64,000 nt of DNA from Chlorobiota bacterium. GTDB lineage: Bacteria > Bacteroidota > Ignavibacteria > OLB7. The stretch covers positions 3,086,955-3,150,954 of the forward strand of contig JADJXR010000001.1 in the NCBI GenBank assembly GCA_016710285.1, given 5' to 3'. Shown here one piece after another: positions 1 to 64,000 of the stretch (positions are counted from its first letter, which is position 1; the number at the start of each line of letters is the position of its first letter). The position numbers were made by a program, and so were the translations under genes. The notes beneath the pieces are model-generated. The model was not told the origin of the DNA and did no database searches. It worked only from the letters and a program-made list of their open reading frames with translations.

Positions 1-1
1 C

Positions 2-1429
2 TATCCCGGCATAAGCAACGGCTACAACGGTGTGTGGGAGGTGTATGGATGGTTCAAATCGGGGAAGGTGATTGCCAGCGACCGGAACACCGGGTTGTGG
101 GTGATGAACTTCAACAACGCCACCGCTGGCTCCATTTCCGGGGTGGTGCGCGATTCCGCCACCAACCAGCCGATTGCCAACGCCACCATCACCGTCCCGC
201 AACTGAAGCTGACGATTTCCACCAACGCCGACGGAGCCTACTACGTTGGCGGCGTTGCCGGAACCACCATCACCCTTAACACCTCGCGATTCCCCTACGC
301 TGGAGCCACAACGCAGGAGGTGTTGCAGGGGGACCGGAAGCAGGATATCCTTCTAACAAAACTCCCTCAAGAGTGGCTAACCATCCATGCCCAGGACACC
401 GCAGGGGTGCCGATCAACGACTTCCTGTTTGCGGTGGAGCCGATCAGCCATTCGGAGAAGGCAAGCAATGGAGAAGGAAGCCTTCTTCTTTCACGCGATA
501 GCACCTTCATGGTGGCCGTGGGGAAGTGGGGATACCGCATCACCCGCACGCCGGTGAAAATCCCGGAAGGGGGGAAGGATCTGACGGTGACGTTGCAAAC
601 CGGCTACGAAGATGACGCAACGCTGGACCTTGGCTGGAGCTACGACGACCCCGCCGACAACGCCACCACCGGGCGCTGGGTCCGGATTGTTCCCTATCTG
701 GGCTACAATTGGATTCATCCCGATGCCGAGCCAACGCGGCAGAACGGCTACGTTTTTATGACCGGCGAACCTCCCCGCAACGCGCCACCGCAGATCAACG
801 ATGTGAACCGTGGCCAAACCACGCTGACCTCCCCGATGATGGACCTGTTCGGCTGGAGCGGCGTGAAAATCCGGTACGACCGCTGGTTCGTCCACTACCC
901 TGCCGACTCGGTCCGCGACTCGCTCTGGATTGAGCTTTCCAACGACGGCGGGCAAACCTGGAAGCTGATGCGGTGGCACGCCGAAGGGCGGTCCGGCTGG
1001 GCATCGGACACGGTGGAGCCGGGCGAATATCTGCCCCTAACCACCCAAATGAAATTCCGCATCCGCACCCGCGACACGCTTGGGACCAGCCTTGTGTTTG
1101 CCGCAATGGATAACTTCAACGTCTTCGTCACCCCGCCGCTTTCGGCACCGCACGCCGCGTCGCAAACGGGGGGCACGCCGGGGATAGAGTTGCGCGCCAC
1201 CAATGGAGGCGTGGCGGTTCAGTTGGCGGAGAAGTATGCAGGAAAGCCGGTGAGGATTGAGCTGATTGACCTTCTTGGAAACACAAGGCAGCGGTTGCTT
1301 GATGGCGTTCTTTCAGCATCGGCGCAAACGCTTTTCTTCAACCCCGATCTCCCTTCCGGCTGGTATGCCGTGCGGGCAAGTGTGGGGGGGGAAGTGGGGC
1401 GCATCCAGCCAGTGCTGATCGCCAAATAA
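2..1429 (+). CDS. Secreted T9SS cargo protein, 5'-partial (reading frame is open to the window edge). It has a carboxypeptidase-regulatory-like beta-sandwich (ISGVVRDSATNQPIANATITV...TNADGAYY) and a C-terminal T9SS sorting domain.
   Basis: The frame is open from nt 2. The C-terminal ~80 aa (GIELRATNGGVAVQLAEKYAGKPVRIELIDLLGNTRQRLLDG...SGWYAVRASVGGEVGRIQPVLIAK) match the T9SS type-A CTD pattern. Confidence 0.5.
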   Translation, partial: YPGISNGYNGVWEVYGWFKSGKVIASDRNTGLWVMNFNNATAGSISGVVRDSATNQPIANATITVPQLKLTISTNADGAYYVGGVAGTTITLNTSRFPYAGATTQEVLQGDRKQDILLTKLPQEWLTIHAQDTAGVPINDFLFAVEPISHSEKASNGEGSLLLSRDSTFMVAVGKWGYRITRTPVKIPEGGKDLTVTLQTGYEDDATLDLGWSYDDPADNATTGRWVRIVPYLGYNWIHPDAEPTRQNGYVFMTGEPPRNAPPQINDVNRGQTTLTSPMMDLFGWSGVKIRYDRWFVHYPADSVRDSLWIELSNDGGQTWKLMRWHAEGRSGWASDTVEPGEYLPLTTQMKFRIRTRDTLGTSLVFAAMDNFNVFVTPPLSAPHAASQTGGTPGIELRATNGGVAVQLAEKYAGKPVRIELIDLLGNTRQRLLDGVLSASAQTLFFNPDLPSGWYAVRASVGGEVGRIQPVLIAK

Positions 1430-1486
1430 CCCCCCTGGAGAATTGACCGTGGAGAATTAGCGGCGTCCCCCGCCGAACCGAAATGA

Positions 1487-1540
1487 AATGCGCATTGTTG
1501 AGGCCAGGTTGTGGCAATCAACAATGCGCATTCTGTTTTG
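1487..1540. terminator. Bidirectional rho-independent terminator between two convergent genes.
   Basis: Perfect 15-nt inverted repeat aatgcgcattgttga ... tcaacaatgcgcatt with a 16-nt loop, followed by ctgttttgg. Confidence 0.5.
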
Positions 1541-1618
1541 GCGAATTGTGTGGAAGCGGATGCCGAAGGTGCAGCAGCGCGATGCGATCCCCTGTTGTTG
1601 ATGGAGCAGCTTCTTGGC

Positions 1619-2659
1619 TTACTCCAAATCAAGTTGGGTTGGGGTGGGAGCTTCGTTGGGCGTTGCCAAGGATGTCCCTTTGGTATTCAGGAACCACTGC
1701 TTGGTGTACGGGTCGGTGCTGAAGAACGTGGCCAGCAGCTTCCCAATTTTGGCTTCGCCAGTTGGGCTGGGGTGCACGCCGTCGGCTTCCACATCTTCCG
1801 GCAGCCACGTGTGGCCAACGCTGTTCGGGGTTGCGCCGCTGGTCCAGAAAGGGGCGGCCCAGGCAACAAGCGGAGCCTTGCGGTCATCGCCATGCCAGTC
1901 CAGCCGTGGATCCGTTTCGGCAATCTGTGCTTCGATCAACCATTTCCACATCCATGAGTTGTAGTAGGCGCGTGGCTCCAGATGCTTCACCAATCCGTCG
2001 TCCTCCGGTTTGGGGGAGACGTATTGCGTGGTGTTCCGCCCCGTGACGTACACCACCCGAAGGTTCGGGAAAGTGGTGCGGATCCGTTGCAGCAGCTCAA
2101 TAAATCCCTCACGCTCGCGGTTGACGGCATCGGGGAAGGTGAGTGTGTCGCCGCGCCCTTCCAACGATCCGGTCTTCAGCCAGATCACCGACACCTGGTT
2201 GAACGACGCGCCAGCATCGCGCAAGGTCCGCCCCACGTTGTTCTCAAAATATCTGCCGCTGGGATCGTTCATTTTCTCCAGCGAAATTCCCCCTTGCCCG
2301 CCGTTCACAAACAGCAGGGACGGGTTGAGATTCGGTAGCTTCATTGCCTCATCAACAAATGCCGGGAACTCCTGCGTGGGGCTGCTTGCGCCAAGCAGCA
2401 GCAGCACAATTTTCCCATTTGCCGAAGCAACCCCCGCCGTGTCCAGCGGGGTGATGCGGATGGTGACGTGTTCCAGCGCGGTTGTGTGGGCGCGTGGCGG
2501 GGTGTTGCTGCCGCCGGGATACAGTCCGCCGGAAAATCCTTTGTAGAGGCCTGTTCCCAGCAGGTCAATAGGGGTAAACGGTTGGGCCGAAATGCTGGCG
2601 AAAGCAGCACAACAGAAGAGCGTTGCAAGCAGAGAAGTGCGCATCATGGGGACCTCCAT
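1619..2659 (-). CDS. Secreted SGNH/GDSL-family hydrolase.
   Basis: Signal peptide MMRTSLLATLFCCAAFASISAQP. C-terminal DGVHPSPTGEAKIGKLL is the SGNH DxxH catalytic motif. The start was moved to the internal Met because the upstream ORF extension is not signal-like. Confidence 0.55.
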   Translation of the reverse strand: MEVPMMRTSLLATLFCCAAFASISAQPFTPIDLLGTGLYKGFSGGLYPGGSNTPPRAHTTALEHVTIRITPLDTAGVASANGKIVLLLLGASSPTQEFPAFVDEAMKLPNLNPSLLFVNGGQGGISLEKMNDPSGRYFENNVGRTLRDAGASFNQVSVIWLKTGSLEGRGDTLTFPDAVNREREGFIELLQRIRTTFPNLRVVYVTGRNTTQYVSPKPEDDGLVKHLEPRAYYNSWMWKWLIEAQIAETDPRLDWHGDDRKAPLVAWAAPFWTSGATPNSVGHTWLPEDVEADGVHPSPTGEAKIGKLLATFFSTDPYTKQWFLNTKGTSLATPNEAPTPTQLDLE

Positions 2660-2863
2660 TTGGTTACGTTGAAGATAGTTCCGAAGCAACGTTGCCGAAC
2701 AGAGACAGCTGTAGATGATGCGTTCCTGCGTGGGGGAAAAATAAAGGTGGGCTACCTCTCTCAAGCGATGCGGTTGAGTATATCCCCAACACTTGGATTA
2801 CGGATTGCGCCACAACGATCTTGATGCTGCCGTGGAGAAGGCGCTGCGGTAGAGGGGGGTGGC

Positions 2864-4219
2864 TCACTCCAGCACCAATAATTCTACCATTGATTTCTCC
2901 CCAATTTGGAGTTGAAGAAAATAGACTCCTGCTGGAATCCCTTCCGCAACCAACTCTGCCGTTGCTCCATTCTTGGTTTCGGTGAGATTTATTGGTTGCT
3001 CAATGGGAATTTTTTGCCCAATAACATCTGCCAATTCAACAACGCATGGAGCGTGTGCAGAAATTCCTTGTAATTGCAGCTTCAGTGTTCGGTTGCGTGC
3101 CGGGTTTGGCGAAATAATTAGCTCAGGGGAAATCTTGCATTGGTCTTGATTGCTCACACCACTGGGCTGTAATGGAACCACTGTTGGATAGCGTCCTTCC
3201 CACTGGATACCAGCCAAAAAAAGCCATCGTGTTCGGTCGCTGAAGGAGTGCGTAACGTCGTTGATTTGGCGGCTGCATGAAGTGATAAACCATTTTCCTT
3301 GCCAATCAAAAATTTCGCTGGCGTGCGATGTTGCAAGGAAATATTCGCTGCGGTCGTTAAAATCAAGCGGATTATCGCTGATGACATACCGGGTACCGTT
3401 CCCCCCTTTCCAAAATAAATACCACAACCCGTTCCTCTGAAAAACACATGGCGACTCGGGATGAGCGTACGTGAATTCCTCGGTTCCGGTAGTCTTGCGG
3501 GTCAGTACCGGCCCGCGATCGGTCCAATGTGTGCGGTCGGGGCTGGTTGCCGCCGCAACGCAGCTATATTCTTGGTCGGCAGAAGGGCGGTTGGGATCGG
3601 CCTTTAACCGAGCCACATAATAGAGAATCCAGCCATGTTGTGGGTGGGGAATAACGTGCGCGTCGCGGCAAGAAACCGGCCCGCCGGAACCGCCCAAATA
3701 CCCTTTTGGATGATAGCTTGCCCAGGAAGTATCGGGAGCCATAATTGGGCTAATAAAGTGACGTTGCCAAGTATAGAGGTCGTTGGAAATTGCCAGCATC
3801 ATGTGCTCCCCAGCAAAATATCCAACCCCTGCTTCTTTCCCCACGTAATACATGTAATATTGGCCGTTAAATTCAATCACGTAGGGTGCGGTAACGTGTC
3901 CGGCATCCAGCGTGCCGGGTGGGCCAAGCCGCAAGGCTGGCTGCAGGTGCGTCCAATTCAATAAATCCGGGCTTGTGGCATGGCCAATAACAATCTGGTT
4001 GCTGTCGCGATACCAAACCTCGTTGCTCACAGTCCCCTCAATAAAATAGAGGTGCCATAAACCATCGGTTCCCTGAATTAAACAGTGGTCGTTGACGTAT
4101 CCTCCGGGAATATCAAAAACGTAGCGAAAAAGGGCGGAATCGTTGCGGTTGGCAGGTTGGGAAAAGAGGGGAATAGCCGTAAAAAAAATGAATAGCCAGA
4201 AAAATAGAGATGCGCTCAT
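2864..4219 (-). CDS. Secreted 5-bladed beta-propeller glycoside hydrolase (GH43/GH32 furanosidase-superfamily-like) with a T9SS C-terminal domain.
   Basis: N-terminal signal peptide. Repeated W-rich propeller motifs (DGLWHLYF, GWILYYV, GLWYLFW). C-terminus SPNPARNRTLKLQLQ...GVYFLQLQIGEKSMVELLVLE is a T9SS CTD. GC is about 50%, lower than the neighbouring genes. Confidence 0.5.
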   Translation of the reverse strand: MSASLFFWLFIFFTAIPLFSQPANRNDSALFRYVFDIPGGYVNDHCLIQGTDGLWHLYFIEGTVSNEVWYRDSNQIVIGHATSPDLLNWTHLQPALRLGPPGTLDAGHVTAPYVIEFNGQYYMYYVGKEAGVGYFAGEHMMLAISNDLYTWQRHFISPIMAPDTSWASYHPKGYLGGSGGPVSCRDAHVIPHPQHGWILYYVARLKADPNRPSADQEYSCVAAATSPDRTHWTDRGPVLTRKTTGTEEFTYAHPESPCVFQRNGLWYLFWKGGNGTRYVISDNPLDFNDRSEYFLATSHASEIFDWQGKWFITSCSRQINDVTHSFSDRTRWLFLAGIQWEGRYPTVVPLQPSGVSNQDQCKISPELIISPNPARNRTLKLQLQGISAHAPCVVELADVIGQKIPIEQPINLTETKNGATAELVAEGIPAGVYFLQLQIGEKSMVELLVLE

Positions 4220-4235
4220 GGAGTTGCCTGATATT

Positions 4236-4952
4236 CTAATTGGTGGTGCTCATTGTCTGCTTCGGCCATTGTTCCAACTTCCCCAACCATTCATTAAAAA
4301 AACGGCATTCCTGCCGCACCGTTGCTAATCCGATTGATTGTATTGCCAAAGTGCCCATTCGCGGTTTTCGATACCCTTGAATGATTGCCTCCACACGCTT
4401 TGATGGAGCAGTGAGACGGGAGTCGTTGATTTCTTCGGGAGTTTCAAATTGCCTGCGCACTTTTGTTAGGTCTTCTACTAACTCAGGGCGGCCTATGCTT
4501 TCTCCAAATGCTTTGCAATCGCTAAATAAAAGCCCTTCAAATTCATGCATAACCACATAAGGAGGGAAACGTGCTGGATAGAAGTCGCCGCCAAGCTCAC
4601 GTTCGATGTCTTGCAGTATGGCTTGTTGTACTCTGCTTGGTTTCTCCGAGAATAAAAGCCTTGAGGCTTCACCTCTCCCAGGCCAAGATTTATCACCAGT
4701 TGAGGGCAACGCATAATAATCTACCATGGTGGTTATCAAACGCTTCTTGTCGGCTTTTAGGTGCTTGATGATATCCTTACGAGCCGATGGCCAAGAGCGA
4801 ATGCCGCCGCGGTTTTTGTTCATTCGCGAGTCCCCCAACAGTTTTGGGCTAACCTCGCTATAACCATAATTATAGAGGTGAGGAGCCAAAACTGCATGAA
4901 CGAAGCGTTCTTCAGTTATTCCTTCTACTAAAATCAATAAGCGGCTCATCAT
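4236..4952 (-). CDS. DUF4276 family protein, a TOPRIM/RloB-like predicted nuclease partner of OLD-type ABC ATPases.
   Basis: N-terminus MMSRLLILVEGITEERFVHAVLAPHL matches the characteristic LVEGxTEExFV...L.PHL opening of DUF4276. Its start codon lies 1 nt from the upstream ATPase stop (or overlaps it by 32 nt if the first Met is used). The gene is AT-rich. Confidence 0.6.
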   Translation of the reverse strand: MMSRLLILVEGITEERFVHAVLAPHLYNYGYSEVSPKLLGDSRMNKNRGGIRSWPSARKDIIKHLKADKKRLITTMVDYYALPSTGDKSWPGRGEASRLLFSEKPSRVQQAILQDIERELGGDFYPARFPPYVVMHEFEGLLFSDCKAFGESIGRPELVEDLTKVRRQFETPEEINDSRLTAPSKRVEAIIQGYRKPRMGTLAIQSIGLATVRQECRFFNEWLGKLEQWPKQTMSTTN

Positions 4953-4953
4953 A

Positions 4954-6060
4954 TTATTCCATGGCGGGGCGACCCCCAATTTCATTTTTCTCCCATAGCT
5001 GACCCAAGCTGTAATCTTCCATCCAAGACGCTAATTCTGCTGAGTTGAGTCTGGTAAATTCAGTGGAACTATGCACCCTGTTTGCCACAAGAATATCTTC
5101 CGGCATAAATTGATCAAGCAACAGCGGAGATTGCGTTGAAACGATCACCTGCGTTTGGAACGACACCTCTTGAATTATTGAAGCCAGTATGGCAATCGCA
5201 TAGGGGTGAAGGCCAAGTTCTGGTTCATCTATTATGATGATGGAAGGGCGGTAGCGGTGGGGTTGCAGCAGCAAGGTTGCCAGCGCAATAAACCGTAGAG
5301 TTCCATCAGAAAATGAAGAGACATCAAAATAGGAATCGGAATTCTTGTGCGTCCATTCCAGCCGAATTTTCTCGGGATTTAACCGCTGTGGCTCGAGCAA
5401 GAAATCATCAAAAAATGGAGCGACAAGCTGGATTGTACGCCTGATTTGCGTGTATGATGTTTCGTGGCGTTGGCGTAAATAGTACAGAAATGAGGCTATA
5501 TTGGCTCCATCAGGCCGCAAATAGCGATTGTCATTGATGTCCGAAGTCCTCTTCATCGGCGAGCTTATGCCCGTATCGTGAAAGTGATAGATGCGCCAGC
5601 TATTTAAATGGTTGCGAACATAATCAGCAACCCTATTATACGCTATATCATTAATTCCGGCTTCGCCCCCTTTTGACGTAAGTCTATTGTTCATAGGGGT
5701 ATCATATTTGGCTTTATTCCAGTATCCTACCACCTCATCTATGGGGTACAATCGGTCATCCTCTGTTGCGGATAATTCAATGGAATACTGGTTTACCCCT
5801 TCATCAAAAGAAATTCCTATTTCTATTTGCGAAGTGATTTTGGAACCGAAGTGGAGTATCCTGTTTGCACCGCCTGATTTGACAACATATTCCTGTAATC
5901 GCCCTTCGCGAATTGCGTGAAGGAAGGAGAAAACTTCAATGAAGTTTGATTTACCTGAGCCATTTGGACCAATTACCACATTAACAGACCCGAGCATCAG
6001 ATTCTTAATTGAATTGATGCTTTTAAAGCCTTTAATAGTTATGGTGTCAAGTTTGGACAT
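4954..6060 (-). CDS. ABC-type AAA_21/AAA_15 family ATPase, OLD/RecF-like and often described as AbiEii-like.
   Basis: Walker A GPNGSGKSN, ABC signature FSDGTLRF, Walker B IIIIDEPELGLHP, and a following VIVSTQSP. The true start is MSKLDTITIKGF (RC of cat at 6058-6060). The longer ORF-track extension overlaps purK and is not used. About 42-45% GC. Confidence 0.75.
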   Translation of the reverse strand: MSKLDTITIKGFKSINSIKNLMLGSVNVVIGPNGSGKSNFIEVFSFLHAIREGRLQEYVVKSGGANRILHFGSKITSQIEIGISFDEGVNQYSIELSATEDDRLYPIDEVVGYWNKAKYDTPMNNRLTSKGGEAGINDIAYNRVADYVRNHLNSWRIYHFHDTGISSPMKRTSDINDNRYLRPDGANIASFLYYLRQRHETSYTQIRRTIQLVAPFFDDFLLEPQRLNPEKIRLEWTHKNSDSYFDVSSFSDGTLRFIALATLLLQPHRYRPSIIIIDEPELGLHPYAIAILASIIQEVSFQTQVIVSTQSPLLLDQFMPEDILVANRVHSSTEFTRLNSAELASWMEDYSLGQLWEKNEIGGRPAME

Positions 6061-6061
6061 T

Positions 6062-7243
6062 TCAGGATTGTTCGTTTGCAAACATGAGAACCTCCTCAAA
6101 CAGCAATCGTTCCTCTGCCTCGGTTGCTGCTTTGGCGGCTTCTTCGGGGGTGGAGGCCAGCGCGGTGATATGCCCCATTTTCCGCCCACGCCGTGAACGC
6201 TCCTTCCCGTAAATGTGCAGATGCACGCTGGGATCCGCCAGCGTTTCTTCGTAATTGGCAACCGCACCGGACCCGTTATGTTTTCCCAAAATATTGACCA
6301 TTGCAACGCCCGGGGCGCGTAAATCGGTGCGACCCAATGGCCACCCCATCACTGCCCGAATGTGATTTTCAAATTGCGAGGTGACGCAGCCTTCAATCGT
6401 GTAATGGCCGCTGTTGTGGGGGCGCGGCGCGATTTCGTTTACCAACACTTCGCCGTCGCCGGTCAGAAAAAGCTCAACGCCAAAAATTCCAATTCCATGA
6501 ATAATTTCCACGGCGTGGCGGGCGTAGTCGCGGGCAAGGGTGGTGGCCGGTTCGCCTGCGCGGGCCGGGGCAAGCACCGTGCGGCAGATATGATGCTCCT
6601 GCACGGTTTCCACCACCGGGTACAACGCGGTTTCGCCATTTGCCCCCCGCGCAACCATCACCGCAAGCTCCTTCACAAACGGCACAAAGGCTTCGCAGTA
6701 TAATTCACGTGCTGGATTTCCCTTGGTGATTTTTTCCCAACCGATGGGAATATCCTCCGGTTTGCGGATCGTCGCGTTCCCGTAGCCGTCGTAGCCGTTG
6801 CGCCGGCTTTTCAGGATAAATGGATACCCGAATTGCTGGCCAAATGCTTGCGCGTCGCCGTGGGTTGCAACCGCACGGAAGGCCGCCACGGGAATTCCCG
6901 CATCGTCGAACGTCTGCTTCTGGATCAATTTATCCTGAATTTTCGCGACCGATGCCGCGCCAGGCCGCAATACAAACCCTGCCCGTTCAATCACCATTAA
7001 ATGGGCTTCCTCAATGAACTCACTCTCTAACGTGATAACGTCGCAGTTGCTGGCAAAATGGAGCAAGGCAATGTGGTCCGAAGGGTCGGCAACGGTTTCG
7101 CGGTGGGCAATTTGCCCGGCGGGTGAGTTGGCATGGTTTTCCATAATGTGGACTTTCATCCCAAGCTGGAATGCGGCGATTGCGGTCATCCGCGCAAGTT
7201 GCCCGCCGCCAAGAATGCCAAGTGTTGGAGGGTTGTAGATCAT
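6062..7243 (-). CDS. purK: N5-carboxyaminoimidazole ribonucleotide synthase (PurK, ATP-grasp).
   Basis: ATP-grasp PurK-like sequence along the whole length (GILGGGQLARM..., VLVNEIAPRPHNSGHYT). The start is probably MIYNPP. Confidence 0.85.
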   Translation of the reverse strand: MIYNPPTLGILGGGQLARMTAIAAFQLGMKVHIMENHANSPAGQIAHRETVADPSDHIALLHFASNCDVITLESEFIEEAHLMVIERAGFVLRPGAASVAKIQDKLIQKQTFDDAGIPVAAFRAVATHGDAQAFGQQFGYPFILKSRRNGYDGYGNATIRKPEDIPIGWEKITKGNPARELYCEAFVPFVKELAVMVARGANGETALYPVVETVQEHHICRTVLAPARAGEPATTLARDYARHAVEIIHGIGIFGVELFLTGDGEVLVNEIAPRPHNSGHYTIEGCVTSQFENHIRAVMGWPLGRTDLRAPGVAMVNILGKHNGSGAVANYEETLADPSVHLHIYGKERSRRGRKMGHITALASTPEEAAKAATEAEERLLFEEVLMFANEQS

Positions 7244-7369
7244 GGCTGTAAAGATAGGAAGAGTTGGTTGCACAGGAATGCCACATGGGGGCGAAGGAAG
7301 GGGCGCAACAGAAAAGCCATCCGCGATATGCGCAGATGGCTTTTACGATGGTTCGCCGTTGTGCTGCCG

Positions 7370-7750
7370 TTAGGTTGTTTTGGAACGAACAGCTTTGGTG
7401 GAAAGGTTGCGCAAGTAGTAGAGTTTTGCGCGGCGAACTTTCCCCTCGCGGACGATGCGAATCCCCTGGATGGTTGGCGAGTGAACCGGGAAAATCCGTT
7501 CCACGCCAACGCCGTTGCTCACTTTCCGCACGGTGAAGGTTTCGCTGGAGCCTGCGCCACGGCGCGAGATCACGATCCCTTCAAAGTTCTGGGTGCGCTC
7601 CTTTCCCCCTTCCACAACGCGCACGGCGATGTTGATCATATCCCCCGGGCGGAAGGAAGGGATCATCACATCGGCGTCGTTGTTTTTGGCACGACGGGTT
7701 GCGGCGGTCTGCGCGATCACCTGCTGGGTCAGTTCTTCAATTTCTTTCAT
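7370..7750 (-). CDS. rplS: 50S ribosomal protein L19.
   Basis: MKEIEELTQ...[32 protein letters not shown] is canonical L19. The ORF-track start is an upstream GTG, so the internal ATG is used. Confidence 0.9.
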
Positions 7751-7885
7751 GGTATGCCTCCGTGTATCTGTTGTCTGTTGCTGAAAAATTTCTTGGCTGT
7801 GCCGTGCTGTTGGTTCCCGTTGGCGTGCTGCCTGCGTTGGGCGGCGCACTGCGCTGCGGGAAATGGAAATCAGTAATCGGCAAGC

Positions 7886-8614
7886 TCACTCATCCAGAGT
7901 GTCCAAAATATCTGGCCGGCGTTGGCGCGTGCGTTCCAGTGCTGCGGCTTCGCGCCATGCGGCAATTTTTGCGTGGTCCCCGCTTTGCAAAACCTCTGGG
8001 ACATTCATGCCCCGGAACTCTGCCGGCTTGGTGTACTGCGGCGCGTCAAGCAATCCGGTTTGGAAGGAGTCGCCCAGCGCCGATTCGCTGTCGCCCATCG
8101 CGCCGGGAAGCAGCCTGACGAGGGCATCGGTCAGGACCATTGCCGGAAGTTCGCCGCCGGTTAGGACGTAATCGCCAATGGAGATTTCTTGCGTCACCAA
8201 TGTTTGGCGAACCCGCTCATCCACCCCTTTGTAATGGCCGCACAGCAGTATCAGGTTTGCGGCCATCGAAAGGCGATTGGCAAGCGATTGCGTCAGCTGC
8301 TGGCCATCGGGGGTCAGGAAGATGACTTCATCGTACTTGCGCTCGGCCTGCAGCCGCTCCACACATTCAAAGATCGGTTCGGGGCGAAGAACCATTCCGG
8401 CTCCGCCGCCGTAGGGGGTGTCGTCCACCTGCTTGTAGCGGCCCAGGCCGTAATCGTGCAGGTTGTGGATGTTGATCTCCGCCAGGTTCGCCTTGCGCGC
8501 ACGGCTGACGATGGAAGCATCCAACACGCTGGCGAAGGTTTGCGGCACAACGCTCAGAATGTCAATCCGCAGCAACGGAGTTTCGCGAGGGGGGGCGGGC
8601 AAGGGCTTACTCAT
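7886..8614 (-). CDS. trmD: tRNA (guanine37-N1)-methyltransferase.
   Basis: TrmD signature regions ([41 protein letters not shown]). Confidence 0.9.
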
Positions 8615-9137
8615 CCTCTTGATTCTCCATCATCCCCGGTATCGTCACAATCGTCGCGGTTCGTTCTTCGTGGTTCAGCGCAGCAACAAATGCGGGCACT
8701 GCCGGGAACAACCACTCGTTCCCACCACTCTGCACCGTCCAGACCGCGTGGGCGGCGGTTTGCTGAAGCCCGATTACTTCCCCCATTGGCTCCCCTTCGG
8801 GGGAGTAAAGCTGGAAGCCAACGATTCCCGGATCGGTGAGGGGATCGGAGTACTGAATGGCCGCTGGCTCCAGAAAAAGAGCTTGGTCCACGATTGCATC
8901 GGCCCCCTCTTTTGTGCCAACCCCTTCAAATGTGCAAAGAAGATCGTCGCCATGGGCTTGGCACAAGGTCAGCTCAATCGGGCGTGCAAAATTTGCGGAG
9001 TAGCCAATCCATGCCGCACAAGGGGTTGCAATCTGCGGGATCACTTCGTGATCGAGTTTGCAGCGGAGCTTCCCTTCAAGGCCAAAGGCGCGGGTCAGCA
9101 CGCCAAGCCGAACAAGGGTTGAAGGTTGATTGCTCAT
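8607..9137 (-). CDS. rimM: 16S rRNA processing protein RimM.
   Basis: [17 protein letters not shown]...LLCTFEGV is a RimM PRC-barrel pattern. Overlaps trmD by 8 nt, as in the conserved operon. Confidence 0.8.
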
Positions 9138-9188
9138 GGTTGATAGCAGGGAAGAAGGGGGACCAACTTCCCCGCTATTATTGAACAA

Positions 9189-9791
9189 TTATCCTGCGTT
9201 CTCTTCGGCTGCGGGCGCAGCGGCTTCGGCAGCGGGTGCTTCTTCGGCAGCAGCAGGTGCAGCGGCTTCGGCAGCAGCGGCGGCCTCGGCTTCGGCTTTT
9301 GCAGCAGCTTCGGCAGCGGCGGCGGCTTCAGCCTCGGCTTTTGCAGCAGCGGCAGCAGCTTCGGCAGCAGCGGCGGCCTCGGCCTCGGCTTTTGCGGCGG
9401 CTTCGGCTTCAGCTTTGGCTTTTGCTTCGGCAGCAGCGGCAGCGGCTAAGCGTGCTTTTTCGTCGGCAGAGCGTTTGCTGTCAAGGTGGGTTTCTACCGC
9501 TTTTGCGACGGTATCGGCGGCAACGCCTTTGCGAAGAAGGTAGCGTTCCATCAGAACGCCTTCGCGGCGAAGCAGGGCGCGGACGGTGTCGGTTGGTTGC
9601 GCGCCGCTGTTCAGCCAGTAGTGGACGCGGTCGCGTTGAAGGATGGTGATAGGATTACCGGTCACCAGTGGATTGTACTGGCCGACTTTCTCAAGGAAGC
9701 GGCCATCGCGTGTGTTGCGGCTGTCGGCGGCGACGATATCGTACACCGGAGCCTTTTTCCGTCCCATTCTTCTCAAGCGGAGCTTGACCAT
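9189..9791 (-). CDS. rpsP: 30S ribosomal protein S16 with a ~110-aa Ala/Glu/Lys-rich low-complexity C-terminal extension.
   Basis: N-terminal [41 protein letters not shown] is canonical S16. The tail is (AEAKA/AAAAE)n. Confidence 0.85.
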
Positions 9792-9856
9792 GTTTCTGCG
9801 TTGGTTGAGTTAGTGTTGCTGTATTTGTTCTGAAAGAATTGTCTGCGTCGTTCGGA

Positions 9857-11197
9857 TTACCGTTTCCGCCCCATCAGCCCTTTTGCGGCCATTCCTGCCA
9901 TTTTCCCCATTCCGCCGCCGCTAAGTTGGCGCATCATCTTCCGCATTTCGTCGAACTGCTTCAGCAGGTTGTTCACATCTTGGATTGTTGTCCCGCTTCC
10001 GCTGGCAATCCGTTTCCGCCGGCTGGCGTTGATGATCTCCGGCTTGTTCCGCTCTTCTTTTGTCATCGAGGTAATCATCGCTTCCAGCCGCCCCATTGCT
10101 TTGTCGTCCACTTGGACCCCCTTCATTGCCCGGTCCATTCCGGGAAGCATCCCCAGCAGGTCGCGGATGGATCCCATTTTTTTGATCTGCTGAAGCTGCT
10201 GGTAGAAGTCCTCCAGCGTGAACTGGTTCTTGCGGAATTTCTCTTCTAATTTCCGGGCTTCGGCTTCATCGTACTGCTGCTGGGCTTTTTCCACCAGCGA
10301 GACCACGTCGCCCATTCCCAAAATTCGGGAGGCCATGCGGTCCGGGTAGAACTGCTCCAGCGCGTCCATTTTTTCGCCAACGCCGATGAACTTGATCGGT
10401 TTCTCCACCACCGAGCGGATGGAGAGCGCGGCGCCGCCGCGGGTGTCGCCATCAAGTTTGGTAAGGATAACGCCGTCGAAGTTCAGCCGCTCGTTAAAGG
10501 CTTTGGCGGTCGTGACGGCATCTTGGCCGATCATGGCATCCACCACGAACAGAATTTCGTTCGGGCGGGTGCGGTCCTTGATTTTGGCCACCTCTTCCAT
10601 CATCGCCTCATCAATCGTCAAGCGTCCGGCGGTATCAATGATGATGATATCCTTCCCCAATCGCTTGGCTTCCACAACGGCGCGTTCGGCAATCGTTACC
10701 GGGTTTTCCCCTTCCAGATTGAAGACCGGAACCCCGATTTGTTCCCCTAACGTCTTCAGCTGGTCAATGGCGGCGGGGCGGTAGGTGTCGGCAGCAACCA
10801 GCATCGGTTGGCGGCCTTTCCCCTTGAAGTAGCTGGCTAATTTGGCCGAATGGGTTGTTTTGCCGGAGCCTTGCAGTCCGCACATCATAATGATGGTGGG
10901 ACCCGCCGGTGCCATTTTGATCTCGGCAAGGTTGTTCCCCATCAGCTCCACCAACTCATCGTAGATGATCTTGACGATCATCTGCCCGGGCGTTACCGAG
11001 GCCACAACGTTCCGGCCAAGTGCCTTTTTCTGAACGTCGTCAACGAACTTCTTGGTTACTTGGAAGTTGACGTCGGCATCAAGCAGTGCGCGGCGGACTT
11101 CGCGCAGTGCTTCGGAGATATTCTCTTCGGTTAGCCGCGCTTCGCCGCTAATCCGGCGGATTGCTGCGTCAAGTTTGGCACTAAGGTTCTCAAACAT
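9857..11197 (-). CDS. ffh: Signal recognition particle protein Ffh.
   Basis: SRP54 N, GTPase and M domains (GLQGSGKTT, DTAGR, Met-rich C-terminus GMGKMAGMAAKGLMG). Confidence 0.9.
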   Translation of the reverse strand: MFENLSAKLDAAIRRISGEARLTEENISEALREVRRALLDADVNFQVTKKFVDDVQKKALGRNVVASVTPGQMIVKIIYDELVELMGNNLAEIKMAPAGPTIIMMCGLQGSGKTTHSAKLASYFKGKGRQPMLVAADTYRPAAIDQLKTLGEQIGVPVFNLEGENPVTIAERAVVEAKRLGKDIIIIDTAGRLTIDEAMMEEVAKIKDRTRPNEILFVVDAMIGQDAVTTAKAFNERLNFDGVILTKLDGDTRGGAALSIRSVVEKPIKFIGVGEKMDALEQFYPDRMASRILGMGDVVSLVEKAQQQYDEAEARKLEEKFRKNQFTLEDFYQQLQQIKKMGSIRDLLGMLPGMDRAMKGVQVDDKAMGRLEAMITSMTKEERNKPEIINASRRKRIASGSGTTIQDVNNLLKQFDEMRKMMRQLSGGGMGKMAGMAAKGLMGRKR

Positions 11198-11497
11198 TCG
11201 GTACTTCGCTCTTCGGCTCTATCGGGTCGGCGGCCAACGGCGGTTGGCTGCGTCAAGTGCAGTGTTCAATAATTCTTTTACCCCTTTTGAGGCAAAGGAC
11301 TACAAAAATAGTCCGGCAGGGTGCGGTGGCAAAACGAAAGTTGGGGGGGAAGCCGTGGGGGGAACAACCTGAAACATCGGGGGGATAAAGGCTTGGAGCG
11401 TTGCTCCCCGTTCTGTACGTTTGTTGCCACTTGCAATGTGGGCCGTGCGTACGGCCAGCGGTTCATCAATGCCTAACCCTTGTGGAGGAGAGAAACG

Positions 11498-12109
11498 ATG
11501 AGAAAAAACGGACGGTTCTTGGTGATTGGTTTGCTTCTGCTTTGTGCTTCCGTTAGCAACGCAGCAACGGGATTGCCACCGCTGATGGTCCCGGGTCCCC
11601 AGGGCCAAGCAGGAAGCACCATTGTGCAAGCCTTTATCCTCTACCTTGATAAAAACGGGGATGGGACCTACGACTACATGATGATTGCCACCTGCAATGG
11701 CCGCGTTGCGGGGTATGATTGGAGTTCCAGCAGTGGCCAAGAACTTCAAGATCACGAATGGAGGATTCCTGCCGGAGGGGCATTCAAAGCTGAGCTAACC
11801 TCGCAAGTCTGTGGGGCGAGCATCTATTCATGGACCCTCTCGTTTGTTGATGGCGCAGCGAACAAGGTCGCCTGCACAATCTCTGGCGATTGCACCGGCC
11901 AAATCTCTGGCACCTGCGAATTGCTGCCTCCAACTAAGAACGAGGAGAGCAATATCTGGGAGAAGATTTCCGGCTCCGCCACCACCAAGCAGGCAACTAC
12001 CCCGTGGCATCAGGACGCAACAGCCATGCCGGAATCGCCTAACACTTCATCAGATAGCCAAGCAGGTGCTGCAACGGAGCCGCCTGCTGCAAAGCCGAAT
12101 GTTGAGTGA
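11498..12109 (+). CDS. Hypothetical secreted Cys-containing protein.
   Basis: RBS ggaggag upstream. Signal peptide MRKNGRFLVIGLLLLCASVSNA. Several Cys residues (CTISGDCTGQISGTC). No family recognised. Confidence 0.35.
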   Translation: MRKNGRFLVIGLLLLCASVSNAATGLPPLMVPGPQGQAGSTIVQAFILYLDKNGDGTYDYMMIATCNGRVAGYDWSSSSGQELQDHEWRIPAGGAFKAELTSQVCGASIYSWTLSFVDGAANKVACTISGDCTGQISGTCELLPPTKNEESNIWEKISGSATTKQATTPWHQDATAMPESPNTSSDSQAGAATEPPAAKPNVE

Positions 12110-12215
12110 GGCAGGATGCCCAAGCATGAATGCTTGAAGCGGCAATACCACAGCAAGGTATTGCCGCTTTCTGTTGTGGACCCACCACAGAATTGGGGAG
12201 AGGAGAGGGTGACTC

Positions 12216-13814
12216 TTAGACCCCGCAGATGCTGACCCGCAGCCCAAGCGCCTCCATCGCGGCGGCTTTGGCGAACATTGCGGTGCGTGCGGCGGCGCGG
12301 CTTGGCGCGTAGGCAACTTGGATATGGTTCGATTTGTGGCGAGCCATCATCTGGTCGCGGCTTACTCCTTGGATCACCGCGTGCATGATTGGCCATTGGC
12401 TGGTGGTAAGCCGCCAACGCTCCTCGGTCTCCGCCGCCGGAAGCGCGACCACGTTGGCCAACCCCGTGTCGAAATTCAGCCGCCCGTTGGCAACAAACAC
12501 ACGGCTCCACACCACCCACCCGGGCTTGCTAATCCCCTTAACGGATCCGCCACCAAGATGGAAATACATCGGCGGCTGGCGTTCGCTGGTGGCCCCGGCG
12601 TATCCGTCAATAAAATGTGCCGGCGGGGCCGCGCCGCTGATCTCCAACACCCACACAAAATCGTTCACCCCGCCCCCCTTGTAATGCCGGCCCCAGCGAA
12701 GGTCGTGCAGCGTGGTCTCGGGGGGGAAACCAAGCTGCCGCCACAGTCGGTAGGTGACAAGCGCGTCCAACCCCGCGCACTCATCCACTTCGTTGAAATG
12801 CACCACGGCCTCGCCCGGGAACAGCTCCTGGGTAGTGCCTTCGCGATAGACCGGCGGGCGGTGGCTGTTGTTCAGGATTCCTTCGGCCAGATCGCTTGCG
12901 GGGGTAAGGTCCTTCAGCCCTTGCTGGTATTGGATGCCGATGGTGTCGCAGCCGAAATCATCGGCAATCCGCACCGCAGCGATGTACATCTTGCACTGCT
13001 CCAGAATCTGCCGCTCGGTCAGCTGGGTGGCTTCGTCGGTCCCAAGCTGGAAGGTCATCCCTTCGGCACGCAGCCATTCGTACACGCTGCGGGCCTCGGC
13101 CTCGGTAACGGTCAGCATTCGGGCATAGAGGGTGGATTGGCTTAGGCGTTCTTTGAAAACCCCGGTGGGGTGAAGCAGTTCGTCGGGGATGATGGCGTTG
13201 TACATCCCCATGCACCCTTCATCAAAAATCCCCATGATCGCTTTCCGCTTCCGAAGCTCGGCGGCAAACTTCTGCCCAACCCGCACCGCACGCCCCGGCG
13301 CTTCGGCGGGGTCGAATCGCCGAACGTGCGAGGTGTCGTGCTGTACCTTCCCTTTGCGAAGCCATTGGCGCAGGCCTTTCACAAAAAAATCATCGGTGAA
13401 GTGCTCGCTCCACAAAGTGCTGTAACGGATCCCGGCCTTCGTCAGCGAGGCGTTCAAGTTGAGCAGCCCCACCAAGCCTGGCCACATCCCGCTCCAGTTG
13501 GCAACCGTCAGGATTGGCCCCTTGTGGGTGAACAACCCAGCAAGGACGTGGTGGCTGTACTGCCACACCGCTATGGCAAGAATCAGCGGGGCATCGTTGG
13601 GGATGGATTGGAAGACCTTGATCCCATATCGCTGGCTGTCAATAAATCCATGCCCTTTTTCTGGATCAATCGGGTGGGCACGTTGCACGCGGTGGCCTTC
13701 CCGCTCCACAACGGCAATGATCTTCTGCTCCATTTCCGCTTGGGCAGCTTGGCAATTCTGGTTTGCGGCAAGCCGAAGATCGCCGCTGGCAACAAGGTAG
13801 ATGGTGGATGGCAT
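12216..13814 (-). CDS. L-fucose isomerase family (FucI/AraA-like) sugar isomerase.
   Basis: 532 aa. N-terminal TVANWSGMWPGLVGLLNLNASL and C-terminal WVLEISG...HFIDGYAGATS blocks resemble the FucI-like isomerase fold. The assignment is at family level only. Confidence 0.45.
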   Translation of the reverse strand: MPSTIYLVASGDLRLAANQNCQAAQAEMEQKIIAVVEREGHRVQRAHPIDPEKGHGFIDSQRYGIKVFQSIPNDAPLILAIAVWQYSHHVLAGLFTHKGPILTVANWSGMWPGLVGLLNLNASLTKAGIRYSTLWSEHFTDDFFVKGLRQWLRKGKVQHDTSHVRRFDPAEAPGRAVRVGQKFAAELRKRKAIMGIFDEGCMGMYNAIIPDELLHPTGVFKERLSQSTLYARMLTVTEAEARSVYEWLRAEGMTFQLGTDEATQLTERQILEQCKMYIAAVRIADDFGCDTIGIQYQQGLKDLTPASDLAEGILNNSHRPPVYREGTTQELFPGEAVVHFNEVDECAGLDALVTYRLWRQLGFPPETTLHDLRWGRHYKGGGVNDFVWVLEISGAAPPAHFIDGYAGATSERQPPMYFHLGGGSVKGISKPGWVVWSRVFVANGRLNFDTGLANVVALPAAETEERWRLTTSQWPIMHAVIQGVSRDQMMARHKSNHIQVAYAPSRAAARTAMFAKAAAMEALGLRVSICGV

Positions 13815-13904
13815 AGCTGAAGACGGATATTAGTAGTTGTTCACCCGCGTCGGGGATGGATTGGTCGCGATGTTCGGAGCGTTGGGATGCGCCCGCCGGG
13901 TCCG

Positions 13905-14435
13905 TTATTTGGGGACGGAAATCACCACAAACTGCCATGTGGCTGCCGGGCCGTTCCGCGCCAGCACCGCAAGCAGTTGCAGCGTGGTGTTGGGAATCGC
14001 GAAGGTGTAGGTTGCCTGGGCAACGTGCGGTCCGCTGAAGGTTATCACGAAGTTGCTTAACGTTGCTCCGTAAAAATCTCCATGCTTCTTCTTGCCGCTT
14101 CCTGCCGAACGTTTCCATTCGGCATCGAACTCCTTGGCCGTGGCAAACAGCCCATGCTTCGCCGGGCGTTCGCTTTCGGCATCGGGGATTTCCATCACCA
14201 CGCAGGGGAAGCTAAGAAGCCGTTTCACCTGCTGGGGGTTCATCTCCCCAAACGCTTTCCAAAACCCCTCAACCGCCCCGCGAACCCCTGCGGTGTCGGC
14301 AGCTGTTGGCTGGGCCGCTGCCGTGCCAAACAAAAGGGAGCAAAGAAGCGCAAGGAATCCAACACGCCGGCCAATGCGGGTCGCCGTTCGCGTTGGTATT
14401 CGCCCGGGCGTTTGCTCCGGCGGGCGGGTTGGCAT
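13905..14435 (-). CDS. Hypothetical secreted protein (NTF2/SnoaL-like size and pattern).
   Basis: Signal-like RIGRRVGFLALLCSLLFGTAAAQ. No catalytic motif recognised. Confidence 0.3.
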   Translation of the reverse strand: MPTRPPEQTPGRIPTRTATRIGRRVGFLALLCSLLFGTAAAQPTAADTAGVRGAVEGFWKAFGEMNPQQVKRLLSFPCVVMEIPDAESERPAKHGLFATAKEFDAEWKRSAGSGKKKHGDFYGATLSNFVITFSGPHVAQATYTFAIPNTTLQLLAVLARNGPAATWQFVVISVPK

Positions 14436-14585
14436 CGGAAGAACAATGGAGTTCGCGGTTCGATTCCGGCAAGGCATGATGGACCTCACGTCGGCTGTTG
14501 ATGGATAACGATGGACGAAACGGACGCCCGGAAAAATACAGCTACGGCTTGATTGAATCGTCAGGAAAGATCAGCCGCAACGCTG

Positions 14586-16298
14586 CTACTCCGTAATCAC
14601 CAGGTTCACCTCGTTCACGGTCCATCGCGGGCGGACGCGGACGGTCCCGCTGAACTCTGTCCACGGCTCGGGACCGGTCCACGGGGCAATCTCTCCCTGG
14701 TCGTACTTGCCATTTCCGTTTGCGTCGCGGAAGGCGGCCACGCGGTACTCACCTTCGGGAAGTCCTTTCATCTCCCACGCCCCGGCCCTCACTCCGCGCA
14801 GTTGCCACACCACTCCGGTCGCAACAGAAGTCACCAAAATGTTGTGCGTGCTGGTTGGCGCGGCGGTGTCGGTCAAGTTCCCCTGCATGGTCCCGCGCAG
14901 CCGCGCCGGCACAAGCCGAACGGGGAAGCGGAGGGTGGTGTCGGTGCGGTTCCCGGAAAGGTCGCTGATCCGTCCAAGCTGCAACTGCAACATTGCGCGG
15001 CCAACGCCAGCAAGGGTGTCAATCGGGAAGGCGTGAAGCTCCACCGGGGAAACCTGCACCACGCGGAACCGTGCCACCTTTCCGGCGGTGTCGCGAAGCG
15101 TGGCAAGCTCGTCCGGTTGCGCCACCGTTACCGCTTTGCTCCAACGAAGGCGAATCGAATCGCTGACGGCATAGCTGCGCGTGGTGTCCACATCCAACGG
15201 AAGGAGCGTGGGGGGAAGCGTGTCGGGAAGGGCCGTTACGGCGAAGCGTTGCAAGCCACTGCTGTCGGGCAGTTGATTCCCTGCGGTGTCGGCAAGGTTC
15301 CGAACCGCCAGCGTCGCGCCGGTGTCAGGCGGAAGCGGGGCGTGATGGAGTTGAACAATCAAACGGCTTTCGGCGGTTTGCCAAACGCTGCCGGGGCTGA
15401 TTCCAACCCCACCCCCTGCGGTGATGGTGAAGTTCTTTGGCCGCAGCGTTGCCGTGTCAATCGGCTCGCTGAACCGAAGCTCGGTGCGGGTGTTGGCGAT
15501 TGAGCGAACGGAGTAAAGATTGGGGGGCTTCTGGTCCAGCGGTGCGGGGCGCAACCGTGCGTGAAATCCCGTCACCGGCTGGGTGTAGTTTTGGGGGATC
15601 GTGGCCTGGCGATCAAACACCCCAAACGCGTCGTTCCCGAAGTCCAACAACTGGTCGCCGAACTCATCGGCAACGGCAAGCAGCCGGAAGGTTCCGGCGG
15701 GAAGCCCTTCCAGCGAGAAAAGCCCGTCGTCGCTGATGGGGGCAACAAAATCGGGACGGACGGAGTCGGGGCGAAGGGTGTCAAGGAACCGTGAGTTCCC
15801 CGGGGGAACAAGCCACGCAAACACCACCGCCCGCCGTTTGGCAACGCCGGCAACGGTCCCGCGAATCGTCCCGCTGTCAAGGTTCGGTCCGGTGGCAAAC
15901 CGAAGCGTGCGCCCGCGGCCAAGCCGGTTGTTCGACAAGTCGGTCAGCCCTGCGCCAAAGGTCACGGCGTAGGTGCGGTTCGGCAGCAGCGGCTGGCGGA
16001 AGGTGATCTCTAGCTCGCGCCCGCTCCAGTCAAATTCCGGCGGCGTTGCGGGGATTGGCGTTATCACCACGTTTTGGGCCGCTGCACCTTCGTTGAGATA
16101 CTCGCTGAACTCCACCGTCACGCTCTCCCCAGCAAAATTGATCGTCCCATCGGTGGGGTTGGTGCCGATAATCTCCGGAGCGGTTGTGTCGGGGGGGCCG
16201 CCACGCGGGGCCGCGCCCTGGCCGCTGGCGCAACCGCCAATCACCGCAGCAAGGGAAAGCAGAAGCAAAAAATGGAATGGCATCAATGATGTCATCAA
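14586..16298 (-). CDS. Lipoprotein with repeated bacterial Ig-like domains.
   Basis: Lipoprotein signal MMTSLMPFHFLLLLSLAAVIGGCAS. Repeated ~90-aa segments have Ig-like features (TNPTDGT..., ITAGGGVGISPGS...). Confidence 0.4.
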   Translation of the reverse strand: MMTSLMPFHFLLLLSLAAVIGGCASGQGAAPRGGPPDTTAPEIIGTNPTDGTINFAGESVTVEFSEYLNEGAAAQNVVITPIPATPPEFDWSGRELEITFRQPLLPNRTYAVTFGAGLTDLSNNRLGRGRTLRFATGPNLDSGTIRGTVAGVAKRRAVVFAWLVPPGNSRFLDTLRPDSVRPDFVAPISDDGLFSLEGLPAGTFRLLAVADEFGDQLLDFGNDAFGVFDRQATIPQNYTQPVTGFHARLRPAPLDQKPPNLYSVRSIANTRTELRFSEPIDTATLRPKNFTITAGGGVGISPGSVWQTAESRLIVQLHHAPLPPDTGATLAVRNLADTAGNQLPDSSGLQRFAVTALPDTLPPTLLPLDVDTTRSYAVSDSIRLRWSKAVTVAQPDELATLRDTAGKVARFRVVQVSPVELHAFPIDTLAGVGRAMLQLQLGRISDLSGNRTDTTLRFPVRLVPARLRGTMQGNLTDTAAPTSTHNILVTSVATGVVWQLRGVRAGAWEMKGLPEGEYRVAAFRDANGNGKYDQGEIAPWTGPEPWTEFSGTVRVRPRWTVNEVNLVITE

Positions 16299-16433
16299 TG
16301 CAAAATGGAGTTGATGATGTGTGCAGAAGCTGTTGCTGGCGTGGGGGAAGGGAAGGGGGCGTTCCCTCCGTTTCCTTCCCGAGATTTTTCTCTCATTTCT
16401 TCTCTCGTTACTTCTCCTCTCATGCCCCCCCTC

Positions 16434-18152
16434 TCAGTCTGGCCCCTTTGCCAGCCCGTACCCTCGGGTATCGCTCCAGCCAATAAACAACGGTTTCGCC
16501 AAGCTATCCGTTTCAATCCGCACGGCATCCACCCTGCCCGATACCGTTGGCCGCTCCACCAGCCGATGCCCCATTGCCCGCAGCGAGTCGGCAGCCCCGG
16601 CGGTGAACGCGCCACGCTCGTGGAACAGGGTGTCGGGAAGCCATTGGTGATGGATGCGCGGGGCGTTGCCGGCAGCAGCAAGGTCCATTCCGTAATCAAT
16701 TTGGGAATGGATCATCTGCAGTACGGTGGTGATGATGGTGCTTCCGCCGGGCGTTCCCACCACCATCCAGGGCTTGCCGTCGCGCAGCACAATCGTTGGG
16801 GTCATGGAACTCAGCATCCGTTTGCCAGGTTGGATTGCGTTCGCGCTGCGGCCAATCAACCCAAATTGGTTCGGTGTGTTCGGGCGGGCGCTGAAGTCGT
16901 CCATCTCATTGTTCAAAAAAAATCCCGCGCCCCCCACCACCAACTTGCTCCCGAACGCGCTGTTCAGCGTGGTGGTGACGCTGACGCAATTCCCGTGGCG
17001 GTCCACAACGGAGTAGTGGGTGGTTTGCTGGCTTTCGCGTTGGAATGCCTTGGGGTCCCCGTGGCCAACGGCACTGCTTGGCGTTGCGCGTGGGGTGATG
17101 TTGGCGGCGCGTGCGGCGGCATATTCCTGGCTGGTTAGTCCGGCAACCGGTATCTCAACAAAATCTGGGTCGCCTAAAAATTCGGCGCGGTCGGCGTAGG
17201 CGCGGCGCATCACCTCGGCCAGGAAATGAGCGTGCGGGGCGGAGTGGAAGGGGAGCTGGCGGAAGTCTTGCGGCTCCATCATTTTCAACATCTGCACCAG
17301 CAGGACCCCGCCGCTGGAGGGTGGGGGCATGGTGATGATTTCATAGCCCCGATACGTGGCGCGCAGTGGGGTTCGCTCGGTTGCCGAATAATCGGCAAGG
17401 TCCGCAGCGGTGATGATCCCGCCGGAACGTTGCATCTGCTCCACAATCAGCCGTGCGGTTTGGCCGCCGTAGAAGCCTTGTTTCCCCAAGTCGGCAATCC
17501 GCCGAAGCGTTGCGGCAAGCTCCGGCTGGCGGAAGGTCAGCCCCGCCGCCAACGTGGAATCCCCGGGCAAAAAGATGGCGCGGGTTGAGGGGAATTGCAG
17601 GAACGGATCCCGCTTTTCAGCAAGGTCATCATGCAGCCGTGGATGAATCGTGAACCCGGAATCAGCAAGGGCAATGGCTGGCTGAAGGACCTCTGGAAGC
17701 GGCTTGCTGCCGTAGCGTTCCAGCGCAAGAAGCAGCCCCGCCGGGGACCCGGGAACGCCCGCAGCAAGCGCGCCAAGCTGTGCCCGTTCGGGAAGGAAAT
17801 TGCCGCTGGAATCAAGGAACATATCGCGGGTTGCCGCCGCCGGGGCGCGTTCGCGGAAGTCAATGGTGGTGGTGCGTCCGTCGCTCATGCGGATCACCAT
17901 GAACCCGCCGCCTCCCAAGTTCCCCGCCTGCGGGTAGGTGACGGCCAGCGCAAATCCCACAGCCACCGCAGCATCCACCGCGTTCCCGCCGTTCCGCAGG
18001 ACCCGCAACCCTGCTTCTGTTGCTTCCGGCGTGGCCGCGCTGACCATTCCCGTGGCCGAGCGTGCTTCGCCAGGAGCATCATGCGCCGGCTGGTTTCCCT
18101 GAATTACGCAAGCAATCAGCAGCAGAGGTAGAAGAAGGAGGGAAGAGCGCAT
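16434..18152 (-). CDS. ggt: Gamma-glutamyltranspeptidase.
   Basis: Signal peptide. GGT motifs TTHYSVVDRHGNCVSVTTTLN and GGAGFFLNNEMDDF. Catalytic Thr context GSTIITTVLQ. Confidence 0.85.
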   Translation of the reverse strand: MRSSLLLLPLLLIACVIQGNQPAHDAPGEARSATGMVSAATPEATEAGLRVLRNGGNAVDAAVAVGFALAVTYPQAGNLGGGGFMVIRMSDGRTTTIDFRERAPAAATRDMFLDSSGNFLPERAQLGALAAGVPGSPAGLLLALERYGSKPLPEVLQPAIALADSGFTIHPRLHDDLAEKRDPFLQFPSTRAIFLPGDSTLAAGLTFRQPELAATLRRIADLGKQGFYGGQTARLIVEQMQRSGGIITAADLADYSATERTPLRATYRGYEIITMPPPSSGGVLLVQMLKMMEPQDFRQLPFHSAPHAHFLAEVMRRAYADRAEFLGDPDFVEIPVAGLTSQEYAAARAANITPRATPSSAVGHGDPKAFQRESQQTTHYSVVDRHGNCVSVTTTLNSAFGSKLVVGGAGFFLNNEMDDFSARPNTPNQFGLIGRSANAIQPGKRMLSSMTPTIVLRDGKPWMVVGTPGGSTIITTVLQMIHSQIDYGMDLAAAGNAPRIHHQWLPDTLFHERGAFTAGAADSLRAMGHRLVERPTVSGRVDAVRIETDSLAKPLFIGWSDTRGYGLAKGPD

Positions 18153-18195
18153 TTGATTATTCCATAAACGTGTGATTCCAAGCCCATAGGCAACA

Positions 18196-18556
18196 CCTGT
18201 GTCGGGGCCGCTACCCTTCGGCTGGGCCCCGACAAAGATCGGGGCCGCTACCCCGACTTTGTCGGGACAACCACCGCAAAGGGTAGCCGAAGGTCTTTAG
18301 CCTTCGGCGTCATCTTCGGCCTTCGATCCTCGGCCCCGACAAAGGTCGGGGCCGCTACCCTTCGGCTGGGCCCCGACAAAGATCGGGGCCGCTACCCCGA
18401 CTTTGTCGGGACAACCACTGCAAAGGGTAGCCGAAGGTCTTTAGCCTTCGGCGTCATCTTCGGCCTTCGATCCTGGGCAGGCTAAAGACCTGTTATCAAT
18501 CCCGACGGATGTCGGGGCCGCTACCCCGACGGATGTCGGGGCCGCTACCCTTTGGC
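18196..18556. repeat. REP/MITE-like palindromic intergenic repeat cluster (locus A). It holds two tandem copies of a ~143-bp unit plus extra hairpin modules.
   Basis: Modules gtcggggccgctaccc, gccccgacaaagatcggggc (hairpin) and ggtagccgaaggtctttagccttcggcgtcatc (hairpin ccgaagg/ccttcgg). Unit 18196-18330 is repeated at 18331-18473. Confidence 0.6.
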
Positions 18557-18557
18557 G

Positions 18558-19319
18558 TTATCCAACCACAATTTTCCGCACCCGTTGTTGAAGGTTCAGG
18601 CCGTCGTTGTCGCCCCAGGCGGTTTCGTAGTTGTTGGTGAATCCTAGCTGGCCGTATCCCCGCACTTCTGCAATCTGCGCTTCCTCATCAAGGTCGTCGA
18701 ATCCGTCAACGGTTTGGGTGAATCCCGGGTGCTCGTCGTACTTGGCGGGGTTCACCACTGCGAAGACTTGCGGCGGATCCAGCGGTATCGGTTGGTCCCC
18801 GCGATTGGGCCAGGCATCGTCCGGCTGCACAACCACTTCGCCATTGCGGAACATCGCTTTGCCAGTAAGGATAAACCGCCCTTCATCCTCCACATGGAAC
18901 TCCGCTTCGGGGGCAAGGGTGCTGCATTTCAGCAGGAACTCGCACAGCAAGTAGGCGTTGAATTCGTTGTCGGCAACGTGGGTGATTCCGCTGGCAACCG
19001 AGCTGTCGCGAACGCCCCCCCAACGGACGGTGAACAGCCCTTCCAACTCCATCGCCCGAACCGCCGCAAGCTCATCTTGAAGCTCAATTTTCTTTGCCAG
19101 CAATCGCTTGCGGAAGTGGTAGCGTGCGGTGTGGTAGGGCATGTCGGGGATGTGGTCGTAGTTGGGGAACAGGATGTACCGCTTCAGCCCAATGCGGTCG
19201 CAACTCCAGATGAATTCGGAGTTGTACCAGTGCTGCAACCTGGCGATCTCCTTCCAAATGCTGTCCGGCAGTGGGGTGGTTCCGGTGTCGGGGACGTAGT
19301 AACGGAGTGCGCGTGGCAT
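18558..19319 (-). CDS. Hypothetical protein.
   Basis: ORF with the likely start MPRALRYYVPD. No family recognised. Confidence 0.3.
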   Translation of the reverse strand: MPRALRYYVPDTGTTPLPDSIWKEIARLQHWYNSEFIWSCDRIGLKRYILFPNYDHIPDMPYHTARYHFRKRLLAKKIELQDELAAVRAMELEGLFTVRWGGVRDSSVASGITHVADNEFNAYLLCEFLLKCSTLAPEAEFHVEDEGRFILTGKAMFRNGEVVVQPDDAWPNRGDQPIPLDPPQVFAVVNPAKYDEHPGFTQTVDGFDDLDEEAQIAEVRGYGQLGFTNNYETAWGDNDGLNLQQRVRKIVVG

Positions 19320-19458
19320 GATGGTTGGTTGATAAGCAAAAAATGCGCAGCGGAGGAGAGCGGAGGGCCGCTGCAATGAAAGAAATCTGGTGCAAAGAAA
19401 TCTGGTGCGCGGCATGGTGTCCCGTTGCCACGCACCAGATGCGGTCTGCCGTCCGGTG

Positions 19459-21251
19459 CTACTTCATGTCGAACTCTTGCCCGCCGCCTGCCCCTCCGGT
19501 TCGCACAATCTCGATATGGATACGGCGTTGCGCGGCGCGGTCGGCACGGTCGCGACTTTCGCCGCCGCCGATGTAGCGGAACTGAATCCGCCCGTCACTT
19601 TTTAGCTGGCGGTAATCTTCGTTGCCGCTGGCGGCCAGCATTTGGTCCAGGTGGTGGCCGCTGTACCAGGCGCGCAATCCCGAAAGCTCAAGGTTCCCAA
19701 TCTGGTCGCCACGGCTGATCTCATACTCCATCTTGGCATTGTCCTGGAACGTCACCGTCTCATCTTCCAAATATTTCCCCACGAACTGCTTCGGGTCCGC
19801 ATAGCCGGTGATCCGAACCTCCAACACTTCCCCGGGGAGCATGCTGGCTTTGAACCGTGGGACGATCTCCTTCAGCGTGGTTCCCGTCACCTCCTTGAAA
19901 ATCCCTTCGATTGTTTCGCTGTAGCTCAGGTAATCTTTGTACCGCTTGGACCCTTTGCGGAACCGCTCGATGTAGGTGGCATCGCCAAGCGGGCCTTCCA
20001 ACAGCGGGTACAGCCCATCAAGGTTTTCGCGGGTGTTGGGGCGGTAGTAGCCGGTGACGAAGAAGGGGACGTTGTAGCGGCCAAGATCGAATTCCGCCAG
20101 CGAGATCGGCCCGAACTTCACGGTTGCCGTGGCTTGTTCGTTGGCGAACGGCGTGGTGATGCTGGCCGAGCGCGGCGGAAGATCCCGGACGGTTGCCTGG
20201 AACCGGTACTTCCGCTCGGCGGGAAGGAACTGCTCGTACTCTTTCACCTGTGGGTTGGTGGCGAACGTGGCCACCGTCTGCCCGGTGGCTTCATCAATCA
20301 CCTCCACAACGCTGGGAAGCGGGTTCCCCGTGGTGGAGTCAACCACGCTGACAAGGATGCGGGTTATCCCCTCGCCAAAAACGTTCGGCGTGCCGTAGTA
20401 GATGTCCAATCCCCCTTGCCCGCCGTCGCGCCCGCTGGCGAAGTAGAACCGTTCATGCTTCGATGGAGCAAAGAAAAACAGCTCATCCTTCTTGCTGTTA
20501 ATCAGCGACCCGAGGTTCGAGGCCTGCCCCCATTCTGCCCCTTCGCGAACCGCCATGAATACGTCGTAGCCGCCAAAGCCGGAGCGGCCGTTGCTGCTGA
20601 AATACAGGGTCCCGCCGTCGGAGGTAATGTTTGGCGAACGCTCGTCGTTTTTGGTGTTGACCATTGGGCCGGCGTTCATCGGCGTGGACCACTGCTGCCC
20701 GCTCAGGGTGGTGTACCAGATGTCGGTTTTGCCATATCCCCCTTTGCGGTTGCTGGCAAACCAAATCGTTTTCCCGTCGCTGCTGATCGAGGGTTGCGAC
20801 TCCCATGCCGACGTGTTGACGCTTCCCCCAGGTTCCGAATGTTGGTGATCCGCCCGTCGGCAATTTCCGCGATGTAGAGGTCGGTGCTTCCCTTGCCGTC
20901 GGGCCCATCATCGGCACTGAAGACGACGGTTTTGCCGTCGGCAGCAATCGCCACCGCGCCGTCGTTGCCGCTGCTGTTCAGTGGCGATCCTGGGTTTACC
21001 GGGGTCCCATATCCCCCCTGCACCCGGCTTGCGCTGAAGATGTCCGCTTCCCCCAGCGTCCCTTCCGCACGGGTGGAGGTCAGCAGAAGCGTGCCGCGGT
21101 CCTTGGAGAGTGCCGGCCCGTAATCGTCCTGGGCCGAGTTGACGGCATCAATGGTTCGGATTTCGTACGTGTAGTTGAACAGCTCCTGCCCCAATGCCGA
21201 ACCGGCAAGGCCAAGCAACAGAAATAGAGTAGCACATGTGCGGCGGTTCAT
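19459..21251 (-). CDS. OmpA-family protein with TolB-like PD40 beta-propeller repeats. It is interrupted by a frameshift near 20825-20845, which is either a sequencing error or a pseudogene.
   Basis: The N-terminal fragment (20703-21251) has a signal peptide and PD40-like repeats. Reading in the +2 frame across a ccccc run continues a perfect PD40 repeat (NTSAWESQPSISSDGKTIWFASNRKGGYGKTDIWY) into the 19459-20679 ORF. The C-terminus has the OmpA motif NLELSGLRA. Confidence 0.55.
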
Positions 21252-21287
21252 AGACCCTGTGTTTGGTTGGTTCAGATTTCGGTTAAT

Positions 21288-22109
21288 TCAGATGGAGAAA
21301 AGAATGCCAAGCGTGAATTGAATCGGGCTGGTTTTCCAGTCGTCTTCTTTGGAGATTTTGGTGAATGGAAAGCCGTACAGCAACTCCGGATTCAGGAAGA
21401 TTGCATCGCTGATTTCAATGGTTGCGCCAAGCCCGCCCCGAAGCTCGAACTGCAACGTGTTGACGATGTCAAGCTCGCCGCTGAACAACTCCTGCTCGGT
21501 CCCTGTCCCGTTTTGGAACTCCACCCCACTTGGCGTGGTGATCTCCTCCGTCTTCGTGAAATCTTTCCCCATCACAATCCCTGCCGATGGCCCCAACGCC
21601 ACGTACAGCCCGAAGTCCGCCAGCGTGTAGGTTCCCAGAAGGTCAATGTTGAAGGTGGCAAGGTTGGCTTCCAACCGGTCGGTGAAGATGACGTTCTCCA
21701 CCTGATTGTTCTGCCCAAAAAATGGCACCGGGTCGCTGGCGGTTTCAAAATTCCCTTTGCGGGATTCGTAGGCAAGCCGCGGGGAAAGGGAGAGTTGGTC
21801 CGTTAGCGGGATCATCGCCTTTGCGCCGAACACCGGGCCAATTCCGGAGCCTTCATCGAACGTGCAGCAGACGATCCCGTTCTCGGTCAGCACAAACTCC
21901 CCGCTGTGCATGTTGAAGTTGATCCCGGCGTAGGGGCCAACCAGAATGCCGCGTGCGTCGGGGTTCAGAATCCGGTCGAACGGCAGGGGGGAAGGACGCA
22001 CCGCAACGGCGTTGTTGGCGGGGGGCTGCAAGGGTTGCGCGGTTCCTTGCTCCGGCAACATTGCTGCCAGCATCAGCAGCAGAAAGGGGAGGCGTAGCGG
22101 TGTTTGCAT
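21288..22109 (-). CDS. Outer-membrane beta-barrel (porin-like) protein.
   Basis: Signal peptide MQTPLRLPFLLLMLAAMLPEQGTAQ. Alternating amphipathic strands and a C-terminal ...FTLGILFSI typical of OM beta-barrels. The ORF-track N-terminal extension was discarded. Confidence 0.4.
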   Translation of the reverse strand: MQTPLRLPFLLLMLAAMLPEQGTAQPLQPPANNAVAVRPSPLPFDRILNPDARGILVGPYAGINFNMHSGEFVLTENGIVCCTFDEGSGIGPVFGAKAMIPLTDQLSLSPRLAYESRKGNFETASDPVPFFGQNNQVENVIFTDRLEANLATFNIDLLGTYTLADFGLYVALGPSAGIVMGKDFTKTEEITTPSGVEFQNGTGTEQELFSGELDIVNTLQFELRGGLGATIEISDAIFLNPELLYGFPFTKISKEDDWKTSPIQFTLGILFSI

Positions 22110-22236
22110 CGGCAGATAGGTTGTTGGTCGTTGCCAAATCCGGAGGCTGCGCGTTCGGTTCGGCGGTTGGTTGTTGTAACTTTGGGCACGGCAATGGCGG
22201 AAATTCCCCAGCCGGTTCAAGTGCCGCGCAAAAGTA

Positions 22237-24468
22237 ATGACAACTCCCGCAAAACGCACACGCCCCGAAGGAGAAATTAAAGCCGAGGATGTGAAGAACG
22301 CCGGGGGGGATCTGTTCCCCCTGCAGTTCGTGAAAGGAATCGGCCCAGCACGCGCCGCTGCATTGGCCGAAGCTGGCGTGCGGACCGTGCGGGACCTTCT
22401 GATGTTCACCCCCAAGTCATATCTGGACCGCCGCACCGTGCTCCCGCTTCGGCAAACCAGGCTGCTGCTTGGTGGTGAGGAAGGAATCCCCGACCAAATC
22501 ACCGCCATTGTGACGGTCCGCCGGATGGAAATTCTGCAAAGCGGACGCGGGCAGAAACGGCTGATTATGCGCGTTGGGGACCCAACCGGCGATGCCAATC
22601 TGGTCTTCTTCCAAGGGGCGCAGTATTTCATCAAATCCTACCAAGTGGGGGATAGCCTGGCGATTAGCGGCCCGGCAGAAATCTTTGGCGGAATGCTGCA
22701 ATGGACCCATCCCGAAATTGAAAAATTGGAGGAGGAGGAGCGGGGGTTGATCCACAGCGGGCGGATTATCCCGCAGTACCGCGAAACCGCACGGATGAAA
22801 TCCGCAGGGCTTAGCAGCCGCTCCATGCGGAAGCTGATGGAAGCCACCTTCCAGCGATACGTTGCCGAGGAACTCCGCGAAACCTTAACTGATGAACTGA
22901 TCCGCGAGTACGCACTGCTCCCCCTTGCCGATGCCGTCTATCAGATGCACTTCCCGGGCGATGAAGAGCTTCTGAAACAAGCGTTGTACCGGATGAAGTT
23001 CGAGGAACTCTTCTTCTTTGAACTTGGCCTTGCCTACCGGAAGGAGGTCCAGCTTAGCTCCGAACCAGGCATCAGCTTCAACATCCACAGTGCCCTTGCG
23101 CGGCAGCTGTTGGACAAGCTCGGTTTTGAGCTTACCGCCGCGCAACGCCGCGCAATGAAGGAGATTTTGGCCGACATGGAGAAGCCAACGGCAATGAACC
23201 GACTGCTGCAAGGGGACGTTGGTTCCGGCAAAACAATCGTGGCGGTGTTGGCAATGCTGGTGGCGGTGGAGAACGGCTACCAATGCGCCATGATGGTCCC
23301 CACCGAAATCTTGAGCGAGCAACACGCCCGCACGCTGCAACGGCTGTTGGAAGGCTTGCCGGTGAAGGTGACGCAGTTGGTGGGGGGGCAAAAAAAACGG
23401 GCACGCGAGGAGGTGCTATATCAGCTTCGGAACAACGAGACGAACATCATTGTGGGGACCCACGCGCTGTTCCAGGAGGGGGTGGAGTACGCCAATCTTG
23501 GGCTGGTGGTGATTGATGAGCAGCACCGCTTTGGCGTTGAGCAACGCGCACGGCTGCGGAACAAAGGTCGCCGCCCCGACACCCTGATTATGACCGCCAC
23601 CCCAATCCCCCGAACCCTAACAATGACCCTGTACGGGGACCTTGATGTCAGCATCATTGATGAGCTTCCCGCAGGGCGCAAGCCAATCCGCACCGCCATT
23701 CGGTTCGAGAATCAGTTGGATGCTGTCTGGAATTTTGTCCGAAGCGAGGTGATGGCCGGGCGGCAGGCGTACATCGTCTATCCGCTGGTGGAGAAGTCGG
23801 AGAAATTGGAGCTGAAGTCGGCAGTGGAGCATTACGAGTTCTTGAAGGAGAGCGTCTTCCCTGACCTCCGCTTGGGGCTGCTTCATGGGCAGATGCTGTG
23901 GTACGAGAAGGAGGACGCCATGCGTGATTTCCTTGAGCGGAAGGTGGATATTCTTATCGCCACCACGGTGATCGAGGTGGGCATTGACGTTCCGAACGCC
24001 TCGGTGATGGTGATTGAGAATGCCGAGCGGTTTGGGTTGTCGCAGCTGCACCAGCTTCGCGGGCGGGTGGGGCGGGGTGCCGATCAATCCTTCTGCATCT
24101 TGCTGACGAAGGACCACTACCGCTACCAGATGCGGCGCGGGATCAGCGCGAACGAGGCACGCCAGGAACGCCGCGCCGCAATCCGCCGGCTGGCCGCAAT
24201 GGCCGAGACCAACGACGGTTTCCGCATCAGCGAAATTGACCTTGAGCTTCGCGGCCCCGGCGATGTTGTGGGAACGCGCCAAAGCGGGTTGCCGGAGTTC
24301 CACCACGCCAACCTTATCACCGATGGGCCAATCGTTGGGGCGGCCCGCGACGCAGCGTTCGGGGTCATCCGCCGCGACCCTGAGCTGCAATCGCCCGCCA
24401 ACCAGCGCATCGCCCAAGCCTTCCAAGACTCCATCAAACGCTCGCTGAAATATGCTGATGTTGGGTAG
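22237..24468 (+). CDS. recG: ATP-dependent DNA helicase RecG.
   Basis: Wedge domain plus SF2 helicase motifs (GDVGSGKT, DEQHRFG, TATPIPRT, QLHQLRGRVGRG). Confidence 0.9.
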   Translation: MTTPAKRTRPEGEIKAEDVKNAGGDLFPLQFVKGIGPARAAALAEAGVRTVRDLLMFTPKSYLDRRTVLPLRQTRLLLGGEEGIPDQITAIVTVRRMEILQSGRGQKRLIMRVGDPTGDANLVFFQGAQYFIKSYQVGDSLAISGPAEIFGGMLQWTHPEIEKLEEEERGLIHSGRIIPQYRETARMKSAGLSSRSMRKLMEATFQRYVAEELRETLTDELIREYALLPLADAVYQMHFPGDEELLKQALYRMKFEELFFFELGLAYRKEVQLSSEPGISFNIHSALARQLLDKLGFELTAAQRRAMKEILADMEKPTAMNRLLQGDVGSGKTIVAVLAMLVAVENGYQCAMMVPTEILSEQHARTLQRLLEGLPVKVTQLVGGQKKRAREEVLYQLRNNETNIIVGTHALFQEGVEYANLGLVVIDEQHRFGVEQRARLRNKGRRPDTLIMTATPIPRTLTMTLYGDLDVSIIDELPAGRKPIRTAIRFENQLDAVWNFVRSEVMAGRQAYIVYPLVEKSEKLELKSAVEHYEFLKESVFPDLRLGLLHGQMLWYEKEDAMRDFLERKVDILIATTVIEVGIDVPNASVMVIENAERFGLSQLHQLRGRVGRGADQSFCILLTKDHYRYQMRRGISANEARQERRAAIRRLAAMAETNDGFRISEIDLELRGPGDVVGTRQSGLPEFHHANLITDGPIVGAARDAAFGVIRRDPELQSPANQRIAQAFQDSIKRSLKYADVG

Positions 24469-24494
24469 ATGGGAAAAGGGGTGGGGCAAGCGGT

Positions 24495-24685
24495 TATCGT
24501 TCTCCACCGCCAGTTCGTTGAGAAAATCAAACAGGTAGCCGCCCCGACATGAAGTCGGGGTTCATAAAAGGTCTTTAGCCTTCGGTGTCACCCACCGCCG
24601 GTTCGTTGGGGGAATCACACCGGTAGCCACCCCGACTCAGTCGGGATTCATAGCAGATCTTTAGCCTTTGGCAGGGGCGTTGTGA
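24495..24685. repeat. REP/MITE-like repeat locus B, with two tandem ~90-bp units.
   Basis: caccgccRgttcgttg...ggtagccRccccgac-N6-gtcgggRttcatRRaaggtctttagccttcgg occurs twice. Confidence 0.55.
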
Positions 24686-24804
24686 GGAGCGACCGCAACC
24701 GCTATCTTGATGCCGCTTCCCCTTGCATGGCAATGGCAGCATTGCGTGGAGGGGAAGATGCCCGCCGGGAAATCATTCATTCTTTTCCACTATGAGCATC
24801 TGTT

Positions 24805-25632
24805 ATGGCAATTCGGTGTCTGTTTCCACTTCTCGCCCTCGCCATGCTGGCGTGGTATCCCGCTGCTGCGCAGAACAACGATCCATCGCCAAGCAACGAC
24901 TCGGCAATGGCGGTTGCGGCATCGGCTCCAATCCTTATCCCCATTGACACGTTGCGGTTCGGCAGCAAGCTGACGGCGATTGCTGGCGGAGCGTTCCCCA
25001 TGGGTGAGTATGCCGAAACAACTGGAGTGCGCCCCGGGTTCGCAACCCCAGGATTCTCCGCAGGGATAGAGTACACCGTCCACGCCGATTCGTTTGCGTT
25101 GCTGGTTTCGCCCGGGTGGGTTTCCACGTTGTTGGTTTCCGCCAACGGTTCCGATCAATCGGGGGTGAAGGCCGCGCTGGCGCAGGAGTTCAACATCCCC
25201 CCCGATGCCAACCCCATTGTTGAGGCCGGCCCCTGGGTCACGGCCTCGGTCCTGACCGGATTCGAGGGGAACTACCAACTGGCCAACAACTGGAGCATTG
25301 GCGTGCAGTCGCAGTTTGGGTTTGTGGTGGGGAGCAGTTCGTTGGTGAGATTGGCTTCCGAGCGCGGGGCAATCACGCAGCATTCCTCCATTGCCGCCGC
25401 GCCATGTTTTTCGGTTGGGGTGGTTTCTTCGTTCTGGAATCGGTTTGCGCTGGCCATGCGTTACTACCGGTCCACCATCACCTACGACATCCGCACCATC
25501 AACCCCGACGGAACCAGCAACGCCCTGTACTACGACCAACCATCGGACCTTCTTTCCCTTTACCTTGGCTACACCTTTGCCACCTTCCGCCACCAGACAC
25601 CACTGTTTGCCGAAGAAGTGGTGGAGGAGTGA
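24805..25632 (+). CDS. Hypothetical secreted/outer-membrane protein.
   Basis: Signal peptide MAIRCLFPLLALAMLAWYPAAAQ. Beta-rich, with an aromatic C-terminus. Confidence 0.35.
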   Translation: MAIRCLFPLLALAMLAWYPAAAQNNDPSPSNDSAMAVAASAPILIPIDTLRFGSKLTAIAGGAFPMGEYAETTGVRPGFATPGFSAGIEYTVHADSFALLVSPGWVSTLLVSANGSDQSGVKAALAQEFNIPPDANPIVEAGPWVTASVLTGFEGNYQLANNWSIGVQSQFGFVVGSSSLVRLASERGAITQHSSIAAAPCFSVGVVSSFWNRFALAMRYYRSTITYDIRTINPDGTSNALYYDQPSDLLSLYLGYTFATFRHQTPLFAEEVVEE

Positions 25633-25989
25633 GGGGGAGGAAACTGGAGAAGGGGGGAAGAAAGGAAGGGGAGATGTGTCGAGCCAACCTTTCTGAATCT
25701 TTTTATCTGATTTTTTTGTTCATCACCACCTACCATCTCCTGTTTGGGCGGAAGAGGTGGGGGCATGGCCACCAGCGCGCGGAGTCCCCTTCAGAACCTG
25801 CGCGAACCCTAGGCCGCTGCAACCCTATGCTTTGCGTAGGGTGAGTTGCTGATATTTCAAAGCACCGAACGTTCCCAAATCGTTTGGCCCACCTTGCTGC
25901 CCTCCCTTTTCTGTGAGTATTCTGTGAGTTCCCGTTGCCAGCTTTACCGCCACACAAATTCCAATCACCAACACAGGAGAGAGATCACC

Positions 25990-28900
25990 ATGAAGTTTTT
26001 ACGCTTTCTGCTTGCGCTGTGGGCTGTTGCGCTGGCGGGGATCACCACGCAGGGGCTGGCTTCCGGGTTGACCCCGGTTGCCGGGCATCCCCGAATCTTG
26101 CTGACCCCCACGGTGAAAACCACACTGACCGCAAAGAAAAACAGCAACCATCCAACATGGCTTGCGCTGAAGTCCAAAGCCGATGCGCTGCTGAACCAAA
26201 CCATCGTCCAGTGTAAGTACAACAACTACTCCAACTGGTACTCCAACTCCATCTATTTCGAGGGGAACGGCTCCGGCTGGATGCACGCGGCGTTCACCCT
26301 TTCGCTGGCGTGGCAAATCAGCGGCGACACGAACTACGCCAACAAAGCCGTGGCGTTGGCCGATGAAATTATCCGCGCCGATGCCGACCCGGACAACCAG
26401 GGAACGGGCAAATCCCCGATCACGCTGGACCGCTCCTACACCTCGCGCCATGTTGGCCCGGCAATCGCCGTGCTGTACGATTGGTGCCACTCCCGGCTTG
26501 ATTCGGCACGCAAAGCCAAGCTCCGTGCGGTGATGGTCAAATGGTTCAACCACCTGCGGAATGGCTCGGCCAGCAGCGATGTCTATCAAAAAAATGGCCC
26601 AGCCACCGGCGCGTGGTTCGGCTCGCATCTTAGCTGCGCCGCATGGATGGGATACGCCATTGCTGGCGACGACACCGCGTCGCAGCGGATGATTGACTGG
26701 GCACGCGCCCGGTTCGACGGCACTCAATCGGCAACGCTCTCCTCCAGCGATTACCCCACCACCTACCGGATGCAAGGCTTCACCGGGGGGATCAAGTCGT
26801 GGTTCGGTTCGCGCTGGGGCGTTCCTTCCACAACGCAAGGGGCAACCGGCGCGCCGATGAAAGGGGGAATCTTCCCGCAAGGTTGGTGGTACGGCAATGC
26901 CGAGTTCGGGCGGATGGTGGATTACATGCTGGTGGTGAAATCGGCAACGGGGGAGGACCTGCCGGGAATGTATCAAACATATCTGGCCGACATCTTCATA
27001 GCCCACCGCCAAGCCACGCTTCCGGGGAACCTGCTGATTGATCCCAACGGCGAGTGGCGCGGAAGCCAGGGGGCCGTTGTGGAGCGTGGGCTTCCCGCAC
27101 GGATTGCCACCGCGCTGGCTTCGGTCCCGAACGTTGGCGCGGCGGCGGCAACCTTTGCGTGGGATGAAATCCCACCCACTTCTTCCTCGGTGGCGGGCGT
27201 TAGCGTTGCGGCGTTGCAACCCTGGGAGGAGTTCCTGTACCGGAACACCGCAGGAAGCGGCGCAACGGTTGCGCTTCCCCTTGCCTACACCCCATTTGCG
27301 CCGAACTACCCAGCGGCCGGGGCCGGCAACGGAGCTATTCCATATTTCACCATGCGCTCTTCCTGGGGGAGCAATGCGGTCTGGGCAAGCGTGAATATGG
27401 GGGCGCAGGTGTATGATGAGTTCATGCATTATCAAGCCGGGCATATCGAGCTTGCAAAAGGGAACCACCGTCTGCTGATAAGCCCAACAACATGGAAAGG
27501 GGATTCCTCGGGATTAGGGGTCACCAGCTTGGGGCCGGTGATTAGCGACCACTCCGGCGCGAAAAACACTCTCTATTTCGATGACTTCGGCGACTACCAA
27601 TCCACAAGCTCGACCCGCGTTGGCGGCCAGGGACCGCACGGGAAGGATAAAGTTGTTGCCCAGGAGATGAACCCCAGCTACAGCTATATCAGTGCCGACC
27701 TTTCCACCGCCTACAACAACATGGACTGGCCACGTTCGGTGGGGGACACAACCAACCGGAAGCTGGAGTATTTCTACCGAAACTTCGTCTATCTGCGCCC
27801 GGCAAACTTGTTTGTGGTGTACGACCGCGTAAAAGCCGCCGCCAGCAGCAACGCCAACGGTGCCTACCGCAAGCGGCTGCGCTGGCATTTCCCAACCCAG
27901 CCCGTTGTTAGCGGAAGCAGCATCCGCGTGGATAACAGCGATGCCCGGCTGTGGATGCGGGCACTGCTTCCGGCAAGCCCAACAATCACCACCACCAGCT
28001 TGGTCAGCAACCCCGACAACACGTGGGGTTCGTGGCTGAACTATCTGTTCAGCAGCAAAACCTACCGCGCCGAAGTCAGTAATGCGGCCAACCCGCTCCA
28101 GCAGCCATTCCTAACGGTGATGCAGGCCGGAACCACATCCCTTGCGGAACCGACATCGGAGCTTTTCTACACCACTGATTCGTTGATGATTGGAACCACT
28201 ATCGAGCTTGCCGACGGGCGGGACTATGTGATGCTGTTCAACAACCGCCCCGGGCAAGTGCCGCAGCCAATCACCTACGCCTACTATCCCCTTGTTGGCT
28301 CGATCAACGGAACCCACACCCTGTGCGGGCTTGAGCCAAACACCGCCTACACTGTGGAGCTGCAAGGAACGTTTGTGGTGGTGGCCAAGGACCCAACCGG
28401 GGCGTTCACAACAACCGCCGCTGGGGTCCTGCAGTTCACCCCGCCCGGAGGCACGCCGCAAGGTGGCGGAGATGACGATGATGGGAACAACGGAGGCGGC
28501 GGAGATAATGGAGGTGGTGGAAACAATGGAGGCGGCGGAGATAATGGAGGTGGTGGAAACAACGGCGGCGGCGGAGACAATGGCGGCGGAGACAACGGCG
28601 GTGGTGGAGACAACGGCGGCGGCGGAGACAATGGCGGTGGCGGAAACAACAACGGCGGCGGAGCGATCATCGCTGGCCACCCGCGATTGCTGCTGACCCC
28701 GGCAATCAAGACCGCGCTGCTTGCGAAGGTCCAAGCCAACGACCCAACATGGACCGCGCTGAAAACCCGTGCGGACATTCTTCTGACCTATCCAATCACC
28801 CAGTACAAAACCGCAACCGCCTACAACTGGTTTGCCAACACCATCTTCTACGGCTATCAGGGGGAGGGGTGGTACAGCGATGTGATACCGCTGGCGTTTG

Positions 28901-31380
28901 CGTGGCAGATGACCGGCGACACCAACTACTGCAACAAGCTGCTGGCGATTGCCGACGAGTTCATCCGCGCCGAGTACGACCCGGCAAACCAGCCACCAAT
29001 CGGGCGTTCGCCGATGACGCTGGGGAACGCCTTCCCGTCGCGCTATGTTGGCCCGGCGGCGGCCATCATCTTCGATTGGTGCTACGACCACCTGGGCGCG
29101 ACCCGCAAAAACCAGATGGTGACGCTGTTCAACCGCTGGTTCGACTCGCTTCGGGTTCCTGGCGGAAGTGCTTACGAGAACAACGGACCATCGAACGGCA
29201 ACCACTACGGCGGCCACATGGCAGCCGCGGGGTGGATGGGCTACGCCAGCTACGGCGACAACCCACGCGCCCAGCATCTGATTGATTGGGCAATCGTCCG
29301 GATGGATGGCACGCTTACGCCAAACCTTGCCTCCACCGACATCCCCGCCAGCAACCGCAAACAAGATTTTGAGGGGAGCGTGCGGAACTACGTCGGCTCA
29401 ATCTGGGGAATCCCAAGCTCCACCCCGGGCATTTACGGCACGCCGTTCCGGGGCGGGCATAACTTCCAGGGGTGGGCCTACGGCAATGGCGAGTTCAGCC
29501 AGATGATTGACCTGCTTCAGGCAATGAAAACTGCTGGCGGACCAGACTTCTTCCAGCAATATCCGGGCTGGTTCAGCGGGATGTACCGCTCGCTTCGCCA
29601 TTCGCTGATGCCAAGCCGTTTTATGATTGACCCAATTGGCGATTGGGGGGGGAACAACGCCGTCGCAATCCAACCGGGGCTGCCGCATCGCTTGTCGTTT
29701 GTGCTGCAATCCACACCCGATGGACCCACTGCCCAGCATTTTGCCAACGTGGAAATGGCCCAGAACCACACCTGGAATTTCTACGCCCAAGATGTCCGCG
29801 TTATTGAGCTGCGCGAATGGGAAGCCTTCTACTACCAGGACTTCACCCGGCCCGCAACGCCAGCGGTGATGCCAACGTGGTACAACAACATCAACAGCGT
29901 AACGCCGAACGGCAGCAGCCCGAACGGCGCAATCCCATACTACATGATGCGGAGCAGTTGGGACACCGGAGCGGTGTGGGCATCGTTGCAAATGGGAAGC
30001 GCGAAATGGGGGGACCACCAGCATCTGCACGCCGGGCACCTGCATATCGTTCGCGGGCGGGATCAGCTTCTTATCAGCCCAAGCAATTGGAAAGGGGGAC
30101 CAACAGGGTTGGGAATTGTTGGCAACGGCATTGGCTACACCGATTACTCCGGCGTGAAGAACACCCTGTTCTTCGACGACTACGGCGACTACCAACGGAA
30201 GTCCAGTGGGAACATCGGCGGGCAAGATGTGTACGGATTCGACCGCCCGGTGGCCAACGAATTCACCGAGGATTACGGCTACGCCCGAAGCGATTTGGCA
30301 TCGGCTTACAACTTTGCGGGCTGGAACCCGGCAACGCAATCCAGCACCCAACTTTCCGACACCACACAGCGGAAGCTGGAGAAGTTCTACCGGAACTTCG
30401 TGTACCTGAAAGGTCCCGGAATTTTTGTCACGTACGACCAGATCAAGGCCAAAAGCAGCAACAACCCTTTGGGGGCTTATCGGAAGCATCTGCGCTGGCA
30501 TTTCCCGGACCAGCCAACAATCAACGGGAAAAGCATCCATGCCGAAAAAGGGGCCTCGCGCATTTGGATGCACACGGTGATTCCGGCAACCGTCGGGTAC
30601 ACCAAGTACAGTTTGCAGAACAGCAATCCAGACAACACCTACAACGATCCCAGCTTGAACTACCTGTTCCAAAGCAACACGTGGCGGGTGGAAGCGCGCG
30701 ACACACTGAACCCGCTGGAAATGCCGTTCCTGACGGTGATGCAAGTTGGGCCGGCGAACCTTTCGGAGCTGACCACCAGCGCGTTCGCCACCACCGACAC
30801 ACTGATGATCGGTTCCCGAATTATCACCGCAGCGGGGGAGGAGTATCTGGTGCTGTTCAATAACCGAGCGGGGACGGTTCCGCTGGCGATTGCTTCCACC
30901 AACTACCCGTTGGTTGGGGCAACCAGCGCAACCCATCTGCTGTGCGGAATGAAGCCTGCGGGGAAATATCAGATAGCCATCAGCAACGGCGTGGTGACGG
31001 TGGCGGAAAATCCCGCCGGAACGTTCACCGCCTCGGCTGGCGGAGTGCTGATGTTCCAGCCGTCGGCGGTTTCTGGCGCGGCAAAGGCTGTGCCCGGGGA
31101 AACCGGGGAACTGCGCGAATCGGGGCTTAGCCTACGCGTTTTCCCGAACCCCAGCAATGGCGCGGCCACCGTGGGTTTCCGCTTGCCGGAGTCGGGGAAT
31201 GTGAAGGTTCGGGTGCTGAATTTGTTGGGGGGAACGGTTGCCGATCTGCTGGACCGCCAGCTTCCGGCGGGCGTTCATGCGGTGGAATGGAGCGGCAAAG
31301 GGGAACCAGCCGGAACTTACCTTGTTGAGATTATTGCCGGCGCACGCCGCGACGTACAAAGACTGGTGCTAACGAACTAA
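25990..31380 (+). CDS. Giant secreted tandem two-module polysaccharide lyase-like protein (heparinase II/III / alginate-lyase-like alpha-toroid plus beta-sandwich, duplicated). It has a Gly/Asn/Asp linker and a T9SS C-terminal domain.
   Basis: Each ~800-aa module opens AGHPR(I/L)LLTP...W.ALK..AD.LL (HPRL motif as in heparinase II / alginate lyase N-termini) and closes with a beta-sandwich. The linker is GGDDDDGNNGGGGDNGGGG.... The C-terminus FPNPSNGAATVGF...GTYLVEII is a T9SS CTD. RBS aggagag lies upstream of the ATG at 25990. Confidence 0.5.
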   Translation: MKFLRFLLALWAVALAGITTQGLASGLTPVAGHPRILLTPTVKTTLTAKKNSNHPTWLALKSKADALLNQTIVQCKYNNYSNWYSNSIYFEGNGSGWMHAAFTLSLAWQISGDTNYANKAVALADEIIRADADPDNQGTGKSPITLDRSYTSRHVGPAIAVLYDWCHSRLDSARKAKLRAVMVKWFNHLRNGSASSDVYQKNGPATGAWFGSHLSCAAWMGYAIAGDDTASQRMIDWARARFDGTQSATLSSSDYPTTYRMQGFTGGIKSWFGSRWGVPSTTQGATGAPMKGGIFPQGWWYGNAEFGRMVDYMLVVKSATGEDLPGMYQTYLADIFIAHRQATLPGNLLIDPNGEWRGSQGAVVERGLPARIATALASVPNVGAAAATFAWDEIPPTSSSVAGVSVAALQPWEEFLYRNTAGSGATVALPLAYTPFAPNYPAAGAGNGAIPYFTMRSSWGSNAVWASVNMGAQVYDEFMHYQAGHIELAKGNHRLLISPTTWKGDSSGLGVTSLGPVISDHSGAKNTLYFDDFGDYQSTSSTRVGGQGPHGKDKVVAQEMNPSYSYISADLSTAYNNMDWPRSVGDTTNRKLEYFYRNFVYLRPANLFVVYDRVKAAASSNANGAYRKRLRWHFPTQPVVSGSSIRVDNSDARLWMRALLPASPTITTTSLVSNPDNTWGSWLNYLFSSKTYRAEVSNAANPLQQPFLTVMQAGTTSLAEPTSELFYTTDSLMIGTTIELADGRDYVMLFNNRPGQVPQPITYAYYPLVGSINGTHTLCGLEPNTAYTVELQGTFVVVAKDPTGAFTTTAAGVLQFTPPGGTPQGGGDDDDGNNGGGGDNGGGGNNGGGGDNGGGGNNGGGGDNGGGDNGGGGDNGGGGDNGGGGNNNGGGAIIAGHPRLLLTPAIKTALLAKVQANDPTWTALKTRADILLTYPITQYKTATAYNWFANTIFYGYQGEGWYSDVIPLAFAWQMTGDTNYCNKLLAIADEFIRAEYDPANQPPIGRSPMTLGNAFPSRYVGPAAAIIFDWCYDHLGATRKNQMVTLFNRWFDSLRVPGGSAYENNGPSNGNHYGGHMAAAGWMGYASYGDNPRAQHLIDWAIVRMDGTLTPNLASTDIPASNRKQDFEGSVRNYVGSIWGIPSSTPGIYGTPFRGGHNFQGWAYGNGEFSQMIDLLQAMKTAGGPDFFQQYPGWFSGMYRSLRHSLMPSRFMIDPIGDWGGNNAVAIQPGLPHRLSFVLQSTPDGPTAQHFANVEMAQNHTWNFYAQDVRVIELREWEAFYYQDFTRPATPAVMPTWYNNINSVTPNGSSPNGAIPYYMMRSSWDTGAVWASLQMGSAKWGDHQHLHAGHLHIVRGRDQLLISPSNWKGGPTGLGIVGNGIGYTDYSGVKNTLFFDDYGDYQRKSSGNIGGQDVYGFDRPVANEFTEDYGYARSDLASAYNFAGWNPATQSSTQLSDTTQRKLEKFYRNFVYLKGPGIFVTYDQIKAKSSNNPLGAYRKHLRWHFPDQPTINGKSIHAEKGASRIWMHTVIPATVGYTKYSLQNSNPDNTYNDPSLNYLFQSNTWRVEARDTLNPLEMPFLTVMQVGPANLSELTTSAFATTDTLMIGSRIITAAGEEYLVLFNNRAGTVPLAIASTNYPLVGATSATHLLCGMKPAGKYQIAISNGVVTVAENPAGTFTASAGGVLMFQPSAVSGAAKAVPGETGELRESGLSLRVFPNPSNGAATVGFRLPESGNVKVRVLNLLGGTVADLLDRQLPAGVHAVEWSGKGEPAGTYLVEIIAGARRDVQRLVLTN
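28470..28670 (+). repeat. In-frame tandem 15-nt DNA repeats encoding the Gly/Asn/Asp-rich inter-module linker.
   Basis: ggcggcggagataatggaggtggtggaaacaatgga... is reiterated about 12 times. Confidence 0.55.
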
Positions 31381-31449
31381 CGAAGGCACTGGTTGGTGGA
31401 CCCGGAGGAATCGCTGGCAACAGCGGTTCCTCCGGTTGTTATTGGCCCG

Positions 31450-31670
31450 CCTACAGGGTAGCCGCCCCGACCTTCGTCGGGATTGATAAAAGGTCTTTAG
31501 CCTTCGGTGTATCATCTTGGCGAGAAGACTGAGCCCCGATGAATCGGGGCCGCTACCTGTGGGATCGCCACGGCTCCGCCCGCCACAGGGTAGCCGAAGG
31601 TCTTTAGCCTTCGGTGTCATCCTTCAGTGCTATCACTGGGCCCCGATGAATCGGGGCCGCTACCTGTGAG
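31450..31670. repeat. REP/MITE-like repeat locus C (two copies of the core in inverted/direct arrangement).
   Basis: ggtagccgccccgaccttcgtcgggattgataaaaggtctttagccttcggtgt, then gagccccgatgaatcggggccgctacctgtg, then ggtagccgaaggtctttagccttcggtgtcatcc, then gggccccgatgaatcggggccgctacctgtg. Confidence 0.6.
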
Positions 31671-34012
31671 GGTGTTCCCCGTTTTCTTCTCACCCCCATT
31701 GCCACCGCGCCGCCGATTGATAGAAGCAGCGTTGCAATCGTGATCCATTTTCCGGTGGAGTAGGCCGATGACTCGAACCGCAGCTCAACCGTGTGGTTCC
31801 CCGCCGGAACGGCGATTGCCCGCAGCGAGTAATCGCCTGTCAGAAGCTCCGTCTCCGCGCCGTCAACATAAACGTGCCAGGCCGGATACCAGACCTCGCT
31901 CAGCAGTAAAATCCCTGCTTTGTCGGTCTTCACACCCACCTCAATTCGTGCGGGGTCGTAGTGGCTGATGGTGGCGGTTCCGCTTCCGGTTCCGTCCGGT
32001 TTCACGCTTGGCTCTTTCTCCAACAACACCGTTTTGGAAAGATCAATTTCGCCGCTTCCCAGCATCTTCTTGATTGCAGCGGTGTCGGCCACGCGGTAAT
32101 CGTACAGCATCCGTGCGTGGGGGAAGGCGGTGGGGCGTTCGGCAAGCCCTGCGCTGCGGGTGGCGGCATCAACCCGCACGGCGTAGCGGATGTTCATCAG
32201 GTCGTAGGCGGGTTCGTAGTTCCCGGGTTGGCCGGCGGCTTGGGCCGGGGGAACGCGCCGCGCAAGCAGCAGCGGGTTGTAGCCTTCGAACAGCATGATC
32301 TGGCTGTACGGCCCTTGGTTCCGTTGCATCAGCATCGCCCCCGATTCCCGCATCTTCACGCGGAACAACCGGTCGGGGGCTTGGGCTTTCAGCATCGCGA
32401 ATTGCTCATCGTTCCGCTGGTAGATCTGCTCTGGGTTGTTCGGCGATGGGTTCTGTTCCGCGCCAAAAATGAACAGGTCAATCGTCCCAAGCAGCAGCAG
32501 CGCCACGGCCACCCCGGCCCCGGGCATCTTCCGTTTCAGCCCGGCCCAAAGCACCGCAACCGCGCCAAGCCCAATCAGAATTGGCGTGATCCCCGTTGCC
32601 CCCGTTGCCTTTGCCACTTCGGCGGGGGCGTTGAACATCCCCCCCAGAACTCCGCTTACCGAAAGCAATCCAATCAGCACAATGATCCCGCCGGCAATCC
32701 ACGTGGTCCGCATCAGCGCGGGCGATTCGCCGTCGTCGTCGGGGCGGATTGCACGCTCCAGCCCAACCCCCGCAAGCAACGCCGCGCCCAATCCAAAAAA
32801 CAGCATCATGCGGGTGGGGACGCGGAAGCTCCCGAACAACGGCAGCTTGTTGATGATTGGATGGAGGAAGAAGCTATCCCCCAAAGCATACAGAAGGCTG
32901 AACAACGCCATCCCAGCAACAAACCACCGGAGCGCGCCCAGCCGTTTGGAGGCCAGCCCTATCGCGGCCAACAGCAGCGTCACAACGCCAACGTAGATGC
33001 AGGTCTCCCAGAAGTAGAACGTCTCGGGGCGGTACCAATACTCCATCCCTTGCGGCGTGTTTCCGGTGACAACGCCAAAGAATTTTGGAACAACCAACGT
33101 CACCAAATGGCCAATGGTGATGGAGCCTTCCAGCGATTTCTCGTAACTGCTGGCGGCGCGTTCGCTAAGCCCGGCAAGCTCCTGGGCGGGAAGCAGTTGG
33201 ATTGCAAAAATGCCCGCGCCAATGGCCACCACCAGCAGGGCAATCGCCGCGCCTTTCCAGGCGGTGGCTTTCCGCTCGGCATCGCTTCCGCGAAGGTCGG
33301 GGAGCAGAAGAAAAAGGGTGAAGCAGGCCATGTAGAAAACCATAAACAGTGCCGATTGCGGGTGCCCACTCAGCATCGTCAGCCCAAGAATAATTCCCGA
33401 CAGAATGCCGTGCAGCCAACTCCGCTGGGTTACGCCACGGTGGAAGAACATCAGCACAAAGGGGAACCAGGCAAGGTGGTAGATCATGTTCGGGTGGATC
33501 ATGTGGGCAACCATCATTCCGCACAGGCCCCACGCAATGCCGCTGAAGATTCCGCCCCATTGGCCAATCCCTAACTGGCGTGCAAGTTTCCACGCGCCGA
33601 TCATCGCCACCAAGTAGTGGGCAACCACAAAAAATTGCGCCAGCCGCGCCGTCAGGTCGCCGCCGCTGAACAGGTACATCAGCAGGTTGCCGGGGTAGAA
33701 GAAGCCGTTTTGGAGATCGGCCAAAAACGGCATTCCGCAGAAGGCGTAAGGGTTCCAAAACGGTATCACCCCTTGGCTGAAGTTCCGCGCAGCAAAGACT
33801 TCGTGGGGGAAGAATTGCTCCAAAAAATCTTCCCACAAATATCCGCTCCCGAACAGAAAGGGGCTGAAAAACAGGAGTGTAATCAGGATGAAAATGCCGT
33901 AGGCAACGTAGTTGGGCGGCTCGTATAACGGCTTCGATGCGGCGGCTGCACGGCGTGGATTGCGGACGGTGAGGGGTTCAATCTCCCGTTTTTTTGACGG
34001 CTGTTTTGCCAT
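31604..34012 (-). CDS. YfhO-family integral membrane protein (putative membrane glycosyltransferase).
   Basis: About 800 aa with many transmembrane segments, the N-terminal motif FWNPYAFCGMPFLADLQNGFFYP and a C-terminal periplasmic domain. The last ~22 codons overlap REP locus C. Confidence 0.6.
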   Translation of the reverse strand: MAKQPSKKREIEPLTVRNPRRAAAASKPLYEPPNYVAYGIFILITLLFFSPFLFGSGYLWEDFLEQFFPHEVFAARNFSQGVIPFWNPYAFCGMPFLADLQNGFFYPGNLLMYLFSGGDLTARLAQFFVVAHYLVAMIGAWKLARQLGIGQWGGIFSGIAWGLCGMMVAHMIHPNMIYHLAWFPFVLMFFHRGVTQRSWLHGILSGIILGLTMLSGHPQSALFMVFYMACFTLFLLLPDLRGSDAERKATAWKGAAIALLVVAIGAGIFAIQLLPAQELAGLSERAASSYEKSLEGSITIGHLVTLVVPKFFGVVTGNTPQGMEYWYRPETFYFWETCIYVGVVTLLLAAIGLASKRLGALRWFVAGMALFSLLYALGDSFFLHPIINKLPLFGSFRVPTRMMLFFGLGAALLAGVGLERAIRPDDDGESPALMRTTWIAGGIIVLIGLLSVSGVLGGMFNAPAEVAKATGATGITPILIGLGAVAVLWAGLKRKMPGAGVAVALLLLGTIDLFIFGAEQNPSPNNPEQIYQRNDEQFAMLKAQAPDRLFRVKMRESGAMLMQRNQGPYSQIMLFEGYNPLLLARRVPPAQAAGQPGNYEPAYDLMNIRYAVRVDAATRSAGLAERPTAFPHARMLYDYRVADTAAIKKMLGSGEIDLSKTVLLEKEPSVKPDGTGSGTATISHYDPARIEVGVKTDKAGILLLSEVWYPAWHVYVDGAETELLTGDYSLRAIAVPAGNHTVELRFESSAYSTGKWITIATLLLSIGGAVAMGVRRKRGTPSQVAAPIHRGPVIALKDDTEG

Positions 34013-34158
34013 GGGTCGGAACGAAAATGAAGATGAAAGACCTGGTTCTGGGGAACGGACAACCACGGATAATCGCGGCCTTTGCGCGTGCGCCAACAAG
34101 AGTGTGAGTTTGCACAAAGGCCGCCAAATATACAGCCCAATGGTTAAGTTCGCGCCCT

Positions 34159-35382
34159 ATGGTTATTCGTCGCGCTTCGGAAGCACCCCCCGCCGCAACC
34201 CCGTCCCAGCCGGAAATCCCAACCGTTAGCCAGTTCACGCGCCAGCTGCGCGAGGTGTTGGAAGTTGGGTTCCCAGAAGTGTTGGTCCAGGGGGAAATCT
34301 CCGGCTGGAATCGCGCCGCCAGCGGCCACACCTATTTCACGCTGAAAGATGCCGGGGCATCGCTGGGGTGTGTGCTGTGGCGCGGGCGGCAGCTTCGCCA
34401 TGCCATTCGCGACGGAATGAGCGTGGTGGCCGGGGGGCGCATCACCCTGTACGAGCCACGCGGCCAGTATCAGCTTGATTGCACCACCTTGTTCCCGCTG
34501 GGCCAGGGGGCGTTGGCAATGGCGTTCGAGGCGATGAAGGCGCGGCTGCTGGCCGAAGGCTTGTTCGACCCCGAATGGAAGAAGCCGCTGCCGGAGTTCC
34601 CAAAAACCATCGGCCTTGTCACCTCACGCGATGGGGCCGCCCTGCGCGACATCTTGACCACACTCCGCCGCCGAATGCCGTTGGTGAACGTGATGCTCTA
34701 TCCAACATTGGTCCAGGGAGGGGCGGCTGCAGCCGAGATTGCGCGTGGCATCCGCACGCTGAATGCCGTGGGGGGGATTGATGTGATGATTGTTGGGCGC
34801 GGCGGCGGATCCGCCGAAGACCTGTGGGCGTTCAACGAGGAGGCGGTGGCGCGGGCGATTTTTGAGTCGGAGATTCCGGTGATCAGCGCCGTTGGCCACG
34901 AAACCGATTTCACCATTGCCGACTTCGTTGCCGATCTTCGCGCACCAACCCCAACCGCCGCTGCCGAGCTTGCCGTGCGCGACAAATTGGAGTTGTTGGA
35001 GTACGTGGAAGGAATCGCCCAGCAGATGGGCGACCAAGTTTCGGTGCTGATCCGTTCCCACCAGCGCGAGCTGCAGGCATTGCTTCGCAGCCGTGGATTC
35101 TCCCGCCCAGCGGACCTGATCCGAACACACGAGCAGCGGCTGGACGAGCTAACCGGGCGCGCCAACCGCGGGCTTCGGGGGCATCTTCGCAGCCAATCGG
35201 AGGGGCTGCGGCTGATGCAGGCATCGCTGCAGGCCCTGAACCCGGCAAACGTGCTGCGGCGCGGCTATGCGATTGTTGAGCGCGATGGAGTTCCCCAAAC
35301 CGGAATCGCCCAATTGCCAGCGGGAACCGAGGTTGCAATCACCATGGCCGATGGAACACGCAGCGCGGTGATTGGGGAATAA
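34159..35382 (+). CDS. xseA: Exodeoxyribonuclease VII large subunit.
   Basis: OB-fold N-terminus (EVLVQGEISGW...HTYFTLKD) and the XseA catalytic core (GRGGGSAEDLWAFNEE). Confidence 0.85.
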   Translation: MVIRRASEAPPAATPSQPEIPTVSQFTRQLREVLEVGFPEVLVQGEISGWNRAASGHTYFTLKDAGASLGCVLWRGRQLRHAIRDGMSVVAGGRITLYEPRGQYQLDCTTLFPLGQGALAMAFEAMKARLLAEGLFDPEWKKPLPEFPKTIGLVTSRDGAALRDILTTLRRRMPLVNVMLYPTLVQGGAAAAEIARGIRTLNAVGGIDVMIVGRGGGSAEDLWAFNEEAVARAIFESEIPVISAVGHETDFTIADFVADLRAPTPTAAAELAVRDKLELLEYVEGIAQQMGDQVSVLIRSHQRELQALLRSRGFSRPADLIRTHEQRLDELTGRANRGLRGHLRSQSEGLRLMQASLQALNPANVLRRGYAIVERDGVPQTGIAQLPAGTEVAITMADGTRSAVIGE

Positions 35383-35461
35383 CGTTGGCAAACAACACTG
35401 GCAAGGATTGTCTGGCGCGGCACCTCACCCTTCCGCCACACCAACCGGCTGCCAGTTGCAA

Positions 35462-35500
35462 GCAATAAAAAACGCCGGATGAGCTTGCTCACCCGGCGTT
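35462..35500. terminator. Bidirectional hairpin terminator between xseA and the tRNA-Leu gene.
   Basis: aacgccggatgagc / gctcacccggcgtt stem, flanked by A/T runs on both strands. Confidence 0.45.
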
Positions 35501-35502
35501 TG

Positions 35503-35584
35503 TGCGGAAGGCGGGACTTGAACCCGCACGCCTTACGGCGCCACCCCCTCAAGATGGTGCGTCTGCCAGTTTCGCCACTTCCGC
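35503..35584 (-). tRNA. tRNA-Leu (anticodon GAG), type II with a long variable arm. CCA is not encoded.
   Basis: RC folds as follows. Acceptor GCGGAAG/CUUCCGC. D-arm. Anticodon stem CCAUC/GGUGG with loop UUGAGGG (G37). Variable arm CGCCGUAAGGCGU. T-arm GCGGG-UUCAAGU-CCCGC. Discriminator A. Confidence 0.85.
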
Positions 35585-35675
35585 GCACTGAAGGGAGGGC
35601 AAATATAATCGGCGCGGAAATCCTGCCGCACGCCGAAGATGTTCAAGATGGTAATTTGGACCCGCTGCTGGGTGC

Positions 35676-36491
35676 ATGAGTCTTCCAATGAGCTTTCCAA
35701 CCGAACAATTTCTGGGCGGTGTTGCCGCTGCGGCTGCGGTGGCGATTGCGGCGCGGCGTGCCCGTGCGCTTTCGCGGTCCGGCGCGGTGGCAACGGCATT
35801 GCTGGGAAGCGTGACGTTCGGGTTGGGCGGGGTTGCATGGGCGGCCCCGTTGCTGGCGTTCTTTGTGTTCAGCAGCCTTCTTTCCGCAATCAGCAAGCGG
35901 CGTGCGCGGCGCGATTTTGCCGAGGTGTTTGAAAAAGGGGGGGAGCGCGATGCCGGGCAGGTGCTTGCCAATGGTGGCGTTGCTGGCGTGGCGGTGGTGC
36001 TGAACTTCCTCCATCCCGATCCGCTTTGGTATGCCGCTTTTGTTGGGTCCCTTTCCGCCGCCGCTGCCGACACATGGGGAACGGAAATTGGCGTGCTAAG
36101 CCGTGGAAGCGTCCGCTCGGTCCTCACCTTCCGGCTGGTTCCGCCGGGGACTTCGGGTGGGGTGTCGTTGGTGGGAAGCGTTGGCAGCGTTGCCGGGGCT
36201 TGCTTGGTGGCGTGGGTTGGGGCGCTGTTTGTTGGTGGTTCGCTCCGGTTTGCAATCGGCGCAACGGTTGCCGGGATTGCTGGCGCGTTTGCCGACAGCG
36301 CGCTTGGCGCAACCGTGCAAGCCGGCTACCGCTGCCCCCACTGCTTGGCCGACACGGAGCGGAAGGAGCATTGCGGCGCGGCAACGGAACTGGTCCGCGG
36401 CTTCGCATGGGCCAACAACGATGCCGTCAACCTTGCGTGCTGCTTGGTGGGGGCGATTGCGGCAGCGGCATTGCTTGTTTGGAGTGAGTGA
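35676..36491 (+). CDS. DUF92-family integral membrane protein.
   Basis: Gly/Ala-rich polytopic membrane protein with a DUF92-like pattern (ANGGVAGVAVV...AADTWGTEIG). Confidence 0.5.
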   Translation: MSLPMSFPTEQFLGGVAAAAAVAIAARRARALSRSGAVATALLGSVTFGLGGVAWAAPLLAFFVFSSLLSAISKRRARRDFAEVFEKGGERDAGQVLANGGVAGVAVVLNFLHPDPLWYAAFVGSLSAAAADTWGTEIGVLSRGSVRSVLTFRLVPPGTSGGVSLVGSVGSVAGACLVAWVGALFVGGSLRFAIGATVAGIAGAFADSALGATVQAGYRCPHCLADTERKEHCGAATELVRGFAWANNDAVNLACCLVGAIAAAALLVWSE

Positions 36492-36545
36492 TTCCTCCAT
36501 CTGCCACGCTCGAACGAGGGGCGGAAAAAGCCAGGCGCAGAAGCC

Positions 36546-39500
36546 TCAGCGAAGAACCACCACCGGCGTTGCGGCCCACCCGTAATCGGTTTCCAACACC
36601 AGCTGGTAAACCCCGCTGGCAAGTTCGGGAATTGGCAGTTGCAGATGGTGGTGTCCGGCGGCAACCACGTGCGGCGCGGTTTGGTGTTGGATGGTTCCAT
36701 CGGCAGCCACAAGGCGGAAGCGGAGTGTTGCCCAATCGGGAGCATCTACCTCAACGGTGATCTGGTCGCGCGCGGGTTGCGGGCTGATTTTCACCACGCG
36801 TGGTTGCGCCACAAACCGCAGCCCCGCTTCCCAGCAATCGCCCAACAGTGTGAAGTTCCCGTTGACGGTGTCGGCACTCACGTTCCATTTGTTCCAAGCG
36901 AACGATTGGAACTGCAACGGAGTGATCTTCCGGTCCCCAAACATTGCGGTGCAGAACAGGGTGGCAATCGTGTCGGCGTTCGCATCCGATAGATGCCCCA
37001 CAAGCTCCACCGTCGCATCGCCAGTTTTTGGATTGGCCTTATAGGTTGCCGCCCCCCCCGCCGCGCTGTCGAACCGGAGCAGTGCCGTGCTGAAACTGAT
37101 GCTGGTGCGGAAGGTGTCGGGCGCGATTCGGTTGAACGCTGCGCGGTCGGCCAGCTGCACCACAATCGGCAGCCGCACCGGCTGGTTGACGTGCGCCGAT
37201 GCCTCGGGAAGCCGCACGGTGGTTGCCGTTCGCTCCCCCGATTCGCCGCTGGCATAGATGGTTGCGGCAACCCCGCATCTTCCATCAACGATTTCCAACG
37301 TCTGGCTGAATTGCCCGGGCGCGGTTGGAAGAAACCGCACGTTCAGCAACGCGGTTTGCCCGGGCAACGGGTTGGCCGGGGTTGCGCCGGTGATCTGGAA
37401 CTCCCCAGCACTCACCGGAAGATTCCAAGCCAGCGGTGCTGTTCCGGTGTTCACCACGCGCAGCGTGAAGTTGGCGGCTTCGTTCGGCGGATGATTTCCC
37501 GCCACCACAACGCTGTCAAGCAACAGGAACCGGATGGCGTGGCGATACCCGCGCAGCTGGATCGTGTCGTGGCCGCTGGGACCGTTGTTTTTCAGGACCA
37601 CTGCCCCCCGTTTCTCCCCCTCCGAACCTGGGCGGAACCCAATGGCCACAACACCTTTCTGGCCAACCGGAACGCGCAACGGCAACGCCCCTTCAATGCG
37701 GAAATTTCCTTCGGGATCGTTGATGATTGTTGCCGAATCAATCGCCAATTCTGCGCCGCCATTGTTCTCAATCTCCATCATCGCACTCTTCGCGCTCTCG
37801 GCCACGCACCACAAGGTGTCGAACGCGGGGGGGGTGATGGTGGCGATTGGTTGATTCCCGGAAGCCAGCAGTTTCACCCTTGCGGAGTCGGCGCAATTCG
37901 GCTGGTATCCAAAGGCGATTTCGGCATTGAACGTGGTGTTGAACGGAAGCACCAGCAACCGAATATGCAGCCGGACCGAGTCGCCCGGGGCAACGATTCG
38001 GGGGAGCTGCCCATCCAGAAATTTGAACCACGCTTTGTCGTTCCCGCCAATCGCTTCCCCCTGCACCGTTGCCGGAATCGTCCCGCGGTTCCACAACGCC
38101 ACGAAGGTGTCAACCGGGGCGGCGGCTCCGGTGCGGAACGTGATGTTGGGGACCTCGGCAATCAGCATGATGGAGTCGCGGCGGCCACGAAGCGCGATGG
38201 TTGCTGGGCTGGTGGGGTCGTTGGAAACCACCCGCAGGGTCGCCGTTTTTTCGCCGAAGGTTGCCGGGGCAAGCCGCACCGGAACTTGGATTGCCCCCTG
38301 GGGCGGAACCGTGACCGGCCCGCTTGCCGTGGGGATGCTTAGCAGTTGGAAGCCTTCGTTGTTGTCGGCAAGCTCAATCGTGGTGATGGAAAGGTCCACC
38401 GTGCCGACGTTCCTCAGCTGCAGGATGGTGTCGCGTGCGGCTGCGCCGCAATCAATCGCCGGAAGCGCAACGGGCGCAACCGCACCCAACGTGGGGATTG
38501 CCGCGCTCCGCCCGGTAACGATTGTGCTGGCGCTCCCGCACCCTTGTTGCAGCGTGAACCGAAGCTCGGCGCTGGCGGCTTTCCCTGGCTCAGGGAAGAA
38601 GCGTAAAAGAAGGCTCAGGCATTCCCCGGGGGCCAGCGCAAAAGCCCCGCCGCCGCTGGCAATCTGGAACGGGCCATCGCTTGGGATAATCTCTGCTTCC
38701 CCGCGCAAGGTGTCGGTTCCGGTGTTGCAGATGCTGCGGGCAACGGTGGTGTCGAAACGGGTTCGCCCTTCGGGCTGGTTCCCCATATCTATCACGCTTT
38801 GGTGGGTGAATTGGCAGGGCTGGACCCCAATGCCAAAGATGCTTGCGGTGTCGCGTGCGCCGCAGCTTCCGGCCACCACCAGCCAAGCGCGAATCGTGTC
38901 AAGGCGGGTGGGGCCAAAGCGGAGCCGCAGCGGCAGCGATTCCCCGGGATTGATTGTTGCTGGCAGTCCGGAAGGAACCACGCTGAACATCGCTGCGTCG
39001 GGACCGATTGCCCACGCCGAATCCACTTGCAGAGGCCTGGTCCCCGGGTTGCGAATGGCGTTGGGGAAATCGGCCTGGCCAAACTGATAGCGGAGAACAA
39101 CCCCGGCAAACCCAGCATCCCCTTCCAACAACATCACCTGCTGGCGTTCAACGGAAAAGAAGCTGCGGGAGGAATCTTGCAGCGGCTCGATAGGAAGATC
39201 AATCGCCCGAACCCGGTGGTTGTTCAGGTCGCAGAAGTACAGGCGGTTATCGGCCACAATGGGGGCGGTGGGGTAGTTCAGTTGGGCAGCCGACGGGTCC
39301 CCTTTGTCGCCGCTGAATCCCGGCGTTCCGGTTCCGGCGATTGTGGTGATGATGCCGCTTTGCAGGTCCAGCCGGCGGATCCGGTGGTTGGCCGCATCGG
39401 TGATGTAGGCAAACCGCCCGGCCACAGCAATCCCGGAAGGGCGGTCCAGCCGTGCGGCGGTGGCGGGACCTCCATCGCCACCAAATCCTCCAACCCCTCC

Positions 39501-41713
39501 GTCGGCAGTTCCGGCAACGATTGCCGCTTCACCAGTGGAAAGGGTAATCCGGCGGACGACGTTCGCTGCGGTCTCCACCACAAACAGCTCGTCGCCGCGC
39601 AACGCCACCGATGTTGGATTCCCCAAACGGATGCTCCGCGCAGCGGTGGAATCCCCGGGGACCATTGGGCCGGCAATGGTGGTGATGGTTCGCGTCCGCA
39701 GGTCAATTGCCCGTATGCGGTCCACCCCATCGGAGCCGAACAGCGTGGGGTCCAGGCCCGGGCCGATTCTTCCCGCCGCCAGCGCCTGCGGGGAGCTGAA
39801 CGTTGCCGACACTCCATCGCCGCCGTCGCCGCTGTTTCCGGGCTGGCCATTTCCGGCAATGGTTCCAATCGTCCTTGTGCGCCGGTCAATCGCCCTGACC
39901 CGGTTGTTTCCGGCATCGGCAAGGTAGATGCGCTGGGCATCGGCCAGCGCGTGGCGTGGGTTGCGAAGCTGCGCCAGCGTTGCCGGACCTCCATCGCCGC
40001 TGGACCCTGGTTGCGCGGTTCCCGCCACGGTGGTAATCACCCCTGTTGGAAGATGGACTTGCCGGATGCGGTGCGCCGCTTCCTCGGTAATCAGCAGGAT
40101 GCTATCGCTGATGGAAATCCCAGTGGGGCTCCAAAGTTTTGCCCCCAACGCCGCGATGCTATCGCCGCCGTTCCCGCCGCCGGCCACCGTTGTGATGATG
40201 GAGCGTGGGTCGGGGATGGTGGAAACGCGGATGCGATACGCCCCCGCCATTGGCGGTTTCCACGTGTACGAATAGCCCTGCACCGAAGTGATTGCCCGCC
40301 AGATACGATCGGCCCCGGAGTACTCCAGCCGCACCGGTGTCCCCGATGGAACGCCGGCCCAGAAAATCGGCACCGAATCGCAAATGGTGAACGATTCGCC
40401 GCCGGTGGGGCTAAGCAGCCGCAGGGTCCCCGTTGGTTGCGGTTTGGGCGTTCCCCCCACAACCACAACCGGCGCGCTGGGGCAGGGGAGCGTTCCGAAC
40501 GTCACGGTTCCGGTGTCGGGGACCGTGGGGAATGCCGGGGCGTAGCGGATCACCACCGTGCGCCCGCTGTCGCGCTGCAGGGTGAACGGCGGCGGCGCGC
40601 CCCCCCAATCGGCAATGCTGAACGGCTTCCCGGAAAGGAGCAACGCGCTTGCCACCACCACCGAATCGTGCCGGGCGGTGATCCGAATGGAAAGATCGCG
40701 GCTGCCCCCCGCCGGAACCGTTCCGAACCAGAGGAAGGTGTTGCTGGCCTCCAGCAATCCATTCCGAACGGGGGGGGCAAGGTAGTTGCGGCGGTTCTGC
40801 AGCTTCAGCCGAACCAGCGTCATCACAAGGTCGCGCCCCCGCTGGATTGCGCCGCAGCCAATGGGGCTAATCCACTGAATCTTGCATGGCCGATACCCGC
40901 CAACGCCCAACCCAATGCCGCGCATTGCCGCGCGCGATTCCTCCTCGGTCGTCACCATGTCGAACCACTCGCCCCCGGTTTGCTCAACAACGCGCCGCAT
41001 CTCAAAAGGGATTCTGGCGCGGATGATGACCGCATGAATCTCAATCTTCTGGGCCTTTGCCAGCTTGATGATGGAGTCGGCATCCGATTGCTGGATGGAG
41101 GAGCCATCGGTCACCAGAAGGATCATTTTGCGGGTGGCTGCGGGAACGGTTTTGAACGATGCGATCGCGCCGGCACCATCCTCCAGCAACGCGTTTGCGG
41201 TGTTGGTTCCGCCGGTGTGATACAGCAATCCAAGGCTGCTGGTGATTGGCTCCGCCGTGCCGATAAAACCGGTTTCGGTGGTGGGAATGTTGTGGTAGGA
41301 GGTCAGCCCAATGGTGTTCCCGGTGGAGAAATTGAAGTTGTTGGTGAAGTCAATCATGCCGGAAATGGCCAGCGTTAATTTCCCGTTCCCCATGGATCCG
41401 CTGCGGTCGGCAAGAATCCGAATGGCGGTTTTCTGGGGTGGGGTCTGCGGCGGGCAGGTGGGGAAAGGATGGTTGCAACCGGCGCGCCGTTCTCGGTGAT
41501 GCTGAAATCTTGCGGGGTCAATCCCTGAACCACATCCCCGTTGGCATCCAACGCAATAAACCGCGCCGTCACCAGCGGGAACGCGGTGATGTCAACATCG
41601 AACAGATCAAACCGCTGCGCGCTGGCCGCCGGTGGCACAAGGGCAACCAGCCCGCCACACACCAACCAGCAGAGCAGTGGCATCACGTTCCGAAGAATAA
41701 GGCAGATGGGCAT
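36546..41713 (-). CDS. Giant secreted adhesin-like protein (vWA domain, NHL-repeat beta-propeller, multiple Ig-like domains, T9SS CTD). Paralog 1, with a 1-nt frameshift near 41455-41470.
   Basis: The N-terminal ORF 41375-41713 (signal peptide plus start of the vWA domain) and the 36546-41393 ORF join if one C is added in a C-run, giving ...TILSPTCPPQTPPQKTAIRILADRSGSMGNG. This parallels QCPPPTDAGPASVVLVNDHSGSM in paralog 2. NHL repeats (GDGGPA...HR(I/V)R). C-terminal CTD is ISPQPA...SGVYQLVL. Confidence 0.6.
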
Positions 41714-41767
41714 GATTGCTGTGAAGAAAAAATATCTGAGGCAGGAGAATGAAGAGAACGGAGGAAG

Positions 41768-42190
41768 GAATCAACCGCCAAACCCATTTCCCCCCAGCAT
41801 TCAAGGAACAGGGTAGCCGCCCCGACCTCCGTCGGGATTGATAAAAGGTCTTTAGCCTTCGGTGTCTGTAGCTGGCAGAGGTGGGGTGAGTTTCACCGAG
41901 AACGGAATCAACCGCCAAACCCATTTCCCCCAGGATTCAAGGAACAGGGTAGCCGAAGGTCTTTAGCCTTCGGTGTCTTTAGCCTTCGGTGTCTGTAGCT
42001 GCCAGAAGTGACATGAGTTTCACCGAGAACGGAATCAACCGCCAAACCCATTTCCCCCAGGATTCAAGGAACAGGGTAGCCGAAGGTCTTTAGCCTTCGG
42101 TGTCTTTAGCCTTCGGTGTCTGTAGCTGCCAGAAGTGACATGAGCTTCACCGAGAACGGAATCAACCGCCAAACCCATTTCCCCCCAGCA
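41768..42190. repeat. Tandem array of about 3.5 copies of a ~120-bp unit containing REP-family modules (locus D), lying between the two adhesin paralogs.
   Basis: The unit gaatcaaccgccaaacccatttcccccaggattcaaggaacagggtagccgaaggtctttagccttcggtgtctttagccttcggtgtctgtagctgccagaagtgacatgagtttcaccgagaacg is repeated with near identity. The first copy carries ggtagccgccccgacctccgtcgggattgataaaaggtctttagccttcgg. Confidence 0.65.
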
Positions 42191-42262
42191 TTGGGGGGAC
42201 GCTTCGCCGCTTGCGGCGAAGCAGGGGGGCGCGGCGGTGAAACCCTTATCCACTACTCACCC

Positions 42263-45200
42263 TCATCGAAGAATCACCACCGGCGTTGCTGCCCATCCGT
42301 AATCGGTTTCCAACACCAGCTGATAAACTCCGCTGGAAAGATTAAGAACTGGTAGCTGCAGATGGTGATGCCCGGCGGCAACCACCTGCGGCGCGGTTTG
42401 GTGTTGGATGGCTCCATCAGCAGCCACAAGGCGGAAGCGGAGCGTTGCCCAGTCGGGAGCATCCACCTCAACGGTGATCTGGTCGCGCGCGGGTTGCGGG
42501 CTGATTTTCACCACGCGTGGTTGCGCCACAAACCGCAGCCCCGCTTCCCAGCAATCGCCAACAATGGCAAAGGTTCCGTTGACGGTGTCGGCACTCACGT
42601 TCCACTTGTTCCAAGCGAACGATTGGAACTGCAACGGAGTGATCTTCCGGTCCCCCAGCAACGCCGTTCCAAGCAGGGTTGCCAGTGTGTCGCTGTTGCG
42701 GTAATCGCCGGCGATGGTGAGCGTCACCTGGCCCGTGGTTTTGTCGCGGACCTGCGAGACCAGCTGGGCACCAATCACCGAATCGCACCGCAGGATTGCG
42801 TTGCTGAAGGAGATTGTGGTGCTGAAGGAATCGGGCGCGATCTGTTGGAACGTCGCAGGGTCGTGTATCCGAAGCGTGATTGGGAGCAGCACCTGGTGCC
42901 CCACGTAGGCCGATGCCACCGGAAGCGTCACCTGGGTGGAGGTCTGCCGGCCCGAACGCCCGAACAACGCCAGCGGCAGCGATTGATCGCAAAGTTTTTC
43001 GGCCACCAGAATGCTGTCGGCAACAATACCATCGGCGGCGGGCGCAAAGCGGATGGTGAGCGTTGAAGATTCCCCAGGCTGCACGATTGGCGGCGCGGCG
43101 GAAACAATGGTGAACGCCCCAACCGAGCGCGGCACATTCCATTCAATCGGGAAGGTCCCGGTGTTGGTGGCGGTGATTGTTTGCTGGGCCGCTCCGCCGC
43201 TGGGGAGCAATCCAAAATCAATCGTTTGTGCCGAGAGTATGAAGCTGATGGTCTGTTTGATCCCCACCAATGGGACCCGAATTGCGGTGTCGGCACCGTC
43301 GTTCACCAGCACGGCGCGGGCCAGCGTCACCCCGTTGCTGCGGGGGCGGAACTGCGCCGTAATCGTTTGCGTGGCAAGGGGGGGAAGGGTGATTGGCGGC
43401 GCGCTTGGCAGCCGCAGCGTGAACTCGCCGTCGGGGTCATCTTCGATTCGTATTTCGGTAATCGTCAGCGGGTCGGCCCCTTCGTTCGTAATCTGGAAGG
43501 TCCCTTCGGTCATGGTGTCGCGGTCGCAAACCAGTTGGCGGATGTTTGGGGTTGTGGCCGCCAACAGCGGTCGCGAGCCGAGCGTGTTCAGGGCAACCCG
43601 CAGCGTATCTGGGCCGCAATTTGGGCTGAAGGCCAGCCGTAATTCCGCTTGGAAAATCGCCCCCGCCGAACGCTGCAACGCGCGCACAGCAAACCGCGCG
43701 GAATCCCCCGGCAGGATTGCCCGAGGCGTTTGCCCTGGCATCAGCAAAAACTTGCTTGCATGGTTCCCAACAATGCCCGCATCGGTGATGGAAATCGGCA
43801 AGGTTCCGGTGTTCCACACCACCACGAACGTATCCACCGGGAAGCTGGCTGCGGGGTGGGTAAACGTCAGCGAGCCTTGCTCGGCACGTGCGCCGATGGT
43901 GTCGCGCTGGCCGGTGAGTGGGATTGCAAAGGGGCTGGCGGGGTCGTTTGATATCACCCGCAGCACGGCCCCTTTTGTGCCAGCCGTTGCTGGATTGAAC
44001 CGCACCCGCAACGTGTCGCTTCCGCCGCCAGGGATCACCATTGGCGCGGCTGGGGTTGGCGGGTTCAGCAGTGCGAAGCCTTGATCGGCAGGAAGGATGT
44101 CGGCATTGGTGATGCTAAGCGGGATGTCGCCCAGGTTCTGCACGGCAATGATGGTGTCGTGCGGGGCGGCGGTGCAAACCGTTGTGGGGAATCCCACGCC
44201 AGCAACCGAGGCAAGCCGCTGCGGCGCAAGCCCGCGCCCGTACAGCGTTGTGGAAGCGTATCCACATTCGGTTGGAATGTTGTACTCCAATTCCGCCGTG
44301 ATCCTTCCCGACGCAAGGGGCGCGAACCGCACCTGCACGTTTAGGCAATCCCCAGGCTGCAACGTAAACTTCCCGCCGGTGGAAAGAAGCCGGAACGCTC
44401 CGTTGGGCGGATTCAACTCCAATCGGCCCGAGATTGGTGCGGACCCGGTGTTGCACAGCGGGACGGTCAGCACCGTATCCTTGGCTTGGTTGCCAAGCAC
44501 GATTTCGCCAAGCTCGGCCAGCGGGGTGAAGGTAAGGCCACAGGGGAGAAGGCCTTCGCCGCGAAGCGCAAGGGTGTCGGCAATTCCGCAAGGGCCAAAG
44601 ATCACCAGCGTTGCCGAAAGCGTCCCGGCGCGTTGTGGGAAGAACCGAAGCTCAACAGTGCGGCGGTCGTTGGGGTTCAGGATGTCCGAAGTCAACCCCG
44701 ATACGCCTTCGAACGAGGCGGAGTCGGGGCCAACAATGGCGAACGAGTCAATGGCGGCGGCAACGCTGCCAACATTGCAGATGGTTTGCGGCAGCAACGT
44801 GTCGCGCCGGCTGCCGATTGCTTGGCGGCCAAAATCCACCGTGCGGTTCGGGGTCCAGGGGCGAAGCAGGATGGAGGGGCGTGCAACCGTGAATGCTTGG
44901 CTGTTGCTGTCAACGCCGGCATCGGTGGGAAGCTGGAACGCGCGGACGCTGTTGTTCCGAACATCGCAGAAATAGAGCGTGCCGTTGTACACCAGTGGCG
45001 ACATCGGGAAATTGATCTTGCTTTCGTTGGCAAGTTTCCCTTCGCCGCTGTAGCCGGCAACCCCTGTTCCCGCCACCGTTCTTGTTGCTCCGGTCAGCAA
45101 GTTCACCCGAAGAATCCGGTTGTTGCTGGCATCGGTGATGAATAAGTTTTGGCCAACAACCGCCACCCCCGTTGGCGACCGCAGTTGCCAATTGCTGATT

Positions 45201-47425
45201 GGCTTGCTGCCGGGGTCGGTGCTTACTCCAACAAGGTCTTGAATCTGGTTTGCCCCCAAATCGGCGCGGCGCACAAGGTTGCTTCCTGCCTCGGCAATGA
45301 ACATCTCATCCCCCTGCATCGCGATTCCGATGGGGGCAAGCAGATACGCCCCGCGAGCGGTTCCCCGTTCCAGCAAAATCCGATTTCCCACTTCGGTGGA
45401 GATGGTTCCATCGGTAAGGCTAATGGCGCGGATGCGGTAGCTGTCGTCGGAGAAAAACAGGTAGGGGATGCCTTGCGATCCGTAGGACCCAAGGGTGAAA
45501 TTTAGCGGGCCGTAGATCATCGCCGCCCGTGCATCGCCGCCGTCGCCGCTGAACCCCGCTTGGCCGATACCAGCAGCAGTGCTGATCTGCCCCGTGGCAA
45601 AATCCACCATGCGGACGCGGTGGTTATCGTGGTCGGCAATGTAGGCCCGGTCGTTCATGGCAAGCACCCCCGCCGGACCCGCCAGCCGTGCCTGGTTGGC
45701 CGGGCCTCCATCGCCGGAATTCCCCGGCGCGCCGGTTCCCGCCATGGTGCTGATAATCCCTGTCTGCAAGTTCACCACCCGCACCCGGTGCCCACCGGAT
45801 TCGGCGATAAACAATCGGTTGTTGCTGATGGATATTCCCGTTGGGGAGCGTAGTTCGGCAGCGGTTGCTTGGATAAGGTCCCCACCGGGTCCGCCGCCAG
45901 CAACGGTGAAAAGTGGGGAAGAGGTAAAATCGTTTGCCGAGACGCGAATCCGGTACGGCCCGGCGCTTGGCGGTGCCCACATCATTTGGCCACCGGTGGC
46001 GGTGTCAATAAAGTGCCATTGCTTATCGCTGCCGGAATACTCCACCCAGACCTTCGTTTCGGGAGGGGGGCCGGCCCATTGAATCAGGATGCTGTCGCAG
46101 CCGGAATAGATTGCGCCACTGATGGGAGAAAGGAGTTGAATCTGGTCCCCTCCCTGCGCCGGACGGTCGCTGCCGCCGGCAAGGAAGATGTCGTTGGCGG
46201 GGCAAGGGTCGGTGGTAAGTTGCAGCAGTGCGGTGTAGGAGCCGTGCCGGTCGGCATCGAACCGGACGCTAAGGACGCGCTGCTGCCCGGCGTCCAGGGT
46301 GAACGGCGGCACGCTTCCCCCCCAATCGGTGATGCTGAACGGTTGCCCTGCGGTAATGGTCGCCCCCTGCACCGTGAACGGCCCGCGCTTTGCGGTGATG
46401 GTGCATTGCACCACCCGCCCGCTCCCTTCCGGATAACCACCAAACCAAAGGAACGCTGGCTGCGCTTCCAGCACCGCCACTTTTTCCTCGGGGGCTATGT
46501 ATCGGACCTCGGCTTTTTTGCCGTGCGGGATTAACTCAATTTTGGCGGTGCGGAAGATGCTTTCGTCCCCGCAAATGGGTTTCACTTTCCAGCGAAGCGT
46601 GCACGGCGCGTAGCCCTGGTTGCTGATGGCAATCGAGCGATACACCCCCTGCATCTCCCCTTTGCTGTTGACGTTGCTGTACCACGTCCCGCCGGTTTCC
46701 TCGGCAATCTGCCGCAGCGAAAAAGGGATGGATAGGCCGATCGTGATAACGTGAATCTCGATGTTTAAGGCCTTTGCATTGTTGATGATCTGCGACGTTT
46801 TTGTGATCGTCCCCGACAAGCCATCGGTAAGGAACACCAAGATGCGGCGGTTGTTGAGGGGGCGGTCGGAAAGCATGGTGATGCCGCCAAGCAGTGCGTC
46901 AAGAAATGCGGGGTTGTAGTCGGTCCCGCCATCGGCACGCATGGTGTCCATTGCGGCGATCAAATGGGAGGGGGAGGAGCGGAAATCGCAAAGGATGGAG
47001 GGCTTGGTGTTGAAGGCCGTCAGGGCAACCTCGCTTCCTTGCTGGAAATCGAACGTGGTTAAAAATGCGCGGGTCCCCTCCTTCACAACATCCAACCGCG
47101 AAACGCCCGATTCGGTTTCTTCAATCATCGAGCCGCTGTGGTCGTTCACCAGCACCACGCTGGCCGGGCCGGCATCCGTCGGTGGGGGGCATTGCGCTTG
47201 CACCACGGCCTGGGCCGCGACACCATTATCGGTAATCGAAAAATCATCGGTGAAAAGGTTGGTGATTGGCCTTCCCGCGCCATCCAGCAAAAGGTACTTT
47301 GCCGAGATTTCAGGGTACGCCGAAGCATCCACGCCAAACACCGAAAACGATTGCGCGGAAAGAGAACAAGCAAGGGAAAGAAGCAGCAGCAGAGAAGTCG
47401 TCGAGTATCGTAGCATCGGGGGCAT
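42263..47425 (-). CDS. Giant secreted adhesin-like protein (vWA/MIDAS, NHL-repeat propeller, multiple Ig-like domains, T9SS CTD). Paralog 2, intact.
   Basis: Signal peptide MPPMLRYSTTSLLLLLSLACSLSAQ. vWA with DHSGSM...LTDG. NHL repeats. The C-terminal ~150 aa are about 95% identical at DNA level to paralog 1. Confidence 0.65.
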   Translation of the reverse strand: MPPMLRYSTTSLLLLLSLACSLSAQSFSVFGVDASAYPEISAKYLLLDGAGRPITNLFTDDFSITDNGVAAQAVVQAQCPPPTDAGPASVVLVNDHSGSMIEETESGVSRLDVVKEGTRAFLTTFDFQQGSEVALTAFNTKPSILCDFRSSPSHLIAAMDTMRADGGTDYNPAFLDALLGGITMLSDRPLNNRRILVFLTDGLSGTITKTSQIINNAKALNIEIHVITIGLSIPFSLRQIAEETGGTWYSNVNSKGEMQGVYRSIAISNQGYAPCTLRWKVKPICGDESIFRTAKIELIPHGKKAEVRYIAPEEKVAVLEAQPAFLWFGGYPEGSGRVVQCTITAKRGPFTVQGATITAGQPFSITDWGGSVPPFTLDAGQQRVLSVRFDADRHGSYTALLQLTTDPCPANDIFLAGGSDRPAQGGDQIQLLSPISGAIYSGCDSILIQWAGPPPETKVWVEYSGSDKQWHFIDTATGGQMMWAPPSAGPYRIRVSANDFTSSPLFTVAGGGPGGDLIQATAAELRSPTGISISNNRLFIAESGGHRVRVVNLQTGIISTMAGTGAPGNSGDGGPANQARLAGPAGVLAMNDRAYIADHDNHRVRMVDFATGQISTAAGIGQAGFSGDGGDARAAMIYGPLNFTLGSYGSQGIPYLFFSDDSYRIRAISLTDGTISTEVGNRILLERGTARGAYLLAPIGIAMQGDEMFIAEAGSNLVRRADLGANQIQDLVGVSTDPGSKPISNWQLRSPTGVAVVGQNLFITDASNNRILRVNLLTGATRTVAGTGVAGYSGEGKLANESKINFPMSPLVYNGTLYFCDVRNNSVRAFQLPTDAGVDSNSQAFTVARPSILLRPWTPNRTVDFGRQAIGSRRDTLLPQTICNVGSVAAAIDSFAIVGPDSASFEGVSGLTSDILNPNDRRTVELRFFPQRAGTLSATLVIFGPCGIADTLALRGEGLLPCGLTFTPLAELGEIVLGNQAKDTVLTVPLCNTGSAPISGRLELNPPNGAFRLLSTGGKFTLQPGDCLNVQVRFAPLASGRITAELEYNIPTECGYASTTLYGRGLAPQRLASVAGVGFPTTVCTAAPHDTIIAVQNLGDIPLSITNADILPADQGFALLNPPTPAAPMVIPGGGSDTLRVRFNPATAGTKGAVLRVISNDPASPFAIPLTGQRDTIGARAEQGSLTFTHPAASFPVDTFVVVWNTGTLPISITDAGIVGNHASKFLLMPGQTPRAILPGDSARFAVRALQRSAGAIFQAELRLAFSPNCGPDTLRVALNTLGSRPLLAATTPNIRQLVCDRDTMTEGTFQITNEGADPLTITEIRIEDDPDGEFTLRLPSAPPITLPPLATQTITAQFRPRSNGVTLARAVLVNDGADTAIRVPLVGIKQTISFILSAQTIDFGLLPSGGAAQQTITATNTGTFPIEWNVPRSVGAFTIVSAAPPIVQPGESSTLTIRFAPAADGIVADSILVAEKLCDQSLPLALFGRSGRQTSTQVTLPVASAYVGHQVLLPITLRIHDPATFQQIAPDSFSTTISFSNAILRCDSVIGAQLVSQVRDKTTGQVTLTIAGDYRNSDTLATLLGTALLGDRKITPLQFQSFAWNKWNVSADTVNGTFAIVGDCWEAGLRFVAQPRVVKISPQPARDQITVEVDAPDWATLRFRLVAADGAIQHQTAPQVVAAGHHHLQLPVLNLSSGVYQLVLETDYGWAATPVVILR

Positions 47426-47595
47426 AACACACCTTCAATAAGGTTGATACAAACGACCGAAATGGAGACGCAGAAAAATCACACTTCCCCCCAAGAAAAA
47501 CAAGAGAGGAGAGGGAGTTTTTTCGCGATCTACCGGCGGTAAACCGATGCACCGTTGCGATGCACGCCCCCGGGGAAGCCAAACCACTTGGGGAG

Positions 47596-48228
47596 CTAAT
47601 ACCCCAATTCTTTCAGCCGCGATTCCGTTAGCCCCGCGTTGGCCGGGGCCACAAGGTTGCGGATGTACTTCCCCAGCATATCGAACTCTAGATTCACAGC
47701 ATCCCCTTCGCGCAGGTCGCGGAACGTCGTCACCGAAAACGTGTGGGGGATCACCGAAACCATGCAGGCCGATTCCCCCACCTGCGCCACCGTCAGCGAC
47801 ACACCGTTAATGGCGATGGAGCCAACCGGAATCACCAACGGAGCAAAGCTGTCGGGATAGCGAACCCAGTAGAGCCAGGAGCTTTCGCGGGTGGTGGCTT
47901 CGGCAACCGTGCCAACGCAATCCACATGGCCCTGCACAAAATGGCCGCCAATCCTGTCGCCAACCCGCAAGGCACGCTCAAGGTTTACGGCGGTTCCGCT
48001 GGCAAAGCTCCCCAGTGTGGTTTTCTTCAGCGTTTCCTCCACGGCCACCACTGCGAACCAATCGCTTCCCCGTTCCACCACGGTTTGGCAGCAGCCGTTC
48101 AGGGCGATTGAGTCATCAATCTTCAGATCATCCATCACGCGGCTTCCGGTAAGTTCAAGCCGCACCGCGCCCCCCTCGCGAATCGCCCTGCGGACCGTCC
48201 CGATTTCTTCAACTAATCCAGTGAACAT
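47596..48228 (-). CDS. ribE: Riboflavin synthase alpha subunit.
   Basis: MFTGLVEEIGTV...SIALNGCCQTVV...GHFVQGHVD...SIAINGVSLTV is the two-lumazine-binding-repeat pattern. Confidence 0.85.
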   Translation of the reverse strand: MFTGLVEEIGTVRRAIREGGAVRLELTGSRVMDDLKIDDSIALNGCCQTVVERGSDWFAVVAVEETLKKTTLGSFASGTAVNLERALRVGDRIGGHFVQGHVDCVGTVAEATTRESSWLYWVRYPDSFAPLVIPVGSIAINGVSLTVAQVGESACMVSVIPHTFSVTTFRDLREGDAVNLEFDMLGKYIRNLVAPANAGLTESRLKELGY

Positions 48229-48255
48229 GGCTGGTTTGTGTGGTTCGGATGGAGT

Positions 48256-48519
48256 TTAGGCGTATTTCAGCGTCGCGATTTCATCCTCAATCACCTCGCG
48301 CAAGGCCGGCTTGATAAAACGATCCTGAAGCCCAACCGAATGGAGCGACCGAGCGATGATATGAATACGCCGCCCCATATCGTGGCGGCGGTTGACAAGG
48401 ATTACGCGTTGGCTTTTAACAGTGCAGAGACCTCCATCGAAGTCCCCAAGTTCCGAGCGGATGGAGAGGCCCATCTCCTGCGCGAGCATCTTCAGCTCGT
48501 CGTAGATTTCTTGGTGAGT
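48256..48519 (-). CDS. Small hypothetical protein.
   Basis: An ORF of ~88-108 aa (MTHQEIYDELKMLAQEMGL...). No family recognised and the start is uncertain. Confidence 0.25.
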   Translation of the reverse strand, partial: THQEIYDELKMLAQEMGLSIRSELGDFDGGLCTVKSQRVILVNRRHDMGRRIHIIARSLHSVGLQDRFIKPALREVIEDEIATLKYA

Positions 48520-48587
48520 CATAGATGCCAGCAAAATAAAATTTTGATGATGTTGGGCAAGGGTGGGGGGGATAAGAGACAAACCAA

Positions 48588-48680
48588 GGTAGCCGCCCCG
48601 ACCTCCGTCGGGATTGATAAAAGGTCTTTAGCCTTCGGCGTATCAGACTGGGCAGGCTAAATACCTTGTCGGGGCTATTT
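48588..48680. repeat. REP/MITE-like repeat locus E (single copy).
   Basis: ggtagccgccccgacctccgtcgggattgataaaaggtctttagccttcggcgtatc...ggcaggctaaataccttgtcggggc. Confidence 0.55.
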
Positions 48681-48727
48681 TCAAATCAAGACAGAAAGCC
48701 GTTTGGCGCAAGCCGTATTTTCCCCGC

Positions 48728-49750
48728 ATGGAACAAATAGGTGTGATCTTGTTGAACCTGGGCGGCCCCGACTCGTTGGAGGCTATCCGCCCGTTCCTTC
48801 GCAACCTTTTTCTTGATCCAGAGATCATCAGAATCCCACTTCCCAAGCCGTTGGAAAAGCTCTTTCCCAGGAAGCTGTTTGCGGAGGTTGTTGCGTGGCG
48901 GCGCACCCCAAAAGTGCGCCCGAACTACCAACAGATTGGGGGGAAATCGCCGCTGGTGGAGCGAACCGTGGCCCAGGCCCAGGCGTTGGAGTCGGAGCTG
49001 AACCGCCGCTTTGCCGGAACAGCGCAGTTCCATGTGAAATTGGGGATGCGCTACTGGCATCCGTTCACCCAGGCTGCCGCCAACGAGTTCCGCAGCCAGG
49101 GGATTCGGAACGTCTTCTTGCTCCCCCTGTATCCGCAATATTCCCGCACCACCACCGGCTCCAGCGTGAAAGAATGGCGGGACCTTCACCGCAGCCAGTT
49201 CGGGCGTTGGTTCCGGGTGAAGTCGGTGCGCGATTACTACAGCCACCCGCAATACATCGCCTCGATCAACGAACGGATTGAAGCCACCATCCGCAGCAAG
49301 TTCAGCGATGCCGAACGGCGCGGGCTTCACCTGCTTTTCTCGGCTCACGGCACCCCAATTTCCGAAGTAAAAGCCGGCGACCCGTATTCGGGGCAGATTC
49401 GGAAAACCGTGGAGTTGGTGATGGAGCTTCGCGGCAACGATTACCCCCACCATCTCTCGTTCCAAAGCCGCGTGGGACCGGTGAAATGGCTGCAACCATA
49501 CACCCAGGATACGATTGCCGAATTAGGGAAGAAAGGGGTGAACAGCCTGCTGGTGATCCCCATTGCGTTCGTTACGGACCACATCGAGACGCTGCACGAA
49601 ATTGACATCGAGTTCCGCGAAGAAGCCCACCACGCGGGGATTGCGAAGTACGAAGTGATGTACGCCCTAAACGCCGAACCTCCATTCATCGCCGCCCTTG
49701 CCGACGTTGTGGAACGGAGGTACAAAGGGCGGATCCACAGCCACGGATAA
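48728..49750 (+). CDS. hemH: Ferrochelatase.
   Basis: IGVILLNLGGPDSLEAIRPFLRNLF...RYWHP...HGTP are canonical ferrochelatase blocks. Confidence 0.9.
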   Translation: MEQIGVILLNLGGPDSLEAIRPFLRNLFLDPEIIRIPLPKPLEKLFPRKLFAEVVAWRRTPKVRPNYQQIGGKSPLVERTVAQAQALESELNRRFAGTAQFHVKLGMRYWHPFTQAAANEFRSQGIRNVFLLPLYPQYSRTTTGSSVKEWRDLHRSQFGRWFRVKSVRDYYSHPQYIASINERIEATIRSKFSDAERRGLHLLFSAHGTPISEVKAGDPYSGQIRKTVELVMELRGNDYPHHLSFQSRVGPVKWLQPYTQDTIAELGKKGVNSLLVIPIAFVTDHIETLHEIDIEFREEAHHAGIAKYEVMYALNAEPPFIAALADVVERRYKGRIHSHG

Positions 49751-49864
49751 GCCGCAAACCCGGGACCACAGGAACAACGGAACAGCCTTCGGCACGCATA
49801 ACCGAATCATACAGTTGGGGTAATTCTTTCCAAGATTTCTTTCACGGCACGCGCTTCCATCATC

Positions 49865-51256
49865 ATGCTCTCCTCCCTTATCATCGGCGGCGGTATCTCC
49901 GGCGCGGCATTGCTCCACTACCTTGCCGAGGCTGGGGATGATGTGATGCTGCTGGAGAAAGGGGAGCGGCTTGGCGGGGTTATCGGAAGTTACCGGAACG
50001 AAGCCGGGGCGTTGGTGGAAACCGGGCCGAACAGCACCCAAACCAGCAATCCCGATTTCCTCCATCTGGTTGCATCGCTGGGCCTGCTGGACCAAATGGT
50101 TGAGGCGGACCCGCTGGCCCGCAATCGCTACATCCTTCGCGGCGGGAAGCTCCACCCTGTGCCGATGTCACCTCCGGCATTTCTTCGTTCCTCACTCTTT
50201 TCTGCTTCGGCAAAACTGCGGCTTCTGCGCGAGCCGTTTGTTGGCCCTGCCCCGGCAGGTTCGGCGCAGGAGGAATCGGTGGCGGAGTTCGTTCGGCGGC
50301 GGATTGGGCCGGAGTTTTTGGAGTATGCTATCAACCCGTTTGTCTCGGGGGTGTATGCCGGGCGGCCAGAGCAATTATCGCTGCGCCATGCCTTCCCAAA
50401 ACTCCATGCCCTTGAGCAACAGTATGGGAGTTTGATTCGCGGGGCAATTCGTGGCGGGCGGGCGCGGCGGCAGGCCGCAAAACGGGGCCAGGTCCCGCGC
50501 GACCGCGCCAAGCTGGTCTCCTTCCGTGAAGGAATGGGGGTGATTCCCGCCGCGATTGAAGCGCGATGGGGTCGCCAAGTTCGGCTGGGCGCGCCGGTGG
50601 ACCGCTTGGAACGCCAGGCCGATGGCGGCTGGCTGGCGGTTTCGGGGGGGGATGTTTTCCGCGCCAAAAGGGTGATCCTTGCAACCGATGCCGGCACAGC
50701 TGCGGGGCTTCTGGAACCGCACCACGCCCCGGCGGCGCAATCGCTGCGGGGGATTGAGTATCCCCCGGTTGCCGCTGCCGTCAGCACGTACCGCCGCGCC
50801 GACATCCGCCACCCGCTTGATGGCTTTGGGATGCTGATCCCCGAAGTTGAAAACCGGAAGATTCTTGGGGTGATCTTCTCCTCCACCTTGTTCCCGCAGC
50901 GTGCCCCGCAGGGGATGGTGACGTTGACAACGTTTCTTGGCGGTGCGCGCCAGCCGGAAGTCGCGCTGCTTGGTCAGGATCGGCTCCGCCAACTTGTCTT
51001 TGGCGAACACGCGGCGTTGCTTGGTGCCGCCGCGCCGCCCCGCACGTTCAACCTATCGGTGTGGCCGCGGGGGATACCGCAGTACAACGTTGGCTACGGC
51101 GGGGTGCTGCGGGCGATTGAGGCTGCCGCGAAGGACCTGCCGGGGCTGCATCTTGTTGGAAATTACCACGGGGGCGTTTCCGTGGCCGACTGCGTGAAAT
51201 CTGCCCGCGCACTGGCCGCAACCCTTCTTGCACACACGACAAACCCAAACCGTTGA
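49865..51256 (+). CDS. hemY: Protoporphyrinogen oxidase (HemY-type, FAD-dependent).
   Basis: N-terminal FAD-binding [15 protein letters not shown]...[16 protein letters not shown] family over its length. Confidence 0.85.
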
Positions 51257-52263
51257 TTATGGCAACGCTTGATACGGCAACGATTGAATCGCTGATTGCC
51301 CGCCCGCGCCGTTTGCGCCGCACCGCAGCGGTCCGCAACCTTGTTCGGGAAACCCGGCTTGATGCGGCAAACTTCATCTATCCACTCTTCATTCTTCCGG
51401 GGAATGGAGTCCGGAACCCGGTTCGGTCCATGCCGGAGGTGTTCCAGCTTTCGGTGGATATGGCCTTGCGCGAGTGCGAGGAGTTGCTGGGGTTGGGGGT
51501 TGGCGCGGTGATCCTGTTTGGAATTCCCGAGGCGAAGGATAGCGTTGGGTCGGGGGCATATGCCGCCGACGGCATTGTCCAGCAGGCAACCCGCGCAATC
51601 AAGCAGCGGTTCCCCCAGATGCTGGTTGCCACCGATGTTTGCTTGTGCGAGTACACGGACCACGGCCATTGCGGATTGCTGCACGGCGATGAAATCTTGA
51701 ACGATGAGACCGTGGAGCTTCTTGCCCGCGCCGCCACCAGCCACGCCGCCGCCGGGGCCGATATTATCGCCCCTTCGGACATGATGGATGGAAGGGTTGC
51801 GGCGATTCGCAACGGGCTGGATGATGCCGGATTCCAGAACGTCCCGATCATGTCCTATGCCGTGAAGTATGCCAGCAGTTTCTACGGCCCGTTCCGCGAT
51901 GCCGCCGGTTCGGTCCCGCAGTTTGGCGACCGGAGGTCCCACCAGATGGACCCGGCGAACATCCGCGAGGCGTTGAAAGAGGTTCAACTGGACCTTGCCG
52001 AAGGGGCCGACATCATCATGGTGAAACCCGCCATGCCATGTCTGGATGTGATCCGCGAGGTCTTCAACGTCACCGATGTTCCGGTTGCGGCCTACCAGGT
52101 GAGCGGTGAGTACGCCATGCTTCACGCCAGCGCGGCCAACGGCTGGACGGACCTTGAGCTAACAATGATGGAGTCGCTGATGGCCATACGCCGCGCTGGG
52201 GCTTCCATCATCCTAACCTATTTCGCCAAACGCGCTGCGCGGCGACTTCGCGAGAACCTCTAA
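51253..52263 (+). CDS. hemB: Porphobilinogen synthase (delta-aminolevulinate dehydratase).
   Basis: RPRRLR..., active-site region [17 protein letters not shown], and the Schiff-base Lys region IMVKPA. Overlaps hemY by 4 nt. Confidence 0.9.
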
Positions 52264-52294
52264 AACTTTCAGCTAAAACTTTCAGCACCAACGT

Positions 52295-53590
52295 ATGCTT
52301 GATTTCAGCCAAAGCTCTGCCCTGTTTTCGCGTGCACAAAGCGTTATCCCGGGGGGCGTGAACTCACCGGTCCGCGCCTTCAAAGGGGTGGGGGGGACGC
52401 CGATATTTTTTGAACGGGCCGAGGGGCCATATCTGTACGATGCCGACGGAAACCAGTTTGTGGATTACGTTGGATCGTGGGGGCCGTTCATCTTGGGCCA
52501 TGGCCACCCGCGGGTCCGCGAATCGCTCCATCGCCAAACCGACCTGGCCACCAGCTTCGGCGCGCCCGCCCGGCTTGAGGTGGAGCTTGCGGAGTTGTTG
52601 ACGGGGCTGATCCCGGGCCTTGAGTTGGTGCGGCTGGTCAGCAGCGGGACCGAGGCGACGATGTCGGCAGTGCGGGCCGCGCGCGGGTTCACCGGGCGGG
52701 AGAAGTTCATCAAGTTTGAAGGGTGCTACCACGGGCATGGCGACTCCTTCCTGATTAAAGCCGGAAGCGGAATGCTGACCCACGGCAACCCAAGCTCCCC
52801 GGGCGTAACCCGTGGGGCCGCCGCCGACACGCTGGTGGCCACATTCAACGACCTTGATTCCGTCCAGGCGTTGTTCAACAGCAACCCGGGGGAAATTGCG
52901 GCGGTGATTATCGAGCCGGTGGCGGGGAACATGGGGGTGGTTGCGGCAACGCCGGAATTCCTTTCGGGGCTGCGGACACTCTGCAGCAAGCATGGGGCAG
53001 TGCTGATTTTTGACGAAGTGATGAGCGGGTTCCGGGTGGCGTTGCGGGGTGCGGCCTCCATCTACGGCATCGTCCCTGACCTGTACACGTTTGGCAAGAT
53101 CATCGGCGGGGGGCTGCCGGTTGGCGCGTATGGGGGGCGGCGTGAGGTGATGGAGGTTGTCTCGCCGGTGGGGCCGGTCTATCAGGCCGGAACGTTAAGC
53201 GGGAATCCGTTGGCGGTGGCCGCCGGGCTTGCCACGCTTCGGACGTTGATAGAAAGCGACCCGTACGGGCAATTGGAATCTTCCGCCGCAACGATTGCCG
53301 ATGGTTTGCGTGCAAGCGCCAGCAACCACGGAATTCCGCTGCAGGTGAACCGCACCGGCTCGATGCTAACGGCATTTTTCGGGGCCGCGCCGGTAAGCGA
53401 TTACGCCAGCGCGGTGGCCAGCAACACCGGGCAATTCGCCACGTTCTTCCATGCGATGTTGCAGCGTGGGGTCTATCTGCCGCCGTCGCAGTTCGAGGCG
53501 TGGTTCGTTAGCGTGGCCCATACGGAGTGGGAGATTTCACACACCCTTCGGGCTGCCGAGCAGGCAATGCAGGCAGTTGCTGAAGGATGA
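52295..53590 (+). CDS. hemL: Glutamate-1-semialdehyde 2,1-aminomutase.
   Basis: GGVNSPVRAF..., PLP-Lys region LIFDEVMSGFR, and FGKIIGGGLPVGAYGG. Confidence 0.9.
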   Translation: MLDFSQSSALFSRAQSVIPGGVNSPVRAFKGVGGTPIFFERAEGPYLYDADGNQFVDYVGSWGPFILGHGHPRVRESLHRQTDLATSFGAPARLEVELAELLTGLIPGLELVRLVSSGTEATMSAVRAARGFTGREKFIKFEGCYHGHGDSFLIKAGSGMLTHGNPSSPGVTRGAAADTLVATFNDLDSVQALFNSNPGEIAAVIIEPVAGNMGVVAATPEFLSGLRTLCSKHGAVLIFDEVMSGFRVALRGAASIYGIVPDLYTFGKIIGGGLPVGAYGGRREVMEVVSPVGPVYQAGTLSGNPLAVAAGLATLRTLIESDPYGQLESSAATIADGLRASASNHGIPLQVNRTGSMLTAFFGAAPVSDYASAVASNTGQFATFFHAMLQRGVYLPPSQFEAWFVSVAHTEWEISHTLRAAEQAMQAVAEG

Positions 53591-53673
53591 CGTTTTCAGG
53601 AGGGGCGTTGGGGGAACGCTTGCAGCGATCTGGTAACTAAGTCATGCCGAATCCCTAATTACAGCTAATCAGT

Positions 53674-54276
53674 ATGCGAAGCCCAAACACTTCTCTGTAT
53701 TTTCGCGCCTCCAACCGCACTCCGGTTCCACTGGACGTTTTCAACAACGGCGTTGCCAAGCAATCGGCAACATCTCTCGCATCTTTTTCAGATTTGTCCG
53801 TGACCATTCGACAACTGCAACCGCACGACATCGTGGAGTGGCTTCGCATGCGCGAAGCATTGTGGCCGGAGGAGGACGCTGCCGACATCGTAAACGGCCT
53901 TGCCGATTACCTTGCCCCAACCCAACCTTGTGCCGTCTTCGTTAGCGAAGCGGGACCGGGGCAGTTATCGGGGTTTATCGAGGTTGCCATCCGCAGCTAC
54001 GCCGAAGGATGCCGCACCGATTGCGTTGGGTATATCGAAGGGTGGTGGGTGGATGAAGAATATCGCCAAACCGGGATTGGGTCCGCCCTGATGCACGCCG
54101 CCGAAGGGTGGGCGCGCCAGCAAGGGTGCAACGAAATGGGGTCCGATGCTGTTGTTGAGAATGCCATTAGCCAGCAAGCACACCAACATCTTGGCTACCA
54201 AGTTTCCGAGACGTTGGTCCACTTCCGCAAGCCGCTTACCAGCAAAGGGGACCGCGCCCCGCTGGACATCCGCTAG
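53674..54276 (+). CDS. GNAT acetyltransferase of the AAC(6')-I aminoglycoside 6'-N-acetyltransferase type.
   Basis: Blocks closely parallel AAC(6')-Iy/Ic-type enzymes (LWPEED...; VGYIEGWWVDEEYRQTGIGSALM; GCNEMGSDAVVENAISQQAHQHLGY...VHFRKPL). The real start may be the GTG near 53793 (VTIRQLQ...). GC is about 58%, slightly below the flanks. Confidence 0.7.
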   Translation: MRSPNTSLYFRASNRTPVPLDVFNNGVAKQSATSLASFSDLSVTIRQLQPHDIVEWLRMREALWPEEDAADIVNGLADYLAPTQPCAVFVSEAGPGQLSGFIEVAIRSYAEGCRTDCVGYIEGWWVDEEYRQTGIGSALMHAAEGWARQQGCNEMGSDAVVENAISQQAHQHLGYQVSETLVHFRKPLTSKGDRAPLDIR

Positions 54277-54313
54277 CCACACTGCCATTGCACACCGTAG
54301 CATTTCCAACACC

Positions 54314-54703
54314 ATGATAACCGAATCCTGTTCCACAACTCCATCGTTCTTCCTCCGCTCCACTGCCGAAGTCCAGCAAGGGCGGGTGGATTTCCATTGG
54401 GGGAGCATGTGGTGGTTTGGCAGCCGTGAGATTGGCAACACCACCGGCCTAACGCTGGGGCTGATGACCATGAAACCGGGGGCCACAAACGACCGTCACC
54501 TCCACCCAAATTGCGAGGAGGTGCTGTACTTGCAGCAGGGATTGCTGGAGCACCGCATCGGGGAAGAAGTGGTGCGCCAGCAGCCGGGCCAGGTGCTTAC
54601 GGTCCCTGTCAACACGCCACACAGCACCACCAACATCGGCGAAGGGGAGGCCGAGCTGATTATCGCGTTCTCATCCGGTGCGCGCCAGTTTATCCCCTGC
54701 TAA
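54314..54703 (+). CDS. Cupin-domain protein.
   Basis: Two cupin motifs (...HLHPNCEEVLYLQQG... and ...GQVLTVPVNTPHSTTNIGEGEAELI). Confidence 0.5.
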   Translation: MITESCSTTPSFFLRSTAEVQQGRVDFHWGSMWWFGSREIGNTTGLTLGLMTMKPGATNDRHLHPNCEEVLYLQQGLLEHRIGEEVVRQQPGQVLTVPVNTPHSTTNIGEGEAELIIAFSSGARQFIPC

Positions 54704-54754
54704 ACGTTCCGGCGATTGCTGCTTGGAGCGTTCCCAAACAAACCAAGCAGAACC

Positions 54755-55468
54755 ATGAAACACTTCACACTCGGTACCTCCCGGTCGCTTCTCCTTTTGG
54801 CGATCTGCGCCGTTGCGGCCATTGCCGCCGGTTGCAGCCACACCAACCATCTTGCACGCTATCATCTTCGGGGCAAGCCCGCTCTGTTCCGTTCGTTTGC
54901 CTCGGGCGGCGGCTCCTCATCGGTCAGCATCAGCAACCCAACCGACAGTTGGATTGGCGACATCGCCGCCATTGCCGGATCAATCGCCCTGAGTGCGGAA
55001 GCGCAAAAAAAATTGGACCGCGCAATCAATGCCGATTCGCTTGCGGCCAACCTTTCCGTTGGGATACGCCAGGCGGCCATGGATTACTTCGAGCTTCGCC
55101 CCCCGATTAATTCCAGCGAAACGCCGGAGTATCTGGTGGAGACGACGCTGACCGACTATGCAATCCATTCCAGTTCAGAAGGGGTGGCTGCGCGGATAGA
55201 GGGGGAGTCGCGGATTGTTCATATTCCCACCGGGGAGGTTGTTTGGGATAACTGGGAGACAACGGTGATCCCGCTGTGGGGGAGTTCTTCCGGGTCCGAT
55301 AAAAGGGAGGCCGATGCCGCAAGCAGTGGAAGCAACGCAGTTGGGTTGTTCAATCTTGAGGAAGAAGAAATCCGACGCATCCTGAACGATGGCGCAATGG
55401 CCGTTGGGCGTTATCTTGGCGACGAATTGCGAGAAGACCTTGCGGAGATGTACGAGGAAGAGGACTAA
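54755..55468 (+). CDS. Hypothetical lipoprotein with an acidic C-terminus.
   Basis: Lipoprotein signal MKHFTLGTSRSLLLLAICAVAAIAAGCS. Ser/Gly-rich segments. Tail EMYEEED. Confidence 0.4.
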   Translation: MKHFTLGTSRSLLLLAICAVAAIAAGCSHTNHLARYHLRGKPALFRSFASGGGSSSVSISNPTDSWIGDIAAIAGSIALSAEAQKKLDRAINADSLAANLSVGIRQAAMDYFELRPPINSSETPEYLVETTLTDYAIHSSSEGVAARIEGESRIVHIPTGEVVWDNWETTVIPLWGSSSGSDKREADAASSGSNAVGLFNLEEEEIRRILNDGAMAVGRYLGDELREDLAEMYEEED

Positions 55469-55541
55469 GCAGAGAAGGGAGGCAAAGGGGGAAGCGAACG
55501 ATACTTGCAGGCTGAACACGGACAACAGACCAACACTTTCA

Positions 55542-56288
55542 ATGCTACAACGATTTCTACCAATTGCGCTGCTGCTGCTGCTGCTTTGCGCTGGCGGCGC
55601 GGCGGTTGCCCAATCCACAGGGGGCGAGCCTCCTTCCCCCCCCGACACCACCTACACCACCGAACCGGACTACCCCGACACGCTAGTGATGGAGCCAGAT
55701 ATTTACGTTGACTACGAACCAGATGTTATGGATGGCTATGCTGCCGGATTGTACGCAGGATTCACCGCCGAGAAATCGGGGTTGGATCTTGCGAAGCTGG
55801 ACCCGCAGCTTACCGGAACGCTGGTGATGTATGGCGGGGAATACTCAGTCCTGATTGGCGATTGGTACTTCAACTTCAGCACGGTTGGCTCCCATATGTA
55901 TGATCTGGGAAGCACGTACGACCAATTCTTGCTCGATTACAGCGGCTACGGAACGGGGTACGAGACCTCCTTCTTCAAGAACACGTTCACGTTTCGCATT
56001 GGCGCGGAAGCGGGGACCGGAACGCTGAAGCTGATAAAGCGAACAACCCACACCGACTCGACCGGGCATGACTTGTTGGAGGCGTATCGCCGCGAAGATT
56101 TCTTCTATCTGCGCCCATCGGTAAGCCTTGGGGTTCCAATCCTTCAGCTTCCGTTGGCTTCGTTTTTGTTTCGCGTGGCGGGGGGCTACATGATGGCGTT
56201 TGGACCGGAGAACGCCCGCGACCTGAACAACTTCAGCTACGGCGCGCACCTGATGTTCGCGGTCCGAATGCCCTCATTCAATTTCTGA
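55542..56288 (+). CDS. Hypothetical secreted protein, paralog A of a tandem pair.
   Basis: Signal peptide MLQRFLPIALLLLLLCAGGAAVAQ. Shared blocks with the next gene (KLDPQLTGTLVMYGGEY / DLDPDLSGEFIFFGGEI; KRTTHTDSTGHDLLEAYRREDFFYLRPSVSLG / KRPDIVDSTGHEILERYRDEGYFLLRPGISLG). Confidence 0.4.
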   Translation: MLQRFLPIALLLLLLCAGGAAVAQSTGGEPPSPPDTTYTTEPDYPDTLVMEPDIYVDYEPDVMDGYAAGLYAGFTAEKSGLDLAKLDPQLTGTLVMYGGEYSVLIGDWYFNFSTVGSHMYDLGSTYDQFLLDYSGYGTGYETSFFKNTFTFRIGAEAGTGTLKLIKRTTHTDSTGHDLLEAYRREDFFYLRPSVSLGVPILQLPLASFLFRVAGGYMMAFGPENARDLNNFSYGAHLMFAVRMPSFNF

Positions 56289-56364
56289 TGCTGCCTGAGC
56301 TGCCCCGCACCGCACAACCAACTTCACGACGTATTCACTTGAGACCAACAACACCGGAGATTCA

Positions 56365-57156
56365 TTGATGAACCGACAACTGCTTCTTTCCCTTTTCACC
56401 CTCTGGATGTGCGCCGCCGTCCCCGCCTTTGCGCAGATGGGCGATGGGGATGCCACCGCCCCCGAGGGGGACTCCATCATCGTTGACAGCTTGTACAACG
56501 AACCAATGGACCCCGACACCGCCTACGATTACAGCGACCCGTACGACGGAACCAGTCAAGACTACGGCTATAGCACTGAAGGAGAGTACGATTACAGCAA
56601 CTACTACGAAGAGCCATCGTTTTTTTCCACAAGAGATGGGCTGATGGCGGGCGCAACGATTCAGTTCAGCGAGCTTCGGCCAAAAGATTTGGACCCCGAC
56701 CTTAGCGGGGAGTTCATCTTTTTTGGAGGGGAAATCTTGGGGATCAACAATGGGCTTATCCTGGGTGGCGGGTGGTCCAGCGTTACGTTGTACGACCTTA
56801 CGCCGAAGTATGACGAGCTTACGTTCAGCTTCGGCGGGTTTATCACCGGCTACGACCAACAGTTCTTGTACCAGAAATTCTCCATCCGGCCAACGGTGAT
56901 GATTGGCGGCGGCGAGATCACCATGATAAAAAAGCGGCCCGACATTGTTGACTCCACCGGCCACGAAATCCTTGAGCGGTATCGTGATGAAGGCTACTTC
57001 CTGCTGCGTCCGGGCATCAGCCTCGGGTTCTCGCCGGCTTCATATTTCGATATCCGGCTGACGGCCGATTACCACTACCCGATTGGCGGCGGCAACATCA
57101 GCGACCTGCGGAAGCTGAACTATGGCCTGGCCCTGATGATCGGCTTGGGCAAGTAA
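56365..57156 (+). CDS. Hypothetical secreted protein, paralog B of the tandem pair.
   Basis: Signal peptide MMNRQLLLSLFTLWMCAAVPAFAQ. Paralogous to the 55542-56288 gene. Asp/Tyr-rich N-terminal region. Confidence 0.4.
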   Translation: MMNRQLLLSLFTLWMCAAVPAFAQMGDGDATAPEGDSIIVDSLYNEPMDPDTAYDYSDPYDGTSQDYGYSTEGEYDYSNYYEEPSFFSTRDGLMAGATIQFSELRPKDLDPDLSGEFIFFGGEILGINNGLILGGGWSSVTLYDLTPKYDELTFSFGGFITGYDQQFLYQKFSIRPTVMIGGGEITMIKKRPDIVDSTGHEILERYRDEGYFLLRPGISLGFSPASYFDIRLTADYHYPIGGGNISDLRKLNYGLALMIGLGK

Positions 57157-57214
57157 CGCGGGGAGGAACTATCTGGGCGCGGTTGGTGCAATCGCTTTCC
57201 CGCAATCATTCAAA

Positions 57215-57265
57215 CAGCAACGCCTTCCGAATCATCTGTTCGGAAGGCGTTGCTGCTTCATATTT
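57215..57265. terminator. Bidirectional rho-independent terminator between convergent genes.
   Basis: Perfect inverted repeat cagcaacgccttccgaa / ttcggaaggcgttgctg with a 7-nt loop, then cttcatattt. Confidence 0.6.
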
Positions 57266-57289
57266 ATCCAAAGATTCTGGGTTCTTTTT

Positions 57290-58090
57290 TTACCACGCCC
57301 CTTGCCGGCGGAACACCACTCCAAGCGTTTTCACAAGGATGACGCAGTCGCTCCACAAAGTCTGCTTGCGGATATACTGCATGTCGAGCATGACGCGTTC
57401 ATGGAATCCCAGCATATTCCTTCCACTGATTTGCCACAACCCAGAGATTCCCGGGCGGACAAGCTCATAGATTGGAAGGTTATGGCCGTAGTCCTCAATT
57501 TCGCGGGGGAGGATCGGGCGCGGGCCAACAAGGCTCATGGTTCCCTGCAGAACGTTCAGCAATTGGGGAAGTTCGTCAAGGCTGGTTCGGCGAAGGAAGT
57601 TGCCGACGGTGGTCACGCGGGGGTCCTGGCGCAGTTTTCGGTAGGTGTTCCACTGGTGCTGTGCGGTGGGGTTTTCGCGCAGGTAGTGGCGAAGCATATC
57701 GTCCGAGTTATGATACATCGAACGGAACTTGTACATCCCAAACACCTTCCCTTTTTCCCCGATCCGTTTCTGCCGGAAGAGGATAGGCCCCGGGGAATCA
57801 ATCTTGATGGCTATGGCGATAATGGCCATCAGCGGAAGGATGATTGGCATCAACAAGACCGCAATGGCAAGGTCGAACGCCCGTTTTGCGATTTGCTGGA
57901 ACGGGGTAAGGGCTGGCTGGAATGCCAGATGGGCGATAGGCTCTGGGCGGTGAAGGGTTTCCGTGGGGGAAACGCTTATCCCGTCAGCAATTCGGGTAAC
58001 CCGAAAATCGTACTCACGGGGCAGTGCTGCTACTGCTGCCTGCAATGGTTGCCGCCGATACGTCTTTTGTTGCGTGCTTTCGATATTCAA
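57290..58090 (-). CDS. Undecaprenyl-phosphate sugar-1-phosphate transferase (bacterial sugar transferase, WcaJ/EpsL-like).
   Basis: Membrane anchor, then KRAFDL...[24 protein letters not shown]...[21 protein letters not shown], the canonical Bac_transf motifs. Confidence 0.8.
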
Positions 58091-58715
58091 AACCGTGCCG
58101 AAGTCGTTGAATGGGAGTTACACAAGCGACAATGCCCGTTTGGGTAGTGGTCACAATGTACATTGCTCCGATAGGCGTGCTCACAGGAAAATGGTTGGAA
58201 AGGGACGTAGCCCCGGTGCGTTGGCACCATTGCTGACGATGCACATGATAAAAATGCACATGCTTGAAGTACCAAGATGTCCCTAAGAAACCTCCTCCTG
58301 AATGATGAATGACCTGCCGGGATCAAGCGGCGCGGCTGCGTAATCGAAGTGCGCCGGTTGGCACAGCAAGCGTGTGTGTGGCCAACAGCGATTCGGAAGT
58401 AGTTGGTAGGTGATCCTTGGTAGAATCGCGCTTCCGGTGTGCACCACCGCTGGTCCGCGTGCAGCAACAGACGGCGCGCAATTTAGGAAGGATTGCCTTT
58501 CCCTGCGCCACTGGCGGCACAAATTTTATTGCTGTACCGGTATTGAAATGCACCAGAACCCGAAAAGTTTCGTGGCGGATTGTGTGCGTTCTGGATGCCG
58601 GTGGCCGCAACACCATCGCACCATCGCCGCAAAATACACAGGAACGCCCCCAGGCCAACCGCCGTAACGGAAGAATACCGAAGCATTCTGCAACCTTCCC
58701 CGCTATCTTTGCCCC

Positions 58716-59474
58716 ATGCACTTCTTCTTCTCCGATGCCCACTTGGGATTAGGCCAACCCGCCGCCAGCCGCCAGCGCGAACAAGCTGTGCTCCGGTTCC
58801 TTCGGATGGTGGGTGAGCAGCGCGCCCAGACCCTGTTCATCGTTGGCGACCTGTTCGACTACTGGTTCGATTACCGCACCGTGATCCCACGCCAATTCGT
58901 CAGGACCCTATCGGCAATTGCGGAGTTGGTGGAGGCGGGAACCCGCGTGGAGTATGTGATTGGCAACCACGATTTCGGCCACCGCGATTTCTTCCAGAAC
59001 GAGCTTGGCGTGGCGGTTCACACCGGCGACTTGGCCACCACGATTGCCGGGCGGCGATGCTACATCAGCCACGGCGACGGCAAAGCATTCAACGACACCG
59101 GCTATCTGATCCTGAAAAAAATCTTGCGTGCACGCATCTCCAACATCCTGTTCCGCGCCGTGCATCCCGACCTTGGAATCGGCCTGGCAATGTGGGCCTC
59201 GCAGCGAAGCCGCGATTACACCTCCCAAAAAAATTACGGAGCCAAAGGGCTTGATGCCGAACAACCTGGGGAGTCGGACGGGCTGTATGCATTTGCCCAG
59301 AAGAAGATCACCCAGGAAGGCTTCCAGCTTGTGGTGATGGGCCACAGCCACGTCCCACGGCGTGTGGAGTTGGAAGGGGGGACGTATATCAACCTTGGTG
59401 CATGGCTGAAGGACCGCTACTACCTGCAACTCAGCGATGAAGGATTGATCTTTCAGCCCTTCACACTACTGTGA
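58716..59474 (+). CDS. lpxH: UDP-2,3-diacylglucosamine diphosphatase (calcineurin-like metallophosphoesterase).
   Basis: Metallophosphoesterase motifs in LpxH order (DAHLGL, GDLFDYW, GNHDF, HGD, GHSHVP) at LpxH length. Confidence 0.7.
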   Translation: MHFFFSDAHLGLGQPAASRQREQAVLRFLRMVGEQRAQTLFIVGDLFDYWFDYRTVIPRQFVRTLSAIAELVEAGTRVEYVIGNHDFGHRDFFQNELGVAVHTGDLATTIAGRRCYISHGDGKAFNDTGYLILKKILRARISNILFRAVHPDLGIGLAMWASQRSRDYTSQKNYGAKGLDAEQPGESDGLYAFAQKKITQEGFQLVVMGHSHVPRRVELEGGTYINLGAWLKDRYYLQLSDEGLIFQPFTLL

Positions 59475-59484
59475 CCCCCACATT

Positions 59485-60435
59485 CTATGACCCTACCTCC
59501 CGATTCACCCCCAACAATCGGAACTGCACCAGCGAGACCGCAAGGATCAGAAGGAACGCAACGTACGCCACCGCCGACGCATACCCCATCATATCTGCCC
59601 GCTCGAACGCGTGCTCGTACACCTGATAGACCAGCGTTGTGGTGGCGTTCAGCGGCCCCCCTTTGGTCATCACATACACCTCGGTGAACACTTGGAAGGA
59701 GCGGATGGTGTTGATAACGATGATGAACAGCAGCATGGGCCGCAACCCGGGCAGCGTTACCGTGCGGAACTGGTCCCATTGCGTTGCCCCGTCCAGCGAA
59801 GCGGCTTCGTACAGGTCGTTGGGAATGGTCTGCAGCGCGGCCAAAAACAGCACGGTGTAGTAGCCAATCGCAATCCAAACATCCATGGCCATGATTGCCG
59901 CCAGCGCCGTTCCCGTGTTCAGCAGCCACCCCTCCTTCGGCCACGGCAATCCAACCATCTTCAGCAGGCTGTTGATGTAGCCATCATGGCTGTACAGGTT
60001 CGTGAAGATCAGCGAAAGGACAACGATGGAGGTGACCGACGGGATAAAATAGCCGCTGCGGTAAAACCCTTTCCAGGCAATGTTCTTGTTCAGCAGCACC
60101 GCAAGCAACAGCGCGAAAATGGTGGTGAACGGAATGGTGCCAACAACAAAAATCAGCGTGTTGACCAACGCCTTCCAGAAGACTTCATCCCCGAACAACC
60201 GCGAGTAGTTGCCCAGGCCAATCCACGTCATCTGGTTGCTAAGGGTTTTGTAGCTGGTGAAGCTCAGATAGAAAGAATAGAGCAACGGCCAAAGCCAAAA
60301 CAACCCAAGCGTCAGCAGCCAGGGTGAAAGAAATCCCCACGTGATGGAGCGGCTTTCTAAACGGTAGGTTCGGGACACAGTGTTGGAAGATCGGTTGTTG
60401 GAATCCGTGCGAGAATTGAGCACTTCGGAAATCAA
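59485..60435 (-). CDS. Carbohydrate ABC transporter permease (MalF/UgpA-like).
   Basis: Six transmembrane segments and the EAA loop LYEAASLDGATQWDQFRTVTLPGLRP. Confidence 0.75.
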   Translation of the reverse strand: MISEVLNSRTDSNNRSSNTVSRTYRLESRSITWGFLSPWLLTLGLFWLWPLLYSFYLSFTSYKTLSNQMTWIGLGNYSRLFGDEVFWKALVNTLIFVVGTIPFTTIFALLLAVLLNKNIAWKGFYRSGYFIPSVTSIVVLSLIFTNLYSHDGYINSLLKMVGLPWPKEGWLLNTGTALAAIMAMDVWIAIGYYTVLFLAALQTIPNDLYEAASLDGATQWDQFRTVTLPGLRPMLLFIIVINTIRSFQVFTEVYVMTKGGPLNATTTLVYQVYEHAFERADMMGYASAVAYVAFLLILAVSLVQFRLLGVNREVGS

Positions 60436-60503
60436 GCAGTTGGAAACGATTGGAAGGGGGGCAATGGATCGGGAAATCCCGCCACCGCCCGCGCGCTAAC
60501 CCG

Positions 60504-63196
<2,693 letters not shown>

Positions 63197-63231
63197 TCGC
63201 GCCAACAGCGCAGCAGCCGCGTAAAAATTCT

Positions 63232-63276
63232 AAAGCCGTTTCCAGGGATTTCTGGAAACGGCTTTACTGTTTTCTG
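63232..63276. terminator. Bidirectional rho-independent terminator.
   Basis: aaagccgtttccag / ctggaaacggcttt inverted repeat, then actgttttctgg. Confidence 0.5.
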
Positions 63277-63294
63277 GTGGCTTGCTGGCGAGGG

Positions 63295-64000
63295 TTATTG
63301 GAATCGCAGCGCATCCACCGGGCGTAATCGGGAGGCAACGTAGGCGGGGAAGAGGGTCGAGAGGACGCAAAGCACCACCGAAACGGAGATCACAATCAAA
63401 TAATGCCAGGGGTTGAGCGAGACCGGAACCGCGTCAATAAAGTAGATGTCGGCATCCAACCGAAGAAACTGGAAATGCTGCTGAGCCAACGTAAACGCCA
63501 GCGAGATCAGGCAGCCCAGCGCGGTCCCAACGCCGCCAATCAGCAGCCCCTGGCCCACAAACACCGACATCACCCCGCCGGGCCCCGCGCCCAACGTTGT
63601 CAGCACGCCGATGGACTCCGTTTTCTCCAGAATCATAATCAGCAACGTGCTGACGATGTTGAACACCGCCACGATGCTGATCAGCGTCAGCACAATGGGA
63701 ATGGGGACCCGTTGCAGATCAAGCCATGCAAAGAACGGGGCAAAGATGTCGTAGAAGGTTTGGGCAAAATGGGGATAGCCCAGCGCAACGCTGATCCGCT
63801 GTGAAACCTGGGCAACGCTGTCAACATCACGGATCAGGATGTCGTAACCGGTGATCTGGTCGTCCTGATATTTCCACAATCGTTGCGCCGTGCGGAGCGA
63901 GGTGTAGGTGTAGATGTCGTCGTGTTCGGCCATTCCGGTGCGGTACAGCCCGCCAACAACAAACTGCTCAATCCCCGCTGGATTTTCTGGGCTTGGGGTC
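63295..64000 (-). CDS. FtsX-family ABC transporter permease (LolC/E-like). The C-terminal portion is in the window and the gene continues past the window end.
   Basis: The reading frame stays open to nt 64000. ...GLYRTGMAEHDDIYTYTSLRTAQRL..., four transmembrane segments and a C-terminus typical of the FtsX/LolE family. Confidence 0.6.
   Translation of the reverse strand, partial: TPSPENPAGIEQFVVGGLYRTGMAEHDDIYTYTSLRTAQRLWKYQDDQITGYDILIRDVDSVAQVSQRISVALGYPHFAQTFYDIFAPFFAWLDLQRVPIPIVLTLISIVAVFNIVSTLLIMILEKTESIGVLTTLGAGPGGVMSVFVGQGLLIGGVGTALGCLISLAFTLAQQHFQFLRLDADIYFIDAVPVSLNPWHYLIVISVSVVLCVLSTLFPAYVASRLRPVDALRFQ

Follow-up and report, generated by a model that had tools for sequence, protein, structure and literature searches.

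Hma-embedded candidate 01 (HEC-01) was described by Payne et al. (bioRxiv 10.1101/2024.01.29.577857) among the HEC systems, which were found embedded in other defence systems; the representative that its discoverers tested failed to protect E. coli from phages of any kind tried, and its second protein, HEC-01B, has the metal-binding site of OLD. One HEC-01 homologue from a cold seep gave E. coli B protection from one or more of the phages T4, T5 and T7 (10.1101/2024.09.26.614923). Support for a defence role of the family comes from this single positive test and from genomic association. In PARIS, an ATPase scaffold releases the nuclease upon sensing a phage protein (PMC11464382). DUF4276 has been placed in the Toprim superfamily (PMC12065111), and both Mad4 (DUF4276) and AbiLii (RloB) are TOPRIM-superfamily partners of AAA_21-type ATPases (PMC12065111, PMC11464382).

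The window, i.e. the whole 64-kb stretch of DNA that was analysed, holds two adjacent genes which, judged by their sequence, belong to the PADLOC candidate family HEC-01. They lie on the same strand as their two neighbours, the order of transcription being purK, the ATPase gene, the DUF4276 gene and a glycosidase gene. The features of the locus are:

7312-7344, minus strand: 14-bp inverted repeat, 93% complementary, with a 5-nt loop, between rplS and purK (repeat search)
6062-7273, minus strand: purK (N5-CAIR synthetase), native upstream flank; Pfam ATP-grasp 2.7e-59, PurK_C 1.7e-19; GC 56.2%
4222-6072, minus strand: inferred inserted segment of ~1.85 kb, boundaries approximate, as judged from its junctions against the empty sites of L005, L168, L170 and L171
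4954-6060, minus strand: HEC-01A, a 368-aa ABC (SMC/OLD-like) ATPase; ATG at 6060, TAA end at 4954
4236-4952, minus strand: HEC-01B, a 238-aa DUF4276 protein with a TOPRIM-like fold; ATG ATG at 4952, TAG end at 4236
2864-4219, minus strand: GH43/GH32-like secreted glycosidase with a T9SS C-terminal sorting domain, downstream flank; Pfam Glyco_hydro_43 1e-12, Por_Secre_tail 1.4e-5; ATG at 4219

The stop codon of purK (TGA, 6064-6062) is separated from the ATPase start codon by 1 nt, the ATPase gene from the DUF4276 gene again by 1 nt, and 16 nt lie between the DUF4276 stop codon and the glycosidase start. The original prediction, made from the letters and their open reading frames, had placed the pair between the purK stop and the glycosidase start with no intergenic DNA. 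It had also described the two genes as overlapping or 1-nt-spaced: a 32-nt overlap would require initiation at an alternative ATG at 4985, and the start at 4952, which gives the 1-nt spacer, is favoured because the M-x-R-L-L position is where most of the 42 homologues start. The ATPase start is confirmed by 29 homologues beginning MPELDTITVKGFKS, and the spacing within the pair is 1-4 nt at every locus examined.

That the pair consists of an ABC-type ATPase and a DUF4276 protein was borne out by Pfam (AAA_21 at 1e-34 and SMC_N at 4e-17 for the former, DUF4276 at 2.2e-44 for the latter), and the motifs first quoted, GPNGSGKSN, FSDGTLRF and IIIIDEPELGLHP in the ATPase and LILVEGITEERFV in its partner, are all present. 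The family, for which no name had been proposed, can be given one: the PADLOC HEC-01A profile PDLC04175 matches the ATPase over residues 2-365 (profile positions 4-362 of 363; E 1.4e-143, 476 bits) and the HEC-01B profile PDLC04188 matches the DUF4276 protein over residues 1-229 (positions 11-226 of 230; E 5.7e-69). As in HEC-01, a compact ABC ATPase gene (A) directly precedes a DUF4276/TOPRIM-like gene (B) of the same orientation, with both profiles matched at full length. However, the present copy is embedded neither in Hma nor in any other defence system, a setting that the profile rules are not known to demand, its neighbours being purK and the GH43-like gene.

All ATPase motifs and the acidic TOPRIM-type motifs are intact. 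In the ATPase, Walker A occupies residues 31-39 (G31-S38 at nt 5947-5970), the signature residues 250-257 (S251-D252-G253 within nt 5290-5310) and Walker B residues 274-286 (D278-E279 within nt 5218-5241); K37, S251-D252-G253 and D278-E279 are invariant in the alignment of homologues. At the H-loop position the His of ABC proteins is replaced by Gln310 (in 'STQSP', nt 5125-5139), which is also invariant across homologues and in view of which ATP hydrolysis by HEC-01A may be slow or absent. The AF2 model of the protein (pLDDT 80.6) matches PtuA, GajA, OLD and SMC heads in Foldseek, with E of about 1e-13. As for the second protein, the view of DUF4276 as TOPRIM-like holds up: it has the three-layer alpha/beta fold and the conserved Glu after beta-1. 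Its acidic residues are E10 (nt 4923-4925), E14, D78 (nt 4719-4721), H136-E137-x-E139 (nt 4536-4547) and D145; E14, D78, H136, E137 and E139 are invariant in the alignment, and E10 and D145 occur in at least 90% of the sequences. The invariant D78 ends beta-3 and belongs to a D78-Y79-Y80 motif, with Y80 invariant, where canonical TOPRIM proteins have DxD. The metal site of this putative nuclease may be built otherwise, perhaps from H136, E137 and E139. A sequence search of the PDB with the DUF4276 profile gave no meaningful match.

The module that offers the best mechanistic analogy is PARIS, made of the ABC ATPase AriA and the DUF4435 TOPRIM nuclease AriB, where ATPase and TOPRIM effector are likewise encoded by separate, adjacent and coupled genes and the ATPase is likewise of the AAA_15/21 class. 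The pair, however, lacks the DUF4435 effector, and the AriA profile PDLC02980 (E 1e-31, residues 26-316, profile positions 1-304 of 304) matches over the span of the generic AAA_21 match, more than 110 orders of magnitude more weakly than the HEC-01A profile. OLD and Gabija GajA were rejected as assignments: both require a fused ATPase-TOPRIM protein, and here two separate ORFs have their own stop and start codons. The match to the Old profile is partial (2.6e-17), OLD and GajA have DxD in place of D-Y-Y, and Gabija has a GajB/UvrD-like helicase partner, none of which adjoins the present pair. In MADS (Mad3/Mad4) and AbiL an AAA_21-type ATPase is also paired with a TOPRIM-superfamily protein. 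MADS was rejected, the MAD3 model NF047739 reaching 106.5 bits against a cut-off of 420, with no MAD4 or other NCBIfam match for protein B; no methyltransferase or other MADS gene was found near the pair. Also discarded were AbiL (partial AbiLi match at 8.7e-24, protein B without RloB or AbiLii match) and Menshen (partial NsnB match at 1e-20, no NsnA or NsnC partner). The pair is of the OLD/PARIS/Gabija-like class of ATPase plus TOPRIM modules and is not a member of those families; to this extent the original prediction of an anti-phage module of that kind holds, the defence role itself being inferred.

In composition the pair is foreign. Its GC content is 44.9% (43.8% for the ATPase gene, 46.6% for the DUF4276 gene), while the rest of the window has 59.7%, and it forms the lowest-GC 1825-nt stretch in the 64 kb, the lowest elsewhere being 54.1% and the mean outside the island 59.8% (SD 2.3%). 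It is the most atypical segment of the 64 kb; its tetranucleotide distance has z = 5.1, and its GC3 reaches 0.46-0.49, the median of 43 ORFs being 0.71. The predicted low-GC islet is real, but against a background of about 59% GC rather than 65%, and it does not end with the pair at 4236: the low-GC tract continues through the glycosidase gene (49.9% GC, GC3 0.51). The latter did not arrive together with the pair, a possibility that we reject because in four sister-lineage contigs (those listed above, with purK 86-88% identical) the gene directly follows purK and the pair is absent, and in another (L169) it is decayed. It is an older accessory gene of the clade.

These empty sites mark the pair as an insertion some 1.85 kb long and, with the foreign composition, support its horizontal acquisition, as had been suggested. 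In the empty-site relatives the purK stop and the glycosidase start overlap by 4 nt (ATGA). Homology with the purK tail extends to 'GCAAAC' and picks up again at 'CCATGA', the old overlap; blastn homology to L005 is limited to 6093-7243 and 3094-4186. By this comparison the cassette was inserted precisely at the ATGA overlap, its exact ends being approximate, and comprises a leader of about 12 nt, the two genes and a trailer of about 14 nt; purK takes its final three codons and its stop from the inserted segment. Around the pair, direct and inverted repeats were short matches at chance level; no integrase, transposase or tRNA gene lies at its borders, and no conserved leader or trailer motif (e.g. 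attC-like) was seen at the cassette ends among six loci compared. The closest homologues outside the species, from unrelated phyla, show 57-70% identity. Informative relatives came from a genome scan and a protein database; a purK scan of metagenome contigs, with a best match of 56% identity, added no close ones.

The neighbourhood purK-rplS-trmD-rimM-rpsP-ffh, as first described, was confirmed by Pfam. The insertion had been placed within a core translation/purine operon, whereas it lies between purK and the accessory glycosidase gene, outside the ribosomal-protein operon; a strong hairpin separates rplS from purK, and in the sister lineages purK is not adjacent to rplS at all. This hairpin (7312-7344) is a possible terminator or attenuator, in which case purK, the pair and the glycosidase gene would form a transcription unit apart from rplS. 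A scan of 2500-8000, with models not built on Bacteroidota or Chlorobiota promoters, gave 7 promoters against 5.4 in shuffled sequence and 10 terminators against 7.3, i.e. no excess over the shuffles. A terminator-like site was noted within the 3' end of the DUF4276 gene (4317-4302).

We consider it likely that, in this horizontally acquired HEC-01 cassette, an ATPase controls a TOPRIM nuclease in phage defence, an anti-phage function being the most likely role of the pair. Since the genes came with no more than some 12 nt before and some 14 nt after their coding sequence, transcription starting at the purK promoter would probably read through into the pair, whose spacing suggests that translation is probably coupled. 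By analogy with PARIS, OLD and Gabija, an ATPase dimer would hold or gate the TOPRIM nuclease until a phage cue is sensed, possibly an anti-restriction protein given how often homologues lie between hsdS and hsdR; sensing would license metal-dependent cleavage of nucleic acid (DNA or tRNA), with the result that phage replication would halt or the infected cell would be aborted. Elsewhere in the window no other defence gene, hsd gene or mobile-element gene is recognisable, so local guilt by association is absent. A search of 50,697 phage records gave no relative of the DUF4276 protein, and no PHROG family matches it; the absence does not speak against a defence role, though one line of support is lost with it.

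The contexts of homologues allow another reading, which we regard as possible though rather unlikely: that the pair is linked to restriction as a back-up, in the manner of PrrC/RloC or RloA/RloB, normally working with a type I restriction-modification enzyme and firing for example when a phage anti-restriction protein disables it, and that the present copy is an orphan, inactive or reliant on a restriction system elsewhere in the genome. In three of eight homologue contexts the arrangement is hsdM-hsdS-[pair]-hsdR, the pair overlapping hsdS by 8-14 nt, i.e. the very slot of PrrC, RloC and RloA/RloB in type I loci; in a fourth context a seemingly 'solitary' copy (L085) is flanked by remnants of the hsdS C-terminus (E 1e-5) and the hsdR N-terminus (E 3.5e-20), and the discovery of HEC systems inside other defence systems fits as well. 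However, four of the eight contexts have no hsd genes, nor does the window, and the effector has a TOPRIM fold where PrrC has an anticodon nuclease domain. The pair, moreover, is under purifying selection among strain-level relatives (L001-L003), from which it differs by no indels (dN/dS 0.12-0.25 at dS 0.11-0.21; against L001, 0.125 for the ATPase gene, 0.25 for the DUF4276 gene and 0.013 for purK), and this suggests an autonomous function. This selection and the intactness of both ORFs, with all motifs kept, argue against a decaying or silent passenger, recently acquired and unexpressed or no longer functional. Such a passenger might be suspected from the strongly un-ameliorated composition, from the 1-nt gap with no promoter of its own and from the inactivity of one tested family member, but tight spacing favours read-through expression and we give the idea hardly any credence.

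Patchy, horizontal distribution with very high conservation across phyla (65-70% identity for the ATPase) would also be expected of a selfish addiction or toxin-antitoxin-like module, in which a nuclease toxin restrained by the ATPase persists since its loss is harmful, with no anti-phage benefit. Homologues occur on plasmids (13 records) and beside a RepB-primase element, and Pfam names AAA_21 'putative AbiEii toxin, type IV TA system'. That label is a family-wide name and not evidence, though; no small antitoxin-like gene is seen, residence inside restriction operons suits defence better, and a module may combine addiction with abortive-infection defence. We hold pure addiction to be improbable. 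A housekeeping repair or recombination pair, placed in a core operon for a core function, has a model in RecF-RecR, which also joins an ABC ATPase to a TOPRIM protein. The ATPase weakly resembles SMC_N, RecF and RecN heads, and the pair stands among housekeeping genes in L004, L172 and L173 as it does here. Its absence from the same locus in the four sister-lineage contigs, its foreign composition and its embedding in restriction systems elsewhere speak against this, and the best matches are defence models, the RecF model reaching only 31 bits against a cut-off of 172; core repair is very improbable.

Within the defence interpretation, we may speculate on a further point, admittedly a long shot: HEC-01 pairs could be promoter-less 'operon-hitchhiking' cassettes, spliced exactly at stop/start junctions, with nuclease firing tied to nucleotide status. 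At the present locus leader and trailer replace the purK/glycosidase ATGA, and elsewhere the hsdS-hsdR slot is used; expression could here be coupled to purK, a purine-biosynthesis gene. The invariant H-loop Gln suggests a nucleotide-binding switch rather than a hydrolysing motor, which together with purK-coupled expression could link firing to nucleotide status, a control that has been proposed for Gabija. If true, the pair would exemplify a distinct way in which a defence module is integrated and regulated.

The pair leaves the current understanding of defence systems unchanged. It is useful as a natural example of an under-characterised family of candidate defence systems, well documented by an occupied site and several empty ones in close relatives, near-exact insertion boundaries and purifying selection after acquisition. 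It also points to a neighbouring hotspot, as the sister lineages hold a low-GC GmrSD type IV restriction gene (HEC-06, 2.6e-235) on the other side of purK. Finally, frequent residence between hsdS and hsdR, the D-Y-Y motif where DxD is canonical and the Gln at the position of the H-loop His offer concrete hypotheses that may account for the mixed results of heterologous tests of HEC-01.

The two genes are packed on the minus strand between purK and a glycosidase gene; positions are those of the window.

7312-7344, inverted repeat (14 bp, 93% complementary, 5-nt loop) inside the 96-nt rplS-purK gap
6062-7273, minus strand, purK, stop TGA at 6064-6062
6061, 1-nt spacer between purK and the ATPase gene
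4954-6060, minus strand, ATPase gene, ATG at 6060, TAA stop, 368 aa
4953, 1-nt spacer between the ATPase and DUF4276 protein genes
4236-4952, minus strand, DUF4276 protein gene, ATG ATG at 4952, TAG stop, 238 aa
4302-4317, minus strand, terminator-like hairpin, GCGGCAGGAATGCCGT then TTTTTTAATG, inside the DUF4276 coding sequence at its 3′ end, ∼65 nt short of the stop codon
4220-4235, 16-nt spacer between the DUF4276 protein and glycosidase genes
2864-4219, minus strand, GH43/GH32-like glycosidase gene with a T9SS sorting domain

All the flanking genes named in the original prediction (purK, rplS, trmD, rimM, rpsP and ffh) and each of the motifs quoted there were found. It had described the two genes as overlapping or 1-nt-spaced; of these, 1-nt spacing is to be preferred, because most of 42 homologues of the DUF4276 protein start at the M-x-R-L-L position, whereas a 32-nt overlap with the ATPase gene needs the alternative upstream ATG at 4985, chosen by the gene callers in a strain-level relative. 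For the ATPase, 29 homologues beginning MPELDTITVKGFKS fix the start, and the spacing within the pair is 1-4 nt in all loci examined, i.e. the coupling is tight. The pair would be transcribed by read-through from purK, and the 7312-7344 hairpin, a possible terminator or attenuator, may part the purK unit from the ribosomal genes. Terminator-like sites in the region around the DUF4276 3′ end do not exceed the shuffled expectation. Ribosomal protein S16 (9189-9791, minus strand) is 200 aa long, with the Pfam S16 domain confined to residues 8-67 and a low-complexity Ala/Glu/Lys-rich repeat as its C-terminal half.

The proposed pairing of an ATPase with a TOPRIM-like (DUF4276) protein was borne out by Pfam: the first protein matches AAA_21 (1e-34), SMC_N (4e-17) and also AAA_15, and the second matches DUF4276 over its full length (2.2e-44). 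The family had been left unnamed, but the full-length matches in PADLOC-DB to HEC-01A (PDLC04175, 1.4e-143) and HEC-01B (PDLC04188, 5.7e-69), the two components of a candidate defence system, mean that the pair can be named HEC-01. Other PADLOC matches of the ATPase are far weaker (AriA 1e-31, mad3 7e-28, AbiLi 9e-24, NsnB 8e-21, Old 3e-17), and the DUF4276 protein matches HEC-01B models only; with NCBIfam, the ATPase reaches 106 bits for MAD3 against a cut-off of 420, and the DUF4276 protein gives no match. The features tested exclude membership of OLD, Gabija, PARIS, MADS, AbiL and Menshen. What stands of the label 'OLD/PARIS/Gabija-like' is the ATPase plus TOPRIM-like defence type, but not membership of these three families. 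The ATPase model (pLDDT 80.6) matches PtuA (Septu, retron complexes), GajA, OLD and SMC/Rad50/RecN heads (E ∼1e-13, TM ∼0.5); the protein is an SMC-head-type ABC ATPase without a close solved relative. DUF4276 was placed in the Toprim superfamily by a published analysis (PMC12065111), and HEC-01B was reported to have its metal-binding site in common with Burkholderia OLD (10.1101/2024.01.29.577857).

E14, D78, H136, E137 and E139 do not vary in any of 43 DUF4276 sequences; for E10 and D145, conservation is at least 90%. The location of E10 after beta-1 and of D78 at the end of beta-3 follows the TOPRIM expectation; the motif reads D-Y-Y in place of DxD. Invariant positions of the ATPase (30 sequences) include Walker A K37, signature S251-D252-G253 and Walker B D278-E279. 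Its H-loop position, usually His in related AAA_21, OLD and SMC ATPases, is Q310 in 'STQSP' (residues 308-312, window 5125-5139), and this Gln is found in 30/30 aligned sequences; it may denote a slow-hydrolysing switch, or absent ATP hydrolysis.

The GC content of the pair, 44.9%, is the lowest of any 1825-nt stretch in the 64 kb (minimum elsewhere 54.1%), in a window of 59.0% GC, and not ∼65% as had been stated for the background; outside the island the mean is 59.8% (SD 2.3%). The tetranucleotide distance of 4001-6000 lies 5.1 SD above the mean, and GC3 is 0.46-0.49 in the pair against a median of 0.71 in 43 long ORFs. Both the sliding GC comparison and the tetranucleotide check mark the region as atypical, in agreement with the AT-rich islet proposed. 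The low-GC tract runs on through the glycosidase gene (GC 49.9%, GC3 0.51), so that the right-hand limit given for it is a gene boundary and not a compositional one. Since the pair is only 2-6 points below its host in five other loci, the gap of ∼15 points here suggests that it was transferred recently, from a donor of low GC. Three very large ORFs of host-like composition, 25846-31380 (plus strand), 36546-41393 and 42263-47425 (both minus strand), encode 1844, 1615 and 1720 aa.

Comparison with related contigs also bears out horizontal acquisition. Three strain-level Logan contigs (L001-L003) contain the pair along with rplS, purK and the glycosidase gene, with 95.9% nucleotide identity over window 2800-7868, while four sister-lineage contigs (L005, L168, L170 and L171; purK 86-88% identical) have an empty site, the glycosidase gene being directly next to purK, with an ATGA stop/start overlap in L005, L170 and L171. 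The pair is thus not common to all relatives. In a further contig, L169 (purK 84% identical), purK is followed by a decayed glycosidase remnant; the glycosidase gene is therefore older than the pair at this locus. In the junction alignments the insert spans roughly 4222-6072: the purK tail is homologous up to 'GCAAAC', and homology starts again at 'CCATGA', where stop and start formerly overlapped, so that the insert provides the last three codons and the stop of purK. It has only ∼12 nt upstream and ∼14 nt downstream of the two genes, and neither bracketing repeats nor mobility genes were found at it. The nearest homologues outside the species are 57-62% (DUF4276) and 65-70% (ATPase) identical, and those with a source name come from Verrucomicrobia, Accumulibacter, Nitrosomonas, Nitrospirota and Halothiobacillus, a spread that fits a widely exchanged module. 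Distant pairs (33-38% identity) occur on 13 plasmids, and 50,697 phage records contained no relative of the DUF4276 protein.

Between the window and L001, dN/dS is 0.125 for the ATPase (dS 0.113), 0.25 for DUF4276 (dS 0.166), 0.013 for purK (dS 0.084) and 0.18 for the glycosidase (dS 0.166), and there are no indels; both genes of the pair are therefore under purifying selection. Two other observations concern the neighbourhood. Synteny of window 1-2800 with the 96%-identical L001 (5067-12222) breaks ∼64 nt past the glycosidase stop: past that point L001 has AhpC/thioredoxin-like, AlkZ-like and PD40 genes, as in the sister species, and in the window two genes of host-like GC stand instead, one GDSL-like (1619-2764) and one with a CarboxypepD_reg domain (32-1429). 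A rearrangement or replacement has taken place beside the island. Moreover, L171 (1236-2054) and L170 (4977-6326) encode an identical purK protein next to glycosidase genes 88% and 77% identical to that of the window, which suggests that glycosidase alleles recombined between lineages at this locus.

No further recognisable defence gene, and no hsd homologue, was found in the 64-kb window, the rest of which is housekeeping (e.g. RecG, XseA, LigA, haem synthesis, gamma-glutamyltranspeptidase). Eight close homologues on long contigs were informative. In three (L086, L174, L175) the pair lies in an hsdM-hsdS-[pair]-hsdR(-radC) operon and overlaps hsdS. In a fourth, the 'solitary' L085 (2.3-Mb contig), remnants of the hsdS C-terminus (E 1e-5) and hsdR N-terminus (E 3.5e-20) flank it at 7700-8010 and 9800-10070, and this pair derives from a copy embedded in a type I restriction-modification operon. 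L004, L172 and L173 are solitary, and L087 adjoins a RepB-primase element. At purK itself, the place immediately upstream is taken in L005 (6277-7986), L168 (5229-6980) and L170 (2012-3721) by a GmrSD type IV restriction gene of low GC (41%), with a full-length match to PADLOC HEC-06, another candidate defence system (2.6e-235). L169 and the window lineage lack this gene, and in the latter purK has rplS as its upstream neighbour. A few kb beyond GmrSD in sister lineages (L005:360-2355; L168:1-1366), at a distance of ∼4 kb, is a low-GC (37-41%) pair that probably forms a type II restriction-modification system: a 285-aa ORF without family match is followed by a type II C-5 cytosine DNA methyltransferase (Pfam 5.5e-62). 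With the pair on one side and GmrSD on the other in sister lineages, both purK flanks are variable and have gained defence genes repeatedly in the clade. The hsd-embedded homologues and the GmrSD gene support a defence role.

On the model of PARIS (PMC11464382), OLD and Gabija, the TOPRIM nuclease is probably gated by the ATPase, which would release or activate it on a phage cue. An anti-restriction protein is a plausible trigger, because of the hsd context of homologues, and the structural preference for OLD over AriB weakly favours DNA as substrate. HEC-01 gave no protection in the hands of its discoverers (10.1101/2024.01.29.577857), and a single homologue from a cold seep gave protection against one or more of T4/T5/T7 (10.1101/2024.09.26.614923); experimental support for its defence function is thin, the kind being known but weakly validated. 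Apart from the background GC, the observation in the original prediction is confirmed. For the pair, family and fold, the motifs, the insertion event, selection and the close coupling of both genes are established, and the reading as a horizontally acquired ATPase plus TOPRIM-like cassette of defence type is supported. The value of the locus is modest and lies in a clean comparison of occupied and empty sites, together with family-level features that could guide experiments.

What the first reader, a model, noticed from the sequence alone, without database searches (positions are those of the whole stretch)
18196..18556. A dispersed family of palindromic REP/MITE-like intergenic repeats (five loci in 64 kb); locus A is a tandem duplication of a ~143-bp unit
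Seen in the sequence: the modules ggtagccgccccgac-N4-7-gtcgggattgataaaaggtctttagccttcgg and the related ggtagccgaaggtctttagccttcggYgtcatc (stem ccgaagg/ccttcgg) and gtcggggccgctaccc recur at 18196-18556, 24495-24685, 31450-31670, 41768-42190 and 48588-48680. They always lie between genes, usually at 3' ends, and each contains 2-3 potential hairpins. At locus A a ~143-bp composite unit is exactly duplicated. Such REP/BIME-like elements can act as terminators, mRNA stabilisers or recombination substrates. This family is GC-rich and unusually dense here.
Basis: seen in the sequence. Interest (0 to 1): 0.6.

Follow-up and report, generated by a model that had tools for sequence, protein, structure and literature searches.

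The report
GTAG-tagged REP/REPIN-like repeat family
The five intergenic repeat clusters are real and belong to a dispersed family of small nested-hairpin DNA repeats of the well-known bacterial REP/REPIN type, here in an uncultured 'Chlorobi'/Kapabacteria-like wastewater bacterium, so this is an ordinary kind of element in a lineage where this subtype had not been catalogued.

Summary
The 18-nt core AAGGTCTTTAGCCTTCGG occurs 12 times (0.04 expected), at exactly the five stated loci. Locus A is a 144-nt unit repeated 1.9 times with one mismatch; loci B and D are also tandem arrays.

Each basic unit is a GTAG-tagged hairpin: GTAG-CSG-CCCCGAY, a 2-5 nt loop, then RTCGGG. Two units in inverted orientation, tags outward, flank a conserved inner palindrome (AAGGTCTTTAGCC ... 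GGCTAAAGACCT). The whole ~80-110-nt element folds as one long hairpin. There are no target-site duplications, no terminator-like T tails, no Rfam match and no transposase in the window.

The family is not confined to the window. At least five more loci with different flanks occur in assemblies of the same species (bin CHB4 / 'Chlorobi bacterium OLB7', anammox granules). Short-read contigs repeatedly end inside the repeat. Array copy number differs between strains, and 21 kb of the sister species, including the orthologous hemH site, has no copy.

The best reading is a GTAG-type REP/REPIN-like non-autonomous element, clustered as in BIMEs. Mobilisation by a RAYT transposase is inferred only; the whole genome could not be searched.

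This is a new member of a known kind, of low to moderate interest.

The parts
18196..18556 (+). Locus A, a REP cluster. It holds a 144-nt composite unit x 1.9 (18201-18344 and 18345-18478), then a long right arm (18479-18525) and one extra REP (18525-18548). It lies between the stop of the 253/285-aa gene (18558, minus strand) and the start of the gamma-glutamyltranspeptidase gene (18152, minus strand).
   Evidence: (families D8, D9)
18228..18251 (-). GTAG-CGG-type REP hairpin (GTAGCGGCCCCGATctttGTCGGG). Equivalent units lie at 18335-18358, 18372-18395, 18501-18524 and 18525-18548.
18283..18302 (+). Short-form head, with the GTAGCCG tag fused directly to the core arm AAGGTCTTTAGCC. A second copy lies at 18427-18446.
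24504..24671 (+). Locus B, two diverged tandem copies (88-nt unit, 82% identity) of left arm plus core. REP hairpins are at 24535-24559 and 24623-24645. It lies downstream of recG, whose stop is at 24468.
31454..31562 (+). Element C1, a complete long-form head-to-head dimer. It reads GTAG-CCG REP (31458-31481), then the core, then a GTAG-CGG REP on the minus strand (31535-31556). It folds as one long hairpin.
   Evidence: (z -3.4)
31584..31670 (+). Element C2, with a short-form left arm (31590-31609) and a GTAG-CGG REP (31642-31663, minus strand). It folds as one hairpin and overlaps the last 22 codons of the ORF 31604-34117 (minus strand).
   Evidence: (z -4.8)
41758..42192 (+). Locus D. One long-form left arm plus core (41813-41862) is followed by a 127-nt unit x 2.7 (41848-42185). 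Each unit carries a short-form head (41949-41968 and 42076-42095) plus reiterated flanking DNA. It lies between the two giant VWA/NHL paralogues. Copy number differs between strains.
   Evidence: (D4, D10)
48588..48676 (+). Locus E, with a long-form left arm plus core (48589-48638) and a decayed right arm (48650-48676). It lies in the divergent region between an 88-aa gene (start about 48522, minus strand) and hemH (48728, plus strand). The sister species has no repeat at this site.
31402..31435 (+). Not part of the family. This is a terminator-like hairpin with a T-rich tail directly after the 1844-aa gene. It shows that the REP elements at locus C sit downstream of a separate terminator.

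Best explanation
These are copies of a GTAG-tagged REP family organised as REPIN-like inverted pairs and BIME-like clusters.

**Anatomy (shown).**
- The unit is a short GC-rich hairpin (stem CCCGAY/RTCGGG, loop 2-5 nt) preceded by an unpaired GTAG plus three bases.
- Two units face each other with the tags outside. They enclose a conserved inner palindrome, AAGGTCTTTAGCC, about 20 nt of loop, then GGCTAAAGACCT.
- One strand of the ~80-110-nt element can therefore fold into a single long hairpin or into three small ones.
- The two arms are fixed variants. The left arm reads GTAG-CCG ... AAGG ... ttcgg. The right arm reads GTAG-CGG ... CAGG ... tgcc.
- Either arm also occurs in a short form that lacks the small hairpin.
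- Also shown: extragenic position, no target-site duplication, dispersal to at least 10 loci, copy-number change between strains, and absence from the sister species' syntenic region.

**Mechanism (inferred).**
- The element is non-autonomous and is copied as single-stranded DNA.
- A host-encoded HUH tyrosine transposase of the RAYT type would recognise the hairpin and its GTAG tag, as in E. coli and Pseudomonas.
- Once inserted, clusters would grow and shrink by slippage or unequal recombination between the hairpins, carrying flanking DNA along.
- Any effect on neighbouring genes, such as RNA 3'-end hairpins or promoter spacing at hemH, would be secondary.
For: - **Non-random family.** Both motifs far exceed chance, and they occur only at the five loci.
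- **GTAG tag.** All 23 hairpin units and 10 short-form heads carry it, and the left/right arm differences are fixed.
- **Stem covariation.** The stem appears as GAC...GTC in 16 units, GAT...ATC in 4 and GAT...GTC in 3.
- **Folding.** Complete elements fold as long hairpins closed by their ends. C1, C2, the locus A unit and copies in L032, L034 and L035 give z-scores of -2.9 to -7.9.
- **No target-site duplication.** The flanks of C1, C2 and E show none.
- **No mobile-element context.** No transposase, IS or phage genes were found in the Pfam scans or precomputed Pfam calls for window genes.
- **Copies outside the window.** Peptides translated from the repeat retrieved spurious ORFs from assemblies of the same species. 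Their contigs have non-window flanks: Rho and AAA ATPases, a DZR protein, a 193-aa gene with a tRNA (copies on both sides), and Peptidase_M23.
- **Assembly breaks.** Independent short-read assemblies end inside the repeat: L014-L017 at window position 48612, the end of L032, and both ends of L036.
- **Array dynamics.** Another strain has two fewer 127-nt units at locus D.
- **Lineage restriction.** The sister species (HemH 86% identical) has no copy in 21 kb of synteny. At the hemH site it carries unrelated sequence between conserved flanks.
- **Literature match.** Di Nocera et al. 2013 (PMC3733652) describe the same features: a GTAG tag, head-to-head dimers with conserved 20-100-bp spacers that have complementary ends, clusters reiterated in tandem with flanking DNA, and frequent RAYT association.
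Against: - No RAYT or Y1 transposase gene was seen. There is no such Pfam hit among window genes or among the annotated genes of the fetched flanks. A crude HUH...Y motif scan of all held DNA found nothing.
- That covers only roughly 110 kb of a ~4-Mb genome, so it is a weak negative.
- Total copy number is unknown. About 27 kb sampled outside the five-locus stretch has no copy: 7 kb upstream, 9 kb downstream and 10.7 kb in L030. Abundance may therefore be modest or patchy.
- The 2013 survey found GTAG-type REPs in Proteobacteria, Cyanobacteria, Chloroflexi and the PVC group. It found only CGTC-type repeats, which lack a dedicated transposase, in Chlorobi and Bacteroidetes.
- The 18-nt core is more strictly conserved than the REP hairpins. 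A hairpin-centred model does not predict this.
Confidence: 0.72

Rival explanations
1. This is a classical MITE: a deletion derivative of a DDE-transposase insertion sequence, mobilised through its terminal inverted repeats.
For: The elements are ~80-110 nt long and have ~17-nt imperfect inverted ends, CAGG(G)TAGCSGCCCCGA. They are dispersed and intergenic.
Against: C1, C2 and E show no target-site duplication. The ends are GTAG-tagged hairpins that also occur alone and in tandem, unlike IS ends. No IS or transposase was found in any sampled DNA.
Confidence: 0.08
2. These are primarily functional RNA or cis-regulatory elements, such as 3'-end stabilisers, terminators or protein-binding sites. 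On this view they are kept by selection and spread by duplication and gene conversion, not by a transposase.
For: Four of the five loci lie directly downstream of a stop codon. The hairpins are stable. T-G pairs in the stem, in units sharing the strand of the flanking genes at locus A, would be G-U pairs in RNA. The 18-nt core is invariant in most copies, as expected for a binding site.
Against: No hairpin has a T tail, and none was flagged as terminator-like. A separate terminator-like site already follows the gene at locus C. Locus E lies between divergent starts, and there is no Rfam match. Orientation is independent of the flanking genes' direction. The sister species lacks the repeat at the conserved hemH site. 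This rival is compatible with a REP origin rather than exclusive of it.
Confidence: 0.15
3. The repeats are an assembly or sequencing artefact, or are confined to one recently duplicated segment.
For: All five loci lie within 30 kb, with none in the adjacent ~16 kb of flanks. MAG contigs differ in structure at locus D.
Against: The same copies appear in independent assemblies: NCBI GCA_001567195.1, GCA_019695125.1 and GCA_021404615.1, plus Logan and ENA contigs. Copies with entirely different flanks exist. The genes between the loci are unrelated housekeeping genes.
Confidence: 0.02

Closest known systems
GTAG-tagged REPs (24 families; Di Nocera, De Gregorio and Rocco 2013, PMC3733652), including E. 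coli REP, Pseudomonas REP and Stenotrophomonas SMAG
   Same: An unpaired GTAG sits at one end of a 6-7-bp GC-rich stem with a short loop. Units pair head-to-head with a conserved 20-100-bp spacer that has complementary ends. Clusters are reiterated in tandem with flanking DNA. The position is extragenic, mostly after 3' ends, and some copies run into gene ends.
   Different: Three bases (CCG or CGG) lie between the tag and the stem. The spacer is itself a strongly conserved 13-bp-stem palindrome, and it can be joined directly to the tag in short forms. The host is a Kapabacteria-like member of the FCB group, where that survey found only CGTC-type repeats. The consensus was not found in that paper's text or supplements. 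No RAYT has been linked.
REPINs with their RAYT (Bertels and Rainey 2011, PMC3116915; PMC3337134)
   Same: [quoted passage not shown] Singletons look like remnants. The family is lineage-specific.
   Different: No RAYT gene has been identified, and the population size is unknown. The two arms are fixed heterotypes. The conserved inner palindrome and the long and short arm variants are not part of the standard REPIN description.
E. coli BIMEs (mosaics of Y and Z REPs)
   Same: Clusters are built from two distinguishable REP types in alternating orientation, and they expand in tandem.
   Different: There is no sequence relation. Read by eye, the arm holds only a half-match to the IHF consensus (TATCAA). 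The unit sizes are different.
CGTC-tagged REPs reported in Chlorobi and Bacteroidetes (PMC3733652)
   Same: They are short tagged palindromic repeats in the same broad phylogenetic group and form head-to-head dimers.
   Different: The tag here is GTAG, not CGTC. The stems are GC-rich rather than starting with A-T pairs, and there is no CCA tail.

Membership tests
GTAG-tagged REP | Short (20-40 bp) imperfect palindrome forming a stem-loop | tested here: met
   The units are 22-25 nt, with stem CCCGAY/RTCGGG and a 2-5-nt loop. The hairpins appear in the single-strand folds.
GTAG-tagged REP | Unpaired GTAG tetranucleotide at one end | tested here: met
   All 23 hairpin units and all 10 short-form heads carry GTAG.
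GTAG-tagged REP | Extragenic location | tested here: met
   All five window loci lie between called genes. One element overlaps the last 22 codons of an ORF.
GTAG-tagged REP | High copy number, dispersed over the genome | tested here: inconclusive
   At least 10 loci are known: five in the window and at least five with other flanks. Contig ends fall inside the repeat. The total count is unknown because the genome is not in the searchable DNA collections.
GTAG-tagged REP | Organisation as inverted dimers and tandemly reiterated clusters | tested here: met
   Head-to-head dimers occur at C1, C2, L032, L034 and L035. Clusters occur at A, B, D and L034.
REPIN/RAYT system | Two inverted REPs plus a spacer folding as one long hairpin | tested here: met
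   (z-scores -2.9 to -5.9)
REPIN/RAYT system | A cognate RAYT (HUH/Y1 transposase) gene in the genome, typically flanked by the same REPs | not testable with these tools
   None was found in the window or in about 45 kb of other same-species DNA. The rest of the ~4-Mb genome could not be read or searched.
MITE (DDE-transposase derived) | Target-site duplication flanking the terminal inverted repeats | tested here: not met
   The flanks of C1 (cgccta / ggatcg), C2 (cgcccgc / agggtg) and E show no duplication.
MITE (DDE-transposase derived) | A parent IS with the same ends | tested here: inconclusive
   None was found in any sampled DNA.
CGTC-tagged REP | Terminal unpaired CGTC, stems starting with A-T pairs, and a CCA tail | tested here: not met
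   The tag is GTAG. The stems are GC-rich and there is no CCA tail (compared with the description read).
Intrinsic terminator | GC-rich hairpin followed by a T run | tested here: not met
   No repeat hairpin is among the terminator-like sites in 18000-32000. A separate site lies at 31402-31435.
Any Rfam RNA family | Covariance-model match | tested here: not met
   Only a tRNA passes the gathering threshold. No repeat locus appears among the hits up to E = 1.

The most novel reading that the evidence does not exclude
The family may be more than a routine REP. Its most conserved part is not the GTAG hairpin but an 18-nt core within an inner palindrome, and that core can be joined directly to the GTAG tag. 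The two arms are fixed heterotypes, and all five window loci share one orientation on a stretch where cumulative GC skew rises overall. This could mark a REPIN lineage with a distinct two-layer recognition architecture. It might be served by an uncharacterised HUH transposase, or by no dedicated one, in the FCB group, where GTAG-type REP systems have not been described. Insertion might be biased by replication strand.
Probability: 0.15. Interest if true: 0.45.

Novelty: new member of a known kind. Interest (0 to 1): 0.27.

Why it matters
- REP/REPIN families are a long-known class. This one adds a clearly structured GTAG-type family in an uncultured Kapabacteria-like bacterium that is common in anammox reactors.
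- In practice, it explains why short-read assemblies of this organism fragment. The CHB4 draft has 271 contigs, and contigs end inside the repeat.
- It also explains why MAG contigs disagree in structure at locus D.
- It generates spurious 'hypothetical proteins' in public databases.
- It gives strain-level markers through array copy number.
- If a cognate RAYT is found, the known range of REPIN-RAYT systems would extend into the FCB group.

Tried and rejected
- **Genome collection scan.** The 18-nt core gave only 11 single, evidently chance matches in unrelated taxa.
- **First metagenome scan.** The 21-mer core gave zero hits.
- **Second metagenome scan.** The REP hairpin pattern gave 16 hits. 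Most lie in coding sequence of high-GC organisms. A few are REP-like hairpins in unrelated taxa, and none carries the core.
- **Exact look-up of the 285-aa ORF next to locus A.** It failed. A gene call in another assembly gives 253 aa for this gene, so the start I used was probably wrong.
- **Look-ups at the window edges.** No copies lie in the 7 kb before or the 9 kb after the window.
- **ECF sigma locus look-up.** This locus is joined to locus D in one MAG. The look-up gave 10.7 kb without copies, and the contigs end near the repeats. It remains unresolved whether that join is a real rearrangement or a misassembly.
- **HUH...Y motif scan of all held DNA for a RAYT.** It found nothing. This is a weak test.
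- **Search of the 2013 REP survey's supplements for this consensus.** It found nothing.
- **Rejected readings.** Rfam at gathering and at E <= 1 shows nothing at the repeats. I rejected the terminator reading because there are no T tails. I rejected CRISPR-like and coding-repeat readings because of the anatomy.
- **IHF site.** Read by eye, the arm has only a half-site.

Full report
**1.

- The region 18196-18556 reads as the finder described.
- The 18-nt core AAGGTCTTTAGCCTTCGG occurs 12 times at <=3 mismatches, all on the + strand, against 0.04 expected from shuffles.
- GTCGGGGCCGCTACC and its near-complement occur 14 times against 0.27 expected.
- A sensitive blastn-short search with every unit against the window finds exactly the five loci named and nothing else.
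- Locus A is a 144-nt unit present 1.9 times with a single mismatch. It is 'near-exactly' rather than 'exactly' duplicated, and the unit is 144 nt, not 143.
- Locus D is also a tandem array (127 nt x 2.7, 97% identity). Locus B is an older one (88 nt x 1.9, 82% identity).

**2. Anatomy**

I tabulated all copies in the window and in related DNA. The result is 23 small hairpin units and 10 'short-form' heads.

- Every unit begins with GTAG, followed by three bases. A 6-7-bp GC-rich stem (CCCGAY/RTCGGG) then encloses a 2-5-nt loop.
- Complete elements carry two such units in inverted orientation with the GTAG tags outward. Examples are 31454-31562 and 31584-31670, plus copies in L032, L034 and L035.
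- Between the two units lies a second, inner palindrome: AAGGTCTTTAGCC, about 20 nt, then GGCTAAAGACCT.
- The two arms are consistently different. The left arm reads GTAG-CCG ... ataaAAGGTCTTTAGCCttcgg. The right arm, read from its own tag, reads GTAG-CGG ... ataaCAGGTCTTTAGCCtgcc.
- Either arm can lack the small hairpin, so that GTAGCSG abuts the inner palindrome directly. These short forms account for the finder's second module.
- As single-stranded DNA the complete elements fold into one long hairpin closed by their ends. Z-scores run from -2.9 to -5.9, and the locus A unit reaches -7.9.
- The stem shows a both-sides change: GAC...GTC in 16 units and GAT...ATC in 4. Three further units are T-G intermediates.
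- C1, C2 and E show no target-site duplication.

**3. Context**

- The genes between the loci are ordinary chromosomal genes. They include gamma-glutamyltranspeptidase, RecG, exonuclease VII, ferrochelatase and other haem-synthesis genes, Ffh, TrmD, LigA and SecG. There are also giant secreted proteins carrying type IX secretion tails.
- I found no transposase, IS or phage gene in the genes examined, so the repeats are not part of a larger element.
- No repeat matches an Rfam family, even at E <= 1.
- None has a terminator-like T tail. At locus C a separate terminator-like hairpin (31402-31435) already follows the upstream gene.
- Loci A-D follow a stop codon. Locus E lies between two divergent starts, those of an 88-aa gene and hemH.
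- Element C2 supplies the last 22 codons of the glycosyltransferase-like ORF 31604-34117.

**4. Whose genome, and is the family confined to this window?**

- The window is 99.9% identical to GCA_001567195.1 over one stretch (L012). Against two stretches of one contig of GCA_019695125.1 it is 97.8% (L013) and 99.99% (L018) identical.
- Protein names and the accession LMYZ identify GCA_001567195.1 as bin CHB4, 'Chlorobi bacterium OLB7'. It comes from anammox granules and is a 3.9-Mb draft in 271 contigs (PMC4821891). Its relatives are labelled Kapabacteria.
- The species is absent from the searchable DNA collections, so I used an indirect route.
  - I translated the repeat in its open frames and searched the protein database with those peptides.
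  - This retrieved spurious ORFs that gene callers had placed over repeat copies.
  - Their contigs carry clear copies next to genes that are not in the window: Rho and AAA ATPases (L032), a DZR protein (L033), a 193-aa gene with a tRNA flanked by copies on both sides (L034/L036), and a Peptidase_M23 gene (L035).
  - That gives at least five further loci, so the finder's refutation test ('restricted to this window') fails.
- Short-read contigs repeatedly end inside the repeat. Four Logan contigs start at window position 48612, L032 ends in a copy, and the 1190-nt L036 has copies at both ends.
- About 27 kb of other same-species DNA has no copy. Abundance may therefore be patchy, and the total cannot be given.

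**5. Dynamics**

- Another strain has two fewer 127-nt units at locus D.
- In the OLB7 draft, locus D is joined through a short-form copy to a different left flank. That junction also carries a different duplicated unit. It could be a rearrangement or a misassembly at the repeat.
- The nearest other species (HemH 86% identical, GCA_020850315.1) has no copy in 21 kb of conserved synteny. At the hemH site the flanks align but the middle ~115 nt is unrelated sequence, including a (GGTGAAT)n run.
- The family is therefore young or lineage-specific, not a conserved cis-element.

**6. Interpretation**

- These features match the published description of GTAG-tagged REPs almost point for point (Di Nocera et al. 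2013, PMC3733652):
  - an unpaired GTAG at one end of a short stem-loop;
  - predominance of head-to-head dimers with conserved 20-100-bp spacers that have complementary ends;
  - occasional overlap with gene ends.
- They also fit the REPIN concept of two inverted REPs as one mobile hairpin (PMC3116915, PMC3337134).
- The most likely mechanism is therefore the one proposed for those families. The element would be mobilised as single-stranded DNA by a single-copy HUH tyrosine transposase (RAYT) that reads the hairpin and its tag. Local expansion and contraction of arrays by slippage or unequal recombination would follow.
- The anatomy, dispersal, lack of duplications and strain variation are shown here. 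The transposase step is inferred.
- I could not test for a RAYT. None lies in the roughly 110 kb I could read, but that is under 3% of the genome.

**7. What is unusual**

- The 2013 survey found GTAG-type REPs in Proteobacteria, Cyanobacteria, Chloroflexi and the PVC group. It found only CGTC-type repeats in Chlorobi and Bacteroidetes, and this family is not CGTC-type.
- The inner 18-nt core is more strictly conserved than the hairpins.
- The arms are fixed heterotypes.
- All five window loci share one orientation (two-sided chance about 1 in 16), on a stretch whose cumulative GC skew rises overall.
- These points are hints, not results.

**8. Verdict**

It is a new member of a known class, and interest is low to moderate.

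Noticed in passing
window 42171-42233; L012 3146-3270 and 3362-3505; L035 931-1056; L032 about 9800-9960: A second dispersed repeat of about 125 nt sits next to the GTAG family at several loci. Its sequence reads ...CAACAGCGAACAAYCAATCTTTCTAAAA..TTTCCCCCCAGCATTGGGGGGACGCTTCGCC...GAAGCAGGGGGGCGCG and has its own hairpins. Only one copy of its CCCCCAGCATTGGGGG motif is in the window.
   Followed up: partly
L033 2900-3480: Another contig that carries the repeat also holds further palindromic repeat types. These include CAGCCCTGAARGGGCGAC / GTTGCCCCTTCAGGGC, CCCAGGGCRTYGCCCTGGG, and a diverged GTAG hairpin, GGTAGCTGTCCCGATtgaATCGGGGCGAC. The first is absent from the window.
   Followed up: partly
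window 36546-41393 and 42263-47425: Two tandem paralogues encode giant VWA/NHL/ASH-domain proteins (1615 and 1720 aa), offset by 5717 nt, with 92% identical 3' ends. The OLB7 draft carries only one copy, fragmented, joined to a different left flank (malic enzyme ... ECF sigma factor). This is either structural variation or a misassembly at the repeats.
   Followed up: partly
window 31604-31670: The last 22 codons (...PSQVAAPIHRGPVIALKDDTEG*) of the PMT_2/YfhO-like ORF 31604-34117 on the minus strand are encoded by repeat element C2. The element therefore supplies the gene's present C-terminus and stop codon.
   Followed up: partly
window 19459-21251: The PD40-repeat gene is split into two ORFs here (406 aa and 182 aa). 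In L018 (GCA_019695125.1) it is a single 597-aa gene, and the two sequences differ by one gap in 13.7 kb. This is a frameshift, pseudogene or sequencing error.
   Followed up: no
window 4236-6306: A low-GC island (45% against about 59%) holds an AAA_21/SMC-like ATPase and a DUF4276 protein. They match the PADLOC candidate defence pair HEC-01A/HEC-01B with E-values of 2e-143 and 1e-69. The pair lies between purK and a glycosyl hydrolase gene.
   Followed up: partly
L019 9850-9900: At the site orthologous to locus E, the sister species has a (GGTGAAT)n microsatellite of about 7 copies upstream of hemH.
   Followed up: no
window 28459-28668 and 9203-9457: There are two in-frame coding tandem repeats. 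One is an 18-nt G/N/D-rich repeat inside the 1844-aa secreted protein. The other is an Ala/Glu/Lys-rich repeat in the C-terminal tail of the 200-aa ORF 9189-9791.
   Followed up: no
protein database entries P0241-P0246: Public databases hold 'hypothetical proteins' of 55-92 aa that are simply translations of this repeat, for example UZ07_CHB004002731 and UZ07_CHB004000422 of Chlorobi bacterium OLB7.
   Followed up: yes

Follow-up and report, generated by a model that had tools for sequence, protein, structure and literature searches.

A two-module gene and its export signals

Within the window, by which we mean the whole 64,000-nucleotide stretch of DNA analyzed, the ORF list and translation place a complete coding sequence at 25990..31380 on the plus strand, encoding 1,796 aa followed by a stop codon. 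The enclosing ORF spans 25846..31380 (+), and it is initiation at the ATG at 25990 that yields exactly 1,796 aa; the same gene is also called in record GCA_019695125.1 (JAIBAR010000001.1). A terminator-like hairpin identified by pattern scan (31402..31435, +; 15-bp stem with 10 G-C pairs) lies 22 nt past the stop codon, and the next gene (31604..34117) is encoded on the minus strand, convergent with this coding sequence, which is therefore the last in its transcription unit.

A reading made from the sequence only had described a 1,796-aa secreted protein with two tandem modules and a type IX secretion system (T9SS) domain, and translation, BLASTP, and the match to a C-terminal sorting domain (CTD) showed this layout to be exact. 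Along the plus strand, the protein comprises a Sec signal peptide read from the sequence and conserved in orthologs (aa 1–24; 25990..26061); a first module, termed type A, supported by AF2, Foldseek, the residue table, and dN/dS (aa 26–824; 26065..28461); a Gly/Asp/Asn-rich linker recognized from sequence and TRF (aa 825–889; 28462..28656); a second module, termed type B, supported by AF2, Foldseek, phmmer, and hhalign (aa 890 to ∼1700, taken as 890–1716; 28657..31137); and a T9SS type A CTD matched by TIGR04183 and PF18962 (aa 1717–1796; 31138..31377). The proposed internal duplication is clear, as BLASTP of aa 26–824 against aa 890–1716 gave 358/801 identities (45%; 710 bits, E = 0), a module-to-module similarity far beyond chance. 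The start motif quoted in the sequence-only reading is found in both modules (VAGHPRILLTP...PTWLALKSKADALL in module 1 and IAGHPRLLLTP...PTWTALKTRADILL in module 2, with AGHPR at aa 31 and aa 895), and in AlphaFold2 (AF2) models each module ends in beta-strand domains, as had also been proposed. The 65-aa, G/D/N-rich linker between them is predicted to be flexible; a tandem array of 18-nt repeats at 28487–28663 encodes it (TRF: period 18, 9.2 copies), and its length varies between orthologs.

Both ends of the protein carry features which indicate export, in agreement with its earlier description as secreted. By inspection, the signal peptide (MKFLRFLLALWAVALAGITTQGLA, with predicted cleavage between GLA and SG) has a K/R n-region, a hydrophobic LLALWAVALAG core, and an A-x-A-like site. 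The ortholog at locus L001 begins at the same Met; the ORF listed for the ortholog at L002 opens at an upstream GTG, yet it includes the signal peptide and the Met that aligns with the window start. Over its last 77 aa, the protein matches the T9SS type A model TIGR04183 at a borderline 23.2 bits (cutoff 23), the match of this domain to Pfam PF18962 (21.7 bits) falls under the cutoff of 27, and FPNP and GTY motifs are visible. PF18962 is carried by 13 of 55 family members, and the CTD of one multi-module relative, P0094, scores 36 bits. No T9SS machinery genes are present in the window, and a second predicted T9SS-CTD hydrolase at 2864..4219 supports use of this system. Cargo with a type A CTD is frequently anchored on the cell surface.

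A toroid fold distantly related to heparinase II

The sequence-only reading had pointed to a resemblance to heparinase II/III or alginate lyases, and AF2, Foldseek, profile searches, and hhalign all substantiate this at the level of the superfamily. The AF2 models are confident for both module 1 (pLDDT 90.3, pTM 0.92) and module 2 (pLDDT 88.6, pTM 0.91), and they consist of 12 main helices (aa 15–393) followed by beta domains, that is, an (alpha/alpha)-toroid plus beta-sandwich; this lyase fold is thus recovered in both modules. Heparinase II (HepII, PL21) is the best solved match to each (TM 0.61–0.68, 16% identity), with Foldseek E values against 2fuq of 1.1e-27 for module 1 (TM 0.64/0.68) and 6.5e-26 for module 2. 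With HepII first, the top ∼40 PDB matches of both models are lyases of families PL21, PL15, PL35, PL17, PL33, PL39, PL12, and PL40 together with dermatan sulfate epimerase, and the Foldseek probability is 1.00 for ∼40 chains of these PL families. A family profile search likewise recovered HepII (E 3.1e-23), followed by PL35 (9o3q, E 1e-7) and PL17 (8bdd, E 2e-5), for which the similarity is weak but significant and lies in the N-terminal helical domain, and hhalign of the family against the PL21 alignment gave a probability of 99.9% (E 2.3e-33).

Membership in a named PL family is a different matter, as no Pfam PL model is significant in the window protein. Scanned at full length against Pfam and NCBIfam, the protein gave no significant lyase domain: PF16332 (DUF4962), PF07940 (Hepar_II_III), and PF18675 (HepII_C) were not detected by Pfam, and the match to the NCBIfam HepB model (NF045571; 50.2 bits, E 9.7e-14) is far below its cutoff of 600. 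PF18675 and PF07940 occur in true HepII relatives, joined by PF16332 in those spanning the N terminus; among 55 members of the window protein's family, a Pfam scan found weak PF07940 matches in eight (best E 3.8e-4) and a weak PF16332 match in one. With phmmer, module 2 matched HepII at E 0.0037, aligning its DHQH to the NHQH of HepII, and module 1 gave nothing meaningful against the PDB. Because the NF045571 score is under the cutoff, identity is only 16–21%, and phmmer gave E 0.0037 for module 2 and no match for module 1, there is no equivalog-level similarity to PL21. The window protein is a distant relative of heparinase II and not a curated PL21 member.

Comparison with characterized lyases shows what is shared and what is not. 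Like HepII (HepB of Pedobacter heparinus; 2FUQ, 2FUT, 3E7J), the modules have an alpha-helical toroid, a central beta-sheet domain, and a C-terminal beta-sandwich, and module 2 has equivalents of His202, Tyr257, and His406 as well as the HQH motif. Unlike HepII, the window protein has its module in two tandem copies followed by a T9SS CTD; an insertion of ∼40 residues separates the His from the Tyr, and Glu205 of HepII is replaced by Ala (Gly/Ala/Cys across the family); at the HepII zinc site, His408 is kept, but Asp425 is Ser and His451 is Lys, in columns which are variable across 154 modules. PL15 exo-lyases (the oligoalginate lyase Atu3025, 3A0O/3AFL, and BIexoHep, 6LJA) rank second among the structural matches (E 1e-20 to 1e-26, TM ∼0.58–0.64) and have the same His/Tyr/His arrangement with Asn or Arg as the neutralizer (PMC12088678, PMC7904915), but their sequence similarity is marginal (profile E 0.01–0.08) and they contain an extra N-terminal domain absent from the window protein's family. 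PL35 GAGases, PL17 Alg17c-type lyases, and PL39 alginate lyases share the fold of the window modules, but their third domain is absent or differently arranged, they are less similar to the window protein than HepII is, and their substrates (GAGs, alginate) should not be read across to it. Nothing in the analysis points to heparin, alginate, or ulvan, the substrates which had been suggested for assay.

Catalytic residues and evolution of the two modules

The key active-center residues of HepII are His202, Tyr257, and His406 (PMC7904915, PMC12088678); Ala mutants of the three equivalent residues in exoHep lost activity almost completely (PMC7904915), and equivalents are tabulated for PL12/15/17/39 (PMC12088678). 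In module 2, these residues correspond to H1076, Y1164, and H1343 (H187, Y275, and H454 in module-2 segment numbering), and N1071, Y956, and D1358 are also present. Local hhalign places the His202 and Tyr257 positions with a confidence of 8–9 of 9 (posterior ∼0.8–0.9); the register at His202 is moderately confident (5–6 of 9 in global mode, ∼8 of 9, or ∼0.8 posterior, in local mode). An alternative, which would make Asn1071-His1072 the counterpart of the Asn-His dyad of PL15/PL39, is disfavored, as hhalign puts His1076 on His202 (local ∼8 of 9). Across 154 modules of the family, the Tyr is conserved in 153, the Asn in 147, His187 in 137, and His454 in 136, and several Arg residues are invariant.

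Module 1 departs from this pattern, having A208, W209, F478, G92, and H493 where the family has N, Y, H, Y, and D, respectively. It retains H213 and Y301, the equivalents of His202 and Tyr257, along with the Arg, Asp, and Gln residues that are invariant in the family; the catalytic Tyr with which an inner toroid helix begins is common to both window modules, and the beta-domain His is found in module 2 only. At columns conserved at ≥90%, module 1 matches 58 of 69 and module 2 matches 66 of 69, to be compared with 67.6 ± 1.3 of 69 in 77 close single-module relatives. The earlier proposal of two catalytic units is thus doubtful for module 1, which has a Phe at the His406 position and, besides the Asn conserved at 95%, lacks three more residues that the family conserves.

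Both modules are constrained at the protein level. The dN/dS was 0.09–0.13 for module 1 and 0.07–0.09 for module 2, and 0.08–0.13 and 0.04–0.05, respectively, for the helical domain alone. Module 1 is under purifying selection, and we rejected the idea that it is a decaying, pseudogene-like remnant, since its dN/dS is 0.09–0.13, its frame is intact in three genomes, and its fold is confidently predicted.

The window protein belongs to a small family with no name and no Pfam or NCBIfam model, consisting mostly of single-module "hypothetical" proteins (432 cluster representatives at E ≤ 0.001 among 1.8 billion); ∼130 single-module relatives retain the complete His/Tyr/His set and the Asn. The clustered collection contains no exact match to the window protein, and a literature search for a characterized member or a PL21-like new family found none matching. 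A single-protein scan identified only two close orthologs, both two-module proteins (L001 and L002; 87–93% identity). More distant multi-module relatives are P0094 (3,063 aa) and a protein at locus L007 of a Kapabacteria MAG, which resemble the window protein in having N-terminal type A module(s), one C-terminal type B module, a G/N-rich linker, a T9SS CTD, and the same five losses in their type A modules. They differ in that a right-handed beta-helix-like domain separates the A and B modules and, in P0094, in the presence of two A modules; their modules are only 47–51% identical to those of the window protein.

In an NJ tree, the six N-terminal modules of the multi-module proteins group in one clade whose sister is formed by the C-terminal modules. 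Y67, N182, Y183, H454, and D469 (segment numbering) are absent from all six, and no modules other than N-terminal ones of multi-module proteins lack the Asn. The replacements differ by lineage (F/Y/G; A/T; W/S/E/P), and in module 2 of P0094 (P0094_m2), a sister module, the catalytic Tyr is also lost. As judged from these alignments, the varying replacements look like abandonment of a site and not like a new conserved one.

A putative lyase with a putative binding module

We consider it somewhat probable that this exported protein of an uncharacterized HepII-related family pairs a C-terminal lyase with an N-terminal pseudo-lyase binding module. The Sec signal peptide would carry the protein across the inner membrane, and the type A CTD would direct its passage through the T9SS. 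Module 2 (aa 890–∼1700) would be the catalytic unit, most likely cleaving a uronic acid-containing polysaccharide by beta-elimination via Tyr1164, His1076, and His1343, with Asn1071 as the likely carboxylate neutralizer in place of the absent Glu205 of HepII. Module 1 (aa 26–824) appears to be an ancient duplicate which most likely no longer cuts, because the His406 equivalent, the conserved Asn, and three more conserved residues are gone from it. It would instead act like a carbohydrate-binding module, holding on to the anionic polymer that module 2 would cleave or to a related one, presumably while tethered to the active module by the flexible Gly/Asp/Asn linker. Counting against this account, no Pfam lyase domain reaches significance, and genes for uronate catabolism, SusC/D, or sulfatases are missing around the gene in the window and at four other loci.

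The contribution of module 1 could nevertheless be catalytic, with both modules acting as lyases of different specificities. PL8 and PL5 lyases function without a beta-domain His, and by analogy module 1 may have residual or altered catalysis through Tyr301 and His213, its retained Tyr257 and His202 equivalents; the preserved Arg, Asp, and Gln residues, an intact fold (pLDDT 90.3), and purifying selection (dN/dS ∼0.1) are all compatible with such activity. We find this rather unlikely given that Phe replaces a residue which is key to the active center of HepII (PMC7904915, PMC12088678), that the candidate neutralizer Asn found in 147 of 154 modules is Ala, that the type A replacements vary by lineage, and that P0094_m2 has lost the catalytic Tyr. 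If instead both modules were noncatalytic, the protein would serve as an adhesin or lectin on the cell surface, where its two lyase-derived domains would bind anionic polysaccharides. The frequent surface anchoring of type A CTD cargo would suit such a role, the literature search turned up no characterized family member, and catabolic gene context is lacking: neither the window nor L003, L004, L005, and L007 contain uronate-catabolism, SusC/D, or sulfatase genes or a PUL. But module 2 and ∼130 single-module relatives keep His/Tyr/His and Asn under strong constraint, and a dN/dS of 0.04–0.05 in the module 2 helical domain is hard to explain without catalysis, which makes a pure binding function quite improbable.

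Least probable of the readings considered is a polymer-level uronate C5-epimerase, or another nondegradative enzyme, using the same fold and His/Tyr/His chemistry in the way of dermatan sulfate epimerase 1. The human enzyme (6hzn) is a strong structural match (E 5e-17 to 2e-19, TM 0.54–0.62), and a GT-C-type membrane glycosyltransferase-like gene (YfhO/PMT_2) lies convergent downstream, an adjacency kept in L002. Every closer match, in sequence and in structure, is nevertheless a lyase; T9SS export to the outside fits degradation of external polymers; and the YfhO synteny is limited to ∼90%-identical orthologs, being absent at L001, L003, L004, L005, and L007.

More tentatively still than the lyase-plus-binding-module account, and at less than an even chance, the family could be a new lyase family sister to PL21, in one lineage of which an ancient duplicate turned into a dedicated pseudo-lyase binding module for an anionic polymer, possibly a matrix exopolysaccharide. 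An N-terminal A module is kept before the active module in at least three architectures (A-B, A-beta-helix-B, and A-A-beta-helix-B). If confirmed, this would add an uncharacterized clade to the heparinase-II-like lyases and provide a clear natural case in which a lyase domain gave up catalysis and was kept for binding. Such a case matters for the annotation of CAZymes, in which a tandem pair of "catalytic" domains is routinely taken to mean two activities. As a source of a new lyase specificity, the protein would have potential value only. The question also bears on the ways in which uncultured bacteria with a T9SS, of the Kapabacteria/Chlorobiota and Ignavibacteria types, attack anionic exopolysaccharides. 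Family members occur in Kapabacteria/Chlorobiota-type, Ignavibacteria, Acidobacteria, and Caldilineae MAGs and on metagenome contigs, at least one of them from bioreactor sludge. Gene context offered no leads beyond a PfkB kinase in L004 and TPR-GerE regulators in L005 and L007.

Layout of the tandem protein

The open reading frame covers 25846..31380 on the forward strand and, translated from the ATG at 25990, encodes exactly 1,796 aa, which confirms the coordinates 25990-31380 proposed for this gene from the sequence alone. A canonical Sec signal peptide begins at the same ATG and the final 77 residues match the T9SS type A sorting domain, which passes the TIGR04183 cutoff (23.2 bits; cutoff 23) and scores under the cutoff of Pfam PF18962 (21.7 bits; cutoff 27), in agreement with the proposal of a secreted protein carrying a T9SS domain. 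The internal duplication into two tandem ∼800-aa modules is likewise borne out: the AGHPR motif is found at aa 31 and again at aa 895, and BLASTP of aa 26-824 (module 1) against aa 890-1716 (module 2) gave 45% identity over 801 columns (E = 0). The two units are separated by a Gly/Asp/Asn tract of 65 residues (aa 825-889), whose coding DNA is an imperfect tandem array of an 18-nt unit in about 9 copies (28487..28663); the tract varies in length among three orthologs, which suggests repeat slippage. A terminator-like hairpin with a 15-bp stem is found 3' of the stop codon.

Fold and relation to PL21

A Pfam scan of the whole protein found no lyase domain, and the NCBIfam heparinase II equivalog HepB matched far below threshold (E 9.7e-14; 50 bits versus a cutoff of 600). 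Using phmmer against the PDB, module 2 was weakly tied to heparinase II (E 0.0037), and module 1 had no PDB link. AlphaFold2 models, built with an alignment of 59 relatives, were confident for both module 1 (pLDDT 90.3, pTM 0.92) and module 2 (pLDDT 88.6, pTM 0.91), and each has ∼12 helices (aa 15-393) ahead of its beta domains. Heparinase II (2FUQ) was the top Foldseek PDB match for both (E 1.1e-27 for module 1 and 6.5e-26 for module 2; TM 0.61-0.68, 16% identity), followed by PL15 (Atu3025, exoHep), PL35 GAGases, PL17, dermatan sulfate epimerase 1, PL33, PL39, PL12, and PL40. A family profile matched HepII (E 3.1e-23), a PL35 chondroitinase (1e-7), and a PL17 lyase (2e-5), and hhalign of the family against a PL21 alignment assembled from HepII relatives gave a probability of 99.9% (E 2.3e-33, 21% identity). 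The sequence-only reading was therefore correct in recognizing a heparinase II/III-type fold, and PL21 is the closest known family.

Genuine HepII relatives carry PF18675 and PF07940, plus PF16332 where the N terminus is covered, whereas Pfam detected none of these in the window protein; weak PF07940 matches occur in 8 of 55 family members (best E 3.8e-4). In the profile alignment, the HepII neutralizer Glu205 is replaced by Ala, Gly, or Cys in the family; the Zn ligands Asp425 and His451 are Ser and Lys in the window protein, with both columns variable family-wide; and ∼40 extra residues separate the catalytic His and Tyr. This family is unnamed and of modest size: 93 clusters in a set of 5.8 billion proteins, and 432 representatives with E ≤ 0.001 out of 1.8 billion. 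Most members consist of one module of 820-930 aa. The family occurs in MAGs of Kapabacteria, Ignavibacteria, Acidobacteria, and Caldilineaceae, and members with names are labeled "hypothetical," T9SS or MYXO-CTERM domain protein, or repeat protein. Because the PL21 Pfam domains are absent, Glu205 and these two Zn ligands are not kept, and the family is unnamed, we treat it, on sequence grounds, as a distinct clade beside PL21 rather than a PL21 member. The window protein thus belongs to an uncharacterized family of HepII-like putative lyases.

Catalytic residues and the role of module 1

The key residues of HepII are His202, Tyr257, and His406, with Glu205 as neutralizer (PMC7904915, PMC12088678); equivalents in PL12, PL15, PL17, and PL39 have been tabulated (PMC12088678), and Ala mutants at the three equivalents in exoHep lost almost all activity (PMC7904915). 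With HepII numbering set via a close HepII homolog (P0327), hhalign placed His202 at H1076 in module 2 and H213 in module 1 (local-mode confidence about 8 of 9), and Tyr257 at Y1164 and Y301 (8-9 of 9). His406 corresponds to H1343 in module 2 and to F478 in module 1, a position that phmmer aligns too. In a set of 154 full modules (149 proteins), the catalytic Tyr is present in 153, the first His (H187 in module 2 segment numbering) in 137, and the second (H454) in 136. An Asn five residues N-terminal of the first His is kept in 147 of the 154, and we infer that it is a candidate charge neutralizer.

The only modules without this Asn are N-terminal ones in multi-module proteins: module 1 of the window protein, its orthologs at loci L001 and L002, the fragment P0076, and modules 1 and 2 of the 3,063-aa P0094, the second of which has also lost the catalytic Tyr. 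The N-terminal module at L007, a Kapabacteria MAG locus whose family gene is broken by a scaffold gap of Ns, likewise lacks it. Y67, N182, Y183, H454 (the His406 equivalent), and D469 are missing in all six N-terminal (type A) modules; the substitutions differ by lineage (G/S/N, A/T, W/S/E/P, and F/Y/G), and D469 always becomes a basic residue. Conservation was scored on single-module proteins alone, which gave 69 columns at 90% or above. Of these, 58 are matched in module 1 and 66 in module 2; close single-module relatives (n = 77) score 67.6 ± 1.3, with a minimum of 63. In a neighbor-joining tree, the type A modules form one clade and the C-terminal (type B) modules its sister; the tree thus places the module duplication as an old, single event. 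These more distant multi-module relatives, the L007 gene (6260..13058) and P0094 (aa ∼1640-2146), have a further domain that resembles a right-handed beta-helix and matches no Pfam model; it separates the intact C-terminal module from the degenerate N-terminal module(s).

The suggestion of two catalytic units therefore fails in part: with five conserved residues lost, the His406 equivalent (F478) among them, the N-terminal unit is probably not catalytic, and the architecture is a tandem in which only the C-terminal copy retains the catalytic set. Module 1 is nevertheless not decaying. Against two orthologs, dN/dS was 0.09-0.13 for module 1 and 0.07-0.09 for module 2, and most of the relaxation falls in the helical domain (0.08-0.13 versus 0.04-0.05), whose pI is 8.96 in module 1 versus 6.20 in module 2. 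The simplest reading would be that the catalytic site was abandoned while the domain itself was kept for a different function, most plausibly to bind the anionic polymer. It is possible that module 1 instead keeps residual or altered catalysis despite these losses; PL8 and PL5 enzymes lack the beta-domain His and provide a precedent for catalysis without it.

Gene context and other window features

The window belongs to contig JAIBAR010000001.1 of GCA_019695125.1. The gene lies between recG, upstream, and a convergent YfhO/PMT_2-like membrane protein gene and xseA, downstream. Directly upstream, a forward-strand gene (24805..25632) encodes a 275-aa secreted protein that has a signal peptide and matches no Pfam family. 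Two-module orthologs occur in MAGs labeled Chlorobiota and Armatimonadota; at L001 and L002 the 275-aa ORF is missing, with a 236-aa cytoplasmic-looking protein on the opposite strand instead, which marks a synteny breakpoint on the upstream side. In four other loci, family members have unrelated neighbors, and neither a polysaccharide-utilization locus nor uronate catabolism genes were found in the window or those four loci. At one locus, L004, the last 4 nt of the gene for family member P0060 are shared with a PfkB-family sugar kinase gene (12475..13305), the sole sign of a connection with sugar-acid catabolism. At the unrelated loci L005 and L007, a TPR and GerE (LuxR-type) regulator gene (7672..9426 and 4116..6158, respectively) sits directly upstream of the family member and could be its dedicated regulator; the window has no such neighbor.

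The remaining window genes are housekeeping, except for a hydrolase and two giant proteins. The former, a second T9SS cargo, is a 451-aa GH43/GH32-like beta-propeller glycoside hydrolase (2864..4219, reverse strand) with its own T9SS C-terminal domain (PF18962, 25.8 bits). The latter are adjacent VWA/NHL/ASH-HYDIN-type Ig-repeat proteins of 1,615 and 1,720 aa (36546..41393 and 42263..47425, reverse strand), which are probably surface or secreted. In a low-GC stretch on the reverse strand (4236..6306; GC 0.455 versus about 0.59 elsewhere), a DUF4276 gene overlaps an AAA_21/OLD-like ATPase gene, a pair that looks like a horizontally acquired, defense-type module.

Follow-up and report, generated by a model that had tools for sequence, protein, structure and literature searches.

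The window analysed here is a 64-kb stretch of DNA that contains two adjoining minus-strand genes of one family, as the original prediction had stated; we designate them B and A (Table 1). Both had been taken to encode proteins of ~1,720 aa. This is the case for B, whose ORF is intact, and for A only after a 1-nt repair. Three-frame translation revealed that a 1-nt deletion, shifting the reading from frame 1 to frame 0, splits A into two ORFs. The alignment with L001, a contig from the same species, has a 1-nt gap at window position 41464, and blastn against contig L058 of another same-species assembly, 'Chlorobi bacterium CHB2', likewise gives a single gap. In both assemblies A (P0039 in CHB2) is intact at 1722 aa and has one extra C. 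Either A was inactivated very recently or the change from C5 to C4 is a sequencing error, and A in this sequence should carry a frameshift flag. In the spacer between the two genes, a GC hairpin closely follows the stop codon of B, and after it come 2.7 copies of a 127-nt tandem repeat (41848..42185, TRF) in which a dispersed 21-nt hairpin is embedded. The spacer is 238 nt shorter in L001, and the copy number of the tandem repeat is strain-variable. Downstream of A lies a convergent DUF92 gene, which is syntenic in contig L057 of a related genome.

Table 1 Features of genes B and A and their spacer in the 64-kb window (positions are those of the window).
Feature	Position	Strand	Details
Gene B	42263..47425	-	Intact ORF, 1720 aa
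VWA domain of B	46661..47158	-	aa 90-255, with MIDAS residues; Pfam VWA and VWA_2
NHL-repeat region of B	44936..45913	-	aa ~505-830, limits approximate; Pfam and inspection
Choice-of-anchor-D/ASH Ig array of B	42986..44908	-	aa ~840-1480, limits approximate
Cohesin-fold module of B (predicted)	42560..42943	-	aa ~1495-1622, directly before the CTD
C-terminal beta-sandwich of B	42272..42517	-	aa ~1637-1718; probable T9SS type-A sorting domain, 'C-type' lineage
Homogenised 3' block in B	42263..42655	-	393 nt, aa 1591 to stop
B-A spacer	41714..42262	-	549 nt; TRF, sequence, L001 alignment
Gene A	36546..41713	-	Paralogue of B; 1722 aa only once the frameshift is repaired
Gene A ORF with putative signal peptide	41375..41713	-	112 aa
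Frameshift site in A	41460..41463	-	C4 run within TTTCCCC; C5 in L001 and CHB2
Gene A main ORF	36546..41393	-	1615 aa
Homogenised 3' block in A	36546..36938	-	393 nt

In B, a putative Sec signal peptide is followed by an N-terminal beta module, the VWA domain, Ig-like domains, a predicted six-blade NHL propeller, seven choice-of-anchor-D Ig domains, a cohesin-fold module and a probable C-terminal sorting domain (CTD). By inspection, the N-terminus of B reads MPPMLRYSTTSLLLLLSLACSLSA followed by QS, and that of A reads ...LVALVPPAASA followed by QR. An A-Q pair stands at the expected cleavage site in nine of the ten complete N-termini of the family, also by inspection, which matches the Bacteroidetes Q-rule (PMC5837995). 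The VWA domain of B scores 43.6 bits against PF00092 (cut-off 23.8) and 47.8 bits against PF13519 (VWA_2, cut-off 27), while A reaches a marginal 24.0 bits against PF00092 because its ORF is truncated. The MIDAS residues D95, S97, S99, T168 and D201 are invariant or nearly so among 11 family members. NHL repeats were detected in both genes (NHL, cut-off 20: 47.0 bits in B and 35.6 bits in A; TEN_NHL, cut-off 27.1: 40.8 and 46.8 bits), and six of them can be picked out by eye in the translation, in a pattern that is also seen in the family consensus. The choice_anch_D model NF012200 (cut-off 45) matches B in seven stretches (153.7 bits) and A in four (124.8 bits), and the Pfam Ig matches of B comprise ASH (81.3 bits) and HYDIN_VesB_CFA65-like_Ig (81.9 bits), as well as Cep192_D4 and DUF1573. 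The profile searches agree with the VWA, NHL, ASH/HYDIN Ig-like and choice-of-anchor-D components of the shared architecture that had been predicted, but place its T9SS CTD below threshold.

The model TIGR03436, a VWA-domain protein type, stayed below its cut-off (42.8 bits versus 81.25), and no S-layer (SLH) family occurs among the Pfam and NCBIfam matches of A or B, where the S-layer association suggested earlier gains no support. Relatives appear in public records under names such as 'choice-of-anchor D domain-containing protein' and 'von Willebrand factor type domain protein'. Names of this kind, like those of NF012200 and TIGR03436, apply at the domain level, and the full ~1720-aa architecture has neither a curated family nor a studied member.

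The cohesin-fold module is additional to the domains listed in the original prediction. In an AF2 model of the last 240 aa of B (pLDDT 87.7), residues ~15-142 resemble many cohesins in the PDB (Foldseek E 1e-8 to 1e-5, target-normalised TM 0.57-0.66), which agrees with a cohesin fold, a jelly-roll sandwich that typically has nine strands. The Pfam family Cohesin (PF00963) gave no match at E<=10 in the last 200 aa, and a profile search of PDB sequences returned only FlgD, weakly, and no cohesin. Their composition of VWA, NHL, Ig, cohesin-fold and CTD parts makes it most likely that A and B are exported as ligand-binding proteins to the cell surface, to which they may be anchored. The same domain content is what suggests a role as adhesins. 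Less probably, the cohesin-fold module next to the anchor would recruit partner proteins, making A and B surface scaffolds and not simple adhesins.

The CTD gives sub-threshold matches to the models of T9SS sorting domains, with 15.7 bits for B against TIGR04183 (cut-off 23), and 16.1-18.2 bits for B and 13.7 bits for A against PF18962 (cut-off 27). The match takes in model positions 1-68 of 72 and lies at residues 1641-1714 of 1720, that is, at the extreme C-terminus, and PF18962 matches 12 of 13 family tails at E<=1 (best E 4.4e-6). An AF2 model of the last 92 aa (pLDDT 94.4) is all-beta with eight strand elements; the T9SS type-A CTD is a compact Ig-like beta-sandwich of seven strands (3+4). 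Foldseek matches of the model include the mirolase CTD (8qb1, TM 0.62/0.65), PorU (6za2, TMq 0.68) and PorZ (5m11), the first of these being described together with the type-A fold (PMC11285876). Better scores went to generic Ig sandwiches, the alpha2-macroglobulin MG domain among them, and the fold match is not specific to T9SS CTDs. We consider the CTD to be probably a divergent T9SS type-A sorting domain. No gene for the T9SS machinery (PorK/L/M/N, Sov/SprA, PorU, PorV) was found in the 64-kb window, and the literature suggests that Chlorobi/Ignavibacteriae may have a T9SS (PMC5837995). Por_Secre_tail also matches a neighbouring ORF of 1844 aa, weakly (21.7 bits).

Along most of their length, A and B are distant paralogues. 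Their protein identity is 38-42% (42% overall, 38.5% in the body), and with a body dS of 1.35 the synonymous sites are near saturation. At aa ~1585, amino-acid, nucleotide and third-position identity all jump. The last 393 nt are 91.9% identical, blastn reports 90.0% over 431 nt, and the dS of the tails in the window is 0.23. Identity at third codon positions is 0.76-0.90 in the tail versus about 0.4 elsewhere, and the tail contains identical runs of 95 and 50 nt, whereas no run exceeds 20 nt in the other ~4.8 kb. The block begins sharply on the left and extends on the right to the stop codon, downstream of which A and B have no homology. In B, the block spans the last three strands of the cohesin fold, the linker and the entire CTD. 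N-terminal identity of about 40% with an abrupt rise near the 3' end had been noted before and is seen here, although the rise falls short of the ~95% over ~450 nt then given. Divergence along the genes is not uniform, and the identity profile has a sharp discontinuity. We conclude that recent intragenomic recombination has homogenised the last 393 nt of two genes whose bodies diverged long ago.

The family was found to be confined to Kapabacteria/Ignavibacteria-type MAGs, and the comparison genomes are all metagenome assemblies. Bodies fall into three old classes, B, C and A, with identities of 72-87% within and 36-41% between classes. Arrays of the form B-C-A are present in L002/L057 and L008, arrays of the form B-A in the window, L001 and L004, and distant relatives have a single copy. 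Segments were grouped using identity matrices (body, N-terminal cohesin part, the pre-CTD segment seg1, and CTD) and nucleotide profiles. The groupings of body and tail are incongruent, with CTD types cutting across body classes. One CTD group comprises both genes of the window (W_A, W_B) and of L001 (L1_A, L1_B), the class-C genes L2_C and L8_C (66-70% aa), P0040/P0041, which have class-A bodies, and L4_B. The B orthologues of the three-gene arrays (L2_B, L8_B, L5_B) form a separate CTD type that is 49-55% identical to the window B CTD, while the CTD of the class-A gene L2_A is distinct from all others (29-43%) and is presumably the native class-A tail. In an exhaustive HMMER search with the 130-aa tail, identities of at least 60% were found only in representatives of B, C and A, with the C representative best at 72%. 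Weaker matches, a dozen of which were checked against protein length, lay at the extreme C-terminus of other proteins.

The same comparison bears on a reading without recombination, in which stronger purifying selection on a 3' secretion signal keeps the two tails alike. Such a signal must stay compatible with a single machinery (PMC11285876), and the segment before the CTD (GDRK...AGLRFVAQPR) is indeed conserved across all classes and species, clade-wide, at 61-95% aa identity for seg1. Selection on the protein, however, does not homogenise synonymous sites, and it is there, in the dS and third-position values given above and in the long identical runs, that the tails stand apart from the bodies. 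Moreover, the tails of the orthologues W_B and L2_B have reached saturation (dS 1.70) and show weaker conservation than the bodies (dN 0.23 versus 0.13), so that selection cannot explain the identity within one genome. The class-A orthologue P0042/L2_A has a quite different tail, with a CTD that is just 40% aa identical to that of W_A. We regard selection without recombination as extremely improbable.

Switch points were located within single genes. In W_B, the change from B-like to C-like sequence occurs ~255-285 nt upstream of the stop codon, and in L4_B ~165-195 nt upstream; past this point, L4_B is 43-51% identical to the B gene of its sister and 73-80% identical to the C gene of the same sister. 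P0040/P0041 switch between AGLR and FVAQPR, and W_A at GDRKITPL. The CTD shared by the window genes is of the type of class C, a class absent here, which points to a fusion by unequal crossover, then conversion. The ancestor would have carried the array B-C-A, which persists in L002/L057 and L008. Unequal crossing-over within the strongly conserved linker ...GDCWEAGLRFVAQPR... would have joined the B body to a C-type CTD with loss of the C body, leaving B-A, and the same fusion and deletion would have taken place independently in the L004 lineage. The chimeric B tail, consisting of B-type strands and a C-type CTD, would then have converted the A tail from codon ~1591 to the stop codon. Afterwards, both tails would have diverged slightly and exchanged again, as suggested by the last 157 nt of B in L001. 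We infer both the order of these events and the direction of the difference between L001 and the window. Recombination would be focused at the 3' end because the linker and the last cohesin strands alone are conserved enough to pair, and its products probably survive selection since the CTD and the strands before it act as an interchangeable secretion cassette. The recent gene conversion of the original prediction is borne out, but the history would comprise more than one such event, with the class-C type of tail arriving first by fusion. We assign a probability of about 0.75 to this history as a whole, that is, an old B/C/A family exported to the surface, loss of C by B-C fusion, conversion of the A tail, and re-exchange.

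Strain-level evidence for exchange came from L001, whose B orthologue (P0001) is identical to window B over the first 5005 nt and then differs at 16 positions, all within the final 157 nt. L1_B has the A-gene base at every one of these; three interspersed sites stay in the B state, so that 16 of 19 variable sites are A-like. The A tail block of L001 is 100% identical to that of the window, and the B and A tails within L001 are 95.9% identical (dS 0.125). The A-like sites suggest that the exchange is recent and probably still continuing. Together with the dS contrast, the saturated orthologous tails and the incongruent groupings, this apparently strain-variable tract makes up four independent lines in favour of the recent gene conversion, or concerted evolution, that had been proposed.

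Divergence between the window and L001 alternates between 0% and ~2.4%, with changes of state 157 nt upstream of the stop codon of B and ~624 nt upstream of that of A, and this alternation is also what an assembly artefact (a repeated segment that was collapsed, switched between haplotypes or altered by consensus polishing) might produce. Assemblers break contigs or switch haplotype at repeats of this kind, ~400 nt long with 90-96% identity, and several contigs do stop inside the tail or shortly ahead of it, namely L005 (aa 1522 of its C gene), L009 and L010 (aa 1553) and L058 (184 nt upstream of the A stop). In addition, the frameshift of A sits in a homopolymer. Since the mosaic changes state inside or near both tails and the data are metagenomic, the L001 B-tail variant itself could be a chimeric consensus. 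The two tails in the window, however, show 32 differences over 393 positions, grouped in patches, and thus are not collapsed. The A tail recurs exactly in L001 and, up to the contig end, in CHB2, and the B tail is exact in L001 up to 157 nt before the stop codon. The B tail of L001 is a fine mosaic that passes into the B-specific spacer after just 5 shared bases, and a k-mer path should not yield such a mosaic unless real reads of this kind exist. Similar mosaics with other break points are present in the unrelated assemblies L002, L008, L004, P0040 and P0041. An artefact as the source of the pattern is improbable.

The ends of the tracts raise a different question. Both conversion tracts stop no more than 4 nt short of the stop codon, and past it there is no homology, a situation that does not fit easily with standard two-sided conversion. 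A junction-forming rearrangement would account for such ends better than a two-sided patch, and a single structural event (unequal crossover or partial duplication of a 3' cassette), without continuing conversion and followed by mutation and strain exchange, is one way to obtain it. The B-tail difference between L001 and the window also runs into a divergent proximal spacer (about 7 mismatches and an 8-nt indel in ~35 nt), so that one strain may have imported the segment from a more distant strain. A B/C-type tail on an A gene that keeps its own DUF92 flank nevertheless needs two junctions, which means replacement and not a single crossover. All 16 differences make L1_B equal to A, where the background of ~2.3% predicts about 4 unrelated ones in 157 nt, and the limits of the tracts differ by lineage, as expected of repeated events. 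We judge a single event unlikely and favour fusion followed by conversion and re-exchange.

The C-run of A allows yet another reading of the locus, as a contingency locus in which frameshifting toggles A while exchange of the tail or cassette diversifies a surface antigen. The run has C4 in the window and C5 in two other assemblies, the proteins are large and probably surface-located, and the copy number of the spacer repeat differs between strains. Known slippage tracts are nonetheless much longer than a run of 4-5 nt. Exchange affects not the exposed body but the sorting domain, a part expected to be removed by cleavage or to lie buried. No recombinase or reverse-transcriptase gene was found among the neighbouring ORFs scanned with Pfam. 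The suggestion that the proteins are antigenically variable found no support, as B is 100% identical between strains over 5005 nt and A is under purifying selection (dN/dS 0.009/0.066 = 0.14). A contingency locus is, in our assessment, barely credible.

A more far-reaching version of the exchange history would make the linker and CTD a self-spreading 3' cassette, with the C-lineage CTD repeatedly replacing the CTDs of B and A genes in separate Kapabacteria lineages. If so, the C-type CTD would have outlived its own gene, deleted at least twice by the same crossover, and either biased conversion or selection for the CTD (with its packed cohesin strands) that best fits the secretion machinery would be at work. 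We hold this to be a speculative extension with some, though low, likelihood.

At this locus, recombination can be seen cleanly, and quantified, in one module of paralogues that are saturated elsewhere. The sorting domain of a putative T9SS cargo proves exchangeable as one piece, along with strands from the domain before it. In P. gingivalis, experiments showed that contact of the CTD with the preceding domain is needed for secretion (PMC11285876), and the joint transfer of the CTD and preceding strands is consistent with this requirement. In practical terms, such tails break or mis-join short-read assemblies, several public contigs stopping there, and C-terminal domains are unsuitable for orthology inference in such families. 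The finding alone opens no new biological question, and the protein family is still uncharacterised.

In bacteria, tandem paralogues are well known to evolve in concert through gene conversion or unequal crossover, for example duplicated tuf genes and surface-protein families, and the present locus is a clear yet ordinary case of this. It shares with the general case a sharp break in identity, homogenised synonymous sites, incongruent segments and, apparently, strain-variable tracts. Unlike the general case, homogenisation is limited to one terminal module of near-saturated genes, and goes along with a probable repeated loss of the central gene from three-gene arrays.

Among T9SS cargo, modular rearrangement of adhesin domains and allelic exchange have been described for rgpA, kgp and hagA of P. 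gingivalis (PMC5266723). As at the present locus, if its CTD is indeed of the T9SS type, these gingipain and haemagglutinin genes encode large T9SS-type surface proteins with a conserved CTD of ~80 residues, and C-terminal modules have been exchanged between paralogues by homologous recombination, leaving incongruent domain groupings. In that cultured pathogen, however, the genes are dispersed and the exchanged parts are exposed adhesin domains (CADs, DUF2436), whereas the bacterium studied here is uncultured and of Kapabacteria type, its two genes lie side by side with ~40% identity outside the tail, and it is the sorting domain and the end of the cohesin fold that are exchanged. The KLIKK proteases of Tannerella forsythia, which are T9SS cargo, resemble the present case in their clustered genes, with strongly different bodies and nearly identical C-terminal extensions and CTDs (PMC4404884), and the mirolase CTD is among the fold matches reported above. 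For these proteases, fusion of pre-existing enzymes to common SP, NTE and CTE sequences was proposed (PMC4404884). The KLIKK bodies belong to different catalytic classes, while those of B and A are homologous paralogues, and the shared tail of B and A, unlike that of the KLIKK proteases, can be traced to a third paralogue that has since been deleted.

The two paralogous genes B and A, for putative surface proteins, are long minus-strand ORFs in head-to-tail order, and the identity of their 3' ends is real and far beyond chance. At the protein level they are 38.5% identical in the body (the gene without its 3' end) and 42% overall, rising to 84–96% in 50-aa windows of the tail, which we define as the last 393 nt, from the GDRKITPL codons to the stop. 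The tails are 91.9% identical. Between body and tail, nucleotide identity goes from ~0.40–0.60 to 0.87–0.96, third-position identity from ~0.4 to 0.76–0.90, dS from 1.35 to 0.23, and the longest identical runs from 20 nt to 95 and 50 nt. An identity profile along both genes showed an abrupt step at about residue 1585 rather than uniform divergence. By blastn, the only strong match was the last 431 nt (90.0%), similarity ended at the stop codon with unrelated 3' flanks, and neither blastn nor tblastn found a further copy of the tail in the window. The original prediction of ~95% identity over the last ~450 nt was therefore right in kind but somewhat too high for the window; it is close to the 95.9% tail identity of a sister strain (L001, GCA_039810445.1).

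Strong constraint on the tail would predict that orthologous tails are also alike. Comparison of B with its orthologue in another species (L2_B) gave saturated tails instead, with a tail dS of 1.70 and a dN of 0.23 in the tail versus 0.13 in the body, which argues for recombination and not constraint as the source of the tail identity. In L001, B and A tails have a dS of 0.125, below that of the window. Conservation of the tail through a gene overlapping it on the other strand was likewise rejected, with only spurious high-GC ORFs found. The surroundings do not point to a mobile element or phage either, since they consist of housekeeping genes (xseA, DUF92, ribE-like, hemH, hemY-like, hemB, hemL, recG, ligA and ffh).

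An assembly artefact such as collapse of the two tails is not a likely source of the main finding. Several public contigs do end in the tail or just before it, and the mosaic pattern between the window and L001 switches state near both tails. Against this, the window tails are distinct at 32/393 positions, in clustered patches; the A tail is exactly repeated in L001 and, up to the contig end, in a contig of 'Chlorobi bacterium CHB2' (L058, GCA_021404615.1); the B tail is identical in L001 until 157 nt before the stop; and unrelated assemblies from other species show mosaics of a similar kind.

Comparison of the window with L001 over 32036-56000 revealed zero-difference blocks (e.g. 42420-50026 and 32036-37170) alternating with blocks of ~2.4% divergence, reflecting either frequent inter-strain recombination or haplotype switching in the assemblies. 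In gene A, all 121 differences fall within the first 4544 nt, while gene B has 0 differences over 5005 nt followed by 16 in the last 157 nt, where its tail changes state. At 16/16 of these sites L001 B carries the base of gene A, with 3 interspersed sites retaining the B state. Because only about 4 unrelated differences would be expected in 157 nt at the ~2.3% background, the paralogues appear to have traded sequence, in one haplotype or the other, after the window and L001 split. The proximal B–A spacer is unusually divergent between the strains, so one of them may have imported the B-tail/spacer stretch from a more distant relative. The exchange tracts end no more than 4 nt short of the stop codon, past which nothing is homologous, an end position that ordinary two-sided conversion does not predict.

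Two tandem paralogues of ~1720 aa had been predicted; the pair is present and B is intact, but A is frameshifted in the window. One additional base in the run TTTCCCC (C run 41460-41463) joins its two pieces into a 1722-aa protein. Since the run is one C longer and the gene intact in two further public assemblies of this species (L001 and L058), A is either freshly inactivated in the window strain or affected by a homopolymer sequencing error. Positions 36730..41999 of the window are 99.56% identical to L058 with a single gap. Between strains, A has a dN of 0.009 and a dS of 0.066, indicating purifying selection, and was therefore functional until very recently. Programmed -1 frameshifting was rejected, as the site has no X XXY YYZ slippery sequence and the other assemblies simply have the extra C. 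An exact-protein look-up with window B returned no match; the public copy from L001 (P0001) differs in the last 157 nt, and P0001 itself as query did give a match.

Coordinates of features in the window and of break points in the gene family
Feature	Position	Strand	Remarks
Gene B	42263..47425	minus	ORF, 1720 aa
Gene A, main ORF	36546..41393	minus	1615 aa
Gene A, N-terminal ORF	41375..41713	minus	112 aa; bears predicted signal peptide; aligns with start of B
tRNA gene	35503-35584	minus	RF00005, 47.5 bits; between xseA and DUF92, ~1 kb downstream of A
127-nt tandem repeat	41848-42185		B–A spacer; 2.7 copies, 97% matches
21-nt hairpin	18287-18307, 18431-18451, 31594-31614, 41953-41973, 42080-42100	minus (all)	five exact copies
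Whalefall-1 RNA match	42177-42230	plus	29.8 bits vs gathering 37
1844-aa ORF	25846-31380	plus	putative T9SS cargo
Conserved ~30 nt before class-A start	L004 34-64; L008 ~11189-11221; L057 ~9960-9987; window ~41714-41760
Switch in window B	~255-285 nt before stop		B-like to C-like, at the invariant ...GDCWEAGLRFVAQPR... linker
Switch in L4_B	~165-195 nt before stop		there 43-51% to sister species' B, 73-80% to its C
Switch in P0040, P0041	class-A sequence through AGLR, C-type from FVAQPR
Switch in window A	at GDRKITPL		seg1 (residues 1591-1631, just ahead of the CTD) B-type: 90% to window B, 68-83% to class C
L8_B vs L8_C	first part of cohesin-fold module		exchange in another patch, 91-96% nt identity

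The full ~1720-aa architecture was found in homologues from metagenome-assembled genomes (MAGs) only, labelled Candidatus Kapaibacterium/Kapabacteria, Ignavibacteria, Chlorobi(ota) or Bacteroidota, plus evidently mislabelled bins. Family-bearing MAGs titled Armatimonadota, Alphaproteobacteria, Hyphomicrobiales or Chitinophagaceae, e.g. L008 (JADZEY010000122.1), are probably mis-binned or mislabelled. CHB-type 'Chlorobi' MAGs are known from anammox or wastewater reactors. The bodies, compared over residues 100–1480, fall into three classes, B, C and A, with identities among species of 79–87%, 76% and 72–75%, respectively, and 36–41% between classes. Loci L002/L057 and L008 contain a B-C-A array and L009/L010 at least B-C, while the window, L001 and L004 have B-A; more distant relatives are single-copy genes in another neighbourhood.

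The putative T9SS C-terminal sorting domain (CTD), compared over the last 89 residues, groups in a way that departs from the body classes. The CTDs of A and B from the window and L001 are 92–100% alike, and their nearest relatives belong to class C (L2_C, 67–70%; L8_C, 66%). B orthologues in three-gene arrays carry another CTD type, 49–55% identical to that of window B, and the class-A gene of L002 (P0042) a further one, 40–43% identical to the window CTDs. The C-type CTD is also present on the class-A bodies P0040 and P0041 and on L4_B, from a B-A array. With the 130-aa tail as query, an exhaustive HMMER search gave class-C P0043 (72%) as best representative, followed by class-A P0040 (67%) and class-B P0003 (64%), and no match above 43% outside the family. 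The predicted gene conversion of the 3' ends is supported by the drop in dS and extended by the class-C-type CTD.

The break points in the tails vary by lineage. In the simplest reading of these sequences, B-A arrays would have arisen when unequal crossing-over within the conserved linker joined a B body to a C tail and removed C; this chimeric B tail would then have replaced the A tail in the lineage of the window. The fusion would have occurred at least twice, because L004 is sister to L008, which keeps C (B bodies of L004 are 87% identical to those of L008 and 80% to the window).

Spacers of different species have no detectable homology except ~30 nt directly upstream of the A start codon, where …TTCTTCTC.CC.ACA.C…CAGCA(A/T)TC ATG is kept, possibly for a role in translation initiation or regulation. 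The 127-nt repeat within the B–A spacer differs in copy number between strains, the spacer of L001 being shorter by 238 nt. One repeat unit folds no better than shuffled sequence (z -1.15). The repeat includes a perfect 21-nt hairpin, CCGAAGG-CTAAAGA-CCTTCGG, whose copies in the window all share one orientation and lie between called ORFs, with none expected by chance; among all compared loci it recurs in just one, the conspecific CHB2 contig, and it resembles a REP-like element specific to this species. Directly after the B stop codon is a GC-rich hairpin, CTTCGCCGC-AA-GCGGCGAAG, probably terminator-like. Its identification as Whalefall-1 RNA (Rfam) was rejected on its sub-threshold score; apart from one tRNA, Rfam gave no match at gathering thresholds, and scanning the spacer for promoters and terminators gave no signal beyond expectation.

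Searches of Pfam and NCBIfam confirmed the predicted VWA, NHL/TEN_NHL and Ig-like parts of the architecture, the last as choice-of-anchor D domains (7 stretches in B), while the predicted T9SS CTD stayed below threshold in both window copies. The MIDAS residues (DxSxS, T, D) are kept in the family alignment, and 6 NHL repeats were counted by inspection. An AlphaFold model of the last 240 residues (pLDDT 87.7) contains two beta-sandwich domains. The first has a cohesin fold, matching many cohesins by Foldseek (E down to 1e-8, target-normalised TM 0.57–0.66) with no Pfam Cohesin sequence match; on this model, a cohesin-fold module is added to the domains originally listed. The second, the putative sorting domain (pLDDT 94.4 when modelled alone), is similar to Ig sandwiches of a generic kind, among them the T9SS CTDs of mirolase, PorU and PorZ. 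Por_Secre_tail matches 12/13 family tails (best E 4.4e-6), a precomputed PF18962 match exists on more distant VWA/choice-of-anchor-D relatives, and a PDB-sequence profile search with the tail retrieved nothing beyond weak matches to FlgD Ig-like domains (E 0.05). By inspection, the predicted signal-peptide cleavage site is A|Q in 9/10 complete N-termini, a pattern corresponding to the Q-rule of Bacteroidetes, whose frequency is high in Ignavibacterium too (PMC5837995). No T9SS machinery genes occur within the 64-kb window. Export of B and A to the cell surface by Sec and then T9SS is considered likely, the T9SS assignment itself being a plausible one.

The combination of VWA/MIDAS, propeller and Ig array makes a ligand-binding or adhesive role plausible. 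No S-layer (SLH) family was among the Pfam and NCBIfam matches to B and A. The suggested antigenic variability found no backing, there being no sign of diversifying evolution in either the inter-strain identity of B or the purifying selection on A. A nearby 1844-aa ORF has no Pfam match but a sub-threshold Por_Secre_tail hit (21.7 bits vs 27) at its extreme C-terminus; it is a putative second T9SS cargo, unrelated to B and A and without their tail.

In Porphyromonas gingivalis, recombination among gingipain and haemagglutinin genes reshuffles C-terminal modules of T9SS cargo (PMC5266723), and the clustered KLIKK protease genes of Tannerella forsythia have a nearly identical CTD in common (PMC4404884). 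CTDs are species-matched to the machinery and must pack on the preceding domain (PMC11285876). B and A share their principle with all of these, but differ in three respects: what is exchanged is the sorting domain along with the last part of the module before it, the exchange takes place between neighbouring paralogues otherwise near saturation, and the shared CTD would come from a paralogue now absent. They represent module exchange between paralogues, a principle already known, in a poorly studied lineage.
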